64,000 nt of DNA, taken from the IMG/VR virus record IMGVR_UViG_3300010413_000021, positions 6,649 to 70,648 of that record; one strand, given 5' to 3'. The notes beneath the pieces are model-generated. The model did no database searches and was not told the origin of the DNA. It worked only from the letters and a program-made list of their open reading frames with translations. Both the position numbers and the translations under genes were made by a program. This document shows positions 1 through 64,000 of the stretch, piece by piece; the first letter of the stretch is position 1; the number at the start of each line of letters is the position of its first letter. The stretch is from a virus.

Positions 1-512
1 GTCAGATTACCATTGATAATAAAGTCTCCGTTGTGGACAGTAACAGGGGTTTCAATCAATCTGTCATGCTCTGCCCTGATATACTCCCGCTCCCTGCACC
101 ACCGCTTCTCATTTTTGCAGTCGGTCTGTATTGTTTCGTTGTCCTGCATCCATATTCTGTGACCCTTGCCCGGCGTTGAATCGTTGTTATCATTCTGCCG
201 GGTGTATAGCATAGTGTCTCCCTCACCTAAATTGAGCGGGCGGTATCGCCGGTCATGTATGCAAAGGGCAATGCCGTGGCTTCTGTCCCCACCAAGGAAA
301 GCAACAGCAGCTTGTGATTCGGATTCAGGATAAGTTTCAAAGCCGTATTCCTGAAACCGCTCCACGTTATCTTCGCTCTCATCGTCAAGAATATCTATCT
401 GCAATTTCTGAGTCATTCCGCTATTGTAAACAGCTTTCAAGATTGCCCGGCCAAACAGCAGCATGATCCTGTCTTTCAACGGCTGAACAAATCTGTTTAG
501 TTGACTAATCAT
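1..512 (-). CDS. Baseplate spike/assembly protein V (Mu gp45-like), runs off the window start
   Basis: Not in the ORF track. Manual translation from ATG at 512 gives MISQLNRFVQPLKDRIMLLFGRAIL...NVERFQEYGFETYP...VAFLGGDRSHGIAL...DRRYRP, the Mu gp45 pattern. Follows the hub gene with an ATGA overlap. Confidence 0.85.
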   Translation of the reverse strand, partial: MISQLNRFVQPLKDRIMLLFGRAILKAVYNSGMTQKLQIDILDDESEDNVERFQEYGFETYPESESQAAVAFLGGDRSHGIALCIHDRRYRPLNLGEGDTMLYTRQNDNNDSTPGKGHRIWMQDNETIQTDCKNEKRWCREREYIRAEHDRLIETPVTVHNGDFIINGNL

Positions 513-1663
513 GAGTCAAATTCCGTTTTCACATTGCCCACCGGCATATCATCATCTAGCACCGCATACTTTGCCGGGTGACTAAGTGTTATCCGGGTAA
601 TAGTGCCGGTGTCATCCCCAACCTGAAACGATAAACCGCTGATCACAAACTCCTCATTGATGCCCAGAAACGAATCCTCAACTAATATCATGCTGTTCAA
701 CTGCCAGGGGGAGCCGTCTGTCTGCAACCAGCCCTGCACCGTATAAGTCAGTTCCCTTGACTTGCCCGCGCTGACTCTGGCCTCCCACTCTGCCCGCTCA
801 TTGCATATTTCCTCAGTGGCCTTGCCCTCAGTCAGTATCACGCGCGGGCGGTAGCGGGTGAAAATAGGATCATCAAAGTGACCCACAACCCGCGTTGTCT
901 TTTCCAGTTCATTGTCATCCTCTGCCGGGCGCTGACCCTTGACAATATATTTGCTGTATCGGTCACGGTTGCTCTGTTCAAGTTGCCCTGCTTTAATGTT
1001 CAACCCCAGTTTCAGGTTGTCATGGGAAAGAGTCGGGCCGATCTTGGTAATAGTTAGTTTGCCATCACCGTAACAGACGGGGAAAACTCCAACCTGCTTA
1101 CACAGGTTCTTTATTGGCTCATAAACATATTCGCCTTCCTTGACCTTGTATGTTCCCTGCACCGTCCTGTAAACCGGCTCATGTGCCGAACTGTCAATAT
1201 AGGCTGTAATCCCAAACGGGCGGCACAGATCCCCTATTATTGCAACCATCTTTTGATCTTTCCACTCATTTTTTCCACCATCCCGCAAGGTGTATGAGCA
1301 GTCAACTATATCAGCCACTTTGTCCCGGCCTGAAAGCCAGAGATTATGTGACTTGTCATCGTAGTGAATCGGAAAGTAATCAATATATCCCTGCATTATG
1401 GATTGCCCGTCAACGGTAATCACCGCCTCTGCCCCCATCATACCTTTGAAAGCAGTCGAATTAATAGACGCAAAATGAGTATCAAACTTTTCTGCTTTAC
1501 CGCCCGCATACTCAGTTGCAACCTCAAAATCGCTTTCTTTACCGTAAACATAAGCCGCCTCAAAGTTGAACGTGCCCGCTATCCGATCAAGAGACTGATC
1601 CACCCTGATGCTAGTCCACCCGCTGAACTGTTTTCTATTTGCTGTTAAAAGTATCTCACTCAT
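509..1663 (-). CDS. Baseplate hub protein (Mu gp44/P-like)
   Basis: 384 aa with FSGWTSIRVDQSLD, SGRDKVADIVDCS, RYSKYIVKGQ and YTVQGW motifs; Mu-type tail gene order. Confidence 0.85.
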   Translation of the reverse strand: MSEILLTANRKQFSGWTSIRVDQSLDRIAGTFNFEAAYVYGKESDFEVATEYAGGKAEKFDTHFASINSTAFKGMMGAEAVITVDGQSIMQGYIDYFPIHYDDKSHNLWLSGRDKVADIVDCSYTLRDGGKNEWKDQKMVAIIGDLCRPFGITAYIDSSAHEPVYRTVQGTYKVKEGEYVYEPIKNLCKQVGVFPVCYGDGKLTITKIGPTLSHDNLKLGLNIKAGQLEQSNRDRYSKYIVKGQRPAEDDNELEKTTRVVGHFDDPIFTRYRPRVILTEGKATEEICNERAEWEARVSAGKSRELTYTVQGWLQTDGSPWQLNSMILVEDSFLGINEEFVISGLSFQVGDDTGTITRITLSHPAKYAVLDDDMPVGNVKTEFDS

Positions 1664-1695
1664 GTCATCTCAAATAGGCTTGCTGCAAATTTTAA

Positions 1696-1941
1696 TTACC
1701 AGACTTTCCGGTCTATTGTTTTGCCTTGACTATTCATGTAGATCAACTCAAGAGGAAGATCAGTTCCTAGTTCATTGGTTCGTTCATCCTGCTCTCCTAC
1801 ATCAGTGACCAAAAGCAAACGATCTTTCATCAATTCGCCTGTCTCTGGATCAGGATGAGGATGTATAGATGCCCTTTTACAATCAAATATTGTTTCGTGC
1901 CATTCACCATTTGCGTCTTTTCGTCTAATCTTTACAAACAT
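1696..1941 (-). CDS. Hypothetical protein
   Basis: 81-aa ORF with purine-rich RBS-like upstream sequence, between tail genes. Confidence 0.6.
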   Translation of the reverse strand: MFVKIRRKDANGEWHETIFDCKRASIHPHPDPETGELMKDRLLLVTDVGEQDERTNELGTDLPLELIYMNSQGKTIDRKVW

Positions 1942-1978
1942 TTTCTGCCTTCCTTTCTGTCTAATTACAGCAAGCCTA

Positions 1979-3328
1979 TTAACTAATCAATATCTCAAGT
2001 TCAGCTCCCCCGGGTGGGAAACCGGGATGCTTCACCAGCGGGCGGTTGCGTTGCAATATGCTGTCTACCCGATTTACATCCTCATACCTGTCATAAGCAA
2101 TCACCATCAAAGGATGCGGCCCACCAGCAGGAACGGTATAAGTCGTCAGAACTGGTGATAAAGTAGCCCCCATTTTTCGCATCGCAACTGTCACAATGGG
2201 CCGCATTGCCTCCAACGCCAAGTAAAGTTTATCATCAAAGAACTCCGGCATATTTGCACTAAGTATGTAACCGGGATCATCGGGGTCACTGCCCGCAGCT
2301 TTCAGCAGTTGGTAATTGAGAGTGGTAGTAATCAACTTGCCTACTTCGATTGCCTGATCCGCACTGTCATACCCGCCTACCTTCACCGCCGCCTGTGATG
2401 CCTTTGCTATCGCTGCACCCCGCACATAGTCAATCATCACGTTTCTGTTTTTCTTCTGCACCGTCCGGCTGTAAGCAGTGGAGTCCGGTATCTCCGGCAG
2501 ACCGCCTACATAGGATGGGGTATCCGTATAACTCCAGCTCGGAGTCGGGGCACCAAACTGCACCATGCCCAACGCCGATTCAACGATTGACTTTGCAGAA
2601 CCGGGGGAACCGTCCGCGCCGTCTATCACCTTATCCCAGGCATCGAAAGCAGTTTTGAAAATAGTTGTGGCTCCACCCGCTGTGTAAATCCCCTCTGCCA
2701 TGTCTGCCACTGCCCCGTCTATTATTTCAAATGCCTCTGTCATAAAATGTGACGCAGTGCCGTTTATTCCACCGATTAATGACTTCATCATCATGAAAGA
2801 TTGATAAGCATCAAAGAAAGCCGAGTCCATTATGAAGTTAATGCCATAGTTAAAATAAGTGCTATACATATCGGCCAGCCAGTCAAAGATATTGTCTGCT
2901 GCATCATCTACTGCTGATTCCCAGTCCTCTGTTGACTCAGGCTGCTCACCCGCTTCAACAAAAGTCATGGTGAACCGGCAGATACCACCCTCACGGTCAA
3001 AGGATTCGGATACCCGCACCTTGCCGCTGACATTAGCAGTAATCTCACCCAGGGACGGATGTATTAACGTGCCCCCGCCCGGTTGCTGCAATGCTGCAAT
3101 CAGGGCTTGTTTCTCCGGCAGGTAATTGTGAGAGTTTGCAACTGTCTGTATAACGTGCCCCGCTATGGTGTGAATGTTGGAGTCCAGCCCCAAATCCTCA
3201 ACGTAAGCGGTATCTTTGAACGGATACTGATGGACTATATTACGCCGCCCTATTTCCGTAGTGGTGCCCAGCACCTTGAACGGCACCCCTCTGAAACTTG
3301 CTGGTCTTAGTAAGTCTCTCCAGCTCAT
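1979..3328 (-). CDS. Tail/DNA circularization protein (Mu gp43/N-like)
   Basis: N-terminus MSWRDLLRPASFRGVPF...HQYPFKDTAYVEDLG, GTLIHPSLG; C-terminal HPGF motif. Confidence 0.9.
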   Translation of the reverse strand: MSWRDLLRPASFRGVPFKVLGTTTEIGRRNIVHQYPFKDTAYVEDLGLDSNIHTIAGHVIQTVANSHNYLPEKQALIAALQQPGGGTLIHPSLGEITANVSGKVRVSESFDREGGICRFTMTFVEAGEQPESTEDWESAVDDAADNIFDWLADMYSTYFNYGINFIMDSAFFDAYQSFMMMKSLIGGINGTASHFMTEAFEIIDGAVADMAEGIYTAGGATTIFKTAFDAWDKVIDGADGSPGSAKSIVESALGMVQFGAPTPSWSYTDTPSYVGGLPEIPDSTAYSRTVQKKNRNVMIDYVRGAAIAKASQAAVKVGGYDSADQAIEVGKLITTTLNYQLLKAAGSDPDDPGYILSANMPEFFDDKLYLALEAMRPIVTVAMRKMGATLSPVLTTYTVPAGGPHPLMVIAYDRYEDVNRVDSILQRNRPLVKHPGFPPGGAELEILIS

Positions 3329-5292
3329 TGTGCTACCACCGGCCCTGTATGCATCTGGTCAATAAGTAAATTTATATTGCCTGTCAATGTTGGCACCCTT
3401 GCTTTCAAATCATCGGCCAACTCAATTATGATCCGCGCTTCCCGTTCCTGATTAAATATTGCCTGAGCCTTTGCCCGTTCCACTGTCGGCGGGCCGGTTT
3501 CCGCTCCGGCCAAGTCCCGCAACTCCAGCAATCGTTTTCCATAATCAGGCTGGGCTTTTATTGTATGAACTAACTCCGAAATAGATGCCGTCAACTCTGT
3601 AAAATCCTCACTTATCATGTTCTTTTGAGCATCTGAAAACTTATCTGCTGTTTCATTCAGAACATCTTGCAACCCTTCAACCTGAAATTCCAAATCCGTT
3701 TTTGCTTCGGGATGCAATCCAATTTTACGCTTAAGGTTAACTATTGATGTCAGCGTTTTTCCTGCCATAATCAAAGGAATAAGAATTAAACCCCTGATAG
3801 ATTCTCCTATCTCAACAATTAAAGGATCCCATTTTTTCCATACCAAAACTGCCGCTGCTATTGCTGCTAAAAATATCACAGCCTCAGCCGATATGAGAGA
3901 CATGGCAATCAAAACTTGACTAAGAGCCAATAAAGCAGGAGGGCCAATAATACCGGCAAGGCCGATCATCAGGGCAGACTTTTTCACGTTTGCCGGAGCC
4001 TGTTCCAATGTTTGAAACAAACGATCCAAGTATCCCAACACCTTCTCCATCTGCGGAGAAAATGAATCACCTATCCGCTGACTAAATACCTGTATGCGTG
4101 TTTTCAATACATCCCACATGAAACCGGCTTTATTTATTCCTTCTGTCTGTTCCTTGAAAGCCTCAACCATCGAGCCATTTACTTTCAGCATTGCCTCTGA
4201 CTTCTTTGCCCACGTATCAGCCTGTGCCCCAGTTAAAGCAAGAGCAGCAATAACGCCTTCCTTCCGGCCAAGGTAAGTCATCGCCAGTTCTTCATTGCCT
4301 TTTGTCAATTCCATAACAGCACGAAGCACAGCAGAAAGACCACGCGCCTCGATTAACTTTCTTGCGTTGGCATGAGCTATGCCCCATTTTTTTCCAAGAG
4401 AGTCAAACACAGCAGAAAGCTCATCACCGGGAGTCATCAAACCAGTCAAAGCAGAAGATAATTGAGTGCTGACTTCAGAAGCATTGCCGGTAACACCCGT
4501 CAACGTTGCAAAAACAGAAAACAACTCCTCTTGAGATACACCAAGCTGACGCCCAATAGAAACCACCCGGCCCATGCTTGCCGCTAACTCAGGAAAAGTT
4601 GTCTGCCCTAACTTCACAGTCATGAAAGCAAGATCAGAAACTTTCATCATTGCTTCTGCTGATGTATCACCATAGCCTTTCGTAACAGCAGAAATCAAAT
4701 TCAAAGCCTCTTCAGTAGAGGCAACCCCGGCAGTAGCGGCCATTGCCGTGATTTTCAACCGTTCCATCGTTTCGCTGGAATCACCAAAAGCTGAAATGAC
4801 CTGATACAAACCACCGGCAATGTCTCCAGTGCTTTTGCCCATTGCAAGAGCAACATCCTGAGTGCCTTTTTTCAAATCTTTCAAACGGTCAACATTGCCG
4901 GGGATCAGGGTGGCAACGTTAGCCATTGCCTTGTTGAAGTCCATTGACATCTTAAAAGCAGCCACACCTGCCCCAAACAATGGCAGAGTAATTCGCTTGA
5001 AAGCCTTTCGGCCTATCCGCTCCATTCCAACGCCAAACTCTTTGACCTTAGCACGAGCATTATCTAGCCGTTTCTTAATCTCCCTGCCCATTACTGCAAA
5101 GGCCATAGACATTCTTCTCGTTTGGCGTTTTATGTTCTCCCATGATGGATTGTTGGAAAGGGATTTTAAAGCCCGGTCAACAGAAATGATTGGCTTTTCA
5201 AATCCCTTGAATGATCCGGCAATTTTACGCAATGGCCCAGTAGCCTTATCAACCGCTCTGAAAACCATGCTTAGATTGTAGGTCTGAGCCAT
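3325..5292 (-). CDS. Tail tape measure protein
   Basis: 655 aa, Ala-rich and helical, with TP901-type core (FNKAMANV, GLYQVISA, TVKLGQTTFPELAASMG); located after the tail chaperone. Confidence 0.9.
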   Translation of the reverse strand: MAQTYNLSMVFRAVDKATGPLRKIAGSFKGFEKPIISVDRALKSLSNNPSWENIKRQTRRMSMAFAVMGREIKKRLDNARAKVKEFGVGMERIGRKAFKRITLPLFGAGVAAFKMSMDFNKAMANVATLIPGNVDRLKDLKKGTQDVALAMGKSTGDIAGGLYQVISAFGDSSETMERLKITAMAATAGVASTEEALNLISAVTKGYGDTSAEAMMKVSDLAFMTVKLGQTTFPELAASMGRVVSIGRQLGVSQEELFSVFATLTGVTGNASEVSTQLSSALTGLMTPGDELSAVFDSLGKKWGIAHANARKLIEARGLSAVLRAVMELTKGNEELAMTYLGRKEGVIAALALTGAQADTWAKKSEAMLKVNGSMVEAFKEQTEGINKAGFMWDVLKTRIQVFSQRIGDSFSPQMEKVLGYLDRLFQTLEQAPANVKKSALMIGLAGIIGPPALLALSQVLIAMSLISAEAVIFLAAIAAAVLVWKKWDPLIVEIGESIRGLILIPLIMAGKTLTSIVNLKRKIGLHPEAKTDLEFQVEGLQDVLNETADKFSDAQKNMISEDFTELTASISELVHTIKAQPDYGKRLLELRDLAGAETGPPTVERAKAQAIFNQEREARIIIELADDLKARVPTLTGNINLLIDQMHTGPVVAQ

Positions 5293-5450
5293 TTCATTAC
5301 CTTGTCAATGTCAGTCATCCAAAACAGAAGTTCATCCACTTCCATTTCCCAAACATCTCTCGGCGAAAAGCCGTAAACAGCGGCAACCGTTTTTATGGTG
5401 CGGTTCCATTCACTGCTGCCAGCGGGCTTTCCACCTTCGGGCCGAAAAAA
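5271..5450 (-). CDS. -1 frameshift extension of the tail chaperone (gpE+E'-like)
   Basis: Slippery T TTT TTC at 5450-5444 (minus strand). The -1 frame reads ...EWNRTIKTVAAVYGFSPRDVWEMEVDELLFWMTDIDKVMKWLRPTI*, a P2 E'-like pattern. Confidence 0.75.
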   Translation of the reverse strand, partial: FFRPEGGKPAGSSEWNRTIKTVAAVYGFSPRDVWEMEVDELLFWMTDIDKVMKWLRPTI

Positions 5451-5737
5451 CTGTTCAACGCCTCAGCAATCCTCGGCAGATCATCCGTTGCATCAATCTC
5501 GTCAACAGTCTCCTCAGGCAAGCCGGTCAACGCCCCGATAAACAGGATCATGTCTTTTGGTGAAACATTCTTGCCATCCGATTCAAACAGCGAATCAGGC
5601 ATTGACTTCAAATGCTTCACCTGTAAACGGGGCGGGAAACGGAGTTCATTTGTCATTACCGTTCCCCCGCCCTCTCTCTTTACCGGGATAGGATGTTCCA
5701 GCTTTACAGTGTGTCCTTCGTTTTCAATGGTAGCCAT
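5393..5737 (-). CDS. Tail assembly chaperone (P2 gpE / Mu gp41-like)
   Basis: 114 aa between tube and tape measure; VKLEHPI and LTGLPEETVDEID motifs. Confidence 0.8.
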   Translation of the reverse strand: MATIENEGHTVKLEHPIPVKREGGGTVMTNELRFPPRLQVKHLKSMPDSLFESDGKNVSPKDMILFIGALTGLPEETVDEIDATDDLPRIAEALNSFFGPKVESPLAAVNGTAP

Positions 5738-5750
5738 ACTTTACTCCTTG

Positions 5751-6140
5751 TTATATTTCAGTTGTCTCCACCCACTTTTCAGCTTTAAACCTAAGTGGTG
5801 CTTCTCCCTCTCCGGCTGTCACACTAGTATTTCCAGTAGACCAAGCCTCTGGCATAATGTAAGCTTTGCCTCCTCCTCTTGCTCTAAAAATCACAGTAGC
5901 CTCTCCTTTCGCACTCAGCAAAGGAGAAAGCATAATGTCAGACCTGTCAGTAACAGTTACTTCACACTCTGCCATCAATACTTCTTCAGTCATACCATGA
6001 AAACCACTGTCCCCCATAACTTCGGTCCGCTCTACAGGAGGACCATCTGCCGGACCTATGTTATGTGCAATCGCCCCTGCTTTGTTTAACAGCATAACAC
6101 CATTAAACAGAACATCTGCTCTCCCAGTAATACTTGCCAT
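5751..6140 (-). CDS. Tail tube protein (Mu-like)
   Basis: 129 aa directly after the sheath; ERTEVMG..GFHG and GEAPLRF motifs. Confidence 0.8.
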   Translation of the reverse strand: MASITGRADVLFNGVMLLNKAGAIAHNIGPADGPPVERTEVMGDSGFHGMTEEVLMAECEVTVTDRSDIMLSPLLSAKGEATVIFRARGGGKAYIMPEAWSTGNTSVTAGEGEAPLRFKAEKWVETTEI

Positions 6141-6157
6141 CCTATTTCACCTCCCGC

Positions 6158-7720
6158 CTACAGAATAAACTGATGTTTCTCAGCCAGAATCCTGAACTGG
6201 TTAATCAGATCGAACGGCAGCAAAGCATTAACACGGTTCACGTCCGTTGCATCCCGCTCCACCTGAATGTTATCAATGAAGTCATCAAGGTTTTCAATCC
6301 AACCCTTGTCCCGTAACTCAGTAAACAGGGCAATATATTCCTCCTTGATGTCCTTCGGCCTTACCACATAACCGCCCGCCCACACCGGCTGGTCATCGTC
6401 GGCCAGCTTGAAACGCGGGTTCATGTAGCGGTTGCTCATGCGTGTTTTCGTCTGGTAACGAATCTCCCCGATAGTGGCAAGGGTCTGGATGTCAAGGTAG
6501 CTCCAGTCCGGCAACCCGAGCGCATTGGCTTGATAGGTTGTGATACTGCGTTCAATCTGCACATAACCGCCGCTGTTCACCGTCCAGGTTGCAATACCAT
6601 CATAAAGCAGGGTATCCCGCTCCGCTCTGGTGAACTCATTGACTTTCGGGGGAGGCAAAATGCCGTCCAGTTTGATTGTATGCAAAGGCCTTGCCGGATC
6701 AATATTCAGATAGTAAGCTGCCTTTGCTCCCCACGCTGCTGCCCACTCTGCCGGACTTGTTGGAGAATCATACACCCCAATAATTGTATTGTGTGGGCTG
6801 TTCCTGCTGTTTCCCTTTGTGGTGCAGTCAGCCTGTGTTGCTCCATAAGCAGTAAAACCATGCCCCTGCTTATCATTTAACGGTTCAAACCTGTCCTCTA
6901 GCTCATCCTCAATTTCAGTCAGGTTTGCCGCCTCTACATAAGGCTGAATGACATAATGGAATTGCTCATTTTCAATTAGTGTCCAGCAATTTCCAAGATC
7001 AGGGTCACTTCCTCCAACAGCAACACTTCCCATTGATTTGATTGATGGTGTTGCGATAGAACCGGAACCAAACCCAGTAGGATAAGACTGGCCGGTGTAA
7101 TAATTCTCTCTAATATTGAGATAATTTCCGGGCGTCCCACCAGTTACAGCACTAATATAAAGATTTGAAACACTAGCATCTCCAAAGGCAGTTGATCCCA
7201 TGCTATTACTTGCCGTTACACCAAGCAAGGCAGAATATTGTGAGCCATTAATCTTAGTCAAAGTTGCAGAGGCAATATCAGTAGCACTCCAACCTGAAGT
7301 AACAGTAACTTCTAGTTCTACACCATTAATCATAAGGAAATAATTTCCGTTGGTGGTGGACAACTCAGACAAAGCCCCGGTTACTGCCGAAAAGTAAATT
7401 GCTCCAATAGCACCAGCAGTGCTGACAACATCACTAGTCCGCAAAGCATAAAGTTCTGTATTCGGATTATTCTCCTTGAACTTATTAACCATACGTGCGA
7501 GGTCACTGCCCGCTCCATAATAACCGTCAGCAAGGTTGTCTCTTGTGATAGCAGTCAATGTCAATTCACTAACTGTTCCTACCCCTTCCAAACCAGTGCC
7601 TATAATCAACGCCTTGTGCGGGTTCTGCGCAAGCCCGGTCAGCGCTCGGCTGTTGTCAATCTCGCCATAAACGCCGTAAGTCCTAACCGTAGCCGGTATA
7701 TTGTTAAAAGTGATTGTCAT
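6158..7720 (-). CDS. Contractile tail sheath protein (Mu gpL-like)
   Basis: MTITFNNIP..RTYGVYGEIDNS, DPARPLHT, LLYDGIAT, IERSITTYQ and DLINQFRI motifs. Confidence 0.92.
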   Translation of the reverse strand: MTITFNNIPATVRTYGVYGEIDNSRALTGLAQNPHKALIIGTGLEGVGTVSELTLTAITRDNLADGYYGAGSDLARMVNKFKENNPNTELYALRTSDVVSTAGAIGAIYFSAVTGALSELSTTNGNYFLMINGVELEVTVTSGWSATDIASATLTKINGSQYSALLGVTASNSMGSTAFGDASVSNLYISAVTGGTPGNYLNIRENYYTGQSYPTGFGSGSIATPSIKSMGSVAVGGSDPDLGNCWTLIENEQFHYVIQPYVEAANLTEIEDELEDRFEPLNDKQGHGFTAYGATQADCTTKGNSRNSPHNTIIGVYDSPTSPAEWAAAWGAKAAYYLNIDPARPLHTIKLDGILPPPKVNEFTRAERDTLLYDGIATWTVNSGGYVQIERSITTYQANALGLPDWSYLDIQTLATIGEIRYQTKTRMSNRYMNPRFKLADDDQPVWAGGYVVRPKDIKEEYIALFTELRDKGWIENLDDFIDNIQVERDATDVNRVNALLPFDLINQFRILAEKHQFIL

Positions 7721-7977
7721 TAGTCGTCCCTCCCTTTCCCTCTACCTCTGCGTGTCTCTGCTTCCTCGGTAGGTTGAACGATTTTTTCCACTGCGGGCGG
7801 TTTGCCGATAACACAACTGCCATCCTTCACCCGCCTGCGCCAGTAACGGCCAATCGGGCCAACCCAATCAACCCAAGCTCCGGCTTCCGGCAATCTGATC
7901 TCCTGCTTGTTAGGCAAAATCAAATGCACCAGCAGACCCGGTTTCGGTATCAAGTATTTTGTATGTTCCTTTGCCAT
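7720..7977 (-). CDS. Small pre-sheath protein (DUF2635/Mu gp38-like)
   Basis: LIPKPGLLV...LPEAGAWV...YWRRRVKDG, immediately upstream of the sheath gene. Confidence 0.75.
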   Translation of the reverse strand: MAKEHTKYLIPKPGLLVHLILPNKQEIRLPEAGAWVDWVGPIGRYWRRRVKDGSCVIGKPPAVEKIVQPTEEAETRRGRGKGRDD

Positions 7978-7980
7978 CCC

Positions 7981-9264
7981 TCACTCCTCTGGTATTAAAC
8001 TGATTACTCCACCGCCAATGTTTTCATCAATCGGATTATCCACCGTCCCGGTGCTGTCCTCTGGAATCAAACTGATTATCCCTTGTCCTATCTCCTCATC
8101 CGCTGGCTTATCCACATCGCTTCCCGCAACGGGCATCGGATATATTGAAATGTCAGCCACATTATGAAAATCAAAACCAGCATTTATGTCATACCAATTA
8201 CCGTCCTCAATTCCGTCTTGCTGACTGGATATTTTCAGCCCCAATGAAGTTACTCTCTTTACTGAAATGCTATCCACAAAATGTTGACTATTAACAACAC
8301 TTTCAAGATAGTATCTGACTATATAATTAAATAATGGCAGATTAGCATCGTAATACTTGGTTGCCTTTGTTCTGTTGGCATAAACGGGTGTTCTCTGGTA
8401 AGTCATATCCTGACTATTCAATGCCACACTGCTTACTTCCTGTCCAGCAAGATAAAATTTAGCAGAACCTAAAAGTGAAATGGGCAAACTGCGCTTATAC
8501 CAAGCCTCACCATAATATCTAGCTCCATCAATCAGACTGGAATTAAGTTGCCGCAGCCCAAAACTAGTGCCATCATTTACAGTAGCATCTAACCGCAAAG
8601 CTGAACTGCCACTATAAACAAAAGGAGTAGTAACACGAGTAAAATCACGCTGTCCCGCCGCCTTGTTTATTTCTTGCCAATAAAGCAAGTCATCGGGTAA
8701 AACCCAACTCTCCAAGTCTCCGTCAGTTGTTTCCTCTGATCCCAAACCACCGCCAGTATTAGGATCAAAAGCAGTTAGCGGGCAACGCAGAAACGCCCGT
8801 GCCTTCCTGCCGTTGTCATCCGTCCACTCAACAGCATAATGTGACCGATTACATTCCCCCTGATAATCAGCAAGGAAAACATCACTGAGCAGCCACACCC
8901 AACCATTCCCGGCCTGACCTGAAAAATCAGCATAGTAATCTTCATTCGACGGGCTGCTTACAGTCCATACCGGTGCAGGCAAATTCTGCCAGTTAAATGT
9001 CCCATACTGCACTTCTGTTTGAACTTCTGTTATCAAACTAATATTGCCTTGTGCTATCACAGTATTGAAAGTAACAGGCGCAGTTGTGCTGGTTGGAATC
9101 AGGCTAATAACCCCGCCGCCCAACTCCTCGTCAACCGGATTATCAACAGCTTCCGTTTCAGTTGATATCAGGCTGATGGACTGCTCTGCAAGCTGCTCAT
9201 CAGTCGGATCATCAACCGCTGTTGCTTCCTCATCCGGTATTAAACTGATTACCTGTCCGCTCAT
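7981..9264 (-). CDS. Putative virion protein with acidic ISLIP repeats at both termini and a central beta-rich domain
   Basis: 427-aa ORF coupled to its neighbours; the repeats are visible in the translation. Confidence 0.6.
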   Translation of the reverse strand: MSGQVISLIPDEEATAVDDPTDEQLAEQSISLISTETEAVDNPVDEELGGGVISLIPTSTTAPVTFNTVIAQGNISLITEVQTEVQYGTFNWQNLPAPVWTVSSPSNEDYYADFSGQAGNGWVWLLSDVFLADYQGECNRSHYAVEWTDDNGRKARAFLRCPLTAFDPNTGGGLGSEETTDGDLESWVLPDDLLYWQEINKAAGQRDFTRVTTPFVYSGSSALRLDATVNDGTSFGLRQLNSSLIDGARYYGEAWYKRSLPISLLGSAKFYLAGQEVSSVALNSQDMTYQRTPVYANRTKATKYYDANLPLFNYIVRYYLESVVNSQHFVDSISVKRVTSLGLKISSQQDGIEDGNWYDINAGFDFHNVADISIYPMPVAGSDVDKPADEEIGQGIISLIPEDSTGTVDNPIDENIGGGVISLIPEE

Positions 9265-9773
9265 GTCACATAAGTTTCATAAATAGTGTTGAAGTTATCC
9301 ACTACATCCTTGTCAACGCCATGGAACTCGGTCAACCGGCTTGCTACCTCAAACATCACTAACCATTTCAACCAAGCCCTGTCCATGTCAAACAACCGCT
9401 CTCCGGCATAGTAAACAATGGACTCTGCTGCCGGGTCTGTCTGGTCTGACCTTGGTATTTCCAGACCTAACACAGCCTTGAATATTTCTGCCCGCGCTTC
9501 GTGAACCGTGTCGTATACTTTCAATCCCAGCTTGTCTGATTGTGCTGTGTCATTCCGCAGAACCATCAGCACCCCAAACCGTTCAATGACTTCCTGGTTA
9601 ATCGTCGGGTCATACTGATTTGCCCGAGCAGTAGCAGCAAGAGGCACAACGAAAGCGGTTTCTTTATTAATACCCACTTCGTCGGTTGCCATCAAGTCAG
9701 CGGCACCTGCAACGTCATTGCCGAAACGAGTATCACACGCTCTGATCTGCAAAGCTATTGGACCCAGTTTCAT
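9261..9773 (-). CDS. Tail terminator-like protein (Mu gp37-like)
   Basis: VAGAAD, AFVVPL, QEVIERFGV and RAEIFKAVLG motifs; position in the neck module. Confidence 0.65.
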   Translation of the reverse strand: MKLGPIALQIRACDTRFGNDVAGAADLMATDEVGINKETAFVVPLAATARANQYDPTINQEVIERFGVLMVLRNDTAQSDKLGLKVYDTVHEARAEIFKAVLGLEIPRSDQTDPAAESIVYYAGERLFDMDRAWLKWLVMFEVASRLTEFHGVDKDVVDNFNTIYETYVT

Positions 9774-10273
9774 CTCAGCCCCTTCAACGGTTCGGTTATA
9801 AGTTCAATTCCAACCTGTCTCAACTTGTCAACCATCTTCGGCACATGCTCATCTACTGCCGGTTTCAGGAACGGCCTATCTAATACATTCTCATCCTCAA
9901 GCAAGTCTGCATAATTCTTTGCCCCGGCAGTAACGCCTACCTCTAAAACCATGTCTCCACCGGACTGACTAATATCATAAGCAATGCGGCTGACAAGTTC
10001 TCCAGTATCTATTGCGGGTGGGCTTCCCTTCTGTGATGGATGATGCCGCTTGCCCCCGCGTGGGTAGCTGTGACTTGCTCGTGTTGTATTCCGCATTGAC
10101 ATTATCATGTCGTTTCGCATGTCATTTGCAGTATCAAGGAAAATCTCACCAACCTCATCATCAAATTTCATAGCAGCCTTGACCAGTTTTTGCCCAACAC
10201 GGTTAAGTTCACCACGGACAGACTTACCACCCGCCGTCTTAACCGTTACGTTCAATCCGGTAAAGCCCGCCAC
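9770..10273 (-). CDS. Neck/tail completion protein (HK97 gp10-like)
   Basis: SPPAIDTGELVSRI, YADLLE and RPFLKPA motifs. Confidence 0.8.
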   Translation of the reverse strand: MAGFTGLNVTVKTAGGKSVRGELNRVGQKLVKAAMKFDDEVGEIFLDTANDMRNDMIMSMRNTTRASHSYPRGGKRHHPSQKGSPPAIDTGELVSRIAYDISQSGGDMVLEVGVTAGAKNYADLLEDENVLDRPFLKPAVDEHVPKMVDKLRQVGIELITEPLKGLR

Positions 10274-10782
10274 TATTCCGGCCCCCCTGTCCCCCGCTCT
10301 TCCACTTCCTCAATATAGATGTCCAGCTTTTCCCGGCGTTCATTCGGGTCCATCACACCCAATATCTTGAACAGCCTGATATAGTCTCCGCCGTTTCGCT
10401 CCAGCATCAACCGGTATTCGTCGGCTTTAATAGGCGCTAAGTCCGGCACAGTGTCAAACGAACTGGAAAAATCATCGCTGAATATCCGGCCCAGATCGCT
10501 TTGCCTGCCAAGTGCCGGGCCGAACGCCATACCAAACGCCGTGCCCGCGTGCCCATCCGTGACCGATGACCGGCGAATAGTAAAAATGTGAGTGGCACTT
10601 TGCTTGATCTGCTGTGACCTTACATTTTGCAGATAGGTATTGTGCCAAGCAATCGGCTTCATAGCTCCCCACATGTGGAGCAAAGTGGCATACGTGGTCG
10701 TAAACCCGCCCTCATCATTCGGGTCATTAATCGGATACACTAACTGCACCCGCTCTCTCAGCTTGTCTGCCATCCATGTCAA
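10273..10782 (-). CDS. Head closure / head-tail adaptor (SPP1 gp16-like)
   Basis: KLRERVQL, NDEGGF, ATHIFTIR and FKILGVMDPNERR motifs. Confidence 0.75.
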   Translation of the reverse strand: MTWMADKLRERVQLVYPINDPNDEGGFTTTYATLLHMWGAMKPIAWHNTYLQNVRSQQIKQSATHIFTIRRSSVTDGHAGTAFGMAFGPALGRQSDLGRIFSDDFSSSFDTVPDLAPIKADEYRLMLERNGGDYIRLFKILGVMDPNERREKLDIYIEEVEERGTGGPE

Positions 10783-11381
10783 AGCTGCATCACCCTAAAT
10801 GGATAAAGTAACCGCTGCACCTCAACCGGTGGGGCTGTCAAATCCAACGCCCGGTTCTCCCACAGCAAGGCCACAAACAAATTGATGCCGTCCCGTATGC
10901 CCTGCGGGACATCCGTTGCCGCTGTGCCATAACCGCCAACATAGATAATCTTGAACCCTCCATAATCCCGGTCATAGTTAGTCGGTGCGGTCACGTTCTT
11001 TTTTATTACCAGCTCACCCGGCTCTTTCGCCGTCTGGAGATAGTAATAATCACTTGAATATTCTGTGTCCGTATCATCCTCGTCCGTTGTGTAAACACCA
11101 GTGACGGAGATAAGCGGCGGCAACGGAAGCTGTATAACCGTGCCCGGCCAGAAGTCCATCCTCATTGTGATGGTTTGTCGCAAGAGCGACCGCCAGAGCC
11201 ATTTAGATGATATGTCCGTTGCCGCCGTGATGAATTGTTCAATCAAAGTATCCTCAGCATCCGTATCAATCCTGCCGTAGTTCTTTACATCATCGACAGA
11301 CACAGGATATACCGTTGCCGGGGTTGTAATTGAATAACTCCGGTTTCCATGCCGATCTAATTCTTTAGCAATCAGCACCAT
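10779..11381 (-). CDS. Head-tail connector (gp6/phiE125 gp8-like)
   Basis: PVSVDDVKNYGRID..EDTLIEQFITAA, LPLPPLISV, VPQGIR and LWENR motifs. Confidence 0.85.
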   Translation of the reverse strand: MVLIAKELDRHGNRSYSITTPATVYPVSVDDVKNYGRIDTDAEDTLIEQFITAATDISSKWLWRSLLRQTITMRMDFWPGTVIQLPLPPLISVTGVYTTDEDDTDTEYSSDYYYLQTAKEPGELVIKKNVTAPTNYDRDYGGFKIIYVGGYGTAATDVPQGIRDGINLFVALLWENRALDLTAPPVEVQRLLYPFRVMQL

Positions 11382-11689
11382 TACCGTCTCCGTCCTCTAC
11401 GCTTTGCTTTTGGTTTTTCCTCTTTTGGTTCCGGCTCTGGTGTTGGTTCAGGCTCAGGAGCATTGACCACCGGCAAAGTTACCGCTTTGTTCATCGGCGC
11501 TGCCCCCGCGTCCTTTTCGGCCACCATCGGAACCGGATCAGGAGACAGATACACAGCACAGCCAATCTTGTTGACAAATATCTTGGCAAGGGTTTCACCT
11601 AAAATGTATTCCTTGCCAGCTTCATACTTGACAACATGCAGGCCGTCATCCGCCCCCTTCTCGGTTTTAATCATTTTTACTCGTGGCAT
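11381..11689 (-). CDS. Hypothetical head-associated protein with Pro/Glu linker and basic tail
   Basis: 102-aa ORF between capsid accessory genes and the connector. Confidence 0.6.
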   Translation of the reverse strand: MPRVKMIKTEKGADDGLHVVKYEAGKEYILGETLAKIFVNKIGCAVYLSPDPVPMVAEKDAGAAPMNKAVTLPVVNAPEPEPTPEPEPKEEKPKAKRRGRRR

Positions 11690-11697
11690 ATTTACTC

Positions 11698-12318
11698 CTA
11701 TGTCTCTACCAAGGTAACATTGTCACTATACTCAACCACAGTCCAGATACCCGCCGTCATACAGACCATCTTGAGATATGGAATTTCTGTTGAAGCAGAA
11801 CCACGAGCCATATCAATTCTGGAAATCTGACTGAAGCCGGAATCTATCTGTGCATAGATAGAACACTCTGTCGTCACATCACTCATGGAAATCTGCAAGC
11901 TGGCCGACAGTCCCCAGTTAGCACCACAGATAACAAGAAAATCACCAAGGTTTGCTGATTGAATGTCACATGAAGTGTTGCTTGCATTGGTGGACAAGGC
12001 AATATCATGATAACCATAAGGAGGCGTCAACGTCGGCAAGTTGCCCGACGTTCCTGCACCGGAGAGTGCAGCCGTTGCCGCTGATGTGCTCGTCCTTGTG
12101 ATTGCATAATTCGACCGCAGAAAGTTTTTGATCTGATCCGCAGTATAATTAGTTCCAAAGAAACCAAAGATACCGCCGGTTGCCATGCTAAAAGTCCCGC
12201 CCGCCTGAATGTCAATGTCTCCGCCAGGCTCAACAGCAAGCAAACCACTATCAGCAATAATAAGCTCCTCGGCTCCCTGCTTGCGGTAGACCTTCGGTTG
12301 ATAAGTTCCATCTGCCAT
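11698..12318 (-). CDS. Putative capsid decoration/head fibre protein, Ser/Thr-rich
   Basis: 206 aa with good RBS, downstream of the capsid gene; YQPKVYRKQG N-terminus. Confidence 0.55.
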   Translation of the reverse strand: MADGTYQPKVYRKQGAEELIIADSGLLAVEPGGDIDIQAGGTFSMATGGIFGFFGTNYTADQIKNFLRSNYAITRTSTSAATAALSGAGTSGNLPTLTPPYGYHDIALSTNASNTSCDIQSANLGDFLVICGANWGLSASLQISMSDVTTECSIYAQIDSGFSQISRIDMARGSASTEIPYLKMVCMTAGIWTVVEYSDNVTLVET

Positions 12319-12345
12319 TTTCTTTCTCCTCTATCCCCTTTCAAT

Positions 12346-12389
12346 CGGGGCTGGGCCGGTAATCCTCTCGGCCCTGGTGCCCAGCCCCG
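12346..12389. promoter_or_regulatory. GC-rich intergenic stem-loop
   Basis: CGGGGCTGGGC (12346-12356) is the exact reverse complement of GCCCAGCCCCG (12379-12389). No U-tract follows on the minus strand. Confidence 0.55.
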
Positions 12390-12422
12390 CAGCTTGACAC
12401 GCTAACAGTTACAAGTTACCCC

Positions 12423-12977
12423 TTAGTCCTGCGGTGTATCCACCGGCCACAAGTGAGAACGGCCACGAATAGCCACAACGGCCGCTTCTATCAAAGAGCA
12501 ATCAGCATTGACTGAGTTTGAAAGAAGACAGCGAACATAACGCCGACCGTGGAATTTATATCCCACCTTGAAAACCAGCGACCAGGCATCTGCTTGACTT
12601 GTATTACTAATACAAAGCGAAAGGAAACGACCGTCATCACCCCCGTCCAGTCCCATAAACTGACTGTAATCTCCGCAGGCTGTTGAAATGGTGTCTGCTC
12701 CTGCACTCTGCATCACAATGTAAGCATCTGAAACTGCTGACCATGTAGCAGCAGGACCAGAACAGAAACCAACACTCACCGAACCATCCGTTTCTTGTAA
12801 ATAGAAGTAATATCCAGAAGCAGAACCAAGTGCAGAACCTTCACCAACATGGACAAGGAAAGTTACTCCTTCATATCCCTGACAATCTACTGCCGCACCA
12901 GTTGCTGCATCAGTATATGCATTAGGCTCAAGGCAATTGAAAAACCCAAAATCTCCAATTTGTTCGTGTCTCGGCAT
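12423..12977 (-). CDS. Putative capsid accessory/cement protein
   Basis: 184 aa directly after the capsid gene; TGAAVDCQGYEGVTFLVHVG and VGY...RRYVR resemble post-capsid accessory proteins. Confidence 0.6.
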   Translation of the reverse strand: MPRHEQIGDFGFFNCLEPNAYTDAATGAAVDCQGYEGVTFLVHVGEGSALGSASGYYFYLQETDGSVSVGFCSGPAATWSAVSDAYIVMQSAGADTISTACGDYSQFMGLDGGDDGRFLSLCISNTSQADAWSLVFKVGYKFHGRRYVRCLLSNSVNADCSLIEAAVVAIRGRSHLWPVDTPQD

Positions 12978-13005
12978 TACTCAACCCTCCTTTCCATAAC
13001 TATCA

Positions 13006-14388
13006 TTACGGAGCAATGACACCAATTTTCCCACTTTGGAAGTTCTTGATATCTCCACCATATCTTGCTCTTGACCAGTATTCGATCTCGGGCTTCTGAG
13101 TATACGGGTCTCTCTGCAAAGTGATCCCGCGCCGGTCAACCACCATATAGAACTGGCTCCAATCAGCAAGCACATAGGCCAAAGCACCAGCACCCACCTG
13201 TGGCATAGACGTTGCCATACGTGTGGGAAGCCCCAACAGAATTGACGGAGTGCCAGCGGAGATCCCCTCGCGCCAGATGTAACGCCCGTCACCATCCTTG
13301 AGCAGCATGGTTTCCATCACGGTCAAACGGTTCATCACCCAGGTTGCCCGCGCCATATAGCCTTCAAGCAAACTGAATTTCAGACGAATCAGACCATCGG
13401 TTGTGGGCAATGTAGCATGAAGCAGATTAGTCCGCTCAACATCCCCCCATGCTGTCGTCCCGTTAGGATAAGTCAGGAAACCACGAGGCCGATCCGTGCC
13501 GTTGCCTTCAACATAGGCATTGCCCGTTGCCCGACTGAAACGGTCTGCAATCTTTCCTGCAACCCAACCTTCAAGGTCACGAGAAGCATCTTCCATCACC
13601 TGCTGAGTAGCATGGATACGAGCATCAAGTGTATGAACAGGGATCAGACGCTTTCTCCATTTCGGAGTGGTCGTTTCCGATGTAATGGTAAGCTCAGAAG
13701 CCCATCCATACGTCACATCATCCATATCAGCAAGGAACTCAACCGAATCCGTGTTAGTAGTTTCAACCGCCGCCAGTTCACGAATAGGATCAGTTTCACG
13801 AAGGAAACCCACAACAGTATTCAGCATACGTGGAGTAACAAAGATTCCGCCGTCTGCTTCAACCCCCACACTCAGCATTTTTTGCTGTTCAGGAGTCATG
13901 ATACTGCCAGGATCACCCATCTGCCCGCGCCGCAAGTAAATCTGAAAAGCCTCATTGAAGTTTTTAAACTCTTCAACATTCACATCAGCATCAGAAAGAC
14001 CGGCAACAGGCAACTGATTTTTCCTTGCCAGCAATTCAGTTTTCCATGCTTTGGCTTCCTTGAACACAGGATCTTCCCTGTCTACTTTACCGTCAGTAGG
14101 AACCGACTGAATTGCTGTTTCGAGTGAGTCCATCCGCTCAGTCAGTTTTGTGTTCAGATTGTCAAGTGCTTCCTGCTTTGCAGCGATGGAAGTTTTCAAC
14201 TGCTGCACCTGCTGAACCACGGCGGCGTCTGTCTCTGACTTCAGCCCGTCAACCAGCTTCCGCAGGGTTTCACCCTCTTTCCGCAGTTCCTCATGCAGTG
14301 CTTTCGTGTTGTCTCCCAGCGCAGCAACTTCCTTCTGCACCTCTTTAAATACTTCAGGCTCCTCGCCCTTTTTCCAAATGCCTTCCAT
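13006..14388 (-). CDS. Major capsid protein, HK97 fold
   Basis: Coiled-coil delta domain, ADGGIFV, GNGTDRPRGFL, LKDGDGRYIW, LQRDPYT and RYGG motifs. Confidence 0.95.
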   Translation of the reverse strand: MEGIWKKGEEPEVFKEVQKEVAALGDNTKALHEELRKEGETLRKLVDGLKSETDAAVVQQVQQLKTSIAAKQEALDNLNTKLTERMDSLETAIQSVPTDGKVDREDPVFKEAKAWKTELLARKNQLPVAGLSDADVNVEEFKNFNEAFQIYLRRGQMGDPGSIMTPEQQKMLSVGVEADGGIFVTPRMLNTVVGFLRETDPIRELAAVETTNTDSVEFLADMDDVTYGWASELTITSETTTPKWRKRLIPVHTLDARIHATQQVMEDASRDLEGWVAGKIADRFSRATGNAYVEGNGTDRPRGFLTYPNGTTAWGDVERTNLLHATLPTTDGLIRLKFSLLEGYMARATWVMNRLTVMETMLLKDGDGRYIWREGISAGTPSILLGLPTRMATSMPQVGAGALAYVLADWSQFYMVVDRRGITLQRDPYTQKPEIEYWSRARYGGDIKNFQSGKIGVIAP

Positions 14389-14389
14389 T

Positions 14390-15142
14390 TTAATATGCCT
14401 CCTCTCCTCTCATTTTCGCATTGGCTTGGCGTAGGCTCTCAAGTAGTGCCTGTGCCCAGCCGTCCTCATCCTTCCTCACTTCCCGTAAGGACGGTCGCAT
14501 CAACGATACTAAATATTGCGCTTCCTTTTTGGAGTGGCCCGCTTCCCGCAGCGCCCGCTCCATCTCCCTCGGCGTCTCTGCCTCAAGAAAACTTTTAACC
14601 GCTGTCACTGTCGCCCGCGTGTTAGCGGGGAAAGTAACAAGCGAAATCTCCCACAACTGAACTTGTTTAATGTGCCGAATTTTCTTTTTTTCATCTATTT
14701 CATAACTGCCCTCTTCTACTTTTCCTTCTTTGTCTCGATAAAAATCAAAACCAATAGACATGCCTCTAATTGCAGGCGGGTCCATTTTAAGTAATTCATA
14801 CACATCTGCACCTGTAGAAGTTTTTACCGCAATCTTCCCATTAACTTTCAAACCTTTCTCATTTGTTGAAAGTCCGGTCCACACTCCGACAGGAATTTGT
14901 GGCAAATGCTGGTAAAGCATTGCAATGCCCGTTCCATTTCTGCCCCCTTCCGCAAGTGTCCGATCAAACGCCCGCCGTTCAATAATATCTCCTCGTATGC
15001 GAAGATTCTTCTCCCAATCAAAAGTAACGCTTGTATCCGGCGGCCCCCCAAACGTGGAGGCGTAACCAGTGAATGTCCCGTCACCCGCCTCCGCTGCTTT
15101 AATCTCACACGGGAAATCCAAGTGTTTCATTTCCATTGTCAA
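14390..15142 (-). CDS. Prohead protease (HK97-type)
   Basis: FTGYASTFG, MLYQH, PVGVW, GMSIGF and LWEISLVTFPAN motifs. Confidence 0.93.
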   Translation of the reverse strand: MTMEMKHLDFPCEIKAAEAGDGTFTGYASTFGGPPDTSVTFDWEKNLRIRGDIIERRAFDRTLAEGGRNGTGIAMLYQHLPQIPVGVWTGLSTNEKGLKVNGKIAVKTSTGADVYELLKMDPPAIRGMSIGFDFYRDKEGKVEEGSYEIDEKKKIRHIKQVQLWEISLVTFPANTRATVTAVKSFLEAETPREMERALREAGHSKKEAQYLVSLMRPSLREVRKDEDGWAQALLESLRQANAKMRGEEAY

Positions 15143-15927
15143 CGCCTCCCTGCTCTGTCATACAATTCAACACATCTGCAATTTACAATTTCCTTTGCCG
15201 GCGCCCCGTAACTGCCGTCACCCGGATACATCATGGGAAAGCCACTGCCCTCACCTACTAAGTAAGTAGTATCAATATCAATCGGGTTTCTGTTATATCG
15301 CTGATGTGCTTCCAAGTGTGAAGTTCTGGTTCTTTTATCCATCGCAGACACCCACCGCTTTTTCATTTTCACCCCAGTTGACTTCACTCCCTCGCGCATG
15401 GAATTAACCGCTGCGTTGTGCGTTTCAGTCCTAGCAATAGTCCGTGCCCGGCTGGGGTTTGCAATTTTAGCTTTCTCTCTAATCTTTCGAGCAATCTCTT
15501 TATGTGAAATTCCCGCTTCCATCCCCTGCTTTACTATTGCTGCTATTTTCAGTTTGGTTGCTTCTGAAACCAGTGTAACCTTTGCGGCGGTTTCCAGCTT
15601 TATCCACTCCAGTATTGCTTTCCAGAACGCTTGCAGCGGTGTCAGTGCTTCGGCTTTCTTTTCCGCTTCGGTTATCATTGGTGGGCCATATAACTCAGCC
15701 ACCCGCGTATAATGCCTTGTCAATTCCTGTTTCAGTCTCGGCTTTACACTGTTTATGGCAGGGCCGGGTTTTCCCCCAGAAGCAACCGCAGCGGCAGCGT
15801 TGGTGTATTGTATATTAAGAACTGTCCTTATTTTAGGTTCAAAGTTCCGCTCTAATACAACCATCTGCCGGAGCAATGCGTTTCTTGCTCTCTGCCTTGC
15901 CTGCTCTGTCCTGCCAACGTTAATCAC
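15139..15927 (-). CDS. Minor head morphogenesis protein (Mu gpF/SPP1 gp7-like)
   Basis: RARTIARTETH, KKRW...DKRTRTSH and MMYPGD...EIVNCRC motifs. Confidence 0.9.
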   Translation of the reverse strand: MINVGRTEQARQRARNALLRQMVVLERNFEPKIRTVLNIQYTNAAAAVASGGKPGPAINSVKPRLKQELTRHYTRVAELYGPPMITEAEKKAEALTPLQAFWKAILEWIKLETAAKVTLVSEATKLKIAAIVKQGMEAGISHKEIARKIREKAKIANPSRARTIARTETHNAAVNSMREGVKSTGVKMKKRWVSAMDKRTRTSHLEAHQRYNRNPIDIDTTYLVGEGSGFPMMYPGDGSYGAPAKEIVNCRCVELYDRAGRR

Positions 15928-16171
15928 GAGTCATTTTCCACTTGTTTTTTCGTTTCTCTTGCAACAGGTAAACATTTCCTGCCCGCCTTGCCGCTGCCGT
16001 TTTCCTGTTGTCCCTTGTTAATTCCATGCTGATCACTTTGTTCTCTACATCAGAAATTGCTACTTTTATTCGATGCACTAAGCCGCAGTCACAACATTGC
16101 AGACACCACTCCTCTCCTGATATTCTGATAAATGGTGTGTTGTCTCTGACTGTTTCATATTCGCTCGGCAT
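15920..16171 (-). CDS. Small Cys/His-containing hypothetical protein
   Basis: 83 aa with CCDCGLVH motif. Confidence 0.6.
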   Translation of the reverse strand: MPSEYETVRDNTPFIRISGEEWCLQCCDCGLVHRIKVAISDVENKVISMELTRDNRKTAAARRAGNVYLLQEKRKNKWKMTRD

Positions 16172-16192
16172 TTCTTTCTTTCCCGCTTCTTT

Positions 16193-17461
16193 CTAAGTTC
16201 CCGCCGCCTCTTCCGTAAACGTTTCTTCATTCATTTCCTCTGCTGTTGGTTCTGCTCCAAGTTCAATCAGGTTTGCTGGGATATATATCGCGTCACCGTT
16301 CGGATCATCCGGCAATCCTGCCAGCCGCCGCTTCTCGTTTATGGTCATGAAGGAGGCGGTTTCCAGCCGGGTGAAAAGCTGATCCCGCCTATGTTCCATT
16401 GCCGGAACGTCATCAAGCAAAAACTCAAGCTGTGTCCCCGGTTCCCGCTTGAATAGCCAGTTATTCAACTCCCCCTTGAACAGTTCAAGCCAGTGCTGAA
16501 CAGTAGTCTCGTAAAATGCCAGCCACGCATCACGATAAGTCACGCCCGCCGTAGAGTCCGGCACACCCACCACCAGCGGGGGCACACCATACGCCCCGCA
16601 GATGTATCGAGCCATGACAAGCATTGCCTCAGACCAGTCCATGTCTTTCGGGCTTAACTGATACGGTTCCGCGCCTGTGCCTTGCTCACCGCCGATCACC
16701 ACGTTACGCCCGGCGTTGTCCGCTCCGGCATACTTGTCATTGATCCGCTTTTCAAATTCCTCACGCTCATGGTCACCAATCAAACCGATCATCTTGAAAA
16801 CCATGCCGGGCTTTGCATCGTTCTCCAGCATCTTTTTATTCCACTGGATTGCCTCGTTCAGGGTGTCAGTTTCCCTTGCTGCCGGTTCCACTGCACTAAG
16901 TCCATACCAGTCATCAAGCGGGTGAACTGTTTTGATCTGGAGAATATTTGATTCCCCCGTTTTCGGGTCAGCAGGCCAGGTAACAGACTGCCCCTGGTAT
17001 TCATATTTATAGCTCCCCGGTGTGCCTGTGGATTTATTCAGTTCAATCTTCATCCGGTCAGGCCGGTGGCAATACAACTCTCTCGGCCTGCCGTTGTTCG
17101 GCCCAGTCTGTGCCCCGCGCTTCTCTAGCCAGCCGTTGCCCTGGAGCAGGATGTAAGTAACAATTTTCTCAGCAAAGAACGGCCAACTCTCCCACGGATT
17201 CGGACGGGTAAACAACGGAACCGCCCAATGGTTCGGATTGTCCTCTCCGTTCGTTGTGACTTTCCATTTCACACTTCCCACCGCCCGGCCCACTTTGTTC
17301 ATGCAGCGGTAGCACAAAGCGTTTTTCAGATAAGATTCCTTTGCCAGATTTTCAAAGGTCAACTGCGTCCATGTGGCCGGTGAACTCTGGCCGGTGCGGG
17401 TGAGCAATGGAGATGCCCGGCTGACTTTCTGTTCAAGCTGTTTGCGTTTGAACGGCCACAT
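16193..17461 (-). CDS. Portal protein (HK97 family)
   Basis: RPNPW, LLQGNGW, HPLDDWYGLS, LSPKDMD and FMTINEKR motifs. Confidence 0.95.
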   Translation of the reverse strand: MWPFKRKQLEQKVSRASPLLTRTGQSSPATWTQLTFENLAKESYLKNALCYRCMNKVGRAVGSVKWKVTTNGEDNPNHWAVPLFTRPNPWESWPFFAEKIVTYILLQGNGWLEKRGAQTGPNNGRPRELYCHRPDRMKIELNKSTGTPGSYKYEYQGQSVTWPADPKTGESNILQIKTVHPLDDWYGLSAVEPAARETDTLNEAIQWNKKMLENDAKPGMVFKMIGLIGDHEREEFEKRINDKYAGADNAGRNVVIGGEQGTGAEPYQLSPKDMDWSEAMLVMARYICGAYGVPPLVVGVPDSTAGVTYRDAWLAFYETTVQHWLELFKGELNNWLFKREPGTQLEFLLDDVPAMEHRRDQLFTRLETASFMTINEKRRLAGLPDDPNGDAIYIPANLIELGAEPTAEEMNEETFTEEAAGT

Positions 17462-17910
17462 CAGGCAGTTACCTCGTGATACAATAGCCGAACTCGACTG
17501 TTAGCATTTGCCACACTGCAAACCAAACGAGCAGAAATCCTAGATCCCCCAGCGATCTTTCTTGTTCTAACCGGACTTACAATCATGTCTAGATTAAGCC
17601 CCCGCGTCCAACCGGTTCTGGCAATCTCAACTTCACTTCCGGCGGCACCACTGTAAAGAACCAGCTCATAAAAACCATTATCAGAAGTGAGATTCATTAC
17701 CGCCCAATCAATGCGAAATGGGTTTGTTGGTGCATCCCCACCAGACATTAATTCAGAAGGCAAAGCCGCAGCATAACTCCAAGCTGTAGCCGTGGAAGTG
17801 GAAAAACGCACTCCAGCATTTGTTGCCTGAGCAGGATAAATTAATTGTGGAGCAAACTCATTTTCTGATAATTGTCTAGCATAAAATTGATCTACTATGT
17901 TACCCGGCAT
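17461..17910 (-). CDS. Hypothetical virion-associated protein
   Basis: Start reassigned to ATG 17910 (GGAGGGGG upstream); contains YELVLYSGAAGSEVEIAR. Confidence 0.55.
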   Translation of the reverse strand: MPGNIVDQFYARQLSENEFAPQLIYPAQATNAGVRFSTSTATAWSYAAALPSELMSGGDAPTNPFRIDWAVMNLTSDNGFYELVLYSGAAGSEVEIARTGWTRGLNLDMIVSPVRTRKIAGGSRISARLVCSVANANSRVRLLYHEVTA

Positions 17911-18223
17911 AATTAATCCCCCCTCCAGTTTTCCGCTGGCCCTCAAGCACTTTGCCAATTAATTGATTGTTCTCATGTATGCTGGTTTTCACATCATTCA
18001 ACCGTTCGTTGCTTATTTCCTGTTTGGCATTCAGCTTTACTAACTCATCCTTGATCCCATCCAACTTGCCAAGCTGTGACCTGAAATTACCGTTGCTCTC
18101 AAATGGACAACTAACTTTCCCGTTGCCGTTGCGGTTCTTCAACCAGTCCCAGACAATCTTGGCTATCAAACCGCTGCCTGCCCCACCACTAATCAACGTT
18201 GTTAGTAACTGCCCCTCTGTCAT
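17900..18223 (-). CDS. Hypothetical protein with N-terminal hydrophobic helix and coiled coil (holin/hemolysin-like?)
   Basis: Hydrophobic Gly-rich N-terminus followed by a heptad-rich region. Confidence 0.45.
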   Translation of the reverse strand: MTEGQLLTTLISGGAGSGLIAKIVWDWLKNRNGNGKVSCPFESNGNFRSQLGKLDGIKDELVKLNAKQEISNERLNDVKTSIHENNQLIGKVLEGQRKTGGGINYAG

Positions 18224-18636
18224 GATGTGCCCAGCCTCACATAACAGGAATCATTGGCAACCCCCAAACCATAATTGTCTCCCTCCTTGAAACCAAGCCG
18301 GTAAAAACAATTCTCAGGCTCGGGGCTGGCAGTAATATTCTCGCTTGAACCACCATAACCATCCGCCGCAGTTATGCTCCAGTTACTAACATCACGCCAA
18401 CCAACATCCCCCACATCCAATGCATCACCTGTCGCATCAGCACTGAATGTGTCCCCCATCAATTTCCGCTGCAAAGTTAGTATGCCGGACAAAGTGGAAT
18501 TAACCGGGGTGGAAACAAAATCCAAACTGTTAGCAAGTAATATGCAAACATTTACATGATGCCCCGCCTGCACAGGTAACACGCTTGTCCATTGCGGGCT
18601 GGAATTTAGTTTTGTGTTAATGGTGTATTTATTCAT
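18220..18636 (-). CDS. Hypothetical virion-associated protein
   Basis: 138 aa, beta-strand and Ser/Thr-rich, GAGGAG RBS. Confidence 0.55.
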   Translation of the reverse strand: MNKYTINTKLNSSPQWTSVLPVQAGHHVNVCILLANSLDFVSTPVNSTLSGILTLQRKLMGDTFSADATGDALDVGDVGWRDVSNWSITAADGYGGSSENITASPEPENCFYRLGFKEGDNYGLGVANDSCYVRLGTS

Positions 18637-18657
18637 GTGCCACTCCTCTGCTGTTAG

Positions 18658-18903
18658 TTACTTAGTAATTGCCTTATCAAACGAAATATCCTTTATTCCC
18701 TTTTTCCTTGCCCACTCTTCCAAAACATGTGGCTTAAATGTCAACTTAATGTCTAAAACAGTTAGTGGGGCAGCAACGTAAGGGTCAACCAATACGCTTA
18801 TGTTCTCTTTTGTATGCAACAGGTGGGCAGGGAATAAATGCTCCCCCACTTGTTTTTCTATTTCAGCCTTGAGCAAGTCGGCTATGTCTGTTTCCCTGAG
18901 CAT
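18658..18903 (-). CDS. Hypothetical protein
   Basis: ATG at 18903 with AAGGA upstream. Confidence 0.45.
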   Translation of the reverse strand: MLRETDIADLLKAEIEKQVGEHLFPAHLLHTKENISVLVDPYVAAPLTVLDIKLTFKPHVLEEWARKKGIKDISFDKAITK

Positions 18904-19304
18904 ACTATCTGTCCTTTCGTCCAATAAAGTTGTAGGCGGGTATGATTCCACCCCACCCCCCACTCCAACCGCAAATCAATCCCCCCGTATCAGCTTGTTT
19001 CTTTGCTCTGGATAGGCTCTGTAACGCTCCAGGCTGGTCTGTATTCAACGTTCTCCGGTTGGGTAATGGTTGGGTATAGGTAGTTAGGTAATAGCCACTA
19101 ACTTCCAGTGTCATTACATTGACTAACTCTGTTTTGTGTAATTTTACTGTGTTTTGTATCTGCTTCATTTTCTTATGCTTACAAAAACTTAGTCCGATAA
19201 GATGCATTATGTAAACTATTAGTGCTAGTTAAACCCTTTGTTTTCAATACGTGCCTTATTTTATTAGGCATTTAGCTGTTTATCCTACTGTCAATACCAT
19301 GACA

Positions 19305-20702
19305 CTACGCCCTACTAATAAATGGTCTGGCACCACTCAGCTTGCTGTATGCGCCACTGCTGGCGTCCACCTGATCATCGTGCTCTGAGTCGGGGAACAT
19401 CTCATGTTCGTCAACGTAATCACGATTCCATTCTGCCCTCAGCAAGTAAACCCTGCCTGCGTTCTGCACCTGGCTCCAAGGCACAGCTCTAGTGCGTTTG
19501 CTGCCAGTAGGCTTGTCACCACGAAAGGGGAAACCGGGCAGCACATGGTTGAGGTAGTGGTATATAACCTGCTTGCCGCTTGCACCTGGTTCCTGCTCTC
19601 CATAGATATGAGGATTGTATTTGTCTTTGTAATCTTTTTCTGCTGTTTCCCTTACTCTTTCCTCTGTTCGGCCTGGGTTAAGCCTAAATCTTTCCTGGTG
19701 TGCTACGTAGTATTCACCTGTTCTTGTGTAGCCTATCAATGCACCTACCGTCCAGTCCGGCTCTGTATCCTCTTTTGTTTTTTCTGTTGCTGCGAAGTCC
19801 CAATACCTTACCCAATGTCTCCAATAGTTAGTATTAGACTGGTGTTCCGGCAGTTTGTTAGTATATCGCCATTTGTCTTTTTCAAACATGCCGCCGTCAA
19901 CCGCTATTTCCCAATCACCTTCGAGTAACTGCTGCACAACGATTGCCGAGTCCATCTGCATTAAGCTGTCCCGGTATTGCTTCTGGTCTGTGTATGGGTT
20001 ATCAACTAACTTTGCGGAGATGAACACGGTTCCTTTTCTACGGGTTCTTTCGTCAATATACCGTTTCTTTACCCATGCTCCTCTGGCCCTTTGCTCCGGG
20101 GCAGGTGGGTTGCTTGTGCATCTGAATCTGAGCGGTATTTGGCTTAGTATATTTTTTTCGCTTTTCTGTGATGGTTTGGTTAGTCGGCTGAACAGATAGA
20201 GGGCTTGGTCTTTTCTGATCTGCACCGCTTCATCAATTCCAACAAACTGATACTCTGCTCCCTGATGGTGGAAATGGTCATCTGGGCCGTCAAGGTATGC
20301 AAAACTAAGTTGAGCCTTTGATGGGAAAGTAAATCGCTTGTCTGTCTCTGACCAATGCACATCTTTGTGACAAAATAACCATTCTTTTGCCCTTGGTATT
20401 AGTCCTTCAGGCTGGGAAAGGTCTTTGTATGTCCGTCTTACTATCACAGCAGAGTAACCAGGCACATCAACATACTGCAAAGCAGCCATGAGCAGAGCGT
20501 CCGACTTGCCTCCACGGGCAGCGCCGCCGTAAAACGCATCCTTGCATCGCAGAGTCAAAAATATCTGCTGCTTCGGTGTTGGTTGGTGCGGAATATACTT
20601 AGTCAGCCTCGGAGTTACTAATTTCCTCAAATTCGGCTTCGATTGCACCAGATTCAAGTAATACTCTAAGGGCTTCCGCTGTGTGTTCGTCTGAAGTGTC
20701 AA
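19305..20702 (-). CDS. terL: Terminase large subunit
   Basis: Walker A YGGAARGGKS, Walker B VGIDEA, TSNP, RYWDFAA and HDDQVDA nuclease motif. Confidence 0.95.
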   Translation of the reverse strand: MTLQTNTQRKPLEYYLNLVQSKPNLRKLVTPRLTKYIPHQPTPKQQIFLTLRCKDAFYGGAARGGKSDALLMAALQYVDVPGYSAVIVRRTYKDLSQPEGLIPRAKEWLFCHKDVHWSETDKRFTFPSKAQLSFAYLDGPDDHFHHQGAEYQFVGIDEAVQIRKDQALYLFSRLTKPSQKSEKNILSQIPLRFRCTSNPPAPEQRARGAWVKKRYIDERTRRKGTVFISAKLVDNPYTDQKQYRDSLMQMDSAIVVQQLLEGDWEIAVDGGMFEKDKWRYTNKLPEHQSNTNYWRHWVRYWDFAATEKTKEDTEPDWTVGALIGYTRTGEYYVAHQERFRLNPGRTEERVRETAEKDYKDKYNPHIYGEQEPGASGKQVIYHYLNHVLPGFPFRGDKPTGSKRTRAVPWSQVQNAGRVYLLRAEWNRDYVDEHEMFPDSEHDDQVDASSGAYSKLSGARPFISRA

Positions 20703-21168
20703 TTTTTACCTCTCCATGCACTTCGTGATAATTGTAGTTCGTTGATTCATGTCTTGCGTCCGTCCAGCCTGCCAGGTTCCGCATCAGTATTGCATAAACG
20801 GCGGGCTTTCCTTCCTTTGCCCACATCAGTTTTTCACCTTTTTCAATCCACTTGGTAATTGCCGCCGCCTGTCCTATTTCCATTGCCTTCGCAAATTCAG
20901 GATATTTCTTTTTCCAATTAATAAGTGTATATTCGCTGATGCCCAATTCAGCAGCTATCTGCACCTGAAACTTGCCTTCTGCCATAAGCGGAATAATCTC
21001 TTCACACAATTCAGGGCGGTATTTAGTCAACCCACCATTAGGACTTGGGTAACCAAGAAGTTTTCCTGTTCGCGTGCTTCTGATTGGCCTGCCGTTAGCC
21101 GCTTTTATTAATGCCTGGCTACTTCGTTCGTTCCTGGCTGTATTTCGTTTTTTATTACTCATCGGCAT
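20599..21168 (-). CDS. terS: Terminase small subunit
   Basis: TKYRPELCE, HTH (QIAAELGISEYTLINWKKKYPEF) and MRNLAGW motifs; directly upstream of terL. Confidence 0.8.
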   Translation of the reverse strand: MPMSNKKRNTARNERSSQALIKAANGRPIRSTRTGKLLGYPSPNGGLTKYRPELCEEIIPLMAEGKFQVQIAAELGISEYTLINWKKKYPEFAKAMEIGQAAAITKWIEKGEKLMWAKEGKPAVYAILMRNLAGWTDARHESTNYNYHEVHGEVKIDTSDEHTAEALRVLLESGAIEAEFEEISNSEAD

Positions 21169-21281
21169 CGTTCATCCCTTCAAGTAACAACTGCTCTTGC
21201 TCATCCACAACCCAAAACAACCAATCTTTCGGCTGCATATCAAGTATCATTGCACCGTGGAAATCGAAATGATCTTCGGCT

Positions 21282-21809
21282 TCAATCGTTGTTATTGGTA
21301 GTATTACTTGCATCGCTCTGTCTCAGTGATACTGCGGCTTCCGTTGACTTAGTTAGTTGCCTGAAATATTCTCCGTCCCTGCTCCACCTGATCCGCAATG
21401 TCTCCGGCTCTGCACCAGGAGTTAGTCTGATCCATTGTGACCATGCCGGACCACTGACATTTTCAGCTTCATCGTAAGCCCACATGACAGCACAAAAGTC
21501 AGTCGGCTCCGCAATACTAACTCTCCCTGTCGCCTGCCGTGCCTCTGGATCTGTGATTAGTTTTATCCCAGTCAGGTCATACGGTGGGTGCCCATCTGTG
21601 TCTTTTGCTCCACGCACAGCAAAACCAGCTACATCCTCACCGCTATGCTCCCATGTAACTTGCAATGTAATTATTTCTGCTTTGGCTGATTGTCCACAAT
21701 AAAACATAGTAACAAATAGCACAGTAATAAAACTGAAAATAAAAATCAGTCTGCGTGTTAAATTGGGATCTTCAATCATTGTCAAATACTCCGTTTGCCG
21801 GATCTTCAT
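21282..21809 (-). CDS. Exported protein with fibronectin-III-like domain
   Basis: Hydrophobic segment ending AKA/E, then LQVTW..DVAGF...AYDEAENVS. Confidence 0.5.
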   Translation of the reverse strand: MKIRQTEYLTMIEDPNLTRRLIFIFSFITVLFVTMFYCGQSAKAEIITLQVTWEHSGEDVAGFAVRGAKDTDGHPPYDLTGIKLITDPEARQATGRVSIAEPTDFCAVMWAYDEAENVSGPAWSQWIRLTPGAEPETLRIRWSRDGEYFRQLTKSTEAAVSLRQSDASNTTNNND

Positions 21810-22044
21810 CCCACTCTATCGCATCAATACTATGACCAGGATCAATCCAATCTAAAAATCTATCAACAATATAAGGAAAAGGCCGGATATACCATTTAAT
21901 TTTGCCGCCGTGTTTCAATTTTATCCGGCCTAACCTGCTGGAATAGGTTTCATCACAACCACCACCTAGCAGGGAATTAAATAATTGATCTACGGCTAGC
22001 AAAAGGTTGACAATATATCTTTTTACTTTTTGATTTTTGCCCAT
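21772..22044 (-). CDS. Conserved lysis-region phage protein
   Basis: LAVDQLFNSLLGG..DETYSSR...LDWIDPGH is a motif typical of small proteins near phage lysis genes. Confidence 0.65.
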   Translation of the reverse strand: MGKNQKVKRYIVNLLLAVDQLFNSLLGGGCDETYSSRLGRIKLKHGGKIKWYIRPFPYIVDRFLDWIDPGHSIDAIEWDEDPANGVFDND

Positions 22045-22127
22045 ATCTCAACCAGCAATTCCACCCACTTTAGCCACTTATATCGCTTCCACCACTTCTC
22101 TTTTTTCTGCTTTGGTGCATCAGACAA
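22023..22127 (-). CDS. 34-aa cationic Trp/Lys-rich peptide
   Basis: TTG start with GGGAG 7 nt upstream; translation MSDAPKQKKEKWWKRYKWLKWVELLVEIWAKIKK; fills the gap between endolysin and the next gene. Confidence 0.55.
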   Translation of the reverse strand: MSDAPKQKKEKWWKRYKWLKWVELLVEIWAKIKK

Positions 22128-22698
22128 TTTTCAACTCCCTCTCCAGATCATTAATTCTGTTAGTCCAGCCATTAATAAATTTCTCTGCCCATTCATGCTC
22201 ATTTGCCAGCATGTAATAATGCAGCCTACGTCTATCGAGCAGTGCATTGCAGATTAGTTTTTCAGTGGGCAACCGACGCCAGCCCACCTCCGCTCCGGCC
22301 TGCAATGTCTTTGGGCCTACATATCCATCTCGCTTTGCTGATACTAATCTTTGCAGCCATTTTGCCGTTCTGCTCCGGCCCACGTTCACAGCAGTATCAA
22401 ATAAAGTGATAGCAAGCCGGTCAGGAATCAGGTCGCACATCAGACGCCGCCAAAAATAACGCTCGTATAGGGAGCGTGCTTTTGTCAATGTCAAGTCCTT
22501 AATGTCTTTCCAGTTAATCACGCCGTCAGCATTTATATCAGCGTCACGGAATGGTAAATTCTTTAGGAATCTATAACTTATGCCGTAGCGGGTAGAACCG
22601 CCAGGGTCATCGGGATCATTGGACAGGGCTGCATTGCCTTCCCACTTGAGGGTAAAATCTAAAGCCCTGTCAAAGCTATTTCTGTCATTCATATGCAC
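22120..22698 (-). CDS. Endolysin, glycoside hydrolase family 108 with peptidoglycan-binding domain
   Basis: EG...NDPDDPGGSTRYGI, FDTAVNVG, DGYVGPKT and FINGWTNR motifs. Confidence 0.92.
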   Translation of the reverse strand: MHMNDRNSFDRALDFTLKWEGNAALSNDPDDPGGSTRYGISYRFLKNLPFRDADINADGVINWKDIKDLTLTKARSLYERYFWRRLMCDLIPDRLAITLFDTAVNVGRSRTAKWLQRLVSAKRDGYVGPKTLQAGAEVGWRRLPTEKLICNALLDRRRLHYYMLANEHEWAEKFINGWTNRINDLERELKIV

Positions 22699-22856
22699 TT
22701 ATCCCCATACTCTCGGGGGCTGGTGTAAATTTATGCGAAAAATCTGGCAAAAACAAGCCCTGAAAATGGCTAAAATCAGCATTTATTCTGCTAACTGCTT
22801 TTATTTTGTTATAGTTAATATATAGTAACTTTATTTTATTTTTTATTCTTTTTTTC

Positions 22857-22886
22857 TTGACTTTTGTTAGTGTTATTCCGTATTAT
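22857..22886 (+). promoter_or_regulatory. Sigma70-like promoter for the right arm
   Basis: TTGACT-N18-TATTAT preceded by a long A/T tract in the divergent intergenic region. Confidence 0.6.
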
Positions 22887-22906
22887 ATATGCAGGAGGAC
22901 GGAGAA

Positions 22907-23167
22907 ATGGAAAACACAAACCAAACAGGAGAAAGCAAGATGAACCAAGTAAAAATTGACGGGATTACTTACAACCTCATTAACAGAGAAACACCTGAAA
23001 CACACCGCCAAAACGGACGGCACAATACTGCAAAAGTATTTGAAGAAAACAGAATTGCCGCACAGCTTTACCTCCGCCGCCCTCGTGGACGAGTTCTTTA
23101 CTGTGTCAACGAATACAATGAATACAACAGCACTTTTTACGGCAGCGTTTTTTCACTTGGTAGATAA
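22907..23167 (+). CDS. Hypothetical early protein
   Basis: GGAG RBS; first ORF after the promoter. Confidence 0.6.
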   Translation: MENTNQTGESKMNQVKIDGITYNLINRETPETHRQNGRHNTAKVFEENRIAAQLYLRRPRGRVLYCVNEYNEYNSTFYGSVFSLGR

Positions 23168-23223
23168 CACCAACACACCAGCCCCTTGCTACGGCAGGGG
23201 GTTAGAGGGAAGCGAAAAGCAAA

Positions 23224-23508
23224 ATGGATAGACTAACTTTTGAACCACATGACTTGTATTTTAAAATAAGTTTAGAAGAGGCTTGCCTACCAGCCCCGAC
23301 GCCCTGCCCCTACCGCTCGGCGGTGTTCACTCATGCTATTTCCAAACTCAGCCCGGCAGCAGAGTCAATGGTGCAGTTACTTATCAATGGGCAGATGGAC
23401 AACAAAACTGCCGCTGAAAAATACTTAGTGCGGCAGGGCATCAGTTGGGGCGTGGTGCTGAAAGCCGAAGAGGAAATAATCAAAATGCTAAGGGGGATTG
23501 AGGGATGA
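23224..23508 (+). CDS. Hypothetical protein
   Basis: 94-aa ORF coupled to the next gene. Confidence 0.55.
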   Translation: MDRLTFEPHDLYFKISLEEACLPAPTPCPYRSAVFTHAISKLSPAAESMVQLLINGQMDNKTAAEKYLVRQGISWGVVLKAEEEIIKMLRGIEG

Positions 23509-23693
23509 AAAGCTGGCAAATCATGAGCAAAAACAGTGGCATTACTTATGGTATTTTTCGTGCCATAACCGCCAAAGAAGCACTTGAGACATTTGCAAAA
23601 GCAAGAAATTATGAAACCTGGAAACTGTTCTGCTCTGCTCTGAATCTGTCTACCACATATTATACTGATGGATTCAAAATCTTTATTGACTAA
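23505..23693 (+). CDS. Hypothetical protein
   Basis: ATGA overlap with the previous gene. Confidence 0.5.
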   Translation: MKSWQIMSKNSGITYGIFRAITAKEALETFAKARNYETWKLFCSALNLSTTYYTDGFKIFID

Positions 23694-23805
23694 GGAACAA
23701 AAAATGAAAAAACAATATAGCAAGCCCACTATAAAAACGGATTATATATGAAACTCTACCTAACAAAAAATTCAACTATCTTAAAAATGGAAAGGGGACA
23801 AAAAG

Positions 23806-24009
23806 ATGAGACTGCACAGACGCTGGAAATGGAGAGCAAAAGATGCTAATGGTCAATGGTTTGTATATATGGACAAACCTGAAATTGATGAAGAGGATAA
23901 TAGCTGGTTTGGAGAGCCTTATGAATGCTTAGATGATTTGTTTGAAGGCTTGCCTAAAGTTAATTGGAGAGACTCTTTAGAAGAAATACAAGCATGGCAG
24001 AGGAAATGA
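23806..24009 (+). CDS. Hypothetical protein
   Basis: 67 aa, WRAKDANGQWFVY..KP and NWRDSL. Confidence 0.6.
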   Translation: MRLHRRWKWRAKDANGQWFVYMDKPEIDEEDNSWFGEPYECLDDLFEGLPKVNWRDSLEEIQAWQRK

Positions 24010-25328
24010 AACTCTACCCATTCCAGATTGACGGGGTTAAATTCCTTGAGCAACGAAGGGGCCGAGGATTGATAGCAGATGAACCCGGCCTCGGCAAGAC
24101 TGTTCAAGCATTGGAACTGTTGCGCCGGCACTCATTCACTTTCCCCGCTGTAGTGGTATGCCCGGCTAGTGTCAAAGTTCACTGGCAACGGCACGCTGAA
24201 AATATGCTGAACGGAGCAAAGGTGCAGATGATCTCAGGGCGTTCTCCGGTTAAAATAACTGGAGACATTATTTTAGTTAATTGGGACATTCTAAAATATC
24301 ACTTATCAGCATTGCAGATCAGGGGGCATAAAACAGGGATATTTGACGAATCTCACGTCTGCCGGAATGTTTACAGCCAAAGGTCAAAGGCAATGAAAGC
24401 ACTGTGCCTGCCGTTGCCTTATGTTGTCTGTCTGTCCGGCACACCCATTGTAAACCGGCCTATCGAGTTTTGGAGGACGATCAGAGCAATAGACAGAAAA
24501 CTGTTTACTTGGGAACAATATACAAACAGATATTGTGATAATGGTTACAGATATGTGCCCGGTCAAGGATATAAAAGAGACTTGAACGGAGCAAAAAACA
24601 AACTGGAACTGCACAAAATACTAACTGACACCATCATGATCCGCAGAACCAAAGAGGAAGTTTTACCTCAACTCCCAAACAAAACCAGAGCCTTAGTGCC
24701 GATGGAAATTGACAGAACAAAATATGAGCAGGCAAAACAGGAGTTTCTTGATTGGTTGCGAGAACAGGACAAAGACAGAGACATAGCTGTTTTGGGCAAG
24801 CTGGAAAAACTCAGGCAACAGGCCATTGAAAGCAAAATGGAGCAGGTTATTGAGTGGGTTGGTGATTACAGCGGCAAGCTGGTTGTTTTTGCAACACATA
24901 CTAAGACGCTGGATATTTTACAGGAAAAGTTCAAGAATACTTGCGTGAGGATAGATGGTAAAACGCCCCAGAACAAACGGCAGGCAATAGTTGATCAGTT
25001 TCAGACTAAGGAAAGGATAAAGTTGTTTTTAGGCAACGTGCAGGCTGCCGGGGTGGGAATCACCTTGACAGCGGCATCAGCAGCAGCTTTTGTTGAGTTG
25101 CCCTGGAGCAGCACAGAACTGGATCAGGCTGAGGATCGGATTCACCGCATAGGCCAAAAAGATGCCTGCATGATTTATTATCTGTTAGCTGCCGGAACCA
25201 TAGAGGAGGAAATTGCAGAACTGCTAGACAGAAAACGGAGAACAGTCATGGCAATATTGGATGGCAAGGACGTGGAAACGGAAATCCTGCTCAGTGAACT
25301 GTTGAGCAAATATGAGGAGAAGGAATGA
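24006..25328 (+). CDS. SNF2/HARP-like helicase
   Basis: [25 protein letters not shown] and [11 protein letters not shown] motifs. Confidence 0.93.
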
Positions 25329-25954
25329 TGATTACATTAAAAAGAATTGCTGGTGAAACAATAGTTGCATCTGAAGGACACCTAATCTCAATCGTAGTTG
25401 AAAATAAAGCCAATCTCAGGGGAGCCGATCTCTGGGGAGCCAATCTCTGGGGAGCCGATCTCTGGGGAGCCGATCTCAGGGGAGCCGATCTCTGTGGAGC
25501 CAATCTCTGGGGAGCCAATCTCTGTGAAGCCGATCTCAGGGGAGCCAATCTCTGTGAAGCCAATCTCAGGAGAGCTAATCTCTGTGAAGCCAATCTCAGG
25601 GGAGCCGATCTCTGGGGAGCCAATCTCAGGGGAGCCAATCTCAGGAGAGCTAATCTCTGTGGGACAGGGTTAGGAAATCCCACTGGAATACTGGAAGCCC
25701 AATGGGGTAGTTTGTCCAACAATACAACAGTTGCATTGATGCGCCTAGATGCTTCTGCACACCCAGATGGTAATCAGGCATTCCAAGCATGGGCTGATGG
25801 TGGTGCTTGTCCATATACTAATTGTCGGTTTTCTCGCGTCGCAAACTTCACTGAAAGTCGGGAATTGTGGTCGCCCGGGGCACCACCAACAATCATGGAA
25901 GCGGTAAAGATGATCCTTGATGAAAAATGCCCAGGCTGGGATAAGGAAAACTAA
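25325..25954 (+). CDS. Pentapeptide repeat protein
   Basis: 17 A(N/D)Lxx units followed by a C-terminal domain. Confidence 0.9.
25409..25663 (+). repeat. 15-bp tandem repeat, 17 units
   Basis: GCC(A/G)ATCTC(A/T)G(G/T)G(G/A)A-type units encoding the pentapeptides. Confidence 0.9.
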
Positions 25955-25956
25955 CA

Positions 25957-26202
25957 ATGCCCCGTAACCGCTTCCCGCAACGCAAACAGGAGCAGGAAAA
26001 AGACAGCAGGCCCAAACTCGGCGGGTATGCCTACAACCCACCTGATTCCTGCCCCTACAAAGAGAACTGGGCCGGTCACATGTTTGTCAATCAAACCTTG
26101 TGTGCTTTTTACTGCCAGGACATCAACTGTAAACTGTATGTTGCCCCTACCATTTCAGCTAGTGGCCGGGGCAAAGTAACCAAGAGGATGAAAGTGAGAT
26201 GA
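25957..26202 (+). CDS. Hypothetical Cys-containing protein
   Basis: 81-aa ORF with RBS. Confidence 0.55.
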   Translation: MPRNRFPQRKQEQEKDSRPKLGGYAYNPPDSCPYKENWAGHMFVNQTLCAFYCQDINCKLYVAPTISASGRGKVTKRMKVR

Positions 26203-26361
26203 AAGGTATTCCCTATTCTCTTTATGAAGCGCGCAAAGCTTCTAATCAACTTAAAGATGAATACCACAAAGAATTAATGCTCTGGCTTTGCGATAGAGTA
26301 GAACTACTTGAACAAGTGATAATAGAAAACAACATAAAAGAAGCATACAGGAGCAAACAAA

Positions 26362-26622
26362 ATGACTAAAAGAAAACCAACAGAACCAATCGCCCCTATC
26401 CCGCTTCAAGTCTGTGCCTGGTGTAAACAGAAATACAAGGGCATTACCGGGGAGTGGTTTGATGGGCCGGAACTGGTAGCCAAGGCTGAGAAGTTGGGGC
26501 AGGCAAGTCATGGGATGTGTAATGTGTGCTATGAAAAACAAAAGAACAACCCAAAAGCCCGTCCTGACTATTGGCTAGAAAGGATAAAAAATGATATTCG
26601 ACGCGGAAAGGTTTCTGACTGA
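26362..26622 (+). CDS. Small Zn-finger-like protein
   Basis: CAWC...SHGMCNVC motif. Confidence 0.6.
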   Translation: MTKRKPTEPIAPIPLQVCAWCKQKYKGITGEWFDGPELVAKAEKLGQASHGMCNVCYEKQKNNPKARPDYWLERIKNDIRRGKVSD

Positions 26623-27508
26623 TTACAACTTGCCAATAGGCCGGGCAGGGGAAGCCCCAAACGTAGGGGAAGGGTGGGTAGGCACTCACTGCCCGTTTTG
26701 CCGGGATAACAATTTCCATTTGGGTTTCTGTATCACTGAGAATAGACCACCTAAATGCTGGAGGTGTGGTGTGCATGATAGAGAAGCAACAATATTTGCC
26801 TTGCTCCCTCCCTGCGGAGTAGTAGAAGCAGGTCAAATACAGAGAAAGTATCTAACAGGACAAAAAACCCGCACACAGCCCCGCAGACCACGTTACAAGG
26901 GGCACCGGGCAGGGGAGCTGAAACCACCTAGCGGGATTCAGAATCTAACTATGCCACACTTTGAATACCTACACAAGCGGGGATTCATGGCAGGAATGAT
27001 TGAATATAATTGGAACATCAAATCCACCGGGCACATCGGCCCGTATGCTCACCGCATCTATATCCCTGTTCACCATAACGGGCAGCTAGTTAGTTACCAG
27101 TGCCGGACGATTGCCAACCTGCCCCACGTGCCCCGATACAAATCCTGTAAAAGCACAGACGAACTCAGGCCACTCAAGCATTGTCTTTATGGGCTGGACA
27201 AGGTAGAGGGGGAAAGTTGCGTTGTGGTAGAAGGGCCGATGGATGTATGGCGGCTGGGGCCGGGGGCAGTGGGCACGTTCGGCACCGGGGTAAGTGCAAC
27301 ACAACTGATCCTGCTGCGGCGGTTCAGGCAGGTGACTTTTATCCCTGACAATGATGAACACGGAGCAGGGTTGCAATCCGCTGTTGATGCCGCTAACGTC
27401 TTGGCCTTGAGCGGAGTGGAAACTTACATTGAGGAGATTGATGCTGCTGACCCGGCCGAGATGGAGCAGGGGGAAGCTAACGAGTTGATGAGGAGGATAT
27501 TGGGGTGA
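26591..27508 (+). CDS. DNA primase (Zn finger + TOPRIM)
   Basis: CPFC...CWRC, VVEGPMD, PDND and ADPA motifs. Confidence 0.88.
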   Translation: MIFDAERFLTDYNLPIGRAGEAPNVGEGWVGTHCPFCRDNNFHLGFCITENRPPKCWRCGVHDREATIFALLPPCGVVEAGQIQRKYLTGQKTRTQPRRPRYKGHRAGELKPPSGIQNLTMPHFEYLHKRGFMAGMIEYNWNIKSTGHIGPYAHRIYIPVHHNGQLVSYQCRTIANLPHVPRYKSCKSTDELRPLKHCLYGLDKVEGESCVVVEGPMDVWRLGPGAVGTFGTGVSATQLILLRRFRQVTFIPDNDEHGAGLQSAVDAANVLALSGVETYIEEIDAADPAEMEQGEANELMRRILG

Positions 27509-27723
27509 AAATATGTCAATATTGTAATTCTCAAATTTTAACCGTCAAATATAAAAACCAACTCATACAAGAACCCCGTTGTATCATATGTCATCAGCAT
27601 ATACTATACTATGGAGGAAAACAAAGTCTAGCTCATAAAATAGCTGAACAAACCATAGAGCAGCAGAAAGAGACTGAAAAAATAGTATCCAAATTACTGG
27701 AAAGAACAGGACTGAAAAAATAA
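27505..27723 (+). CDS. Small Zn-finger-like protein
   Basis: CQYC...CIIC. Confidence 0.5.
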   Translation: MKICQYCNSQILTVKYKNQLIQEPRCIICHQHILYYGGKQSLAHKIAEQTIEQQKETEKIVSKLLERTGLKK

Positions 27724-27736
27724 TTGAAAAAAACGC

Positions 27737-27764
27737 TTGACTTTATTTTGAAAATGCCTATACT
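27737..27764 (+). promoter_or_regulatory. Sigma70-like promoter upstream of the initiator gene
   Basis: TTGACT-N16-TATACT in the intergenic region. Confidence 0.55.
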
Positions 27765-27900
27765 TATTCTTGGAGGCTGAAACATTGCCTTTTAGGGACT
27801 GCTTATGGCGCGTGAGCAGAAGCCGGATGGCCCGAAGGCGGGTGCCTTTTCCACCCGCACTTCCCTCTTTCTTTTAACCTGAAAAGGAGGTTGTCATGCC

Positions 27901-29208
27901 GTGAAAGACTCAGAAGCAAAACCAATATTAAAAACATTCCTGCAAAAGAATAACTATTTCCTGATTCATCGGCCAATGGTTGAGGAGTTTGGTTGGTTAG
28001 GTGCTGTATTGCTCACTGACCTGATCTATAAAGAGAGTTACTGGGAGAAAAAAGACAAACTAACTAACGGCTGGTTTTTTGCCACCCAGCAGGACATCGA
28101 AAAAACCACCTACCTCAGCCCCTACCAGCAACGCAGATTAATCAAAGAACTAACAGAGAAAAAAGTAATCCGGCACAAGAGAAAAGGAGTGCACCAAAAA
28201 CAGCATTTCAGGCTGAGACATGCCACTATATATGAGAAAATCAAATGTGAAGAACCTTCACAATTAATTGTTGAGAACCTTAACAATAAAATGTTAAGAA
28301 ACTCAACAATACATATAAGAAGTAATAATAAAGAAGAAACAAATAAGAACTGTTCTAAAGAACAGAACGTTTCTGCCGAAACGTCTGTAGTTAATAAATC
28401 ATCTCCTGCAAAGGAAAGTAAGAATAGGATTGGTCAGACAAAACTAACACAGGTTGATCCTGCTACTAAGGAAATAATAGACCTGTGGAACAAACAACCA
28501 AACCTGACTGCTCATACCAAACCTACAACTAAGGTTTACAAAGAATCCATTGCACTGATAAAACAGCTTCGGTGTAAAGGTTCATTGGAAAGAAAGCACA
28601 TCAGCGAAAAGTTTTTAACTAAGTTTGGTGTTCCTACTCACATTGTCAGCACACCCTGGAGAGACAACCAGATTAAACTGGCAATAAAAAATTACAATAC
28701 CATGCTTGATCCTGAATACTGGCCCGCAAAAAAGAAAGCCATGCCCAAATCTTTCCCTGCTTTTGTCTGTAACCCACACTCGCCTCATTGGGGGATTAAC
28801 TCCTGGTATCTGGTGGCAGTGATGAAAAAGCCCATCACCTTGCAGGATCACTTTGCACAAAAAGCCGAAGCAGCAATACCAGAAAAAGAGAAGGAACTGA
28901 CAGAATGGCTTTGTGACTCCATGTGCACTGCCCGGTATAGTGATCCTGAGCCTACTGACAGGATGAAACTCAGAAAATCCGTTTTGATCCCCTTGCTGAA
29001 CTGGCATGACAAGCTGCCGGAGAAATACCGGATCAGGGGATATACAGACACAGCAAAACAGACTGTGATTGAATATTGCCGATATATCAGAGGGGTGGAG
29101 CAGGGCAACGAAGGGCTGCAACCTAACTACCTCAAGCCTGGTGGTAAAATCTGGAGGGGGTTTATCAAGGCGGTGAATGAACAGACAGAAGGGAGCATAC
29201 CGATATGA
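27901..29208 (+). CDS. Replication initiator / replisome organizer (N-terminal winged helix)
   Basis: AVLLTDLIYKESYW...GWFFATQQDIEKTTYLS..QQRRLIKEL, followed by an Asn/Lys-rich linker containing iterons. Confidence 0.7.
   Translation: MKDSEAKPILKTFLQKNNYFLIHRPMVEEFGWLGAVLLTDLIYKESYWEKKDKLTNGWFFATQQDIEKTTYLSPYQQRRLIKELTEKKVIRHKRKGVHQKQHFRLRHATIYEKIKCEEPSQLIVENLNNKMLRNSTIHIRSNNKEETNKNCSKEQNVSAETSVVNKSSPAKESKNRIGQTKLTQVDPATKEIIDLWNKQPNLTAHTKPTTKVYKESIALIKQLRCKGSLERKHISEKFLTKFGVPTHIVSTPWRDNQIKLAIKNYNTMLDPEYWPAKKKAMPKSFPAFVCNPHSPHWGINSWYLVAVMKKPITLQDHFAQKAEAAIPEKEKELTEWLCDSMCTARYSDPEPTDRMKLRKSVLIPLLNWHDKLPEKYRIRGYTDTAKQTVIEYCRYIRGVEQGNEGLQPNYLKPGGKIWRGFIKAVNEQTEGSIPI
28245..28384. repeat. Putative replication origin: three palindromic 20-bp iterons with 23-bp period, an A-rich tract and two hairpins
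   Basis: ATGTGAAGAACCTTCACAAT (28245), TTGTTGAGAACCTTAACAAT (28268), ATGTTAAGAAACTCAACAAT (28291). Hairpins CTGTTCT-AA-AGAACAG (28350) and ACGTTTC-TGCC-GAAACGT (28367). Confidence 0.7.
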
Positions 29209-30128
29209 CTAACGCGGACATCGGGATCATACTTGCTGAGATCAGAGAGCGGTTGGACAGGTTGGAGGAGTTAGTGAAAGGGGGTGATGCCTCGTGCCAA
29301 GAAAAGTCGAAATCGACCCTTGGAAACACTATGAGTGAACCGGGCCGGGAGTGTGTGGTGTGTGATGGAAGTGGTTGGATTGCTGTAAAGGAAAAAGGTA
29401 TGATGATTGGTTCAGGAGTTTGTGATACCTGCCACGGCACCGGCTCCCGGCCTGATGATATTCCGACGATTGATAGTTGGGATTGCTATAACCCAAAGTA
29501 TAAAGAAGGAACACTTGTGGAATACCGTGGGCTACTCCATGTTGTTATTGACGCAAGGGAAAAAAATCAGGGTTTCAGGTTAGCCCACGTTGTTACACCT
29601 AACGACACCCAACCCGCCCTCGACCTTGAGCGGAAGGTGCGCCGCTTGCTTGTCAACATTGGAACCGCGATTAAATGCCCGCACTGTTTTGAGATTTTTC
29701 GCACAAAAGATATGGATGTAGGTATCATTGACGAAATTGTGGGAAAACTCCGCCCCCTGTTCCCCGCCCTACAGCAACAGCCTATTATTCACCACGATTC
29801 TTATGCTGTTTTTGGGACTTGCCCGCGACACGGCAAGGTGAAATGTATTTCAGGCTCCACTTCTGTTGAACATCATGGTGCGGTAGATCCTTATGATTTA
29901 CGGTGCGGAGAATGTGGAGAGCCGATTGAAGAGAAGCCTGAACAGCAACAGCCCCAGGCTGATGTTCCAACGCACGATGATTTAATAGACATTGCATGTG
30001 CAGAAAAATACAACAGTTCTTTCATTGCCGGAGTGTCCTGGACATATCGCGAACTCAAACCACACCTCCAGCCCCGCCGGGAGTGGCCGGGGAAAGGCTC
30101 AGAGAAAAAGAAAAATGATGAAAGCTAA
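29205..30128 (+). CDS. Hypothetical mosaic protein with several CxxC motifs
   Basis: CVVCDGSG/CDTCHGTG (DnaJ-type), CPHC and CGEC. Confidence 0.6.
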   Translation: MTNADIGIILAEIRERLDRLEELVKGGDASCQEKSKSTLGNTMSEPGRECVVCDGSGWIAVKEKGMMIGSGVCDTCHGTGSRPDDIPTIDSWDCYNPKYKEGTLVEYRGLLHVVIDAREKNQGFRLAHVVTPNDTQPALDLERKVRRLLVNIGTAIKCPHCFEIFRTKDMDVGIIDEIVGKLRPLFPALQQQPIIHHDSYAVFGTCPRHGKVKCISGSTSVEHHGAVDPYDLRCGECGEPIEEKPEQQQPQADVPTHDDLIDIACAEKYNSSFIAGVSWTYRELKPHLQPRREWPGKGSEKKKNDES

Positions 30129-30603
30129 AAAATACGTTTACGAAACAACCCAAAATGGATGTATTGAAATAACATCCCATCGAGCCAACACCTATGGATA
30201 TCAATCTCTGTGGCGTGACGGCAGACAGCAGAGGGCAAGCCGATGGATGTGGGAACAATGCTTTGGAGAAATCCCTGATGGAATGCTAGTTTGTCATAAG
30301 TGTGACAATAGGCAATGTGTAAATCCAGAGCATTTGTTTTTGGGCACTAATAGACAGAACATGCTCGATGCCTGTGGCAAGCATAGGATTGCTTTTGGTA
30401 AACGTAATGGCAGCACCAAGCTTACCGAAGAACAGGTTACTGAAATTCGAGAAAGCAACTTGAATCAATACGCCCTTGCCGAAAAATATGGGGTAGGCCA
30501 ATCTACCATCAGAGACATTAAATTGGGAATGACTTGGAATCTACCCCCAAAAACAAACCGCTGGCAGAGGGAAAAGGTGGAGGGGAGTGACAATGAATCC
30601 TGA
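30115..30603 (+). CDS. HNH homing endonuclease
   Basis: VCHKCDNRQCVNPEHLFLGTNRQN plus C-terminal HTH (KLTEEQV...LAEKYGV). Confidence 0.9.
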   Translation: MMKAKKYVYETTQNGCIEITSHRANTYGYQSLWRDGRQQRASRWMWEQCFGEIPDGMLVCHKCDNRQCVNPEHLFLGTNRQNMLDACGKHRIAFGKRNGSTKLTEEQVTEIRESNLNQYALAEKYGVGQSTIRDIKLGMTWNLPPKTNRWQREKVEGSDNES

Positions 30604-30781
30604 AACATACGAATTTGAACCCGTAACGGACGAAACGCCGGATGATTGGGTAAGGTTTAGCATAGGCGAAGAAGTGACCATTAACGGCGTCCAGTGCCGG
30701 ATACGTAAGATCACGAAGAAGGACATCATTGTCCGGCCTATCAAGGGAAGGCTGATTCCGGGGAAGGTGGAGGGACAATGA
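30593..30781 (+). CDS. Hypothetical protein
   Basis: Strong RBS, coupled ORF. Confidence 0.55.
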   Translation: MNPETYEFEPVTDETPDDWVRFSIGEEVTINGVQCRIRKITKKDIIVRPIKGRLIPGKVEGQ

Positions 30782-31041
30782 AACTAAGTAAGTGTTTACC
30801 AGCCAGAACAAAGATGGTCGAATTTAATTAGTGCAAAAAAGACTTCATGAAAATGTCTCCCCAATATAGAAATATCAGAGCCAAGTGCAGGACAAAAATG
30901 GACACCTGTTTTTGGTGCAATCATCAATTCTATGATGGAGAAATGATGGCTTTGGCTCAACCAAAGACCGGAATGAACAAAGTGTTGTGTGCTGACTGTG
31001 CTGACACAATACTCAAGCAAAAGGTGGAGGGGAGCGAATGA
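30778..31041 (+). pseudogene. Zn-finger-like protein interrupted by an in-frame TAG at 30829
   Basis: ATG 30778 (GGAGGG RBS, ATGA overlap) is in frame with ORF 30847-31041: MKLSKCLPARTKMVEFN*CKKDFMKM...CFWC...CADC. Confidence 0.55.
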
Positions 31042-31241
31042 GCGGAAACGATTTTATAAAACGGGCTTCTGGCATACATCAAAAAATAGTAAACGATGTG
31101 CCCCAATTAAAGTATGGAAAAGTGTGGTGTCGAACATGCGGGAAAATGCTTTTGGTTAACTCTGCAAAATGCCTGAGTAGCGGGTGGCCAAAATGCTGTG
31201 GTTACACCATGACCATTGATGAGCCAGAGGAAGAGCCATGA
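31038..31241 (+). CDS. Small Zn-finger-like protein
   Basis: VWCRTCG...GWPKCCGYTM. Confidence 0.6.
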   Translation: MSGNDFIKRASGIHQKIVNDVPQLKYGKVWCRTCGKMLLVNSAKCLSSGWPKCCGYTMTIDEPEEEP

Positions 31242-31413
31242 CTCAAACCGAACTTAACGAACTGAAACAGGCGGTGGAGCGGGTGGAGAACATTCTTGAT
31301 GATCCACACAATTATGATATTTTGTGTAGATTTAGTAGTCGTATATTCATTCGTAAAATAATTGACGGGGTGAAGGAACTGATGGAGGAAAATGAAATGT
31401 GGAAGAGCAAAAA

Positions 31414-32259
31414 ATGAGAGTGCTGAGAAACCTGGTGGTAATCTCTGACCTGCACTGCGGGTGCTGGATGGGGCTGCTGCCGAAAAACGGGATAAAGCTG
31501 GACAGGGGGCCGAGAATAAAACCGTCGGCAATGCAACGCAAGGTTATCCGTTGGTGGGAGGAGTTCTGGTTGCATTGGGTTCCGGAAGTAACTCACGGAG
31601 AGCCTTACGGGATTTGTGTTAATGGCGACTTGATGGACGGCCGAAAACATGGAGTAACACAGATCAGCAGAAACCTGGCAGACCAACTTCGCATTGCCTA
31701 TGAAGTGCTGGCCCCGATGCGTGATCATCCTAACTGTGTGGCTTTTTTCATTGTGCGGGGGACTGAAGCGCACTCTGGAGAATCCAGCGAAGCAGAAGAA
31801 ATGCTGGCCGAACGGCTTGATGCCATGCCGGATGAGGTGGGCAACCGCTCCCGTTATGTGCTGTGGATAAGGATAGGTGAGGGGCTGGTCAATGCCATGC
31901 ACCACATAGGCACCACGTCAAGCGCAGCATACGAGACAAGCGCAATCAATGCGGAACTGGCCTCCACTTATACCGATGCAGGCCGGTGGAAGAATGAACC
32001 GCCGGACATTGTAATCAGGAGCCACCGCCACCGCTCTGCCGGAATCTGGTTGCCGTCGGAAAAGGGAATGGCACAGTCGATGGTCACGGCAGGCTGGCAG
32101 TTGAAAACCCCGTTTGCATATCGCATTGCCGGGGGCCGGGTGGTTACTCCGCAGATAGGCGGGCACATAGTCCGGCACGGTGATGAGGAGTTGCACTTAC
32201 GACATAAAGTCTGGCCGGTTGGCAGACCTAAAGAGGAGGTGGTGCATGTCAAAGGATAA
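31414..32259 (+). CDS. Calcineurin-like metallophosphoesterase
   Basis: SDLHCG, NGDLMDG, RGTEAH, HH and RSHRH motifs. Confidence 0.8.
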   Translation: MRVLRNLVVISDLHCGCWMGLLPKNGIKLDRGPRIKPSAMQRKVIRWWEEFWLHWVPEVTHGEPYGICVNGDLMDGRKHGVTQISRNLADQLRIAYEVLAPMRDHPNCVAFFIVRGTEAHSGESSEAEEMLAERLDAMPDEVGNRSRYVLWIRIGEGLVNAMHHIGTTSSAAYETSAINAELASTYTDAGRWKNEPPDIVIRSHRHRSAGIWLPSEKGMAQSMVTAGWQLKTPFAYRIAGGRVVTPQIGGHIVRHGDEELHLRHKVWPVGRPKEEVVHVKG

Positions 32260-32512
32260 CAGAATAACAACCGATGAATGGCTGTCTGAGATTGCCCGGC
32301 TGGAGAAGGAAGCCGGTGAGGACAGCGAGGGCTGGTTTGGTTTGTATGATATTGCAGAGCGGTGGGGTTGCCATGAGAATGTTGCCCGGAAAAGACTCAG
32401 GACGATGGTAAAAGAAGGCCGGGTTGAGTGTGGGCGGGCCAAACGAAAAAACATTGTCGGGGAATGGGCCAATGTGATTAGTTACCGAATAAAACACAGA
32501 GAGAAAAAATGA
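32246..32512 (+). CDS. Winged-helix DNA-binding protein
   Basis: DIAERWGCHENVARKRLRTMVKEGRV. Confidence 0.65.
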   Translation: MSKDNRITTDEWLSEIARLEKEAGEDSEGWFGLYDIAERWGCHENVARKRLRTMVKEGRVECGRAKRKNIVGEWANVISYRIKHREKK

Positions 32513-32994
32513 CTACTATCAATCCGCAGTTTATTATTCATCAGCACGGCGGGAATTTACAGGCCAAACAGGAAATAAAAGTATTGGAGTTGAATGACCT
32601 GGGCCTGCGTGATGTGCTGCGGACGGCTCTGCACTTAGCACAAGGCCAACCAAATGTATTGCATCAGATCAATCGAATGTTGTTTAATGTTGCCGCCGAA
32701 GAATATGGAGATGAGAGACAAGCTGCTATTGCTTTGGGAATAGATACCAAGTGGGACGTGTATGACCTGCGGGGTTTGCTGCGGTGTTTGCTTGATATGA
32801 TGCGTGGTGAGGATAAGGTGATGGACAAAATCACCAGAGCAATTAAAGAACTGGCACTAACAGAATACGGGAGTCAGGCAATGGCAGCACAGGCGCTGGG
32901 GATCAGTCCCCGTATGATGAGCTATCACAAAACCAAATTGCTGAAAGGGGAGAGCAATGAATCACGAAATACTGATGCGGTTGCAGGAGCTTGA
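32509..32994 (+). CDS. Duplicated Fis-like HTH protein
   Basis: Two repeats, EEYGDERQAAIALGI and TEYGSQAMAAQALGISPR. Confidence 0.6.
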   Translation: MTTINPQFIIHQHGGNLQAKQEIKVLELNDLGLRDVLRTALHLAQGQPNVLHQINRMLFNVAAEEYGDERQAAIALGIDTKWDVYDLRGLLRCLLDMMRGEDKVMDKITRAIKELALTEYGSQAMAAQALGISPRMMSYHKTKLLKGESNESRNTDAVAGA

Positions 32995-33267
32995 GGAGCG
33001 GGTAAAGCGGCTGGAGGAGGAGAAAGCATTTGAGAAGCGGGCATGGGAAAAATATCATACCCCACCCTATGAATCCCCGTTTGAGTGTTTGGCAGGGAAG
33101 ATGCCCCGTGCTGAGGAGGGTTAGATAGTGCCTAGAACGTCATATATGGCTCCAGAATCAACTTTTTTGCTTTTACCCATACCTAACCCCTCTTTTTCAA
33201 TAAAAATTGATTCTAGCGTCAAAAACCCCCACTCAGAATACCTTTTTGAGCAAAGGAGAGTCAGTCA

Positions 33268-34149
33268 ATGCCTATAACTTGGAATCCGAAATCACAATTT
33301 GCCCCGCTTGAACTTTTACATGACGGGTTGAATCGGACGGCACTGCTTTACCGACCTACTCAATCCAGCCTGACAGCCCGCCCGCTGATATTCGGTTTGC
33401 ATGGCCGGACGGGATCAGCAACAGCAATATCAGGCAATATGTCTTTGCACCTGATTGCCCCGGAGTGCTACGTCTGCTATCCGCAGGGCTGGGGGCCGGA
33501 TCTGTATCTTGAGTATGGCCGGGGCACGTGGAACGCGGGCAGGAAGTGGAAAAACCTGATTGACCCCGGCACCGGTGAGGACTGGGTTGATGAATACAAC
33601 ATTGATGACCTTGGTTTTTTGTCTGCTTTGCTGACCATGATTCAGGATGATTATCTGATTGATTCAAATCAGATTTATGTCTGCGGGCAGAGCCGGGGTG
33701 GTATGATGGCCTATTACATGGCGCTGCACAATGAAGAATCATTTAACGGCAGGTTGAAAGCTATTTGTCCATCCTCTGCAACTATGTGCGAGACTGTGCC
33801 TGACCCGCCGCTGGCAATGCCGGTGCTGCACATACATGGGACTGATGATACATCTGTCCCGTTCGATGGTGGTGATGGGCACGCCCGGCCTGTCCCGTAT
33901 GTGCTGGCAAGATGGGCAGACTGGAACGGCAGAAACACTCAGGAGGTTGAGCATTATAAAAGCGTGGGCACAGCTAATTATTATCAGTATGCAGCAGGTG
34001 AGGGAGTTAGTAATGCCTATGTCAGATTGATATTGCTCAACGGTGCCGGTCATGGCTGGTTCCGGCCTGGTGAGCTGGGGCATGGCAATCTGTTTGATGC
34101 AAGCCGGGAGGCATGGCAGTTCTTTCAGGAGGTGAGGAAAAATCAGTGA
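33268..34149 (+). CDS. Alpha/beta-hydrolase esterase (PHB depolymerase/LpqC/feruloyl-esterase-like)
   Basis: LHG, YPQG, DDLGFL, nucleophile GQSRGG, HIHGTDD and GHGW motifs. Confidence 0.85.
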   Translation: MPITWNPKSQFAPLELLHDGLNRTALLYRPTQSSLTARPLIFGLHGRTGSATAISGNMSLHLIAPECYVCYPQGWGPDLYLEYGRGTWNAGRKWKNLIDPGTGEDWVDEYNIDDLGFLSALLTMIQDDYLIDSNQIYVCGQSRGGMMAYYMALHNEESFNGRLKAICPSSATMCETVPDPPLAMPVLHIHGTDDTSVPFDGGDGHARPVPYVLARWADWNGRNTQEVEHYKSVGTANYYQYAAGEGVSNAYVRLILLNGAGHGWFRPGELGHGNLFDASREAWQFFQEVRKNQ

Positions 34150-34978
34150 GCAAAAAGTTATCCGTGTTTTTCCAAGGAAAACACGGGCTACGCCTTGTGA
34201 TGAATTATCTATCATAAACCGACTGCCGGGAATGTTTGATGAAGCTGACGAAGTTCATATCAGCGTTGTCTTTACTTACGATATGGAACGAGCGGAACAG
34301 TTGGCAAAATGGTGGAAGTGGGTTGCCCCCGTAAAAATAGGGGGGCCAGCAACAGGGGAACCAAGCGGAGATTTTACACCGGGATTATATTTGAAAACAG
34401 GTTACACGATCACTTCAAGAGGTTGTCCTAATAAATGTTGGTTTTGTTCTGTCTGGAAACGAGAGGGTGATGTTCGTGAATTAGAAATCAAAGAGGGCTG
34501 GAATATTTTAGATGACAACTTATTAGCCTGCTCTGACAAACATATCAAAGCTGTTTTTGATATGCTAAAAAGACAAAAGACAAAAGCGGAATTTACAGGA
34601 GGATTAGAAGCGGGGCGATTAAAACAATGGCAAGCAGAAGCACTGTTTGAGTTAAAACCAAAACAGATATTTTTTGCTTATGATAACCCTGAAAAGTTTG
34701 AGGCATTGCAATGTGCAATGAGCATGTTGAAAAAAGCAGGATTTAAGACAAACACAAGCCATGCTTTACGGTGCTTTGTCCTTTGTGGTTTTCCAAATGA
34801 TACCTTTGAATTAGCAGAAAAACGGTTGTGGGATGTAATAAAAATTGGTTACTTCCCAATGGCAATGTTGTATAGAAACAATAGTGGAAAAGCAGAACAA
34901 AGATGGAAAAAGTTTCAAAGAGAGTGGGCACGCCCCCATATCATTGCAAGGAAAATAAAGGATGAGGCGAAAAGTTGA
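34146..34978 (+). CDS. Radical SAM protein (5' end frame-anomalous)
   Basis: TSRGCPNKCWFC and DDNLLA. The frame extends upstream of ATG 34232 as KVIRVFPRKTRATP without a canonical in-frame start. Confidence 0.8.
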
Positions 34979-36488
34979 TGCCTCAGCAGAGCGGCTGATA
35001 ATCACCGGCATGGTAGTTAGTGATAAGGTGCTGAAGGAACTGAGGCCACTACACAACAGCCTATTGTATAAGACTAATTATGCCCGCATGGTTGCCGGGT
35101 GGTGCTGTGACTATTACGACAAATATGAGAAGGCACCGGGCCAGCAGATCGAAGCAATTTACAACCGGGAAGCAGAAACCACACTAGACCCTGACACAGC
35201 AGAAATGATTGGTGCTTTCCTTGGTTCAATCTCCGACAGCTATGCAAACAGAAACGGCTTCAACGCGGATTACTGTATTGACACCGGGGAAAAGCATTTC
35301 AAAAGTCAATCCCTGCTTAATCTGGCCGCAGGGATAAAGTTAGTTGCCGAGGATGATCCAACAGAGGGGGAAAAGTTACTTGCTGATTATGTGCGGGTGG
35401 AACGGCCAAGGGGTGATGGCATCAACCCTTTCAGCGATGAGCAGGCATGGGAGAATGCCTTTGACCTGGAACGTAACGAGCTTTTCCGGTTGCCGGGTGC
35501 AATCGGTGAAATGATCCGTATAGAGCGGGATAGCTTCATAGCGTTTCTTGGATCAACCGGGAGGGGCAAGTCATGGATACTGATGGAGATTGCTTTGAGG
35601 GCGTTCAGGGCCAGGTTGTCTGTTGCGTATTTTATTACCGGGGATATGAGCCAGAATCAGGTATTGAGAAGATTAGGCGTTCGACTTACGTCAAAACATT
35701 ACCTGACAAGATACCAGGGCGAGTATCTTCATCCCGTTTACGACTGCGAACGGAATCAATCCGGCACGTGCCAGCTACGGCAACGGCGGGGCACCGGGCT
35801 TATCTCAGAAGCAGTGGGCAGTAAACCAAAGGACTTAGTTAAAGCTAATCCTGAGTGGATGCCATGTAATTACTGCCGGAGGAGAAAGCCGGAGGAATAC
35901 AGTGGAGCGGTGTGGTGGGAGAAAAAAGTGGAAAAGGAACTGACTGCGGTTGATGCTTACTTAGTAGCAAGCCAATGGTTGAAGCGGGCGCGGAGCGGGA
36001 AATTCAGAATGGCTTGTTACCCGGCAAAGTCAGCAACGGTGAACACACTGGAAAAACAGATTGACCTGTGGGAAGAGTTTGAAGATGTTACCCCTGATTT
36101 AATAATAGTTGACTATGCCGACATTATGAGTGCCGGGAAAACCAAGTATGATGCGTTCCGGCACGGTGAGGATGAGAAGTGGGCGCGGTTGCGGGGGCTG
36201 GCAGAGAAGCGACATTGCTGCGTGATTACTGCCACCCAGGCCGATGCAAAAAGCTATGAGAGCAAAAAACTAACTTTAGGCAATTTCAGTGAGGACAGGA
36301 GGAAGCATGACCATGTTACTGCTGAGTTTGCGCTGAACCAAACCTGGGAGGAAAAGGAAAAGGGCTTACTGCGGATAGGGGAATTGAAAGTAAGGGATGA
36401 GGAGTTTTCAATCAATCGGCAGGTTACGGTGATGCAGTCGTTCAGGACAGGTGAATCTATGGTAGGCAGTTGGATGGAGGGTAAATGA
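34962..36488 (+). CDS. Replicative helicase, DnaB/SF4-like
   Basis: Walker A GSTGRGKS, IIVDYAD, TATQ and SED motifs. Confidence 0.85.
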   Translation: MRRKVDASAERLIITGMVVSDKVLKELRPLHNSLLYKTNYARMVAGWCCDYYDKYEKAPGQQIEAIYNREAETTLDPDTAEMIGAFLGSISDSYANRNGFNADYCIDTGEKHFKSQSLLNLAAGIKLVAEDDPTEGEKLLADYVRVERPRGDGINPFSDEQAWENAFDLERNELFRLPGAIGEMIRIERDSFIAFLGSTGRGKSWILMEIALRAFRARLSVAYFITGDMSQNQVLRRLGVRLTSKHYLTRYQGEYLHPVYDCERNQSGTCQLRQRRGTGLISEAVGSKPKDLVKANPEWMPCNYCRRRKPEEYSGAVWWEKKVEKELTAVDAYLVASQWLKRARSGKFRMACYPAKSATVNTLEKQIDLWEEFEDVTPDLIIVDYADIMSAGKTKYDAFRHGEDEKWARLRGLAEKRHCCVITATQADAKSYESKKLTLGNFSEDRRKHDHVTAEFALNQTWEEKEKGLLRIGELKVRDEEFSINRQVTVMQSFRTGESMVGSWMEGK

Positions 36489-36664
36489 TAAATTCAGATT
36501 CAAAACGTATTCAGTTAATTAGGCAGAGAATACAACAAGTTATTGACTACAAGCCACGTGAAGTTGTTTTGAATGAGTTTGCTTATCGCCGGATGGTAAA
36601 CGCTTATCGGGATTGGTTAAAGGAAATATTAGAACAGGACACAGAAGAAAATAAATCAAAATAA
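36485..36664 (+). CDS. Small hypothetical protein (59 aa)
   Basis: Manual translation MINSDSKRIQ...NEFAYRRMVNAYR...; GGAGG RBS and ATGA overlap. Confidence 0.55.
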   Translation: MINSDSKRIQLIRQRIQQVIDYKPREVVLNEFAYRRMVNAYRDWLKEILEQDTEENKSK

Positions 36665-36697
36665 TTTTATTTTTTATGGTCTGAATGTAGTATAATA
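36648..36697 (+). promoter_or_regulatory. Repeated promoter-like element, copy 1
   Basis: AAAATAAATCAAAATAATTTTATTTTTTA-N7-AATGYAGTATAATA; the 29-nt core is identical to that at 42230. Confidence 0.75.
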
Positions 36698-36724
36698 ATA
36701 ATGAAACCTGAAACGGAGGACACA

Positions 36725-37300
36725 ATGAGAAACAAAGACAAGTTATTCGCCTTGGATGCGTTGATTGCCGCTGCCGATGATATGAATGAGGCATTGCAGT
36801 TGGATGACGATGATTTTATTGACACCAGCCTAACGGACAAGGAAATAGCAGATCAGATCAAAGCTGCTGCAAAGCTGATCTACTGGACGGACGAGCAGGC
36901 GCAGGAGAACGGAGACAATAAAGCTGATGACCGTGGGCTGCTAGAAGTTGATACCTGGAACGTCCTGAAACAGCTTGGAGTTTATCAGTGGGAGGAGGAT
37001 AAGCAGGAAGCAGAGCCGGAACCGGAACCTGCACCACAAACTAAACCCGAGAAGCAAACTAAGCCCAAACCCGCGCCCGCCAAGGACAAACCGAAAAAGA
37101 AGCCCGCCAAGTCACAAACTAAAACCAGACCTGAATCAGCAATCAATACAATCTGCTCAATGGTCTGTGCTGACCCTACCGTGACGAAAGAACAAGTAGA
37201 GAAAGAACTGAAAAGCAGGAATCAGAAAGCCAGTGAGTTTTATCTGAACATTGTATATCAGATTGCAAAACGAGTTGTAAAAATGGAGCGGGACAAGTAA
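36725..37300 (+). CDS. Hypothetical protein (acidic N-terminus, Pro/Lys linker)
   Basis: GGAGG RBS; first gene after the repeated promoter. Confidence 0.65.
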   Translation: MRNKDKLFALDALIAAADDMNEALQLDDDDFIDTSLTDKEIADQIKAAAKLIYWTDEQAQENGDNKADDRGLLEVDTWNVLKQLGVYQWEEDKQEAEPEPEPAPQTKPEKQTKPKPAPAKDKPKKKPAKSQTKTRPESAINTICSMVCADPTVTKEQVEKELKSRNQKASEFYLNIVYQIAKRVVKMERDK

Positions 37301-38415
37301 TGAAATTCACAACAAAAAAAGAGGATTTACAAGCAGAGTTAGAATTTATTCACCGTATTACTCCTAGTGGAAAAACCAGCTTAGCCATTTTGGGCAATGT
37401 ATATCTTTCGGCAGAAGAGGATGGGCTGCACTTGCTTTCCACCGATCTTGAGACAAGTTTATTTAGTGTCTGTTCCTGCAATGTGAAGGAAACAGGAAAG
37501 ACAACTGTGCCCGCAAAAAAGTTTTATGAGATAGTTAAAACCGCCCCGCCTGATGCAGAGATAGCATGTGAACTGAAGGACAACCATTTAAAAATTAACA
37601 CAGGACGAAGCCATTTTTCTATCCTTTCCCTTTCTGTTGATGATTATCCATCTGTCCTAAACTTTGATGAAGAAAAGGCAATAAAACTTCCTGCTGATAT
37701 TTTCCACAAATGTTTGCCTTTGATACTTCCGGCGATAACAGACGACGAAGCCCGATACACGGTAAGTGGGGCACAACTTTTGTTTGAAAAGGACAAGATA
37801 CGGATTGTATCAACAGACGGGCACCGGCTTTCATTGACGTTTTATCCGCATGAAATAAAAAGACTGGAAGAAAGCCTTGAGCTTATTGTGCCTAAAGTTT
37901 CTTTGTTGGAACTGAGTCGGTTAGTGAACAAAAACAAAGAGGAAACAATTTTATTCAGAAGAAAGGAAAACCACATTTCTTTTCAATGTGCTAACCGAAA
38001 AATAGTTACTATTTTATTGGAAGGCCCGTTCCCAAACTATCAGAAAGTGGTTCCAGAAAACAATCAAATAACAGTTACATTTAATCGAGAAGAGCTGTTA
38101 TCTGCAATAACACGGATTGCATTGGTTTCCTCGCGTTCGGGCGTGGTTCAGTTAGATATGGAATCAGATGCCTTGACTATCAGTGCTGAAAACCCGGAGA
38201 TTGGGGAAGGGCAGGAGCAGCTTGAAATAGAATATCAATATGAACCATTAACAATGTGTTTTAACTCTGATTACCTGATTGATTTTTTGAAAATGGCAAA
38301 GGAACAGGAGAAAGTAACAGCACAGATCAAAGATGGGGCTTCTCCTGCTTTGTTTCTTTTTGGTGATGAAGTCGAGTATGAATTTAAACACGTTATTATG
38401 CCGATGAGAAAATGA
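37300..38415 (+). CDS. dnaN: DNA polymerase III beta sliding clamp
   Basis: 371 aa; ILGNV, STDLE, VPAKKF, STDGHRL, FPNYQKV, FNSDYLID and VIMPMR motifs. Confidence 0.95.
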   Translation: MKFTTKKEDLQAELEFIHRITPSGKTSLAILGNVYLSAEEDGLHLLSTDLETSLFSVCSCNVKETGKTTVPAKKFYEIVKTAPPDAEIACELKDNHLKINTGRSHFSILSLSVDDYPSVLNFDEEKAIKLPADIFHKCLPLILPAITDDEARYTVSGAQLLFEKDKIRIVSTDGHRLSLTFYPHEIKRLEESLELIVPKVSLLELSRLVNKNKEETILFRRKENHISFQCANRKIVTILLEGPFPNYQKVVPENNQITVTFNREELLSAITRIALVSSRSGVVQLDMESDALTISAENPEIGEGQEQLEIEYQYEPLTMCFNSDYLIDFLKMAKEQEKVTAQIKDGASPALFLFGDEVEYEFKHVIMPMRK

Positions 38416-39686
38416 ATAAACCTTTTTTTCAACAGCAACTATTTACTAACACTGAATTGCCTGTAAAGAAGCGGGAAGGCTGTAAGCACTGCCGTCTTTA
38501 TCTTACTTGCAAAACACCGAAGATGCAACCGCACGGCTTGGGCAAAAGGGGAATACTGTTCATTGCCGAGGCCCCCGGCGGGGATGAGGACAAGCTTGGT
38601 TATCAGTTAGTGGGTCAAGCTGGCAAGCTGCTCAGGAACCGCTGCAAGCAGTTTGACATAGACATTGACCGGGACGCGGTGAAAGTGAACGCCGTAAATT
38701 GCAGGCCGATAGACGCCAAGGGAAACAACCGCAAGCCCACCACAAAGGAAATTGATTATTGCAGGCCGATGGTGTGGAAAGCAATCAAGGAGATGAAACC
38801 GAAGCTGATAATCCTGCTGGGCGGGGTGGCGGTTGAATCGTTCCTGGGGCACAGGTGGAAGCACGGGCCGCTGGGCGGGATCAACCGCTGGCGGGGGTGG
38901 ACGATACCTGACCGGGACGCGGGGGCGTGGGTGTGCCCGACTTTCCATCCTTCGTTTGTTAGCCGGTCAGTCAATGTTGAAGGGGTGCGGGGGCATGATG
39001 AATACACCAAACGGCAACCTGTGGTGGATGTGATTTTCCGGCAGGATTTGGAGCGGGCGTTTGATTTGTTGGATATTGCATTTCCCTATTTGCCTATATA
39101 TGACTTAGCACATGAAAAACAAAAGGTATGGCTATTTACTAAAAAACAGGATGTTATATATGAGTTGAAAAAAATATTAGATAGTGAACTGGAATTGATA
39201 GCTTTTGACTTTGAAACTACGGGACTCAAGCCCCACCGAGAGGGGCATGAAATAGTTTGTGCCTCAATAGCTACAAGAGGAGAATCAGCGGTTTCCTTTA
39301 TGATGCAGGATGAAAAAGTAAAAGAACAGTTCGCTAAAATCCTCATGTCAAACCGCATCGGCAAAATAGCCCACAACCTGCAATTCGAGGACGCATGGAG
39401 CAGGCATTTCGGTATGCCGGTAAGAAACTGGAAATGGGATAGCATGATAGCCGCTCATGTGCTGGACAACAGGCCGGGGATCACCGGGTTGAAGTTTCAG
39501 GTGTATGTAAACTTTGGCGTGGTGGATTATGATTCCCATCTTGCTCCATATCTCAGGGGCAATAAAGATGCAAACAGCTTCAACCGGATCAGGGAAGCCC
39601 CGCAGGATGAGTTGCTGACTTACTGCGGGCTGGACGCACTTTTTGAATATCGACTTGCTGAGAAGCAGATGGAGGTGATGGGATGA
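38412..39686 (+). CDS. Family-4 uracil-DNA glycosylase fused to a 3'-5' exonuclease (N-terminal part of a split SPO1-like PolA)
   Basis: CKHCRL, AEAPG, NCRP and TFHPS (UDG); AFDFETTGL, HNLQFE and YCGLDA (exonuclease). Confidence 0.88.
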   Translation: MNKPFFQQQLFTNTELPVKKREGCKHCRLYLTCKTPKMQPHGLGKRGILFIAEAPGGDEDKLGYQLVGQAGKLLRNRCKQFDIDIDRDAVKVNAVNCRPIDAKGNNRKPTTKEIDYCRPMVWKAIKEMKPKLIILLGGVAVESFLGHRWKHGPLGGINRWRGWTIPDRDAGAWVCPTFHPSFVSRSVNVEGVRGHDEYTKRQPVVDVIFRQDLERAFDLLDIAFPYLPIYDLAHEKQKVWLFTKKQDVIYELKKILDSELELIAFDFETTGLKPHREGHEIVCASIATRGESAVSFMMQDEKVKEQFAKILMSNRIGKIAHNLQFEDAWSRHFGMPVRNWKWDSMIAAHVLDNRPGITGLKFQVYVNFGVVDYDSHLAPYLRGNKDANSFNRIREAPQDELLTYCGLDALFEYRLAEKQMEVMG

Positions 39687-39841
39687 AGGAATGGGTAAAA
39701 ATGAGTTTAGTGTATAACTTTTGGTTAGTGCTGTTGGCAATAGCGATGGGGGTTGCTTATGCTAGATTGTCCTCTACCATAATTGCTATCATTGTGTATT
39801 TGCTTGGTCAAATTATTATAAATATTAGATGCATGGACTAA
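39683..39841 (+). CDS. Small membrane protein (52 aa) between the two polymerase genes
   Basis: MKEWVKMSLVYNFWLVLLAIAMGVAYARLSSTIIAIIVYLLGQIIINIRCMD; ATGA and TAATG overlaps. Confidence 0.6.
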   Translation: MKEWVKMSLVYNFWLVLLAIAMGVAYARLSSTIIAIIVYLLGQIIINIRCMD

Positions 39842-41145
39842 TGACTAACAACCCCTACCAACTGTTCCACGAAGGCGCTCAGGCGCTGGCGCGGGCAACT
39901 GCTTACGGTCTGCGGGTGGATACTAACTATTGCAGGCGGGCAGAGCGGAAGATCACCCGGCAGATAAAGCTGTTGGAGGAGCAGTTCAGCGAGACAGACA
40001 TTGCACGGGCATGGAAGAAAAAGAAAAAACCAAACTATGACAGCAACCCGCAACTGGCAGAAATACTGTTCAAGGATTTAGGTTACAAGTCAACCAAGGA
40101 AACCAGCAAGGGCAATAAGGCGGTTGATGAGGAAGCACTGAAAGCCTTGAACATTCCAGAGGTTGATATACTGCTGAGAATCCGCAAGCTGAAAAAGCTG
40201 AAAAGCACTTACCTAGGGGCGTTCATTCGGGAGACTGTTGACGGGTTTATCCATGCTAATTACCCATTGAACTTAGTTAGTAGTTTCAGGGGCAGCAGTG
40301 ACCGGCCAAACCTGACCAACGTGCCCACAAGAGACAAGGAGGCATTGAAAATATGCAGACAGGCAATCGTCCCCCGCCCCCGCCGGAGACTGGTTGTAAT
40401 TGATTACAGCGCAATGGAAGTGAAGATTATTGGTTGTGTATCCAAGGATAAGAACCTGATTAAGTATATTAAAACGCCAGGCTCTGATCCGCACCGGGAC
40501 ATTGCCGCTGAAATATTCAAGACTGAGGACGTAACTAAAGAGTTGCGGTATGCGGGGAAAAATGGCTTTAACTTCCCAACATTCTACGGAGACTTTTACA
40601 AGCACACGGCAGAGATGCTATGGAAAACGGCACAGATTGAAAAGGTGAAAATACCGGGGATAAAGACTTACAACCAGTTTGAACGGCACATTGAGCAGGT
40701 GGAATACAGGTTTAAAAACGAGAAGTTCCCCGGTCATACCAAGTGGGCAAAAGCACATATAGCAAAGTATGAGCAGACCGGGCACATTGATTTGATTACC
40801 GGGTTTCGCTGTTCCGGTGTAATGACAAAGAATCAACTGCTCAACCTGCCCATACAAGGCCCGGCTTTCCACTGCCTGCTTTGGAGCCTGATACAGCTAG
40901 ACAAGTGGCTCCGGCGCAAGCGCATGAAAACGGTTATCTGCGGGCATATTCATGATGCAATAATCTTTGACATGGATCAGGGAGAGTTGTGGGCTGTGGT
41001 GGAAAAGACCAAGCAGGTAATGTGTCAGGACATACGGGAGCATTGGCCTTGGATCATAGTTCCGCTTGCGGTTGAGGGGGAATGGTCAGCGGTAGACGGG
41101 AACTGGGCAGAGATGGAAACCATGCCAGAGGAGGCGGCGTTTTGA
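39841..41145 (+). CDS. polA: Family A DNA polymerase, polymerase domain
   Basis: SSDRPNLTNVP, motif A DYSAME, motif B RYAGKNGFNFPTFYG, NLPIQG and motif C IHDAI. Confidence 0.92.
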   Translation: MTNNPYQLFHEGAQALARATAYGLRVDTNYCRRAERKITRQIKLLEEQFSETDIARAWKKKKKPNYDSNPQLAEILFKDLGYKSTKETSKGNKAVDEEALKALNIPEVDILLRIRKLKKLKSTYLGAFIRETVDGFIHANYPLNLVSSFRGSSDRPNLTNVPTRDKEALKICRQAIVPRPRRRLVVIDYSAMEVKIIGCVSKDKNLIKYIKTPGSDPHRDIAAEIFKTEDVTKELRYAGKNGFNFPTFYGDFYKHTAEMLWKTAQIEKVKIPGIKTYNQFERHIEQVEYRFKNEKFPGHTKWAKAHIAKYEQTGHIDLITGFRCSGVMTKNQLLNLPIQGPAFHCLLWSLIQLDKWLRRKRMKTVICGHIHDAIIFDMDQGELWAVVEKTKQVMCQDIREHWPWIIVPLAVEGEWSAVDGNWAEMETMPEEAAF

Positions 41146-41318
41146 GTATCAAGAAAGATTATGATGGATACTTTACAGGCGTTTGTGATGAATGTGGGGT
41201 AGAGGAAGAAACTGGATGTGATGATTTTATGGACGCTGTTCACGAATTAAAAGCAGCGATGAACTGGAGATCAGAATTATATAAAGACAAATGGTATAAC
41301 TACTGCCCAAACTGTTAA
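41142..41318 (+). CDS. Small Zn-finger protein
   Basis: CDECG...YCPNC. Confidence 0.55.
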   Translation: MSIKKDYDGYFTGVCDECGVEEETGCDDFMDAVHELKAAMNWRSELYKDKWYNYCPNC

Positions 41319-41328
41319 AGGTGAAAAT

Positions 41329-42231
41329 ATGCCACTCCACATTGACTATCGCCCGAAAACGCTGGATGAGTTCATCGGCAACACCCAAACTGTCAATGCT
41401 CTCAAATCCTGCATGGAGCGGGATGACAAACCCCATGCCCTGCTGATGACCGGCCCCAGCGGGTGTGGCAAAACTACGCTGGCCCGCATAGTCAAGGACA
41501 TGATCGGCTGTTCTGACCATGATTACATTGAAATGGACAGTGCAAGTTTCAGAGGTATTGATACAATTCGTCAAGTTCGGCGGCAAATGTGGCTTGCTCC
41601 ATTTCAAGGAAAAAGCCGAATGTGGCTGCTGGATGAGTGCCACCAAGTAAGCAAGGATGGCCAGCACGCCATGCTTAAAATGCTTGAGGATGCCCCACAA
41701 CACGTTTTTTTCTGTTTGGCGACAACTGACCCTCAGAAGCTACTGAAAACGATTAGAAGCCGCTGCACTACGTTTGAAGTAGGGCCGTTATCCGATAAGC
41801 AGATGACAGAACTAATAACCAATGTTCTAAAAGAAGAAAGTATAAATATCAACCAAGGTGCACTAAAACTAATTATTGAACACGCGGACGGCTCACCTCG
41901 TGAAGCGTTAAAAACGTTAGATAAGATTATTGACTTGCCAGCAGAGGAAATGGCTGAGGCGATAGAGCAGTCTCAGCAGCAGGAGCGGGAAACCATTGAA
42001 CTGTGCCGGGCGCTGCTGAAGGGGGCAAAATGGGGTGATGTAACAGCTATTTTGAAAGGGCTGACCCAGGAGCCGGAGGCGGTGCGGTATGCGGTGCGGG
42101 GGTATATGAACGCGGTGCTGTTGAACAAGCCGGACAACCGGGCGGCATTGGTTATTGACTGCTTCAGGGAACTGTTTATTGACAGGGCAAGTTTGACTGC
42201 GGCTTGCTATGATGTTGTAAACCCGAAGTAA
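41329..42231 (+). CDS. dnaX: Clamp loader AAA+ subunit (DnaX gamma-like)
   Basis: YRPKTLDEFIG, GPSGCGKTT, LDECH, LKMLED, TIRSRC and GSPREAL motifs. Confidence 0.9.
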   Translation: MPLHIDYRPKTLDEFIGNTQTVNALKSCMERDDKPHALLMTGPSGCGKTTLARIVKDMIGCSDHDYIEMDSASFRGIDTIRQVRRQMWLAPFQGKSRMWLLDECHQVSKDGQHAMLKMLEDAPQHVFFCLATTDPQKLLKTIRSRCTTFEVGPLSDKQMTELITNVLKEESININQGALKLIIEHADGSPREALKTLDKIIDLPAEEMAEAIEQSQQQERETIELCRALLKGAKWGDVTAILKGLTQEPEAVRYAVRGYMNAVLLNKPDNRAALVIDCFRELFIDRASLTAACYDVVNPK

Positions 42232-42279
42232 AATAAATCAAAATAATTTTATTTTTTAGGGGTCAAATGCAGTATAATA
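42230..42279 (+). promoter_or_regulatory. Repeated promoter-like element, copy 2
   Basis: Same 29-nt core as 36648; TATAAT at 42273. Confidence 0.75.
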
Positions 42280-42378
42280 TAAATAGAAGTCCAGCGGGCG
42301 GTTCAAATCTTTCTTCTGTTTTCCAACAACTACATGCAACCGCCGCCCGCTGGCAACTAACTTTAACGGAGGATAGCA

Positions 42379-42876
42379 TTGAGCGAATTTAAAGAGGAAA
42401 TGGAAATTGACCTTGACAATCTGCATGTTGATTTTGCAGACCATCCCCTACTGCATTTGAAGTATGCTGAAAAGGCGGCTTATGCAAGCAAAGCAGCAAA
42501 ACGGGCAGCGGAGAAAAAGAAAATTATCCGTAGTGAATTGATCATGAAGGTAAACAAGAACCCCGGTCTGTTAGGCGAAGCAAAACTTAACATGCAAACA
42601 AGTGAGGCATACTATCGTTCACAACCGGAATATCAGGAAGCGGTAGAGGAATTGATTGAAGCAGAATATTTAGATGAAACATTCAAAAGCCTGATGTTTA
42701 TACTGAATGATCGTAAAGTTAGCCTTGAAAATGAAGTAAAGCTATGGTTAGGTCAGTATTATGCCGGCCCAAGGGAGCCGAAGGACACTAACATTAAACA
42801 GCTAGGCAAAGAGGAACGAAGAGACAGAATCGGAGAACGCAAAGCCAGACGGCGCAGCAAAAGGAGCGAACAGTAA
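42379..42876 (+). CDS. UvsY-like recombination mediator
   Basis: Helical 165-aa protein (EIDLDNL...HPLLHLKYAE...RKVSLENEVKL) upstream of SSB and RecA. Confidence 0.55.
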   Translation: MSEFKEEMEIDLDNLHVDFADHPLLHLKYAEKAAYASKAAKRAAEKKKIIRSELIMKVNKNPGLLGEAKLNMQTSEAYYRSQPEYQEAVEELIEAEYLDETFKSLMFILNDRKVSLENEVKLWLGQYYAGPREPKDTNIKQLGKEERRDRIGERKARRRSKRSEQ

Positions 42877-43875
42877 ATGGGAAAGAGAGACAAAGCACGG
42901 GAACGAAGGATGCAACGCAGGCGGGAAGCGCGGGAGAGCGGCAGGCGGGCACAGCGGGAGCGGGGCGGCAGTTCATATTTCCGGTTGCCTGCCGGGGTGG
43001 AAGTAGCGAAGTTTGAAAAGGGCCGGACTGAGATTGACGCCATTATGTATCCGGTTACATCAGAGCATAACCTGGGTGATAAGCGGGTGCCTGTCGGTGA
43101 GATGTGTGATTACATTCTGGTGGATGTTCACCGCAACATTGGGCAGGAGCAGAAGCGGGTTGTTTGCCTGAAAAACTTTAACAAGCCCTGCCCTATCTGT
43201 GAGGAGCGGGTGGCAAGCCGGGATGATGAGGACAAATGGAAAGCACTTGGAGTCAGTCGCAGATTCTTGATGAACATAGTAGTTGACGGCAAGGTGCAGG
43301 TGATGGAGTTCTCCGATTACAACTTCGGTCAACTGCTGGAAAAGGAAATTGATGACGGAGAGGATGACTGGATTGCATTTGCAGAGAGCGAAGGTGGTTA
43401 TACCTTGCGGGTGCGGTTTGGTGAGGACTCAATGGGTGGCAATATTACATTCCTGGTTGCCGAGCGAATCGACTTCAAGCGGCGGGAGGACATTGACGAG
43501 TCTCTGCTTGAGCAGGCGGTTGACTTGGATAAGGCTCTGATTGTTTACGACTATGACAAGTTGAAAGCAATTTTTTACGGGGAGGACATTGAAGAAGAAG
43601 AGGACAACCCATTTACCAGCGAAAAGGAACCGGAAACCGAAGATGATCCTGATCCGGAACCAGAACCGGAGCCGGAATCCGAGGACATAGACTCCTGCCC
43701 TTATGATCATAATTGGGGCAAGGACTGTGATGAAACCGACGACTGCGAAGATTGCAAAGATGACAACCCTGACCATTACGACGCCTGTGCAGACGAGTTT
43801 GAACGGCTGGAAAAGGAAAAGGCCAAAGCAAAGGAAAAGAACAAAACCGGGCGGGGCAGCAGGCGCAGGAAGTAG
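42877..43875 (+). CDS. Single-stranded DNA-binding protein (T4 gp32-like)
   Basis: H...VVCLKNFNKPCPICE Zn site, RRFLMNI and acidic tail. Confidence 0.7.
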   Translation: MGKRDKARERRMQRRREARESGRRAQRERGGSSYFRLPAGVEVAKFEKGRTEIDAIMYPVTSEHNLGDKRVPVGEMCDYILVDVHRNIGQEQKRVVCLKNFNKPCPICEERVASRDDEDKWKALGVSRRFLMNIVVDGKVQVMEFSDYNFGQLLEKEIDDGEDDWIAFAESEGGYTLRVRFGEDSMGGNITFLVAERIDFKRREDIDESLLEQAVDLDKALIVYDYDKLKAIFYGEDIEEEEDNPFTSEKEPETEDDPDPEPEPEPESEDIDSCPYDHNWGKDCDETDDCEDCKDDNPDHYDACADEFERLEKEKAKAKEKNKTGRGSRRRK

Positions 43876-44106
43876 GTGATTTATATGCCCAAAAGAACAC
43901 AACTAATAACGCCAAAACAGGCGGCACAGATAGCACAGGAGCAGGGCATCAATATCAGCGTGATGACTGTTTACAAATGGATCAAAGATTATGATCTTGG
44001 TTATCAAATAGGCGGTTCCGGCAAGTGGTTCATTTACGTTGACAAGTATCTGAAGTTCCTGGCCGGTGAGGGGGTTGGAAGTGCCAAGAGGAAAAGCAAA
44101 AACTAA
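43876..44106 (+). CDS. HTH DNA-binding protein (excisionase/MerR-like)
   Basis: ITPKQAA...SVMTVYKWIK...GKWFI. Confidence 0.65.
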   Translation: MIYMPKRTQLITPKQAAQIAQEQGINISVMTVYKWIKDYDLGYQIGGSGKWFIYVDKYLKFLAGEGVGSAKRKSKN

Positions 44107-45169
44107 ACTAAGTGAGACAGCGGAGCAGGTTCGCTCTCACGCCAGGAGTCCGGTGGAGAGGTCTGTTGATCCCCCTGACAAATACCTTTCCACCGGCTCT
44201 ACCCTCCTCAACCTTGCCCTGTCTGACAATATTTATGGTGGCTTCGGCGTCGGCAGGATAGTGAACATTATTGGGGACAGCAGCGCGGGGAAAACATTTC
44301 TTGCGTTGACTGTGTTAGCTGAGATTGTAAACAAAAACAGTGGAGGTGCTACAAACCCTGAAAAACTGGATAATGACACTCGTGTTGAATACGTTTTGAG
44401 ATATGATGACGCCGAAGCCGCCGCCCACTTTGATTTCAGCAAGCTGTTTGGAACTAACTTTGTTGAACAGGTGGAAGGAATTGATGAGCAGGATGAACCA
44501 CATAAAACCGTTGAGGGCATGGAAAAGGAAATACTCAGGCTGATTAAGGATGGCTTTGCTTTTGCTTATGTTGAAGATTCACTCGACGCTCTTGATACTG
44601 AAATGGAAAAGGGTGGTTACACAGGGGCCGCTCGTGCTGCTGCTTTGAGTAATGCCTTGCGGAGGATAAACAAGGGGATTAAACAAACTTCATCCCTGTT
44701 AATCGTCGTATCGCAAACCCGCGATAACATCAACCCCCTGACCTTCACAAAGAAACGCAGAGCAGGCGGGCGGTCCCTGGAATTTTATTCCAGCCATGTG
44801 CTTTGGCTTGCGGTTGAAAAGAAGCTGAAAAAGTCTGATCGGATAATCGGTGTGCAAGTCAAAGTCAAAGTAAGTAAAAACAAGCTCACCGGCAAGGTGC
44901 GGGAAATATCGTTCCCCATCTATTACGATTATGGCATTGATGACATCGGCAGTTGTGTTGATTGGCTGGTGACTGAGAAAGCATGGAAGCAGGGCAAGCT
45001 GAAAATAGAATCAACCGGCCTGAGACTTGAACCGATGACCCGCAGCAAGCTGATAAACGCCATTGAGGAAAGGGAGCTGGAAACTAAGCTGCGAGAGATT
45101 GTGGGCCGGGAGTGGAAACGGATTGAGGACAGCTTGAAACTTAACAGGAAGGGGAAATATCATGGTTGA
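44081..45169 (+). CDS. recA: RecA/UvsX-like recombinase
   Basis: STGSTLLNLAL, GDSSAGKT, DSLDAL, SQTRD, GGRSLEFYSS, KNKL and YGID motifs. Confidence 0.9.
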   Translation: MPRGKAKTKLSETAEQVRSHARSPVERSVDPPDKYLSTGSTLLNLALSDNIYGGFGVGRIVNIIGDSSAGKTFLALTVLAEIVNKNSGGATNPEKLDNDTRVEYVLRYDDAEAAAHFDFSKLFGTNFVEQVEGIDEQDEPHKTVEGMEKEILRLIKDGFAFAYVEDSLDALDTEMEKGGYTGAARAAALSNALRRINKGIKQTSSLLIVVSQTRDNINPLTFTKKRRAGGRSLEFYSSHVLWLAVEKKLKKSDRIIGVQVKVKVSKNKLTGKVREISFPIYYDYGIDDIGSCVDWLVTEKAWKQGKLKIESTGLRLEPMTRSKLINAIEERELETKLREIVGREWKRIEDSLKLNRKGKYHG

Positions 45170-45464
45170 GGAACTGAAAATATTAGTAGAGTTTTTGCAA
45201 GGGATAGGAGCAGAAACAAAGCAGGTTATTTACTGGTATTTTGCTCTCAAAGTATTTTACTTTGTTGGTGGCTGGGGGGTTGGTTTTCTCTTTGCTCATT
45301 ATATTGTTCGCCAAGTAATAAACTATTCTATGACGTTCACTTTTTACGGCAGTTTAGCTGATATGATGGGAACATGGGCACCCCTTGACTCGTCTGAAAA
45401 ACGCAGAATGAAGAAACTGTTAGCTTTAGGGTTGAAAGCAGAAAAAGAAGAAAAGCAAATATGA
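45162..45464 (+). CDS. Membrane protein
   Basis: Hydrophobic central segment. Confidence 0.55.
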   Translation: MVEELKILVEFLQGIGAETKQVIYWYFALKVFYFVGGWGVGFLFAHYIVRQVINYSMTFTFYGSLADMMGTWAPLDSSEKRRMKKLLALGLKAEKEEKQI

Positions 45465-45817
45465 AAACCGCTAGTTGCAAAGCCAAGGCCCGCAAACTTC
45501 AGCAGCACGTCTGCCAGAAGATTGCAGACCTGCTCAACATGAAATGGGGCAAGGATGAAATGATTGCCAGCCGGGAGATGGGGCAGAGCGGAGTTGATGT
45601 GCGGCTGGTAGGCAAGGCGAGAGAACTGTTCCCATATGCGGTAGAGTGCAAGTGGCAGGAGAAGATAAATATCTGGGCAGCAATCAAACAGGCAAAGGAA
45701 AACTGTGATGAGGACTTGCCGGACTGGTTATTATTTATCAAGCGGAACAGGGAGGAGCCATACGTGATTTTGGACATGGAGTTGTTTTTCACTTTATTGA
45801 GAGAGGGGATGAAATGA
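45461..45817 (+). CDS. PD-(D/E)xK nuclease, Holliday junction resolvase-like
   Basis: KAKARKLQQ, MGQSGVDV, AVECK and KRNR motifs. Confidence 0.75.
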   Translation: MKTASCKAKARKLQQHVCQKIADLLNMKWGKDEMIASREMGQSGVDVRLVGKARELFPYAVECKWQEKINIWAAIKQAKENCDEDLPDWLLFIKRNREEPYVILDMELFFTLLREGMK

Positions 45818-46071
45818 CAGAAAAAACAAAAGAGAAAATAGGCATGTGTTTGGTTTTTTTGGTGCCCGTAGCTCTTCTTTCCTCTCTAACTACAATTTTA
45901 CCATTGCTGTCGATAGCCCAACACCAAGGAACAGACTCAACCTCTTTTTTAACTGCTATAAAAGTTTATGGAAGCCTATATTCTATTTTGGCTTTTGTCT
46001 ACGCCGGGTTTGTATTACATCATATCACGGATGGCCGCTGCTGGCCTATAAGGAGAAAGAACAATGTCTGA
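45814..46071 (+). CDS. Small membrane protein (2 TM)
   Basis: Two hydrophobic stretches. Confidence 0.55.
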   Translation: MTEKTKEKIGMCLVFLVPVALLSSLTTILPLLSIAQHQGTDSTSFLTAIKVYGSLYSILAFVYAGFVLHHITDGRCWPIRRKNNV

Positions 46072-46273
46072 AAAGTCAAATTTCCTGATAGCTACTGAGC
46101 AGTTTGTTTCGATGGTTAAAGATTTGGGTGGTGAAGCAAAGTGGGTTGTGGTAGTTTGGTTGATTCTTCAAATGTTGCAAAGCATTTTGCCTCCGTTGTT
46201 CGGAGCAATCGCTGTTCCAATTTGCTTCTATTACTTAGTCAAAGCCATCTCTGTTATATGTGGAGTAGGATAA
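46064..46273 (+). CDS. Small membrane protein
   Basis: Hydrophobic C-terminal half. Confidence 0.55.
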   Translation: MSEKSNFLIATEQFVSMVKDLGGEAKWVVVVWLILQMLQSILPPLFGAIAVPICFYYLVKAISVICGVG

Positions 46274-46413
46274 TGGATAAAAAACTAACATCAGCTATTG
46301 TGGGGCTTGCTGCTCTTGGTATCTTGATATACACAAAAGGGGACAAAATTAAAGACACCATCAAGAAAACAATCAAAGATTTAACACAAAAAGAGGAGGG
46401 AATAAAAGAATGA
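46273..46413 (+). CDS. Small single-TM protein
   Basis: MDKKLTSAIVGLAALGILIYTKG...; TAATG overlap. Confidence 0.5.
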   Translation: MDKKLTSAIVGLAALGILIYTKGDKIKDTIKKTIKDLTQKEEGIKE

Positions 46414-47855
46414 AACTTTTGAGAAACGGGACTTTTCTATTGTTAGTATTCTTTACTGTTATGCTTTATGTTTTGCTTGCTGCTGCCGGGTGCAGTCTGT
46501 TTGACAAGGAACCGGCACCACCACCGGCAAATCCAGAGAGCATTATCAGCGGCAGAGTAATTGTCAAAATGCAGGGGCAAACTACGCAATTGCGGGGTGT
46601 AACTGTCAAGTATCAAGGGTATGAAACACAAACCAATGCTGAGGGCCGGTTTGCTTTAACTGTTATTTTTAACATGAATCATAAATACATCCGGCTGATT
46701 AAGGACGGATACAAAAATAGAACGGTTGATCTGCCGGGGGATTGGACAGGCGGCAATGTTGAACTGAATAAGATAGAAATGCAAGTAGTTGACTCAGGAG
46801 AGTTGCCGGACCCGCCGGACGAGCCTGACCCACCGGACGATCCGGAAGATCCGGACCCGCCGCCGCCGAACGACTTTGATTTTGATTCGTGCGTGTTGCG
46901 CGGGTTCTCTGATAGTTACTCGTTTTGGTTCAGCGAAGATAAATTCCGTGGCATGTGCCAGGAAGTCCGTGCAACCGGGGCGAATTGCATAGCTCCGTTG
47001 CCCGACGCTTCCTGGGGTTACTCCAGCGCCCGAAAGGGCTGTGGCGGTTGGGTGTCGGACCAGGAGTGGTGGCAGTATATGCACAACACCTGGGACGACG
47101 GCGGCGGCCCGTTTCAGCCATACAACAGTCAATTCGCCATCTACGAACCGATTTATACGGACGGCGGGTTAAACCAAGCATGGGTTAACCTGATTTCCGC
47201 CCGGGTGCGAATCGCGGAAGAGGAAGGTCTGTATGTTGTCCTTACGCTTTGGAATGCCAACGATACCAAGCGGCACGGACTCCAGCACTGGGTTCCGCTT
47301 AATTGTGGGGAGTCGCCTTTCCTTGGTTCTGCGGCCTGGAGCAAACAGCAACAGGCCATGGCCGCACTTCTGCCAATGTTGAAGGATCGAAAGAATGTAA
47401 TTCTGTCCGACAACTGGGAATCACTCCAGAACCGATATGGTGGGTCGAGTATTGACCTAGAGTGGAAAAAGCTGGTGTATGCCGAGGCTAGAAAACACCT
47501 GCCAGATGTGCCGTATTACGTTTACATCGACAATTACACAAGCGGTGACGTTACCGGCTGGATCAACTCTACGCCGGGCATTGCCGGGGCGCATTTCCAC
47601 TATTCCGACATCATGGCCTTTCCTATTGCCAGTAATAAGCGGGTTCTGCTCACGGAAAAGAGCAATCTCAGTATGGGTGTGATCGTTCCCACTTTTGAGG
47701 AGGGTGATCATAACGGTTGGGATGTTTGTATCTTGGTCATGGGGTATAGGCACTTTATGAGATATGATGACGCCCCGCCCTGGCCGAAAGATATTCAAAA
47801 GGACGAGCGGGAAGCTGCTTACCCGAAGATTCAGGAATATTTTGGATTAAACTGA
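46410..47855 (+). CDS. Lipoprotein with beta-sandwich, Pro/Asp linker and putative glycoside-hydrolase-like barrel
   Basis: Signal peptide with AAG-C lipobox; ISGRV..QTNAEGRF; PDPPDEPDPPDD linker; AEEEGLYVVLTLW, NWE, FHY and LLTE recall clan GH-A. Confidence 0.6.
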   Translation: MKLLRNGTFLLLVFFTVMLYVLLAAAGCSLFDKEPAPPPANPESIISGRVIVKMQGQTTQLRGVTVKYQGYETQTNAEGRFALTVIFNMNHKYIRLIKDGYKNRTVDLPGDWTGGNVELNKIEMQVVDSGELPDPPDEPDPPDDPEDPDPPPPNDFDFDSCVLRGFSDSYSFWFSEDKFRGMCQEVRATGANCIAPLPDASWGYSSARKGCGGWVSDQEWWQYMHNTWDDGGGPFQPYNSQFAIYEPIYTDGGLNQAWVNLISARVRIAEEEGLYVVLTLWNANDTKRHGLQHWVPLNCGESPFLGSAAWSKQQQAMAALLPMLKDRKNVILSDNWESLQNRYGGSSIDLEWKKLVYAEARKHLPDVPYYVYIDNYTSGDVTGWINSTPGIAGAHFHYSDIMAFPIASNKRVLLTEKSNLSMGVIVPTFEEGDHNGWDVCILVMGYRHFMRYDDAPPWPKDIQKDEREAAYPKIQEYFGLN

Positions 47856-48076
47856 TGAAAGCCAAACTTACATTTGATCTGCCGGAAGAGCAATCAGAAT
47901 TTAACTTGACCATCAAAGCCAGAGAGTGGTTTTGTGTTTTGTTTGATGTGGACCAGAAATTGCGTAGCTACCTGAAACACGGCCACCACTTTACTGAGGT
48001 TGATGAAGCCTTGCAGGAGGTGCGGGATTATCTTTATCAACAAATGGCAGATTATGGAATAAACTTTGATGATTAA
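47855..48076 (+). CDS. Conserved phage hypothetical protein
   Basis: MKAKLTFDLPEEQSEF...DQKLRSYLKH. Confidence 0.7.
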   Translation: MKAKLTFDLPEEQSEFNLTIKAREWFCVLFDVDQKLRSYLKHGHHFTEVDEALQEVRDYLYQQMADYGINFDD

Positions 48077-48980
48077 ATCCCTGTCCATTTCCAATTTTCA
48101 GAGCCACAAAAAAACCACACTTGACTTCCATGAAGGTGTGAATGTAATAGTTGGCCCCAGCGACTGCGGCAAAACCGCTATCTTGCGGGCGTTGAATTGG
48201 CTGGTGAACAACCGCCCGGCAGGGGATGAGTTTAAAAGTAGGTGGGGTGGTGAGACTGCTATTGGGTTGTGGTGTGATAAAATAGGAATAACAAGAATAA
48301 AGGACAAGAAAAATCTTTATTATGTCACCAATGAAAAGGAACAGACCACCAGTTTTACTGCCTTCGGCCAGGACGTCCCACAGGAAATATCCGAAGCCCT
48401 GAACATGGACGAGATTAATTTACAAAAGCAGCATGACGCCCCGTTCCTGCTGAGTGAATCACCGGCAGAAGTAGCGCGGAAGCTGAACAAGGTTGCCAGT
48501 CTGGAATCCATTGACACGGCAAACAAAAACATAGCTGGCATCATACGCAAACTGCAACAGGATGAAAAAGCGGAGTCGGCCCGCCTAGCTAACCTGAAGC
48601 TGGACATGGAAGGGTATGCCCATATCGAGCAGATGGAGCAGGACGTCATGGGCTTGGAGCGTCTGCAAAGCAAAGCAGACAGGCTCCGCATTGATGAAAG
48701 TAAGTTATCAGGGTTGATAAGTAAATACAATGAAATTGAGCAGCAGCTTGAGGAGACAAAGGACACAGCAGACCTGGAGCAGCGGGCTGATGAGTTGCTT
48801 GGTTTGATTGAGCAGAGGAAAGGTGTAGAAAAAGAATTGATAAGATTGCAACAATTCCTTGTCTGCATCAACGATATTGAAATAAAAGTAAATGATTATA
48901 CTAGAGAAGCCAATAGGAAACAAAAACAGTTTGATGAATTGATGCCGGAGGTTTGCCCTCTGTGCGGGAGAGGAGATTAA
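48066..48980 (+). CDS. sbcC: SbcC/Rad50 ATPase, N-terminal half
   Basis: NFQSH, Walker A GPSDCGKT, Q-loop and coiled coil, ending in the CPLC zinc hook. Confidence 0.85.
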   Translation: MMIKSLSISNFQSHKKTTLDFHEGVNVIVGPSDCGKTAILRALNWLVNNRPAGDEFKSRWGGETAIGLWCDKIGITRIKDKKNLYYVTNEKEQTTSFTAFGQDVPQEISEALNMDEINLQKQHDAPFLLSESPAEVARKLNKVASLESIDTANKNIAGIIRKLQQDEKAESARLANLKLDMEGYAHIEQMEQDVMGLERLQSKADRLRIDESKLSGLISKYNEIEQQLEETKDTADLEQRADELLGLIEQRKGVEKELIRLQQFLVCINDIEIKVNDYTREANRKQKQFDELMPEVCPLCGRGD

Positions 48981-48983
48981 AAA

Positions 48984-49166
48984 ATGAATATTTGGCCCTG
49001 TTTTGTATATTTGCTTTTAGTCTGTTTTGGTTTAGGCCTATCAATAGCGGATCATGGTGAACCCCATAGAAAACAAAAGCAATCTTGTTGGTCAGGAATT
49101 ATAGGACAGATAATAGTATTGTCTATTCTCTATTGGGGCGGGTTTTTTAATCCGTTATTCCAATGA
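48984..49166 (+). CDS. Small membrane protein (2 TM)
   Basis: Two hydrophobic helices; LYWGGFF. Confidence 0.6.
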   Translation: MNIWPCFVYLLLVCFGLGLSIADHGEPHRKQKQSCWSGIIGQIIVLSILYWGGFFNPLFQ

Positions 49167-50038
49167 CTAAAGTAGATGCAATCCTCACCGCAGACTGGCA
49201 TCTCAGGGAGGATGTGCCGGTCTGCCGGACTGATGATTATTGGGTAGCACAGGAAAAGAAAGTTGATTTTATTTTTGACTTGGCAGCAGAGCATGGTTGC
49301 CCTGTCTGGATTGCTGGTGATATGTTCAACCGCGCCAAACCTCCATTAAAGCTGGTTAATTTCTTTGTTCGCAAGCTGGGTGACTCAGGAGTTGATATAG
49401 TAATAGTTCCCGGCCAACATGATCTGCCACAACACAACATGAGTCTGATTAATCACTCCGCACTGGGCACCCTGCATGAAGCTAGGATTATCAACACGAC
49501 AGGACATGAAATAATATCAATGTTTGCATGGGGTGAGGAACTAAGACCAAACGAAGCAAAAGTAGCCCTTGCCCATACCCTCTGTTACAAGGGCCGACCG
49601 CCCTGGCCCGGCGCACCGGCAAGCGGCAACGCCTCAGCCATAATGGAAAAGCTGCAAGGGTATGACTTAGTAGTAACAGGGGACAATCATAAGCCGTTTA
49701 CTTACCGTCACCATGACGGGAGGTTGCTAGTCAACCCCGGCAGCATAATGAGGATGACAATAGCACAGGAAAAGCACCGGCCACGGGTTTACTTGTGGAA
49801 CGCTGAGGAAAACGAAGTTGAAGCTGTCTTTTTGCCTATAGAAAAGGATGTGATTACCAAGGAACACATTGAGAGCAAGGAACAGCGAGACGAGCGGATG
49901 GAAGCATTTATTGAAAGGATAGACACGGAATACACCAAGGGGCTTTCATTCGAGGACAACCTGGAGCAATACTTTGCAACTAACAATACCCGCAAGGGGG
50001 TGGAGGAAATGGTATGGAAAGCGATGGAAACAAAATAA
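49163..50038 (+). CDS. sbcD: SbcD/Mre11 nuclease
   Basis: ADWH, AGDMF, PGQHD, GDNH and NPGS motifs. Confidence 0.9.
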   Translation: MTKVDAILTADWHLREDVPVCRTDDYWVAQEKKVDFIFDLAAEHGCPVWIAGDMFNRAKPPLKLVNFFVRKLGDSGVDIVIVPGQHDLPQHNMSLINHSALGTLHEARIINTTGHEIISMFAWGEELRPNEAKVALAHTLCYKGRPPWPGAPASGNASAIMEKLQGYDLVVTGDNHKPFTYRHHDGRLLVNPGSIMRMTIAQEKHRPRVYLWNAEENEVEAVFLPIEKDVITKEHIESKEQRDERMEAFIERIDTEYTKGLSFEDNLEQYFATNNTRKGVEEMVWKAMETK

Positions 50039-50295
50039 TTGATAAAATAGCACATGCTTCTATCTGGTTTGTATTGGGGCTTTCCCTGTCTCTTGTTGTG
50101 TTTTTAAATCATAATGAAAAGCTAGAAGCACAAATTCAAGATAGACAATATTTGACCCAAAACCTGCTCAACCAAAACAACCGCCTACGCTGGCAACTTG
50201 AACGGGATATAGAAATCATTATGGACACAGAGGAAAAACGAGAAATGATCCGGCAGAAGTTTATCAAGCTGGTGGAGGGGAGGACTTATCCGTGA
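50014..50295 (+). CDS. Single-TM coiled-coil protein
   Basis: Hydrophobic N-terminal helix followed by a coiled coil. Confidence 0.5.
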   Translation: MESDGNKIIDKIAHASIWFVLGLSLSLVVFLNHNEKLEAQIQDRQYLTQNLLNQNNRLRWQLERDIEIIMDTEEKREMIRQKFIKLVEGRTYP

Positions 50296-50534
50296 GTTTA
50301 GAACAAAAACTACTGAACCTGAAACGAGAGATAGCTGAGGACAAGGAAGCGGCCCAGCGGTTGCAGGGGCAGCTAGATCAAATCCATCAGCAGATCAAAA
50401 CAGAGTTTAAGTGCGGGACGGTGAAGGCAGCACAGACCCATTTGGAACTGTTGAATATGCAACTTAAAGAGGCTGAGTGGGAAATTGAGCGCAAGAAAGC
50501 AAAACTGGATGAGGAGTATGAGTGGGAGGGATAG
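50292..50534 (+). CDS. Small coiled-coil protein
   Basis: Heptad-rich, 80 aa. Confidence 0.6.
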   Translation: MSLEQKLLNLKREIAEDKEAAQRLQGQLDQIHQQIKTEFKCGTVKAAQTHLELLNMQLKEAEWEIERKKAKLDEEYEWEG

Positions 50535-50536
50535 AA

Positions 50537-50794
50537 ATGAGTTTATTTTGGGAAGACCCATACCAGTTTGAAATTGTAACTTTGCCAAATACTAAAATTT
50601 ATCGAATACGTTATAGACAAAAGAACAAATTACTTGGGTTTACAGAAGAAAACTATCTTATTAAACATAATCCGAATGAGCTTTGCAAACTTACTAGACG
50701 AACATCTTCCTGCAATTTTGCTGCTGAATTTAGTTCAAAAGAAGAAGCACAAAAAGCTCTTGATGATTTTAAAAGCGGGTGGGTCAGGGCATAA
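50537..50794 (+). CDS. Hypothetical protein
   Basis: GGAGG RBS before ATG 50537. Confidence 0.5.
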   Translation: MSLFWEDPYQFEIVTLPNTKIYRIRYRQKNKLLGFTEENYLIKHNPNELCKLTRRTSSCNFAAEFSSKEEAQKALDDFKSGWVRA

Positions 50795-51396
50795 TGACTA
50801 ACTACCGCCACAAACTTGAGCAGCTAAAAGGCCAGCGGGCACGGCTGGAGCAGGACATTGACTCCACTGAGAAAAAGCTGAAGCAGATAGGCATAGAGCG
50901 GAAGGATGCAGACCAGGCACAACTAATCATTCAAACCGTAGCGCAACAGACACAGGAGCAGCTTGAATATCATGTCTCTGAAATTGTATCGCTCGCCCTC
51001 AGTGCGGTGTTTGACACTCCTTACCAGTTCTGTCTGGAATTTAACACCCGGAGAGGTAAAACAGAAGCAGACCTTTTATTTAAGAAGCGGGATAAAATGT
51101 CAAGCCCAATGGATTCTGCGGGGGGAGGGGCAGTGGACATTGCAGCATTTTCACTCCGCGTGGCCTTATGGTCTTTACGACAACCAAATCGCAGAAATGT
51201 CCTTTGTTTAGATGAACCGTTTTCTTTCCTCAGTCGTGACTTACAACCCCGAGCAAGCGCAATGCTCAAGGAGGTGAGCGAAAAGCTGAAACTACAAATA
51301 ATAATGGTGAGTCATTCTGAGGACTTGATTGAATCGGCAGACAGGACTTTTCAGGTAAAAATGAGGAAAGGGATCAGTGAGGTGAAGAGGGTATGA
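50794..51396 (+). CDS. sbcC: SbcC/Rad50 ATPase, C-terminal half
   Basis: Coiled coil, signature SAGGG, Walker B LCLDEP and H-loop MVSH. Confidence 0.85.
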   Translation: MTNYRHKLEQLKGQRARLEQDIDSTEKKLKQIGIERKDADQAQLIIQTVAQQTQEQLEYHVSEIVSLALSAVFDTPYQFCLEFNTRRGKTEADLLFKKRDKMSSPMDSAGGGAVDIAAFSLRVALWSLRQPNRRNVLCLDEPFSFLSRDLQPRASAMLKEVSEKLKLQIIMVSHSEDLIESADRTFQVKMRKGISEVKRV

Positions 51397-51551
51397 TTGA
51401 TTCACTTATTAATTCATTTGAAAAAGCAGATCCAATAATAATTGTAATTTGTTCAATCCCGGTTGGGATAGCATTGGGATTGCTTTTAATAAATTTAGTA
51501 AAGTTGATCTTTTGTCTATTTGTTATTTTATTTGAAAGGATAACAGGATGA
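51393..51551 (+). CDS. Small membrane protein (52 aa)
   Basis: MIDSLINSFEKADPIIIVICSIPVGIALGLLLINLVKLIFCLFVILFERITG; ATGA overlaps on both sides. Confidence 0.55.
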   Translation: MIDSLINSFEKADPIIIVICSIPVGIALGLLLINLVKLIFCLFVILFERITG

Positions 51552-52333
51552 AAACAGTAGCAATCATTCTCTGTCGTATGGCCTCAAGCCGATTGCCGGG
51601 CAAGGCACTTTTGCCGTTAGCAGGCAAGCCAAGTTTGCAATGGTGCTATGAGCGGGTGTCAGCGGCAAAGGAAGTGGATGAGGTTGTCATTGCCACAACA
51701 TTGAATGAATCTAATAACGCCCTTCGCATGGTTTGTGAGGAGAATCAATGGACATGCTTTAACTACCCGCAGGATGAAAATGATTGTTTGGGCCGGGTGT
51801 ATAACTGTGCTGTTACCTGTCAAGCAGACATAATAGTTGACATCACCGCCGACTGCCCGCTGGTCGATCCCCGGCATATTGACCATCTGGTTAAACTGCT
51901 CAAGGATACCGGCTATGATTATGTCAGTAATGATATAATCAGCAGGTCATGGTGTGACGGTGCCGATTTACAAATTTACACCATGAATGCTTTGAATCGA
52001 ATCTGTGCTGCTCCATATTCAATGATTAATAAAGAGCATACCGGCTGGAATATTGCAGCACACGGACATGAATTTGCACCAGCCATGAAAATATATCACT
52101 TAGTAGCACCAGAGACAATGAACTGGCCGGAATTGTCCCTTTCGTTAGACTGTGCAGAAGATTGGAAATTCCTTGAAAAGCTGATGCTGGATGCTGGTGT
52201 AGACAGAGACAAAAGACACAATATTGATACTACACTTGAAGATATAATTCAATTTCTAAAACACAGATTGATAGATGAACCCGGCTATATTACTAATCAG
52301 GGTATTCACCGAAAATGGAGAGATGCAAAATGA
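51548..52333 (+). CDS. Nonulosonate cytidylyltransferase (SpsF/PseF/NeuA superfamily)
   Basis: CRMASSRLPGKALL, VVIATT, ITADCPLVDP, EH and SLDCAED motifs. Confidence 0.88.
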   Translation: MKTVAIILCRMASSRLPGKALLPLAGKPSLQWCYERVSAAKEVDEVVIATTLNESNNALRMVCEENQWTCFNYPQDENDCLGRVYNCAVTCQADIIVDITADCPLVDPRHIDHLVKLLKDTGYDYVSNDIISRSWCDGADLQIYTMNALNRICAAPYSMINKEHTGWNIAAHGHEFAPAMKIYHLVAPETMNWPELSLSLDCAEDWKFLEKLMLDAGVDRDKRHNIDTTLEDIIQFLKHRLIDEPGYITNQGIHRKWRDAK

Positions 52334-52935
52334 AATTGATAAGGAAAACAGTAGTGAAAGTTAGTTCTACAGGAAAGAGCAAATCTAGCTATGGGTTGTT
52401 CTACTGTGATTATTGCAAACAAGAGGTTGAAAGAAAACTGAATCATGGAAAAGAAAATAAATCTTGTGGTTGTATGAGAACCAAACACAACATCAAACAT
52501 GGACTAACACCAAAACACCAAAAACAAGCCCCTATATATCAGATATGGGCAGGAATGAAAGCCCGCTGCCGAGATAAAAATCATAGCGGTTATCATAGTT
52601 ATGGTGGTCGTGGTATTAAAGTTTGCAAAGAATGGGATGAGGATTTCTGCTCCTTTTGGGAGTGGTCAAAGAAAAATGGTTATAGAAAAGGGCTAACCAT
52701 TGACCGAATTGACAATGATGGAAATTATGAACCTGATAATTGCAGATTTGTTACTCATCGAGAAAACTACTGTAATTGTAGTCGTGTCAAACTTAGTTTT
52801 GAGAAAGCAGAAAAAATAAGAAAACTATATGTTACTGGCAACTTTCGACAAAAAGACTTAGCCAAAAAATATAACGTTCCACAAACATCTATTAGCAGAG
52901 TTGTCCTAAATAAAGTATGGAGTCAGCCATTATGA
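52330..52935 (+). CDS. HNH-type homing endonuclease
   Basis: KSCGC, WAGMKARC, YGGRGIKVCKEW, TIDRIDNDGNYEPDNCR and a C-terminal HTH. Confidence 0.88.
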   Translation: MKLIRKTVVKVSSTGKSKSSYGLFYCDYCKQEVERKLNHGKENKSCGCMRTKHNIKHGLTPKHQKQAPIYQIWAGMKARCRDKNHSGYHSYGGRGIKVCKEWDEDFCSFWEWSKKNGYRKGLTIDRIDNDGNYEPDNCRFVTHRENYCNCSRVKLSFEKAEKIRKLYVTGNFRQKDLAKKYNVPQTSISRVVLNKVWSQPL

Positions 52936-53516
52936 TCCAAGGTGAAAAAGTATATCTGTCAGCGGTTGAGCCTGAGAACTGGGAAACTTTACGGGCTTGG
53001 AGAAACCTGCCGGAGCTGCGGGCAAACTTCAGGGAATATCGTGAACTGACAAAGGGGATGCAGGAGCAGTATTGGCGGGCGGTGGAGCAGGACAGGACGC
53101 AGGTTCATTTTGAGGTTCATACTGAAAAAGCACACAGGCAATCAGTTATAGACGATAAAACAGGCAAAATAATAAAACCAAGTCACATTGCTTATAACGA
53201 ACTAATCGGCTACTGTGGCTTGACTCACATCTCATGGACTAACAGGAGCGGAGAGTTTGGCTTGTATATTGCGCCGGAGTTCCAGGGCAACGGCTACGGC
53301 TGGGATGCCTTGACTACGCTTGTCAAGTATGGGTTTGAGGAATTGAACCTGCATCGGATCTGGTGTGAATGTTACAGCAACAATGATCATGCAGTAGGGA
53401 TGTATGCCACGATGGGTTTCCGGTCTGAGGGGATATTGAAGCAGCATTATTATCATGCCGGACAGTATTGGGATTCAGTTATTATGGGGTTGCTGAAAGA
53501 GGAGTGGGAGGGATAG
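52932..53516 (+). CDS. GNAT N-acyltransferase (PseH/RimJ-like)
   Basis: LRAWRN, IGYCGL, FQGNGYG, LNLHRIWCE and GFRSEG motifs. Confidence 0.85.
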   Translation: MIQGEKVYLSAVEPENWETLRAWRNLPELRANFREYRELTKGMQEQYWRAVEQDRTQVHFEVHTEKAHRQSVIDDKTGKIIKPSHIAYNELIGYCGLTHISWTNRSGEFGLYIAPEFQGNGYGWDALTTLVKYGFEELNLHRIWCECYSNNDHAVGMYATMGFRSEGILKQHYYHAGQYWDSVIMGLLKEEWEG

Positions 53517-54539
53517 ATGACTAAAAAACTACGTGCTGTAATTATTGGATCAGGGAACATTGGAGCAAATAAACCAGATCATATAGACAGGCCAGATGGA
53601 CCAAACATCCTAACACATGCTCATGGATATCAAGCAAATCCCCAAACTGAGTTAGTAGGATTTGTTGACATTGATTTTGATAAACTGTCGATGGCTACTT
53701 ATAAATGGGGTAGAAACATTCCAATACTTCATGGCAAAAACATGAATCAGGTTTTAGACAAAATGAAACCTGATATTATTACTATTTCTGCTTGCACTAG
53801 TGTCCAGCTTCAGGTTATTGAAGAATTGCTTAAAGGCAAAGGCCCACGTCCTAAAGTAATTCTGCATGAAAAACCAATGGGCATGAATACTACAGAAGCA
53901 AAAAAGATTGCCACTATCTGCAAAAAAGAGAATATCATTATTACTGTAAATTATACCCGCCGCTATGATCCTGACCATCGAAATATAGCACAGAAATTGA
54001 AGGGAAAACAAATCTACCATAGCAGACTGGTATATGGTCGAGGACTTCGGCGTGATGGTTGCCATGCTGTTGATCTTGCTCATTGGTTATTTGGCAAACG
54101 ATTAAACACAAAAGCAACTGATCCATTGAAAGCAGAGCATCATGGGGAAGTAACGCCCTGTATTTCTCAGACATTAGCATTTGAGCATTGCCCCCGTGTT
54201 TCCTTTGAATGGATAGATTCAAACCATTTCAGCATATTTGAATATGATCTATTCTATGAAGGTGGGCATATTCGTTTTTACAGAAATGGTATGATGTATG
54301 AAGAGGGGGAAGTAAAAGCAGAAGATGAACTCGGAAAATATAAAGCTCTTTATCCTGATCCTGAAGCACCACGAAATACAAGCCTAGTTCCATTTCTGAT
54401 TGCTCGTCCGATAGAACATGCAATTAGACTTGCCCAAGGAAAAGAAACAAAGCCTTATTGCTCTGCTGAAGATGCAGTCCGTGTTCATGAAACAATGGAA
54501 TTTATGTTAGGGGATAAAGGAGAATTTAACTATGCCTAA
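53517..54539 (+). CDS. Gfo/Idh/MocA family oxidoreductase
   Basis: IIGSGNIG, EKPM, VNYTRRY and GCHAVDL motifs. Confidence 0.88.
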   Translation: MTKKLRAVIIGSGNIGANKPDHIDRPDGPNILTHAHGYQANPQTELVGFVDIDFDKLSMATYKWGRNIPILHGKNMNQVLDKMKPDIITISACTSVQLQVIEELLKGKGPRPKVILHEKPMGMNTTEAKKIATICKKENIIITVNYTRRYDPDHRNIAQKLKGKQIYHSRLVYGRGLRRDGCHAVDLAHWLFGKRLNTKATDPLKAEHHGEVTPCISQTLAFEHCPRVSFEWIDSNHFSIFEYDLFYEGGHIRFYRNGMMYEEGEVKAEDELGKYKALYPDPEAPRNTSLVPFLIARPIEHAIRLAQGKETKPYCSAEDAVRVHETMEFMLGDKGEFNYA

Positions 54540-55959
54540 ACTAGCAATCAACGGCGGCCCCAAAGTCAGAACCAGCTTACTCCCCAATCAACAGACGTGG
54601 GGATGGGATGAGGCTTCTGCTGCTTTTCAAGTTATTCGTAAAGGCCCACTCACCGGCTACCAAGGTAACTGGAGCGAGGCATTTTATGGCGGGCCGGAGA
54701 TTCGTGCGCTGGAAAAGGAGTGGTGTGAGAAGTTCGGCAGCCGCCATGCAATCTGTGTCAACTCCTGCACGTCCGGGCTGTTTGTGGCGTTGGGCGCGGT
54801 GTTGGGGCCATTGAAGGAAGTTGTGGGCTTGCCTTCACCAGGAGACCCTATTGATCAATGGTGGGCTAATGGTGAAGTCATAGTCTCACCCTACTCCATG
54901 ACCTGCTCTGCCTCACTTCCTTTAGCATGGGGGGCAAGGCCGGTGTTCGCTGACATTGAACGGGATCACTTTTGCATTGACCCGGTTGACGTTGAAAGGA
55001 AAATTACTGACAGAACCAAAGCTATACTTGCTGTCAGTTTGTTTGGGCAGCCGTATGATCCAAAGCTGAATGAGATTGCCGAGAAACACGGCATACCGAT
55101 TATTGAGGATGCGGCGCAGGCGTTGGGATCAAGAATTACAATTCCACATAGTGACCCTTATATTGATCCATCAGCAGAAAGCACAGTTCATTTTGCCGGG
55201 ACGCTCGGCACAATCGGTGTCTATTCATTCAACCAAGGCAAGCATATCACCTGCGGGGAAGGCGGGATGATTGTTACTGATGACGATGAATTGGCTCACC
55301 GTTGCAGATTATTAATGAACCACAGCGAGTCAGTTGTCCATGATTGGATTCAAGCCTGTAAACACCCTGAATCAGATCGTATTGGGGATTATGAAAAAAG
55401 AGTATTTGACAATACCGCAAATATGTATGGATTTAACTTGCGTCTCGGAGAAATGGCCGCTAGTGTGTTGCGCGTCCAACTAAGTAAGCTGGATGAAATG
55501 CTGAAATTGCGGTTGCAGAACGTTGAATATTTGCAGCAGGAGATCCCCAAAGTCTGCCCGGCGCTTGAGGCGTTAGGGCCGAGGGCGGGGGCAAGCCATA
55601 CTTACTATGTGTTGCCGTTTCGATATGATACAAGTCGGCGCACCCATATGAATGAAGATGAAACAACATACTATACTGCCCCTAACCGTAACCGCTTTAT
55701 TGAAGCCGTCTGTGCAGAACTAAGCCCCTGCGAAGGGCGTGAGCATGAAGGTGTGCCGATACGGGGCGGGTATATCACGCCTATCTACCGTATGCCTTTG
55801 TTTGATCTGCCGGAAGGAACCTGCCCGATGTGTGAGCAGGTGCAGAATGAGGAGCTGGTTTTGGTTCACAGATTGATCGGGCCGAACGCTGACCGGGAAA
55901 GTCTTGAGGATGTAGTTCGGGCGTTTGGGAAGGTGTGGGAGAATAGGGGAGAATTGTAA
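54532..55959 (+). CDS. DegT/DnrJ/EryC1/StrS sugar aminotransferase (PseC-like)
   Basis: NSCTSGL, PVFADI, EDAAQALG, SFNQGKHITCGEGG (PLP lysine) and GFNLR motifs. Confidence 0.93.
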   Translation: MPKLAINGGPKVRTSLLPNQQTWGWDEASAAFQVIRKGPLTGYQGNWSEAFYGGPEIRALEKEWCEKFGSRHAICVNSCTSGLFVALGAVLGPLKEVVGLPSPGDPIDQWWANGEVIVSPYSMTCSASLPLAWGARPVFADIERDHFCIDPVDVERKITDRTKAILAVSLFGQPYDPKLNEIAEKHGIPIIEDAAQALGSRITIPHSDPYIDPSAESTVHFAGTLGTIGVYSFNQGKHITCGEGGMIVTDDDELAHRCRLLMNHSESVVHDWIQACKHPESDRIGDYEKRVFDNTANMYGFNLRLGEMAASVLRVQLSKLDEMLKLRLQNVEYLQQEIPKVCPALEALGPRAGASHTYYVLPFRYDTSRRTHMNEDETTYYTAPNRNRFIEAVCAELSPCEGREHEGVPIRGGYITPIYRMPLFDLPEGTCPMCEQVQNEELVLVHRLIGPNADRESLEDVVRAFGKVWENRGEL

Positions 55960-55960
55960 A

Positions 55961-56251
55961 ATGAATTGGTTGCCATATCCACAAAATGAACCAGCAGATG
56001 AAGAGTGGGTTTTAACAGCAAAAGTAATCCGATATGGAAATGCACCCTGGAAGTGGCATATTAACTACGCCCAATATCGAAATCGAAATCGAAATGGAGG
56101 ATTTTTTTGTTCAGACAGTCTAGGATGGGGACGGATAGATGAGCCAGACTTTTTTGCTTCTGTTGATCTTCCAAAATTTATAATAAAACCAGTTCATCAA
56201 AAAGAGCAAAAAACATGCAAAATTGGATGCAGTTTTGGTGCTGACTTATAA
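55961..56251 (+). CDS. Hypothetical protein
   Basis: MNWLPYPQNEP...; GGAG RBS. Confidence 0.5.
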   Translation: MNWLPYPQNEPADEEWVLTAKVIRYGNAPWKWHINYAQYRNRNRNGGFFCSDSLGWGRIDEPDFFASVDLPKFIIKPVHQKEQKTCKIGCSFGADL

Positions 56252-56264
56252 AAAGGAAAACAAA

Positions 56265-57116
56265 ATGCCAACTAAATTTATATGTGACATCGGCGCGAAT
56301 CACAACGCCGACTTTAACCGTCTCACCCGCCTGGTAAAGACCGCCAAGCGCATCGGCTGTGACGGGGTGAAGGGGCAGTTGTTCAATGAAAACCTATACG
56401 CCCCGCAGTTCAAACAGCAGCGGGACATGATGGCAAAGCGGGCAATGCCTGAAGGTTTTATTATCGAACTGCACAAGCTATGCAAGGATGAGGGGCTGGA
56501 GTTTCACATGACACCCTTTTCCCTTGAAGCAGTAGACAAGCTGGCAAATTGGGTGGACGGGCTGAAAATCGGCAGCTATGAAATATTGTGGCTGGACTTG
56601 ATACGGAAATGTTTAGAAACCGATCTCCCTGTTGGTATAAGCACAGGAAATTGCAATGAAAAAGACTTGTGGAACGTATCTGACATGATGGATGATCTTG
56701 AACTGTTACATCCTGATGATCCACCGCACACTTTATATCATTGTATTGGGCACTATCCAGCAAACCCTGATACTAGCAATTTGAAAAACATCAAAGAGTT
56801 GAATAGAATTTTTTGTTTTGATTTTAAGATTGGCTACTCCGATCACACCCGCTCCCCTGGTGTGATATACCGGGCGATAATGGTGGGGGCTGAGGCAATA
56901 GAATTTCACCTTGACCTGGACGGAGAGGGCTGGGAGTTTGAGCATGGACACTGCTGGTTGCCTGCTGAGATACAGGAAGTAATCAGCAATGTCAGGATAG
57001 GCGAACTGGCAGTCAGTGGTGAGCGGTCTGATGACAGTGAAATCAGGAAGTGGAGAACTGACCCTGTTGACGGTATGCGGCCTCTTGCACAATACCGTGA
57101 GGAGCTAAGTAAATGA
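56265..57116 (+). CDS. neuB: NeuB-family nonulosonic acid synthase (PseI/SpsE-like), without a C-terminal SAF domain
   Basis: DIGANHN, KGQLF, TPFS, LKIGSYE, ISTG, HC...YP, GYSDHT and IEFH motifs. Confidence 0.92.
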   Translation: MPTKFICDIGANHNADFNRLTRLVKTAKRIGCDGVKGQLFNENLYAPQFKQQRDMMAKRAMPEGFIIELHKLCKDEGLEFHMTPFSLEAVDKLANWVDGLKIGSYEILWLDLIRKCLETDLPVGISTGNCNEKDLWNVSDMMDDLELLHPDDPPHTLYHCIGHYPANPDTSNLKNIKELNRIFCFDFKIGYSDHTRSPGVIYRAIMVGAEAIEFHLDLDGEGWEFEHGHCWLPAEIQEVISNVRIGELAVSGERSDDSEIRKWRTDPVDGMRPLAQYREELSK

Positions 57117-57193
57117 GTATAATATTTTGTCTATTGCCTGCACTTGTTATCGGTGGTTTTTTAATCTTACTTGCTAAAATGGATGAGAATTAA

Positions 57194-57376
57194 ATGTCTA
57201 ATTGGCCCACAAGCAGAAAAGTCTCAGTAGCACTATTGTATTTACTATTCTTTCCCCTTTGGCCTATATGGTTATTGATACTAGGAGTAACAGCATTGAT
57301 TTACTACGCACAGCCACCGGATGAACGCGGTAAGTTTTCCGATTGGATTCCTGTGGGTGGGAGTTTGTATTTATAA
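57194..57376 (+). CDS. Small membrane protein
   Basis: Long hydrophobic stretch. Confidence 0.55.
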   Translation: MSNWPTSRKVSVALLYLLFFPLWPIWLLILGVTALIYYAQPPDERGKFSDWIPVGGSLYL

Positions 57377-57570
57377 TGCCTAAAATGTTCCAACCTAATA
57401 TTGACTCCGTGCAAGCGGAACTGGAGAACTGGAACTGTGTTGACTGTTCAGATTACAGAGAAAAGCCCGGCAAAATGAACTACTGCAAAGCCGGTGGGGA
57501 GCTAAGGTTTATCCCGCGTTACATTGACGTTAAGAAAACGCACCCGGCGTGGTGTCCGTTGGAGGGTTAA
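57376..57570 (+). CDS. Small Cys-rich protein
   Basis: CVDC...YC...PAWCPL. Confidence 0.55.
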   Translation: MPKMFQPNIDSVQAELENWNCVDCSDYREKPGKMNYCKAGGELRFIPRYIDVKKTHPAWCPLEG

Positions 57571-58605
57571 ATGGTAGAAACGAAAAACCGGGAATGGCTT
57601 ATTACTGGTGGTAGTGGTTCATTGGGAAAGGCACTAACTAAGGTTCTGTTAAAAGAACAGCAACCTAGAGGTATTCGTATTTTTTCAAGGGGTGAGATTG
57701 CTCAATGGGCAATGGAACATAGTGGAGAATTTGATGGGCCGGTGTCCTATTTAATAGGTGATGTAAGAGATAAAGACAGATTACGCAGAGCCATGGAAGG
57801 GGTTGATTTTGTAGTTCACGCAGCTGCCATAAAAAGAATTGATGCAGCAGAAAAAGACCCAATGGAGGCAATCAAAACCAACGTCAACGGGGCAATGAAC
57901 GTGATTGATGCTGCCTTGGATGCAAGGGTTGAGCGGGTGATGAACATTTCTACCGACAAAGCGGTTTACTCAATCAACCTGTATGGGCACACCAAGGCAG
58001 TTGCTGAAAAGCTGTTTGTCCATGCTAATGTTTATCGGAGTGGGTCACAGGGGGTTATTAATGATCCTTGGCTATCACAAAGGGTAAAAGAAGGATTTAC
58101 TTCAGTAACAAAGAAAAACATCACCCGCTTTTCCTGCTGCCGGTATGGTAACGTTTTAGGCAGCAGGGGATCAGTTGTGCCACTGTTCAAACAGCAAGCT
58201 GAACAGGGCATACTAACTTTAACTGATCTGAGGATGACGCGGTTCTGGATCACCTTGCCGCAGGTTGCCCGGTTCATCATTGCCCGGTTGCAGGACATGG
58301 AAGGCGGGGAAATATTCATCCCCAAAATGCCCAGCATGAAAATCAGCGATATGGCCACCTGCATTGTGCCAGATCATGAAACAGAGTTTAAACTTACTGG
58401 CGTCCGGCAAGGGGAAAAGCTGCATGAGACTTTGATTACATGGGAAGAGGGAGAGCGGGTTTTTATATCATCACAAGATGATAGTTACTATATTATTCAC
58501 GAAGCTGGGCAGTTTCCTACTGGAACTGCATTTGTTTGGACTTCAGAAAACAACACAGAATGGCTTACCCCTGAAACATTAAAGGAAATGCTGGAGGAGG
58601 ATTAA
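57571..58605 (+). CDS. pseB: UDP-GlcNAc 4,6-dehydratase (PseB/FlaA1-like)
   Basis: ITGGSGSLG, IGDVRD, HAAAIK, STDKA, NLYGHTK, RYGNVLGSRGSVVP, RMTRFWIT and GEKLHE motifs. Confidence 0.93.
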   Translation: MVETKNREWLITGGSGSLGKALTKVLLKEQQPRGIRIFSRGEIAQWAMEHSGEFDGPVSYLIGDVRDKDRLRRAMEGVDFVVHAAAIKRIDAAEKDPMEAIKTNVNGAMNVIDAALDARVERVMNISTDKAVYSINLYGHTKAVAEKLFVHANVYRSGSQGVINDPWLSQRVKEGFTSVTKKNITRFSCCRYGNVLGSRGSVVPLFKQQAEQGILTLTDLRMTRFWITLPQVARFIIARLQDMEGGEIFIPKMPSMKISDMATCIVPDHETEFKLTGVRQGEKLHETLITWEEGERVFISSQDDSYYIIHEAGQFPTGTAFVWTSENNTEWLTPETLKEMLEED

Positions 58606-58607
58606 TT

Positions 58608-58961
58608 ATGTGGTTTGTATTTTCAACTTGCACCTTTCTTTATGCTCTTGGTATGCTACATGGAACTAAACTTAGTGGTAGAAAAGAAGTCTATGCTATG
58701 GCTTTGCTTTATTGCATAATTGCTTTCTTCATTTCTTTTCCTGCTTCTTGGTATGACATAAAACAAAAATTAGCAGGAATAGAGGAGGTGAGGGAAAGTG
58801 TAGAATTAGCAAGGCAAAACAATGAGTTCGAAAAAGCAGCTTTACAACACAAAATAATTGAAGCTAACCAAGCCATTGCAGAATACCAATACAGAAACAC
58901 AGTGCTTTGGTTTTGTATGTGGGTGCCTGATGAAGTGGATGAAGTTAAATTAATTAAGTAA
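58608..58961 (+). CDS. Membrane protein
   Basis: Two N-terminal hydrophobic helices and a coiled coil. Confidence 0.55.
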   Translation: MWFVFSTCTFLYALGMLHGTKLSGRKEVYAMALLYCIIAFFISFPASWYDIKQKLAGIEEVRESVELARQNNEFEKAALQHKIIEANQAIAEYQYRNTVLWFCMWVPDEVDEVKLIK

Positions 58962-58972
58962 AGGAAAACTAA

Positions 58973-59575
58973 ATGATCTACCATAACGAAACCACTCGCA
59001 TACGCCCGGCCCTTGCATCTGACTTGAGTAATCAATATGTGCAATGGTTGAATGATCCGCAAACTAACATTTACACCAGCCGAGGGATATGGCCGGTTTA
59101 CCACCATGAAGCAAAGGACTATCTGGAATCCCTGCCCGGTGATGAAACTAAAATAGTATGGGCAATAGAATGGTGCCCTGAGGGGAAACTAAGTGGAACG
59201 CACATCGGCAACATTGCCTTGCAGCAGATTGACCTTTTGAACCGCTCCGCAGAACTGGCAATCCTGATTGGCAACAAATCAGCACAGGGGCAGGGCCACG
59301 CAACACGGGCAATGCGGATGGTGATTGCTCACGGGTTCACCCGGCTGGGACTTAATAGGATTTGGGCGGGGACGGCAGAGGGAAATGAGGGGTTCAGGAA
59401 AGCAGCAATTAAATGTGGGATGGGAATTGAAGGGGTGGCGGTTCAGGCACTATGGCTGGACGGAAAGTTTGTTAGTGTTCACAGCTATGCAATAACTAGA
59501 GGCATGTGGGATATTCATCAGCAGGAATCAGAACCGGCCCTGCCGTTTGAGGAGAATAATGATTTGGATAAGTAA
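58973..59575 (+). CDS. GNAT N-acyltransferase (RimJ/PseH-like)
   Basis: YVQWLNDP, HIGNIAL, AELAILIG, GQGHA and LGLNRIW motifs. Confidence 0.85.
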   Translation: MIYHNETTRIRPALASDLSNQYVQWLNDPQTNIYTSRGIWPVYHHEAKDYLESLPGDETKIVWAIEWCPEGKLSGTHIGNIALQQIDLLNRSAELAILIGNKSAQGQGHATRAMRMVIAHGFTRLGLNRIWAGTAEGNEGFRKAAIKCGMGIEGVAVQALWLDGKFVSVHSYAITRGMWDIHQQESEPALPFEENNDLDK

Positions 59576-60563
59576 AAAACTACAGCCACAGTTAAGAGCA
59601 AGTCAAGCAATGATTGATGCTGGGTATGGAAAAGCACCCCCTAATAATTGTTTGTCTTTCACAGAGCGCGGTAGATTTTACATAGTAAATACGTTTAAAT
59701 GTAATAATCATTGCTCTTTTTGTTCATTCCATAAAATACAAATACAGGAATGTTCTACCGCAAAACTAAGTAAACAGATTGATCGAGCATTTGAATCAAA
59801 TACAGGTTTTTCAAATTACTCCATTTCAATTACAGGGGGTGAACCATTAATAAAACAAGTTAGATTGGCTTCAATAATGGAATCTTTGCAAAAACATAAT
59901 GATCATATCAGATGGATTGGTTTTGGAACTAACGGATCATTACCCATTCCAGATTATTTACTTAACAAGTATGATAAAAAAGAAATACGATTTTACATAA
60001 GCAGACATCATTATAACGAAAAACGAAGCAGGCTTATCTTTGGTAATCCAAATCCAAAGCAATCCTTTGAAAAGTGTGTTACTTCATTGACAAATAAAAA
60101 CCATATCAAGTTAGCTGCAACTTGCAATTTGATTAAAGGACAGATTGACTCACTTAGTGAACTATGCAAATATTTAGATTGGGTAAAAAAACTAAACATT
60201 CACACTGTGGTTTTTCGTGAGCTAAACAAAATTGGAAAAGAAACAGCTTCTTATCCAGATCCAGAAATAAAACGGTATATGAATTATCGGGAACGATGCT
60301 TAGTCGACATGAACTCCATTTTGCAAAAAATACAGGAACATGCAGAGTTTGAATTTGTAGAGCAAACAGTAAGACCATTCATTTATCACGAAGTTTGGAA
60401 ACGAAACGGAACAATCATTACTTTTCGCCGTATTAGCGAGGAAGGGTTGCTTTCTTATAACAGACAAGACTCACGGATTGATGAGTTAGTTTTATGGCCT
60501 AACAGCAGGCTTTGTGGCTGTTGGGATTATGATATGAAAGTTTTAGAAAAGGAGGTGATGTAA
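59559..60563 (+). CDS. Radical SAM protein
   Basis: CNNHCSFC, ITGGEP, TNGS and ISRHHY motifs. Confidence 0.85.
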   Translation: MIWISKKLQPQLRASQAMIDAGYGKAPPNNCLSFTERGRFYIVNTFKCNNHCSFCSFHKIQIQECSTAKLSKQIDRAFESNTGFSNYSISITGGEPLIKQVRLASIMESLQKHNDHIRWIGFGTNGSLPIPDYLLNKYDKKEIRFYISRHHYNEKRSRLIFGNPNPKQSFEKCVTSLTNKNHIKLAATCNLIKGQIDSLSELCKYLDWVKKLNIHTVVFRELNKIGKETASYPDPEIKRYMNYRERCLVDMNSILQKIQEHAEFEFVEQTVRPFIYHEVWKRNGTIITFRRISEEGLLSYNRQDSRIDELVLWPNSRLCGCWDYDMKVLEKEVM

Positions 60564-60676
60564 ATGCCTAGTCGGCCATATCGTCCAATCAAACCAGGCA
60601 CATAATGCATATGTGGGTGTTCTGCCTCCAGAACACCCCCTAAAACGCTCATATTTGGCTTCTAAGAGGACTTTTT

Positions 60677-63508
60677 ATGAAGAATGATACAAACCATTAC
60701 CAGAAAAATCTTGAAGCGATAAGGTCTTTATATCCGGCCCTTGCAGAATGGATTGAAAAGACTAACCCGGTGGACTGGATTACTCGGGCACAGAGCAAAA
60801 ACGGCACTAACAATCTGCTCATCCGGCAGGCTAACCGCTGGGCACCAGCCTATGATATGGAAGATGCCCTGAAAAACGTCAAGGAAGCATTGAAGAGCAT
60901 CCCCTGTCTGTATCGTCAGGGAGTTAGTGTTATACTCGGTTTCGGGCTGGGGCACTTAGTCAATGAAATATTTCAGACCTGTGAGCAGGGGCACCATGTA
61001 TTAGTTGCAGAGCCTACCGCGCACATGATCCGGCTTGCCCTGATGGAATATGACTTTTCAAAGCAGATTAAGGATCAGCATTTAGTTATCTGTGCCCCAT
61101 CCGATGCAGAGTTAGTATTTGCTCTGAATGTAACAGAAGCAAGGAAAGCGGTGGAATACTGGAATACCCTGATGGAACCCTATACCACCGCCCGCCCGGA
61201 CGAATATGCGGAACTGGCAAAAACCACTATGAGGACAATAAACCAGATCAGGTGCAATACCGGCACAGTGATTGGAGCAGGGGCGCAGATAGCAGATAAT
61301 GGAATAGCCAACCTGCCATGGGTGGTCCGGCACCGGGGAGTAAAGGAACTGGAAAACTTATACAAAGGCAAACCGGCTATCTGTGTCTGCACCGGGCCGA
61401 GCCTTGAACGCAATATACATTTACTAAAAGAAGCACAGGACAAAGCAATTATAATATGTGTTGGGCAGGCTATCAGGCCGTTACTTGCTTATGATATTAA
61501 ACCAGACTTCGCCACCACGGTTGACTTCGGTAAGGTAAACGAGGGGCACTTTCGGGGGCTGATGGATTGTGGTGTGCCTCTCGTTTGCCTTGATAGGACG
61601 TATGCCCCGCTGTTGAAGCAATGGCAGGGGCCGAAGTTCGTCGTGGGCACCCCTACCGCTGCACCAGATGAATCCGCTCACGGTGTTCTCAATGCCAAGG
61701 GCTGTCTGGATCAGGGCGGGTCCGTTGCTCACATGAGCCTGGGGCTTGCCAAGCATCTGGGCTGCAATCCGATTATGTTAGTTGGGCAGGACCTGGCATT
61801 ATCTGATAGGAGCCACACCCGGCAGGCAGACGCGGCGGGGAACGTGTCTGTTACTCCTGAAGGGGAGATAGCATGGCACGTAAAAGACCCGCTCTGCCAT
61901 CTCCATGACCAGCATCACAGCATGGGTGGGGTAATGAAAGTTCCAGGTTATTATGGTGAGCCTGTAATGACTAACTCCGGGCTGGCTTCATTCATCAATG
62001 TTTTTGAGATACTAATTGCAAACTATAAAGCAAAGGTAATCAATGCCACTGAGGGCGGGGCAAAGATAAAAGGAACAATCCCGCTTTGGCTTGATGATGC
62101 TATTGTCAAGTATTGTAAACAATCGTTCCCAAAAACCAAACATCTGCACTTGTTTTCTTTGGCAGACAACGCCGATGAACTGATTAAAATCTGCACCAAA
62201 TCTCTCACTGAGGACTTGAAAACATTTGACAGGATAATTGACTATTGCCGGAAGGGATTGAAAACTCTGACCGGCATGATTACTGCCAGCAGAAAGGGAA
62301 GTCACAAGCAACTGAGAAAGCAGCTTGATGAAAATACCAAGTGGAGCAACCTTGCCCATGAGGAAAGCCAGAAGATACCGCTGATGGGAGTGGCAATATT
62401 CGGGGCGCAGCAACAGATACAAATGCGGGAGATGAACATAAAGCAGCAGGTAAAAGTCAAGCTGAAAGAGAATTTCACCTACGAACAGACAATGGAAGCC
62501 AAGAAAAAGGCCATGACCAAACATCTGCTCAGCGGAGAAACAGCAGACCTGCAAATCCTGATTAAGCGTAACCGGCATATACTTAGTGAAGCAAAGAAGG
62601 CAGCGGAGTCATTGAGGAAAAGTTACAAGCAGGCACTGGCAGACCTGAAAAAAGACCCGGCAGAGTTCCGGCAGGAGGAGCCAATACAGCTTGACAAAAT
62701 GCCTCAGTTCTTTGAGGATGGAAACTTTGCCCGGCCACTTTTAGAAGCCCGGCGCTATATGAAGGCAACCGTGGTGGAAACCGGGAAAGAGGCATCAGAG
62801 TGGTGCAAGGCGTGGGATCTGCGGGAGCGGGCGCTGGAGAAACGGGCAGAGGCAATCAAGGAAGCCGATAAGCTGAGAGCCAAAGAACGGAAGGAAAAAA
62901 GACACCTGCTGCCTATGTATCATTGGCACATTGAACGGAGCAGGGAAGCAGGCCGGGCCGAACCGCCGAAGTTTCACCGGGCGCTGCGGTGGCTGAAACT
63001 TGCTCAGAAGTTGTTTCCAAATGATGAGACTGCTCAATACGGCATTGCTACCACGCTTCATCATTTGCAACGATATGAGGATAGTATATGCCAGTATGAA
63101 CGATTAGTGAAAAACTATCCTGAGAAATCAGACTATCGGTTTGAATTGGGGCAGGTGCAGATCAAGGCTGGGGAAGTAAACAAGGGATTGAAAAACATCA
63201 CAGAGGCCATGAAGGGAACCAAGAAGCATGATGGTTTCCTGCCGGTGCTTGCTCAGATCAAGATTGACCTGGCAAAGAAGCCGAAAGAGAAACTTGAACA
63301 GACGGAAGATGAACAGGAGAAAAAGAAACTACAGAAGCAAGTCAACCGACTACACAAAGATGCCCTTGAAGCACTAAACCTCTACCTGGCCGATTCACCC
63401 TATGACTATGCAGCATTGAATAAAAAAGCCCAATGCCTGGAAGCACTGGGCAAAACGAAGGACGCGGAAGAGATCCGCCAGCAGTTGAAGGAATTAGGGG
63501 TGAATTAA
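60677..63508 (+). CDS. maf: Maf-family (DUF115/MAF_flag10) glycosyltransferase with helical region and C-terminal TPRs
   Basis: GFGLGH, AICVCTGPSLERN, IKPDF..TVD, GGSVAH..LGLAKHLGCNPIMLVGQDLA and INATEGGAKI motifs; TPR-like YEDSICQYERLVKNYPEKSDYRFELG. Confidence 0.88.
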   Translation: MKNDTNHYQKNLEAIRSLYPALAEWIEKTNPVDWITRAQSKNGTNNLLIRQANRWAPAYDMEDALKNVKEALKSIPCLYRQGVSVILGFGLGHLVNEIFQTCEQGHHVLVAEPTAHMIRLALMEYDFSKQIKDQHLVICAPSDAELVFALNVTEARKAVEYWNTLMEPYTTARPDEYAELAKTTMRTINQIRCNTGTVIGAGAQIADNGIANLPWVVRHRGVKELENLYKGKPAICVCTGPSLERNIHLLKEAQDKAIIICVGQAIRPLLAYDIKPDFATTVDFGKVNEGHFRGLMDCGVPLVCLDRTYAPLLKQWQGPKFVVGTPTAAPDESAHGVLNAKGCLDQGGSVAHMSLGLAKHLGCNPIMLVGQDLALSDRSHTRQADAAGNVSVTPEGEIAWHVKDPLCHLHDQHHSMGGVMKVPGYYGEPVMTNSGLASFINVFEILIANYKAKVINATEGGAKIKGTIPLWLDDAIVKYCKQSFPKTKHLHLFSLADNADELIKICTKSLTEDLKTFDRIIDYCRKGLKTLTGMITASRKGSHKQLRKQLDENTKWSNLAHEESQKIPLMGVAIFGAQQQIQMREMNIKQQVKVKLKENFTYEQTMEAKKKAMTKHLLSGETADLQILIKRNRHILSEAKKAAESLRKSYKQALADLKKDPAEFRQEEPIQLDKMPQFFEDGNFARPLLEARRYMKATVVETGKEASEWCKAWDLRERALEKRAEAIKEADKLRAKERKEKRHLLPMYHWHIERSREAGRAEPPKFHRALRWLKLAQKLFPNDETAQYGIATTLHHLQRYEDSICQYERLVKNYPEKSDYRFELGQVQIKAGEVNKGLKNITEAMKGTKKHDGFLPVLAQIKIDLAKKPKEKLEQTEDEQEKKKLQKQVNRLHKDALEALNLYLADSPYDYAALNKKAQCLEALGKTKDAEEIRQQLKELGVN

Positions 63509-64000
63509 GCTATATCTTCCGACCTGCACTTTTCAATGAAATCAGCGCCACTGTTCTCTACTCGAAATGTGATTTGAGAATAGTGGCCTTCTGCAATAGC
63601 CACACCACCAGCCAAAGCAACTCCTGCATCAAACAGATAATTTGCCCCCCATGTAATAGCCCCCAACCCGGCTACTCCGGGGTTGTTATAAATCATAATA
63701 GTAAACTCCTGACCATCTGTTCCATTGGTGGCATTGTTAATAGTGAAATTGACTGCATCACTAGCATCAATATAGAAATAATCACCATTATTAAGGTTTG
63801 GAGTCATAGCAGCGGAGTAAGCCAAAGCAACCCGGCCCTCTGATCCCTTCATGGTTGCCTTGCCATAGTTGTCAATATCCATGGTAGTCAGATCAAGCAT
63901 TGCAGCATTACTATTTGAAAGCACGGTTGCGGGATTATAAATATACATATTGCTCAAGGACACCCGCCCGCTAGTAGCAGCAGCATCGTCAATAAAATTG
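63505..64000 (-). CDS. Tail fibre/virion protein C-terminus; open beyond the window end
   Basis: The frame has no stop up to 64000; TPNLNNGDYF...NFTINNATNGTDGQEFTIMI...ITWGANYLF resembles phage tail-fibre distal domains. Its stop overlaps the maf stop. Confidence 0.6.
   Translation of the reverse strand, partial: NFIDDAAATSGRVSLSNMYIYNPATVLSNSNAAMLDLTTMDIDNYGKATMKGSEGRVALAYSAAMTPNLNNGDYFYIDASDAVNFTINNATNGTDGQEFTIMIYNNPGVAGLGAITWGANYLFDAGVALAGGVAIAEGHYSQITFRVENSGADFIEKCRSEDIA

What the first reader, a model, noticed from the sequence alone, without database searches (positions are those of the whole stretch)
51548..63508. Phage-encoded nonulosonic (pseudaminic-like) acid pathway plus a Maf glycosyltransferase: candidate viral protein O-glycosylation system
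Seen: a co-oriented, tightly packed run of cytidylyltransferase, GNAT, Gfo/Idh/MocA oxidoreductase, DegT aminotransferase, NeuB-family synthase, PseB-like dehydratase, second GNAT, radical SAM and a 943-aa Maf/DUF115-TPR protein, contiguous with the phage replication genes. Established: PseB-PseC-PseH-(PseG)-PseI-PseF makes CMP-pseudaminic acid, and Maf proteins transfer such sugars to Ser/Thr of flagellins in Campylobacter, Aeromonas and others. Inference: the phage makes its own sialic-acid-like sugar and attaches it to a protein target. The target could be virion proteins (shielding or mimicry) or host flagellin/pilin (receptor masking, superinfection exclusion); DNA is less likely. The cluster is interleaved with phage-type small ORFs and an HNH gene, so it looks resident rather than a host flank.
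Basis: partly seen in the sequence, partly recalled or inferred. Interest (0 to 1): 0.92.

Follow-up and report, generated by a model that had tools for sequence, protein, structure and literature searches.

The report
Phage sialic-like sugar and Maf transferase
A complete uncultured tailed phage carries its own genes to make an activated sialic-acid-like bacterial sugar and a flagellin-type enzyme that attaches such sugars to proteins; the protein it decorates, part of its own particle or the host's flagellin, is still unknown.

Summary
Observation confirmed. Window 51548-63508 is a co-oriented, tightly packed block: cytidylyltransferase, HNH, GNAT, Gfo/Idh/MocA, DegT, short NeuB, PseB-like dehydratase, second GNAT, radical SAM and a 943-aa Maf-TPR.

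It lies inside a closed 70.5-kb virulent myovirus genome, between the replication arm and a convergent tail-fibre gene, so it is not a host flank.

The core (CTP-GFO-DegT-NeuB-PseB-GNAT-Maf) is syntenic in about 50 IMG/VR contigs of one capsid lineage. 13 of 14 capsid-selected contigs of at least 50 kb carry the Maf gene.

The Maf model (pLDDT 91.5) matches the solved Maf 5MU5.

No PseG or NeuC-type step was found in this genome. Radical SAM, HNH and the four small ORFs had no or rare relatives in related loci; a second GNAT is in 8 other loci.

The nearest cellular relative (32% identity, TPR included) sits three genes from a flagellin gene in a Desulfarculia chromosome. So host flagellin stays a serious rival to a virion protein as acceptor.

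No paper on such a phage system turned up in ten searches. This scan noted the same module on at least six other phage genomes.

The parts
51548..52333 (+). Cytidylyltransferase (CMP-sugar synthetase, KdsB/NeuA-like); predicted to activate the nonulosonate with CTP
   Evidence: CTP_transf_3 91.7 bits. Best solved match 6OEW 'Cytidylyltransferase', aligned over residues 2-209, then KdsB entries. PseF model only 17.8 bits. Relatives in 35 of 59 loci.
52315..52935 (+). Free-standing HNH homing-type endonuclease with a C-terminal HTH; a mobile insert, not part of the pathway
   Evidence: phrog_374 E 1.1e-47. Relatives in only 2 of 59 loci.
52917..53516 (+). GNAT1, an extra PseH-like N-acetyltransferase
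   Evidence: Acetyltransf_3 64.1 bits. PseH TIGR03585 72.7 bits, below the 93.1 cut-off. Two GNATs of at least 150 aa occur in only 9 of 48 sources with a GNAT, window included.
53517..54539 (+). Gfo/Idh/MocA-family NAD(P) oxidoreductase; conserved core gene with an unassigned step (sugar tailoring inferred)
   Evidence: GFO_IDH_MocA 37.3 bits. Only weak solved-structure matches. Relatives in 38 of 59 loci.
54532..55959 (+). DegT/PseC-like PLP aminotransferase (C4 amination of the 4-keto sugar, inferred)
   Evidence: DegT_DnrJ_EryC1 223.8 bits. PseC model 150.7 bits, below the 423.5 cut-off. Relatives in 42 of 59 loci.
55925..56251 (+). 108-aa ORF of unknown status
   Evidence: No Pfam hit; 0 of 59 loci.
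56223..57116 (+). Short NeuB-family nonulosonate synthase (297 aa), matched only over the NeuB catalytic domain (no SAF hit listed)
   Evidence: NeuB 141.9 bits. NeuB_NnaB 121.5 and PseI 104 bits, both below cut-off. Best solved match 6NCS, itself 290 aa, then SpsE 1VLI and PseI 8H2C. tblastn relatives in 36 of 59 loci; 43 of 52 sources by ORF clustering.
57194..57570 (+). Two small overlapping ORFs (60 and 75 aa) of unknown status
   Evidence: No Pfam hit; 0 of 59 loci.
57571..58605 (+). PseB-like UDP-GlcNAc 4,6-dehydratase (inverting type), predicted first committed step
   Evidence: Polysacc_synt_2 285.1 bits. PseB TIGR03589 356.7 bits (cut-off 407.75), against FnlA 189 and LegB 66. Best solved match 2GN4 'UDP-GlcNAc C6 dehydratase', 255.7 bits. 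Relatives in 46 of 59 loci.
58608..58961 (+). 117-aa ORF of unknown status
   Evidence: No Pfam hit; 0 of 59 loci.
58973..59575 (+). GNAT2, the lineage's canonical acyltransferase, placed just before Maf in relatives
   Evidence: Acetyltransf_3 72.4 bits; PseH model 29.1 bits. Relatives in 48 of 59 loci. Gene order shown.
59547..60563 (+). Radical SAM enzyme, a near-orphan accessory gene of this genome (extra sugar tailoring inferred)
   Evidence: Radical_SAM 34 bits. CxxxCxxC motif. 0 of 59 loci. Only two relatives at 40% identity in 5.8 billion clusters; the rest match the core only. The atlas places it near uncharacterised viral and bacterial radical SAM clusters.
60677..63508 (+). Maf-TPR protein glycosyltransferase (943 aa): N domain, MptE-like catalytic domain, long helical linker, C-terminal TPR
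   Evidence: MptE-like 148 bits, plus TPR hits that are each individually below their Pfam cut-offs. AF2 model pLDDT 91.5. Foldseek top hit 5MU5 Maf, E 5.3e-15, followed by OGT-type TPRs. Family alignment A1 has invariant Asp and His residues in the catalytic domain.
63505..64000 (-). 3' part of a 606-aa tail-fibre/beta-helix gene that crosses the genome junction and converges on Maf with a 4-nt overlap
   Evidence: ORF across the junction. phrog_1858 tail fibre E 6.3e-11. Beta_helix 20.7 bits, below the 25.9 cut-off. The same convergent arrangement is seen in most related loci.
11698..12318 (-). Candidate acceptor only (hypothesis): a 206-aa conserved head-module protein with a Ser/Thr-rich flexible loop
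   Evidence: 21% Ser+Thr, the highest of the 16 structural proteins checked. Relatives in 39 of 80 capsid loci. AF2 beta-sandwich, pLDDT 83.1, with a low-confidence block around residues 81-90 (segment 86-90 under 50). Fold resembles uncharacterised phage fibre or spike-like proteins. No evidence of binding to Maf.

Best explanation
The block is a resident phage module for protein O-glycosylation with a nonulosonic (pseudaminic-type) acid.

Inferred chemistry:
1. A PseB-like inverting dehydratase converts UDP-GlcNAc to the 4-keto-6-deoxy sugar.
2. The DegT enzyme aminates C4.
3. A GNAT acylates the new amine.
4. UDP is removed by an enzyme that is not recognisable in the phage: a host PseG, or an unrecognised phage protein.
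5. The short NeuB condenses the free sugar with PEP.
6. The cytidylyltransferase makes the CMP-sugar.
7. The conserved Gfo/Idh/MocA enzyme tailors the sugar. In this genome the extra PseH-like GNAT and the radical SAM enzyme probably tailor it further.

The cytoplasmic Maf-TPR enzyme then transfers the sugar to Ser/Thr of a protein chosen by its C-terminal helical/TPR module, as in the 'bipartite' Maf-1 of Shewanella.

I put about 0.8 on this general mechanism. For the acceptor I slightly favour a surface protein of the phage's own particle (about 0.4) over host flagellin (about 0.33). The stated confidence is for the whole statement, including the virion acceptor.

Shown: gene content, fold, residency and lineage-wide synteny. 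Inferred: every enzymatic step, the sugar and the acceptor.
For: - Domains.
- PseB-type first step: best solved match is 2GN4 at 255.7 bits, against 179 bits for the FnlA/CapE type.
- NeuB: it aligns with solved short and long synthases, including the GYSDH stretch.
- Maf: model pLDDT 91.5; Foldseek top hit is 5MU5 Maf, E 5.3e-15.
- TPR as acceptor-binding module: taken from Unay, Kint & Viollier, bioRxiv 10.1101/2023.12.03.569772 (abstract and sections 7, 8 and 14 read).
- Natural split forms: in L036, L038 and L042 the enzyme is split at residue ~450 into a catalytic gene and a helical/TPR gene. This supports two modules.
- Residency: closed genome with a 144-bp overlap, CheckV 100%; phage genes on both sides.
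- Conservation: tblastn relatives in 59 loci are GNAT2 48, GNAT1 47, PseB 46, DegT 42, GFO 38, NeuB 36 and CTP 35. The order CTP-GFO-DegT-NeuB-PseB-GNAT-Maf is fixed and converges on the fibre and baseplate genes.
- One capsid lineage: MCP found in 23 of 28 Maf-bearing records at 37-48% identity. 13 of 14 capsid-selected contigs of at least 50 kb carry Maf-TPR (contig names).

For a virion acceptor specifically:
- The phage looks virulent: no integrase at E<=1.
- It has no flagellin gene.
- The Maf-TPR clade is a single old clade inherited together with the virion genes.
- A Ser/Thr-rich head-module protein with a flexible loop is conserved in the lineage.
- An unrelated phage (L056) carries an independent Maf cluster four ORFs upstream of its portal gene.
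- Precedent: virion glycosylation in mycobacteriophages (Freeman et al. 2023). I saw this only as a reference entry and behind titles; the paper itself was not held.
Against: - No enzyme activity, sugar or glycoprotein has been observed.
- PseG and NeuC/LegG-type hydrolases are absent from this genome, and none of the ten accessory ORFs from related loci sent to Pfam is one. The pathway as encoded is therefore incomplete.
- Most enzymes score below the NCBIfam equivalog cut-offs.

Against a virion acceptor:
- Every characterised Maf acts on flagellin.
- The nearest cellular relative is a full-length Maf-TPR three genes downstream of a flagellin gene.
- That enzyme's TPR is 36% identical to the window's, within the phage-to-phage range of median 30%, maximum 40%. 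I see no sign that the phage TPRs have diverged to a new acceptor.
- The module sits with the early/middle replication arm, not in the late structural operon.
- I could not find complete lineage members that lack the module, so no contrast of virion proteins was possible.
Confidence: 0.4

Rival explanations
1. Same chemistry, but the acceptor is the host's flagellin. During infection the phage loads flagellin with its own tailored nonulosonate. Possible purposes are masking a flagellar receptor (superinfection exclusion, or protecting progeny from adsorbing to debris) or altering motility.
For: - All experimentally characterised Maf enzymes glycosylate flagellin (Unay et al., sections read).
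- The one chromosomal member of the phage-type clade (L161, Desulfarculia MAG, 2.6-Mb chromosome) lies in the order flagellin, GT2, PseB-like, Maf-TPR, with a second Maf upstream.
- It is 32% identical to the window enzyme over residues 2-940.
- Its TPR is as similar to the window's TPR as other phage TPRs are.
- The missing PseG fits a host that already runs a Pse pathway.
- The phage encodes no flagellin of its own, so a flagellin acceptor would have to be the host's.
Against: - The phage looks virulent. Flagellin is glycosylated before export and added only at the filament tip, so existing filaments would stay unmodified within one lytic cycle (established knowledge plus inference).
- Host-manipulation genes are usually patchy, whereas this roughly 9-12-kb module is near-universal and syntenic in the lineage.
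- The enzyme forms one old phage clade rather than repeated captures from hosts.
- Hosts are unknown. MAG bins holding such contigs span unrelated phyla, including groups not known for flagella. Binning of phage contigs is unreliable, so this point is weak.
Confidence: 0.33
2. The Maf-TPR modifies another host or phage protein that is neither a virion surface protein nor flagellin, for example a pilin, an S-layer protein or a non-structural phage protein.
For: - TPR modules are generic protein-binding scaffolds.
- The TPR part evolves fast: median 31% identity, against 53% for the catalytic domain.
- No acceptor could be pinned down here.
Against: No positive evidence. There is no precedent for Maf on such substrates in the papers I read.
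Confidence: 0.15
3. The pathway genes are auxiliary metabolic genes that feed CMP-nonulosonate into host surface glycans such as LPS or capsule. On this reading the Maf-TPR is secondary or inactive.
For: - An incomplete pathway lacking PseG resembles auxiliary-gene logic.
- A BNR/sialidase-like gene lies inside the cluster in 8 related loci. This hints at an interplay with nonulosonate-bearing glycans.
Against: - Maf-TPR is the most conserved member of the module: 50 of 52 sources.
- Its catalytic domain is the best-conserved part, median 53% identity with invariant Asp and His residues. This argues for a selected, active transferase.
Confidence: 0.06
4. The block is an assembly chimera, a host flank or decaying cargo. 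Alternatively, the sugar goes to phage DNA.
For: The contig is metagenomic and no reads were examined here.
Against: - The genome is closed and the cluster is internal, flanked by phage genes.
- The same synteny occurs in about 50 independent contigs.
- The ORFs are intact and tightly packed.
- GC content is 0.40-0.47 within the block, against 0.40-0.50 across the window.
- No thymidylate-synthase-like hydroxymethylase is present, and Maf is a protein transferase by fold.
Confidence: 0.03

Closest known systems
Maf-1 of Shewanella oneidensis MR-1, the 'bipartite' flagellin pseudaminyltransferase (Unay, Kint & Viollier, bioRxiv 10.1101/2023.12.03.569772)
   Same: It has an N-terminal MAF_flag10/MptE-like catalytic part plus a C-terminal TPR module that binds the acceptor and is required for glycosylation. 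It is encoded next to Pse-pathway and tailoring genes and uses a CMP-nonulosonate donor.
   Different: - The window's enzyme is encoded by a virulent phage that has no flagellin gene.
- It is 943 aa with a long helical linker.
- The acceptor is unknown.
- The paper does not mention phages: 0 occurrences of 'phage' or 'virus'.
Maf glycosyltransferase of Magnetospirillum magneticum AMB-1 (PDB 5MU5)
   Same: It is the best structural match of the model: Foldseek E 5.3e-15, TM 0.53 normalised to the target. It also matches the family profile over the conserved core motif.
   Different: 5MU5 is about 630-670 aa and has no TPR extension. Sequence identity is only 14%.
Chromosomal Maf-TPR in a flagellin glycosylation island of a Desulfarculia MAG (locus L161)
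   Same: It is a full-length homologue: 32% identity over residues 2-940, with catalytic domain 44% and TPR 36%. A PseB-like gene lies immediately upstream, 52% identical to the window's PseB. It falls in the same strongly supported clade as 41 phage enzymes (SH-aLRT 100).
   Different: - It is bacterial, with flagellin three genes upstream, a second Maf and several other glycosyltransferases nearby.
- No phage genes were seen in the ten neighbours scanned.
- Its position at the base of the clade is unstable: nested with one phage at support 93, but sister to all phage rows at support 84. The direction of transfer is therefore open.
Canonical CMP-pseudaminic acid pathway PseB-C-H-G-I-F (Campylobacter/Helicobacter)
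   Same: Counterparts of PseB, PseC, PseH, PseI and PseF are present at family level and co-oriented.
   Different: - There is no PseG.
- Only PseB comes near its equivalog cut-off.
- NeuB is short and scores slightly better on the NeuB model than on the PseI model.
- The cytidylyltransferase is KdsB-like.
- Extra Gfo/Idh/MocA, GNAT and radical SAM genes are present.
Virion glycosylation of mycobacteriophages (Freeman et al. 2023, Cell Host Microbe)
   Same: It is a precedent for phage-encoded glycosyltransferases that decorate capsid and tail proteins.
   Different: As I recall, those phages use different glycosyltransferase families, host nucleotide sugars and no nonulosonate. I saw the paper only as a reference entry; it was not held.

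Membership tests
Maf (motility-associated factor) nonulosonate protein glycosyltransferases | MAF_flag10 / MptE-like (PF01973) catalytic domain | tested here: met
   148 bits against a cut-off of 34.6; residues 208-377 cover profile positions 2-170 of 171.
Maf (motility-associated factor) nonulosonate protein glycosyltransferases | Overall fold of a solved Maf | tested here: met
   AF2 model with pLDDT 91.5 and pTM 0.86. Foldseek top hit 5MU5, E 5.3e-15.
Maf (motility-associated factor) nonulosonate protein glycosyltransferases | Maf N-terminal domain (PF20157) | tested here: inconclusive
   16.3 bits, below the 23.5 cut-off. Several family members carry the precomputed PF20157 hit.
Maf (motility-associated factor) nonulosonate protein glycosyltransferases | Essential conserved Asp of the MAF_flag10 domain (D247 in Maf-1) | tested here: inconclusive
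   Asp residues invariant across 36 family members exist in the catalytic domain: D277, D283, D372 and D385. I could not map them to Maf-1 D247, because its sequence and Supplementary Fig. S3A were not available.
Maf (motility-associated factor) nonulosonate protein glycosyltransferases | NCBIfam 'flagellin modification protein PseD' model NF050051 reaches its cut-off | tested here: not met
   131.5 bits against a cut-off of 670.
Maf (motility-associated factor) nonulosonate protein glycosyltransferases | Acceptor is flagellin | not testable with these tools
   The phage has no Flagellin_N hit at E<=1. The closest cellular relative lies beside a flagellin gene. The host is unknown.
Bipartite Maf-1 type (catalytic part plus acceptor-binding TPR in one chain) | C-terminal TPR module fused to the Maf catalytic part | tested here: met
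   TPR hits over residues 784-937. The model is helical from about residue 490 to 940 and matches OGT-type TPRs. Natural split forms at residue ~450 occur in L036, L038 and L042.
Bipartite Maf-1 type (catalytic part plus acceptor-binding TPR in one chain) | The TPR binds the acceptor protein | not testable with these tools
   This needs a two-hybrid, pull-down or glycosylation assay.
CMP-pseudaminic acid pathway (PseB-C-H-G-I-F) | PseB inverting UDP-GlcNAc 4,6-dehydratase | tested here: inconclusive
   TIGR03589 356.7 bits, just below the 407.75 cut-off. Best solved match 2GN4, 255.7 bits.
CMP-pseudaminic acid pathway (PseB-C-H-G-I-F) | PseC aminotransferase and PseH acetyltransferase at equivalog level | tested here: not met
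   PseC 150.7 bits against 423.5. PseH 72.7 bits (GNAT1) and 29.1 bits (GNAT2) against 93.1. The family-level DegT and GNAT hits are clear.
CMP-pseudaminic acid pathway (PseB-C-H-G-I-F) | PseG UDP-sugar hydrolase | tested here: not met
   No TIGR03590 hit at E<=1 in the complete genome, while the control genomes ring. No Epimerase_2 (NeuC/LegG type) either. None of the ten accessory ORFs from related loci sent to Pfam is such a hydrolase.
CMP-pseudaminic acid pathway (PseB-C-H-G-I-F) | PseI synthase and PseF cytidylyltransferase at equivalog level | tested here: not met
   PseI 104 bits against 340.25, with the NeuB_NnaB model scoring higher at 121.5. PseF 17.8 bits against 205.7. Family level: NeuB 141.9 and CTP_transf_3 91.7 bits.

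The most novel reading that the evidence does not exclude
A whole lineage of virulent myoviruses, with genomes of 58-123 kb, coats its own particles with a self-made, tailored pseudaminic-type sugar using a captured flagellin glycosyltransferase. This would be the first nonulosonate-glycosylated virus particle and the first non-flagellin substrate of a Maf enzyme. The TPR module would have been re-aimed from flagellin to a virion protein.
Probability: 0.4. Interest if true: 0.85.

Novelty: new variant of a known kind. Interest (0 to 1): 0.72.

Why it matters
Maf enzymes and nonulosonic acids are known from bacterial flagella, capsules and LPS, where they shape motility, immune recognition and phage adsorption.

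A phage lineage that keeps a 9-12-kb module (about 13-17% of a 70-kb genome) to make such a sugar and put it on a protein would extend this chemistry to viruses.

- If the acceptor is a virion protein, it opens questions on particle charge, stability, mimicry and adsorption. It would also give a new, compact, cytoplasmic O-glycosylation toolkit.
- If the acceptor is host flagellin, it would be a new kind of receptor remodelling by a virulent phage.

Either way the acceptor question is directly testable by co-expression. The Desulfarculia flagellin-island homologue and the natural split forms provide ready comparators.

Tried and rejected
- **GenBank phages.** Megablast of the whole block and tblastn of the Maf protein against 50,697 GenBank phage records found nothing. 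No cultured relative is available in that collection.
- **Single-protein scan.** A related-loci scan of viral contigs with the single Maf protein found nothing. Only the alignment-based scan worked.
- **Lineage members without the module.** 13 further capsid-bearing records had no Maf. All were only 17-44% complete, so this says nothing.
- **Complex prediction.** Maf residues 200-943 (alignment A1) against the 206-aa head-module protein (alignment A3) gave no verdict: score 0.00, mark 0.32, controls not run. This is neither evidence for nor against binding. Only one job was allowed, so the capsid, sheath, fibre and 184-aa proteins were not tried.
- **Fold of the 206-aa protein.** No PDB hit at E<=0.001. 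BFVD hits were uncharacterised phage proteins, and the atlas gave viral hypothetical clusters.
- **Radical SAM function.** NCBIfam gave only weak generic hits. The homologue search and the atlas gave no named relatives.
- **Introns.** Rfam found nothing at gathering score in window 48000-64000, nor in L036, L038 or L042. The split Maf genes there are not explained by a known intron family.
- **Promoters and terminators.** The scan of 50500-64000 gave counts equal to the shuffled expectation: 26 against 25.2, and 13 against 12.9. I infer no operon structure from it.
- **Host.** There are no tRNAs. MAG bins holding related contigs are taxonomically scattered. No host call was made.
- **Direction of transfer.** Two trees disagree on where the bacterial enzyme sits at the base of the clade. 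The careful search did not finish, so the quick tree was used.
- **Literature.** None returned a paper on a phage-encoded nonulosonate plus Maf system. Two apparent NeuB hits were the surname 'Neubauer'. Subscription journals, and the supplements of Unay et al., were not visible and might hold relevant data.

Full report
**What is there.**
Window 51548-63508 holds sixteen co-oriented plus-strand ORFs that overlap by a few bases or are separated by short gaps, the largest 113 nt. Ten have clear family assignments:
- a KdsB/NeuA-like cytidylyltransferase;
- an HNH endonuclease (phrog_374, E 1.1e-47);
- a PseH-like GNAT;
- a Gfo/Idh/MocA oxidoreductase;
- a DegT aminotransferase;
- a short (297-aa) NeuB-family synthase;
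- a PseB-like dehydratase (PseB model 356.7 bits, cut-off 407.75; best solved match 2GN4);
- a second GNAT;
- a radical SAM protein with a CxxxCxxC motif;
- a 943-aa Maf-TPR protein.

Four small ORFs (108, 60, 75 and 117 aa) have no family hit and no relative in related loci.

**It is phage DNA, not a flank.**
The window is bases 6649-70648 of a 70,648-base IMG/VR record with direct terminal repeats and a CheckV completeness of 100. The last 144 bases repeat the first 144, so the genome closes on itself.

The minus strand encodes terminase, portal, protease, capsid, connectors, sheath, tape measure and baseplate. The plus strand encodes helicases, clamp, split PolA, clamp loader, UvsX-like recombinase and SbcCD-like nuclease.

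The sugar block follows the SbcCD genes. Its last gene, Maf-TPR, overlaps by 4 nt the stop of a convergent 606-aa tail-fibre/beta-helix gene that runs across the junction.

No integrase, no tRNA and no flagellin were found. GC content in the block (0.40-0.47) is within the window's range.

**It marks a phage lineage.**
A protein search gave about 36 full-length relatives of the Maf-TPR at 32-52% identity. An alignment of them (A1) retrieved 59 viral loci, 51 of them with full-length-type relatives.

tblastn with the window's proteins found relatives in these 59 loci as follows:

| Gene | Loci with a relative |
|---|---|
| GNAT2 | 48 |
| GNAT1 (mostly cross-hits to the single GNAT) | 47 |
| PseB | 46 |
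| DegT | 42 |
| GFO | 38 |
| NeuB | 36 |
| Cytidylyltransferase | 35 |
| HNH | 2 |
| Radical SAM | 0 |
| Each of the four small ORFs | 0 |

ORF clustering shows a fixed order: SbcD-SbcC-CTP-GFO-DegT-NeuB-PseB-GNAT-Maf, converging on fibre, baseplate and hub genes.

The window's capsid protein is found in 23 of 28 Maf-bearing records at 37-48% identity. The five misses are two small fragments and three records that carry only distant, TPR-less Mafs.

In a sample chosen by capsid rather than by Maf, 14 of the 80 returned loci lie on contigs of at least 50 kb. Thirteen of those contigs are also in the Maf list. The fourteenth is a 44%-complete fragment without a hit.

The module therefore looks near-universal in this lineage. 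I could not, however, show or exclude complete members that lack it.

**The transferase.**
The AF2 model built on A1 is confident (pLDDT 91.5, pTM 0.86). Its best structural match is the solved Maf of Magnetospirillum (5MU5, E 5.3e-15), followed by OGT-type TPR superhelices.

Across the family the catalytic domain is the best-conserved part, at median 53% identity, with invariant Asp and His residues. The N domain, the helical linker and the TPR are at about 30%.

In the three closest relatives of the window's enzyme, the protein is naturally split at residue ~450 into a catalytic gene and a helical/TPR gene. This fits the two-module view.

**The pathway.**
PseB-, PseC-, PseH-, PseI- and PseF-like functions are present at family level. 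Only PseB approaches its equivalog cut-off.

The short NeuB has a solved counterpart of the same size (6NCS, 290 aa) and aligns through the GYSDH stretch.

No PseG and no NeuC/LegG-type hydrolysing epimerase exist in the complete genome, while the control genomes ring. None of the ten accessory ORFs from related loci that I sent to Pfam is such an enzyme. The UDP-release step is therefore unassigned: a host enzyme, or an unrecognised phage protein.

A Gfo/Idh/MocA enzyme is part of the conserved core with no assigned step.

This genome adds a PseH-like second GNAT (two GNATs in only 9 of 48 sources). It also adds a near-orphan radical SAM enzyme, with two relatives at 40% identity in the whole protein collection. 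The product is therefore probably a tailored, non-canonical pseudaminic-type sugar. That is inference.

**The acceptor.**
Scanning bacterial and archaeal genomes with A1 returned 11 loci. Most full-length hits lie on short or phage-sized contigs in MAGs of unrelated phyla, which are probably binned phage DNA.

One hit, L161, lies in a 2.6-Mb Desulfarculia chromosome. There the gene order is flagellin (Flagellin_N 137 bits), GT2, a PseB-like gene (52% identical to the window's) and Maf-TPR. A second Maf and two further glycosyltransferases lie upstream.

This enzyme is 32% identical to the window's over residues 2-940. By domain that is catalytic 44% and TPR 36%, the latter inside the phage-to-phage range.

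In a tree of the catalytic region it falls in one clade with 41 phage enzymes (SH-aLRT 100), away from ordinary ~620-aa Mafs. Whether it is nested or sister depends on the model.

The phage enzymes thus share recent ancestry with a genuine flagellin-island enzyme. I see no sign that their TPRs have been remodelled. This keeps host flagellin as a strong candidate.

Several points favour a virion protein:
- the virulent lifestyle;
- vertical inheritance of the module together with the virion genes;
- the poor effect expected from modifying only newly exported flagellin during a lytic cycle;
- a conserved, Ser/Thr-rich head-module protein (11698-12318) whose Ser/Thr-rich stretch includes a low-confidence, probably flexible segment (residues 86-90 under pLDDT 50);
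- independent Maf clusters in unrelated phages, one of them four ORFs upstream of a portal gene and equipped with a NeuC-type enzyme.

I put about 0.4 on a virion protein, 0.33 on host flagellin and the rest on other acceptors or readings.

DNA as acceptor has no support.

**Novelty.**
Ten full-text searches found no paper on a phage-encoded nonulosonate plus Maf system. The Maf-1 paper does not mention phages. GenBank phages hold no relative.

Earlier notes of this same scan describe the module on at least six other phage genomes and also left the acceptor open. They gave me the lead to the Maf-1 paper. I re-tested their main claims here.

- the flagellin-island member of the phage-type clade, with its conserved TPR;
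- the capsid-selected 13-of-14 count;
- the natural split forms;
- the BNR/sialidase-like accessory gene in 8 loci;
- the genome-specific radical SAM and second GNAT.

I class the finding as a new variant of a known kind (Maf-dependent nonulosonate O-glycosylation). Interest is 0.72.

Noticed in passing
L036:9974-13259, L038:9986-13568, L042:9965-12842: In the three closest relatives (about 52% identity in the catalytic half) the Maf-TPR is split at residue ~450. One gene encodes the catalytic part (460-470 aa) and a separate gene encodes the helical/TPR part (490-496 aa). In L036 and L038 an extra ORF (121 and 231 aa) lies between them. No Rfam intron was found there.
   Followed up: partly
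L008:6844-7947 (and 7 other loci, e.g. L042:6291-7385, L050:3237-4307): A ~365-aa protein with a BNR_2 sialidase-like beta-propeller domain (42.4 bits, cut-off 31.4) sits inside the sugar cluster in 8 related loci (between NeuB and PseB in the two gene orders I printed, L008 and L036). It could be a nonulosonate hydrolase or a stand-in for a missing pathway step.
   Followed up: partly
L161:6041-12991 (Desulfarculia MAG chromosome): This is a bacterial flagellin glycosylation island. The order is GT9, GT1-TPR, a 556-aa Maf, flagellin, GT2, a PseB-like gene and a 1009-aa Maf-TPR of the phage-type clade. MoxR/VWA genes follow.
   Followed up: partly
L056:6623-18148: An unrelated phage with a P22-like portal carries an independent cluster: a NeuC-type epimerase, methyltransferase, cytidylyltransferase, a Lar_N-like protein, a 643-aa TPR-less Maf, two unknown ORFs and a methyltransferase-TPR protein, four ORFs upstream of the portal gene.
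   Followed up: partly
window 7981-9264 (-): An unannotated 427-aa protein between the sheath and neck genes carries about five copies of a short 'ISLIP'-type repeat with acidic spacers at both ends. It has no PHROG hit and no relative in the 80 capsid loci.
   Followed up: no
window 63428-63451 (-) and 63505-63508: A strong terminator-like hairpin (10 pairs, then a T run) on the minus strand lies just downstream of the tail-fibre stop, inside the last codons of the Maf gene. The two convergent ORFs overlap by 4 nt.
   Followed up: no
window 12423-12977 (-): A 184-aa protein directly after the capsid gene (phrog_5707, unknown function) is conserved in 50 of 80 capsid loci. It may be a decoration or cement protein and is a second candidate acceptor.
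   Followed up: no
L009:6689-7423 and L030:2746-3675: Other inserts occur inside the sugar cluster of relatives: a sigma-70-like factor (L009) and an SPFH/Band 7 protein (L030). The cluster seems to be a hotspot for accessory genes.
   Followed up: no
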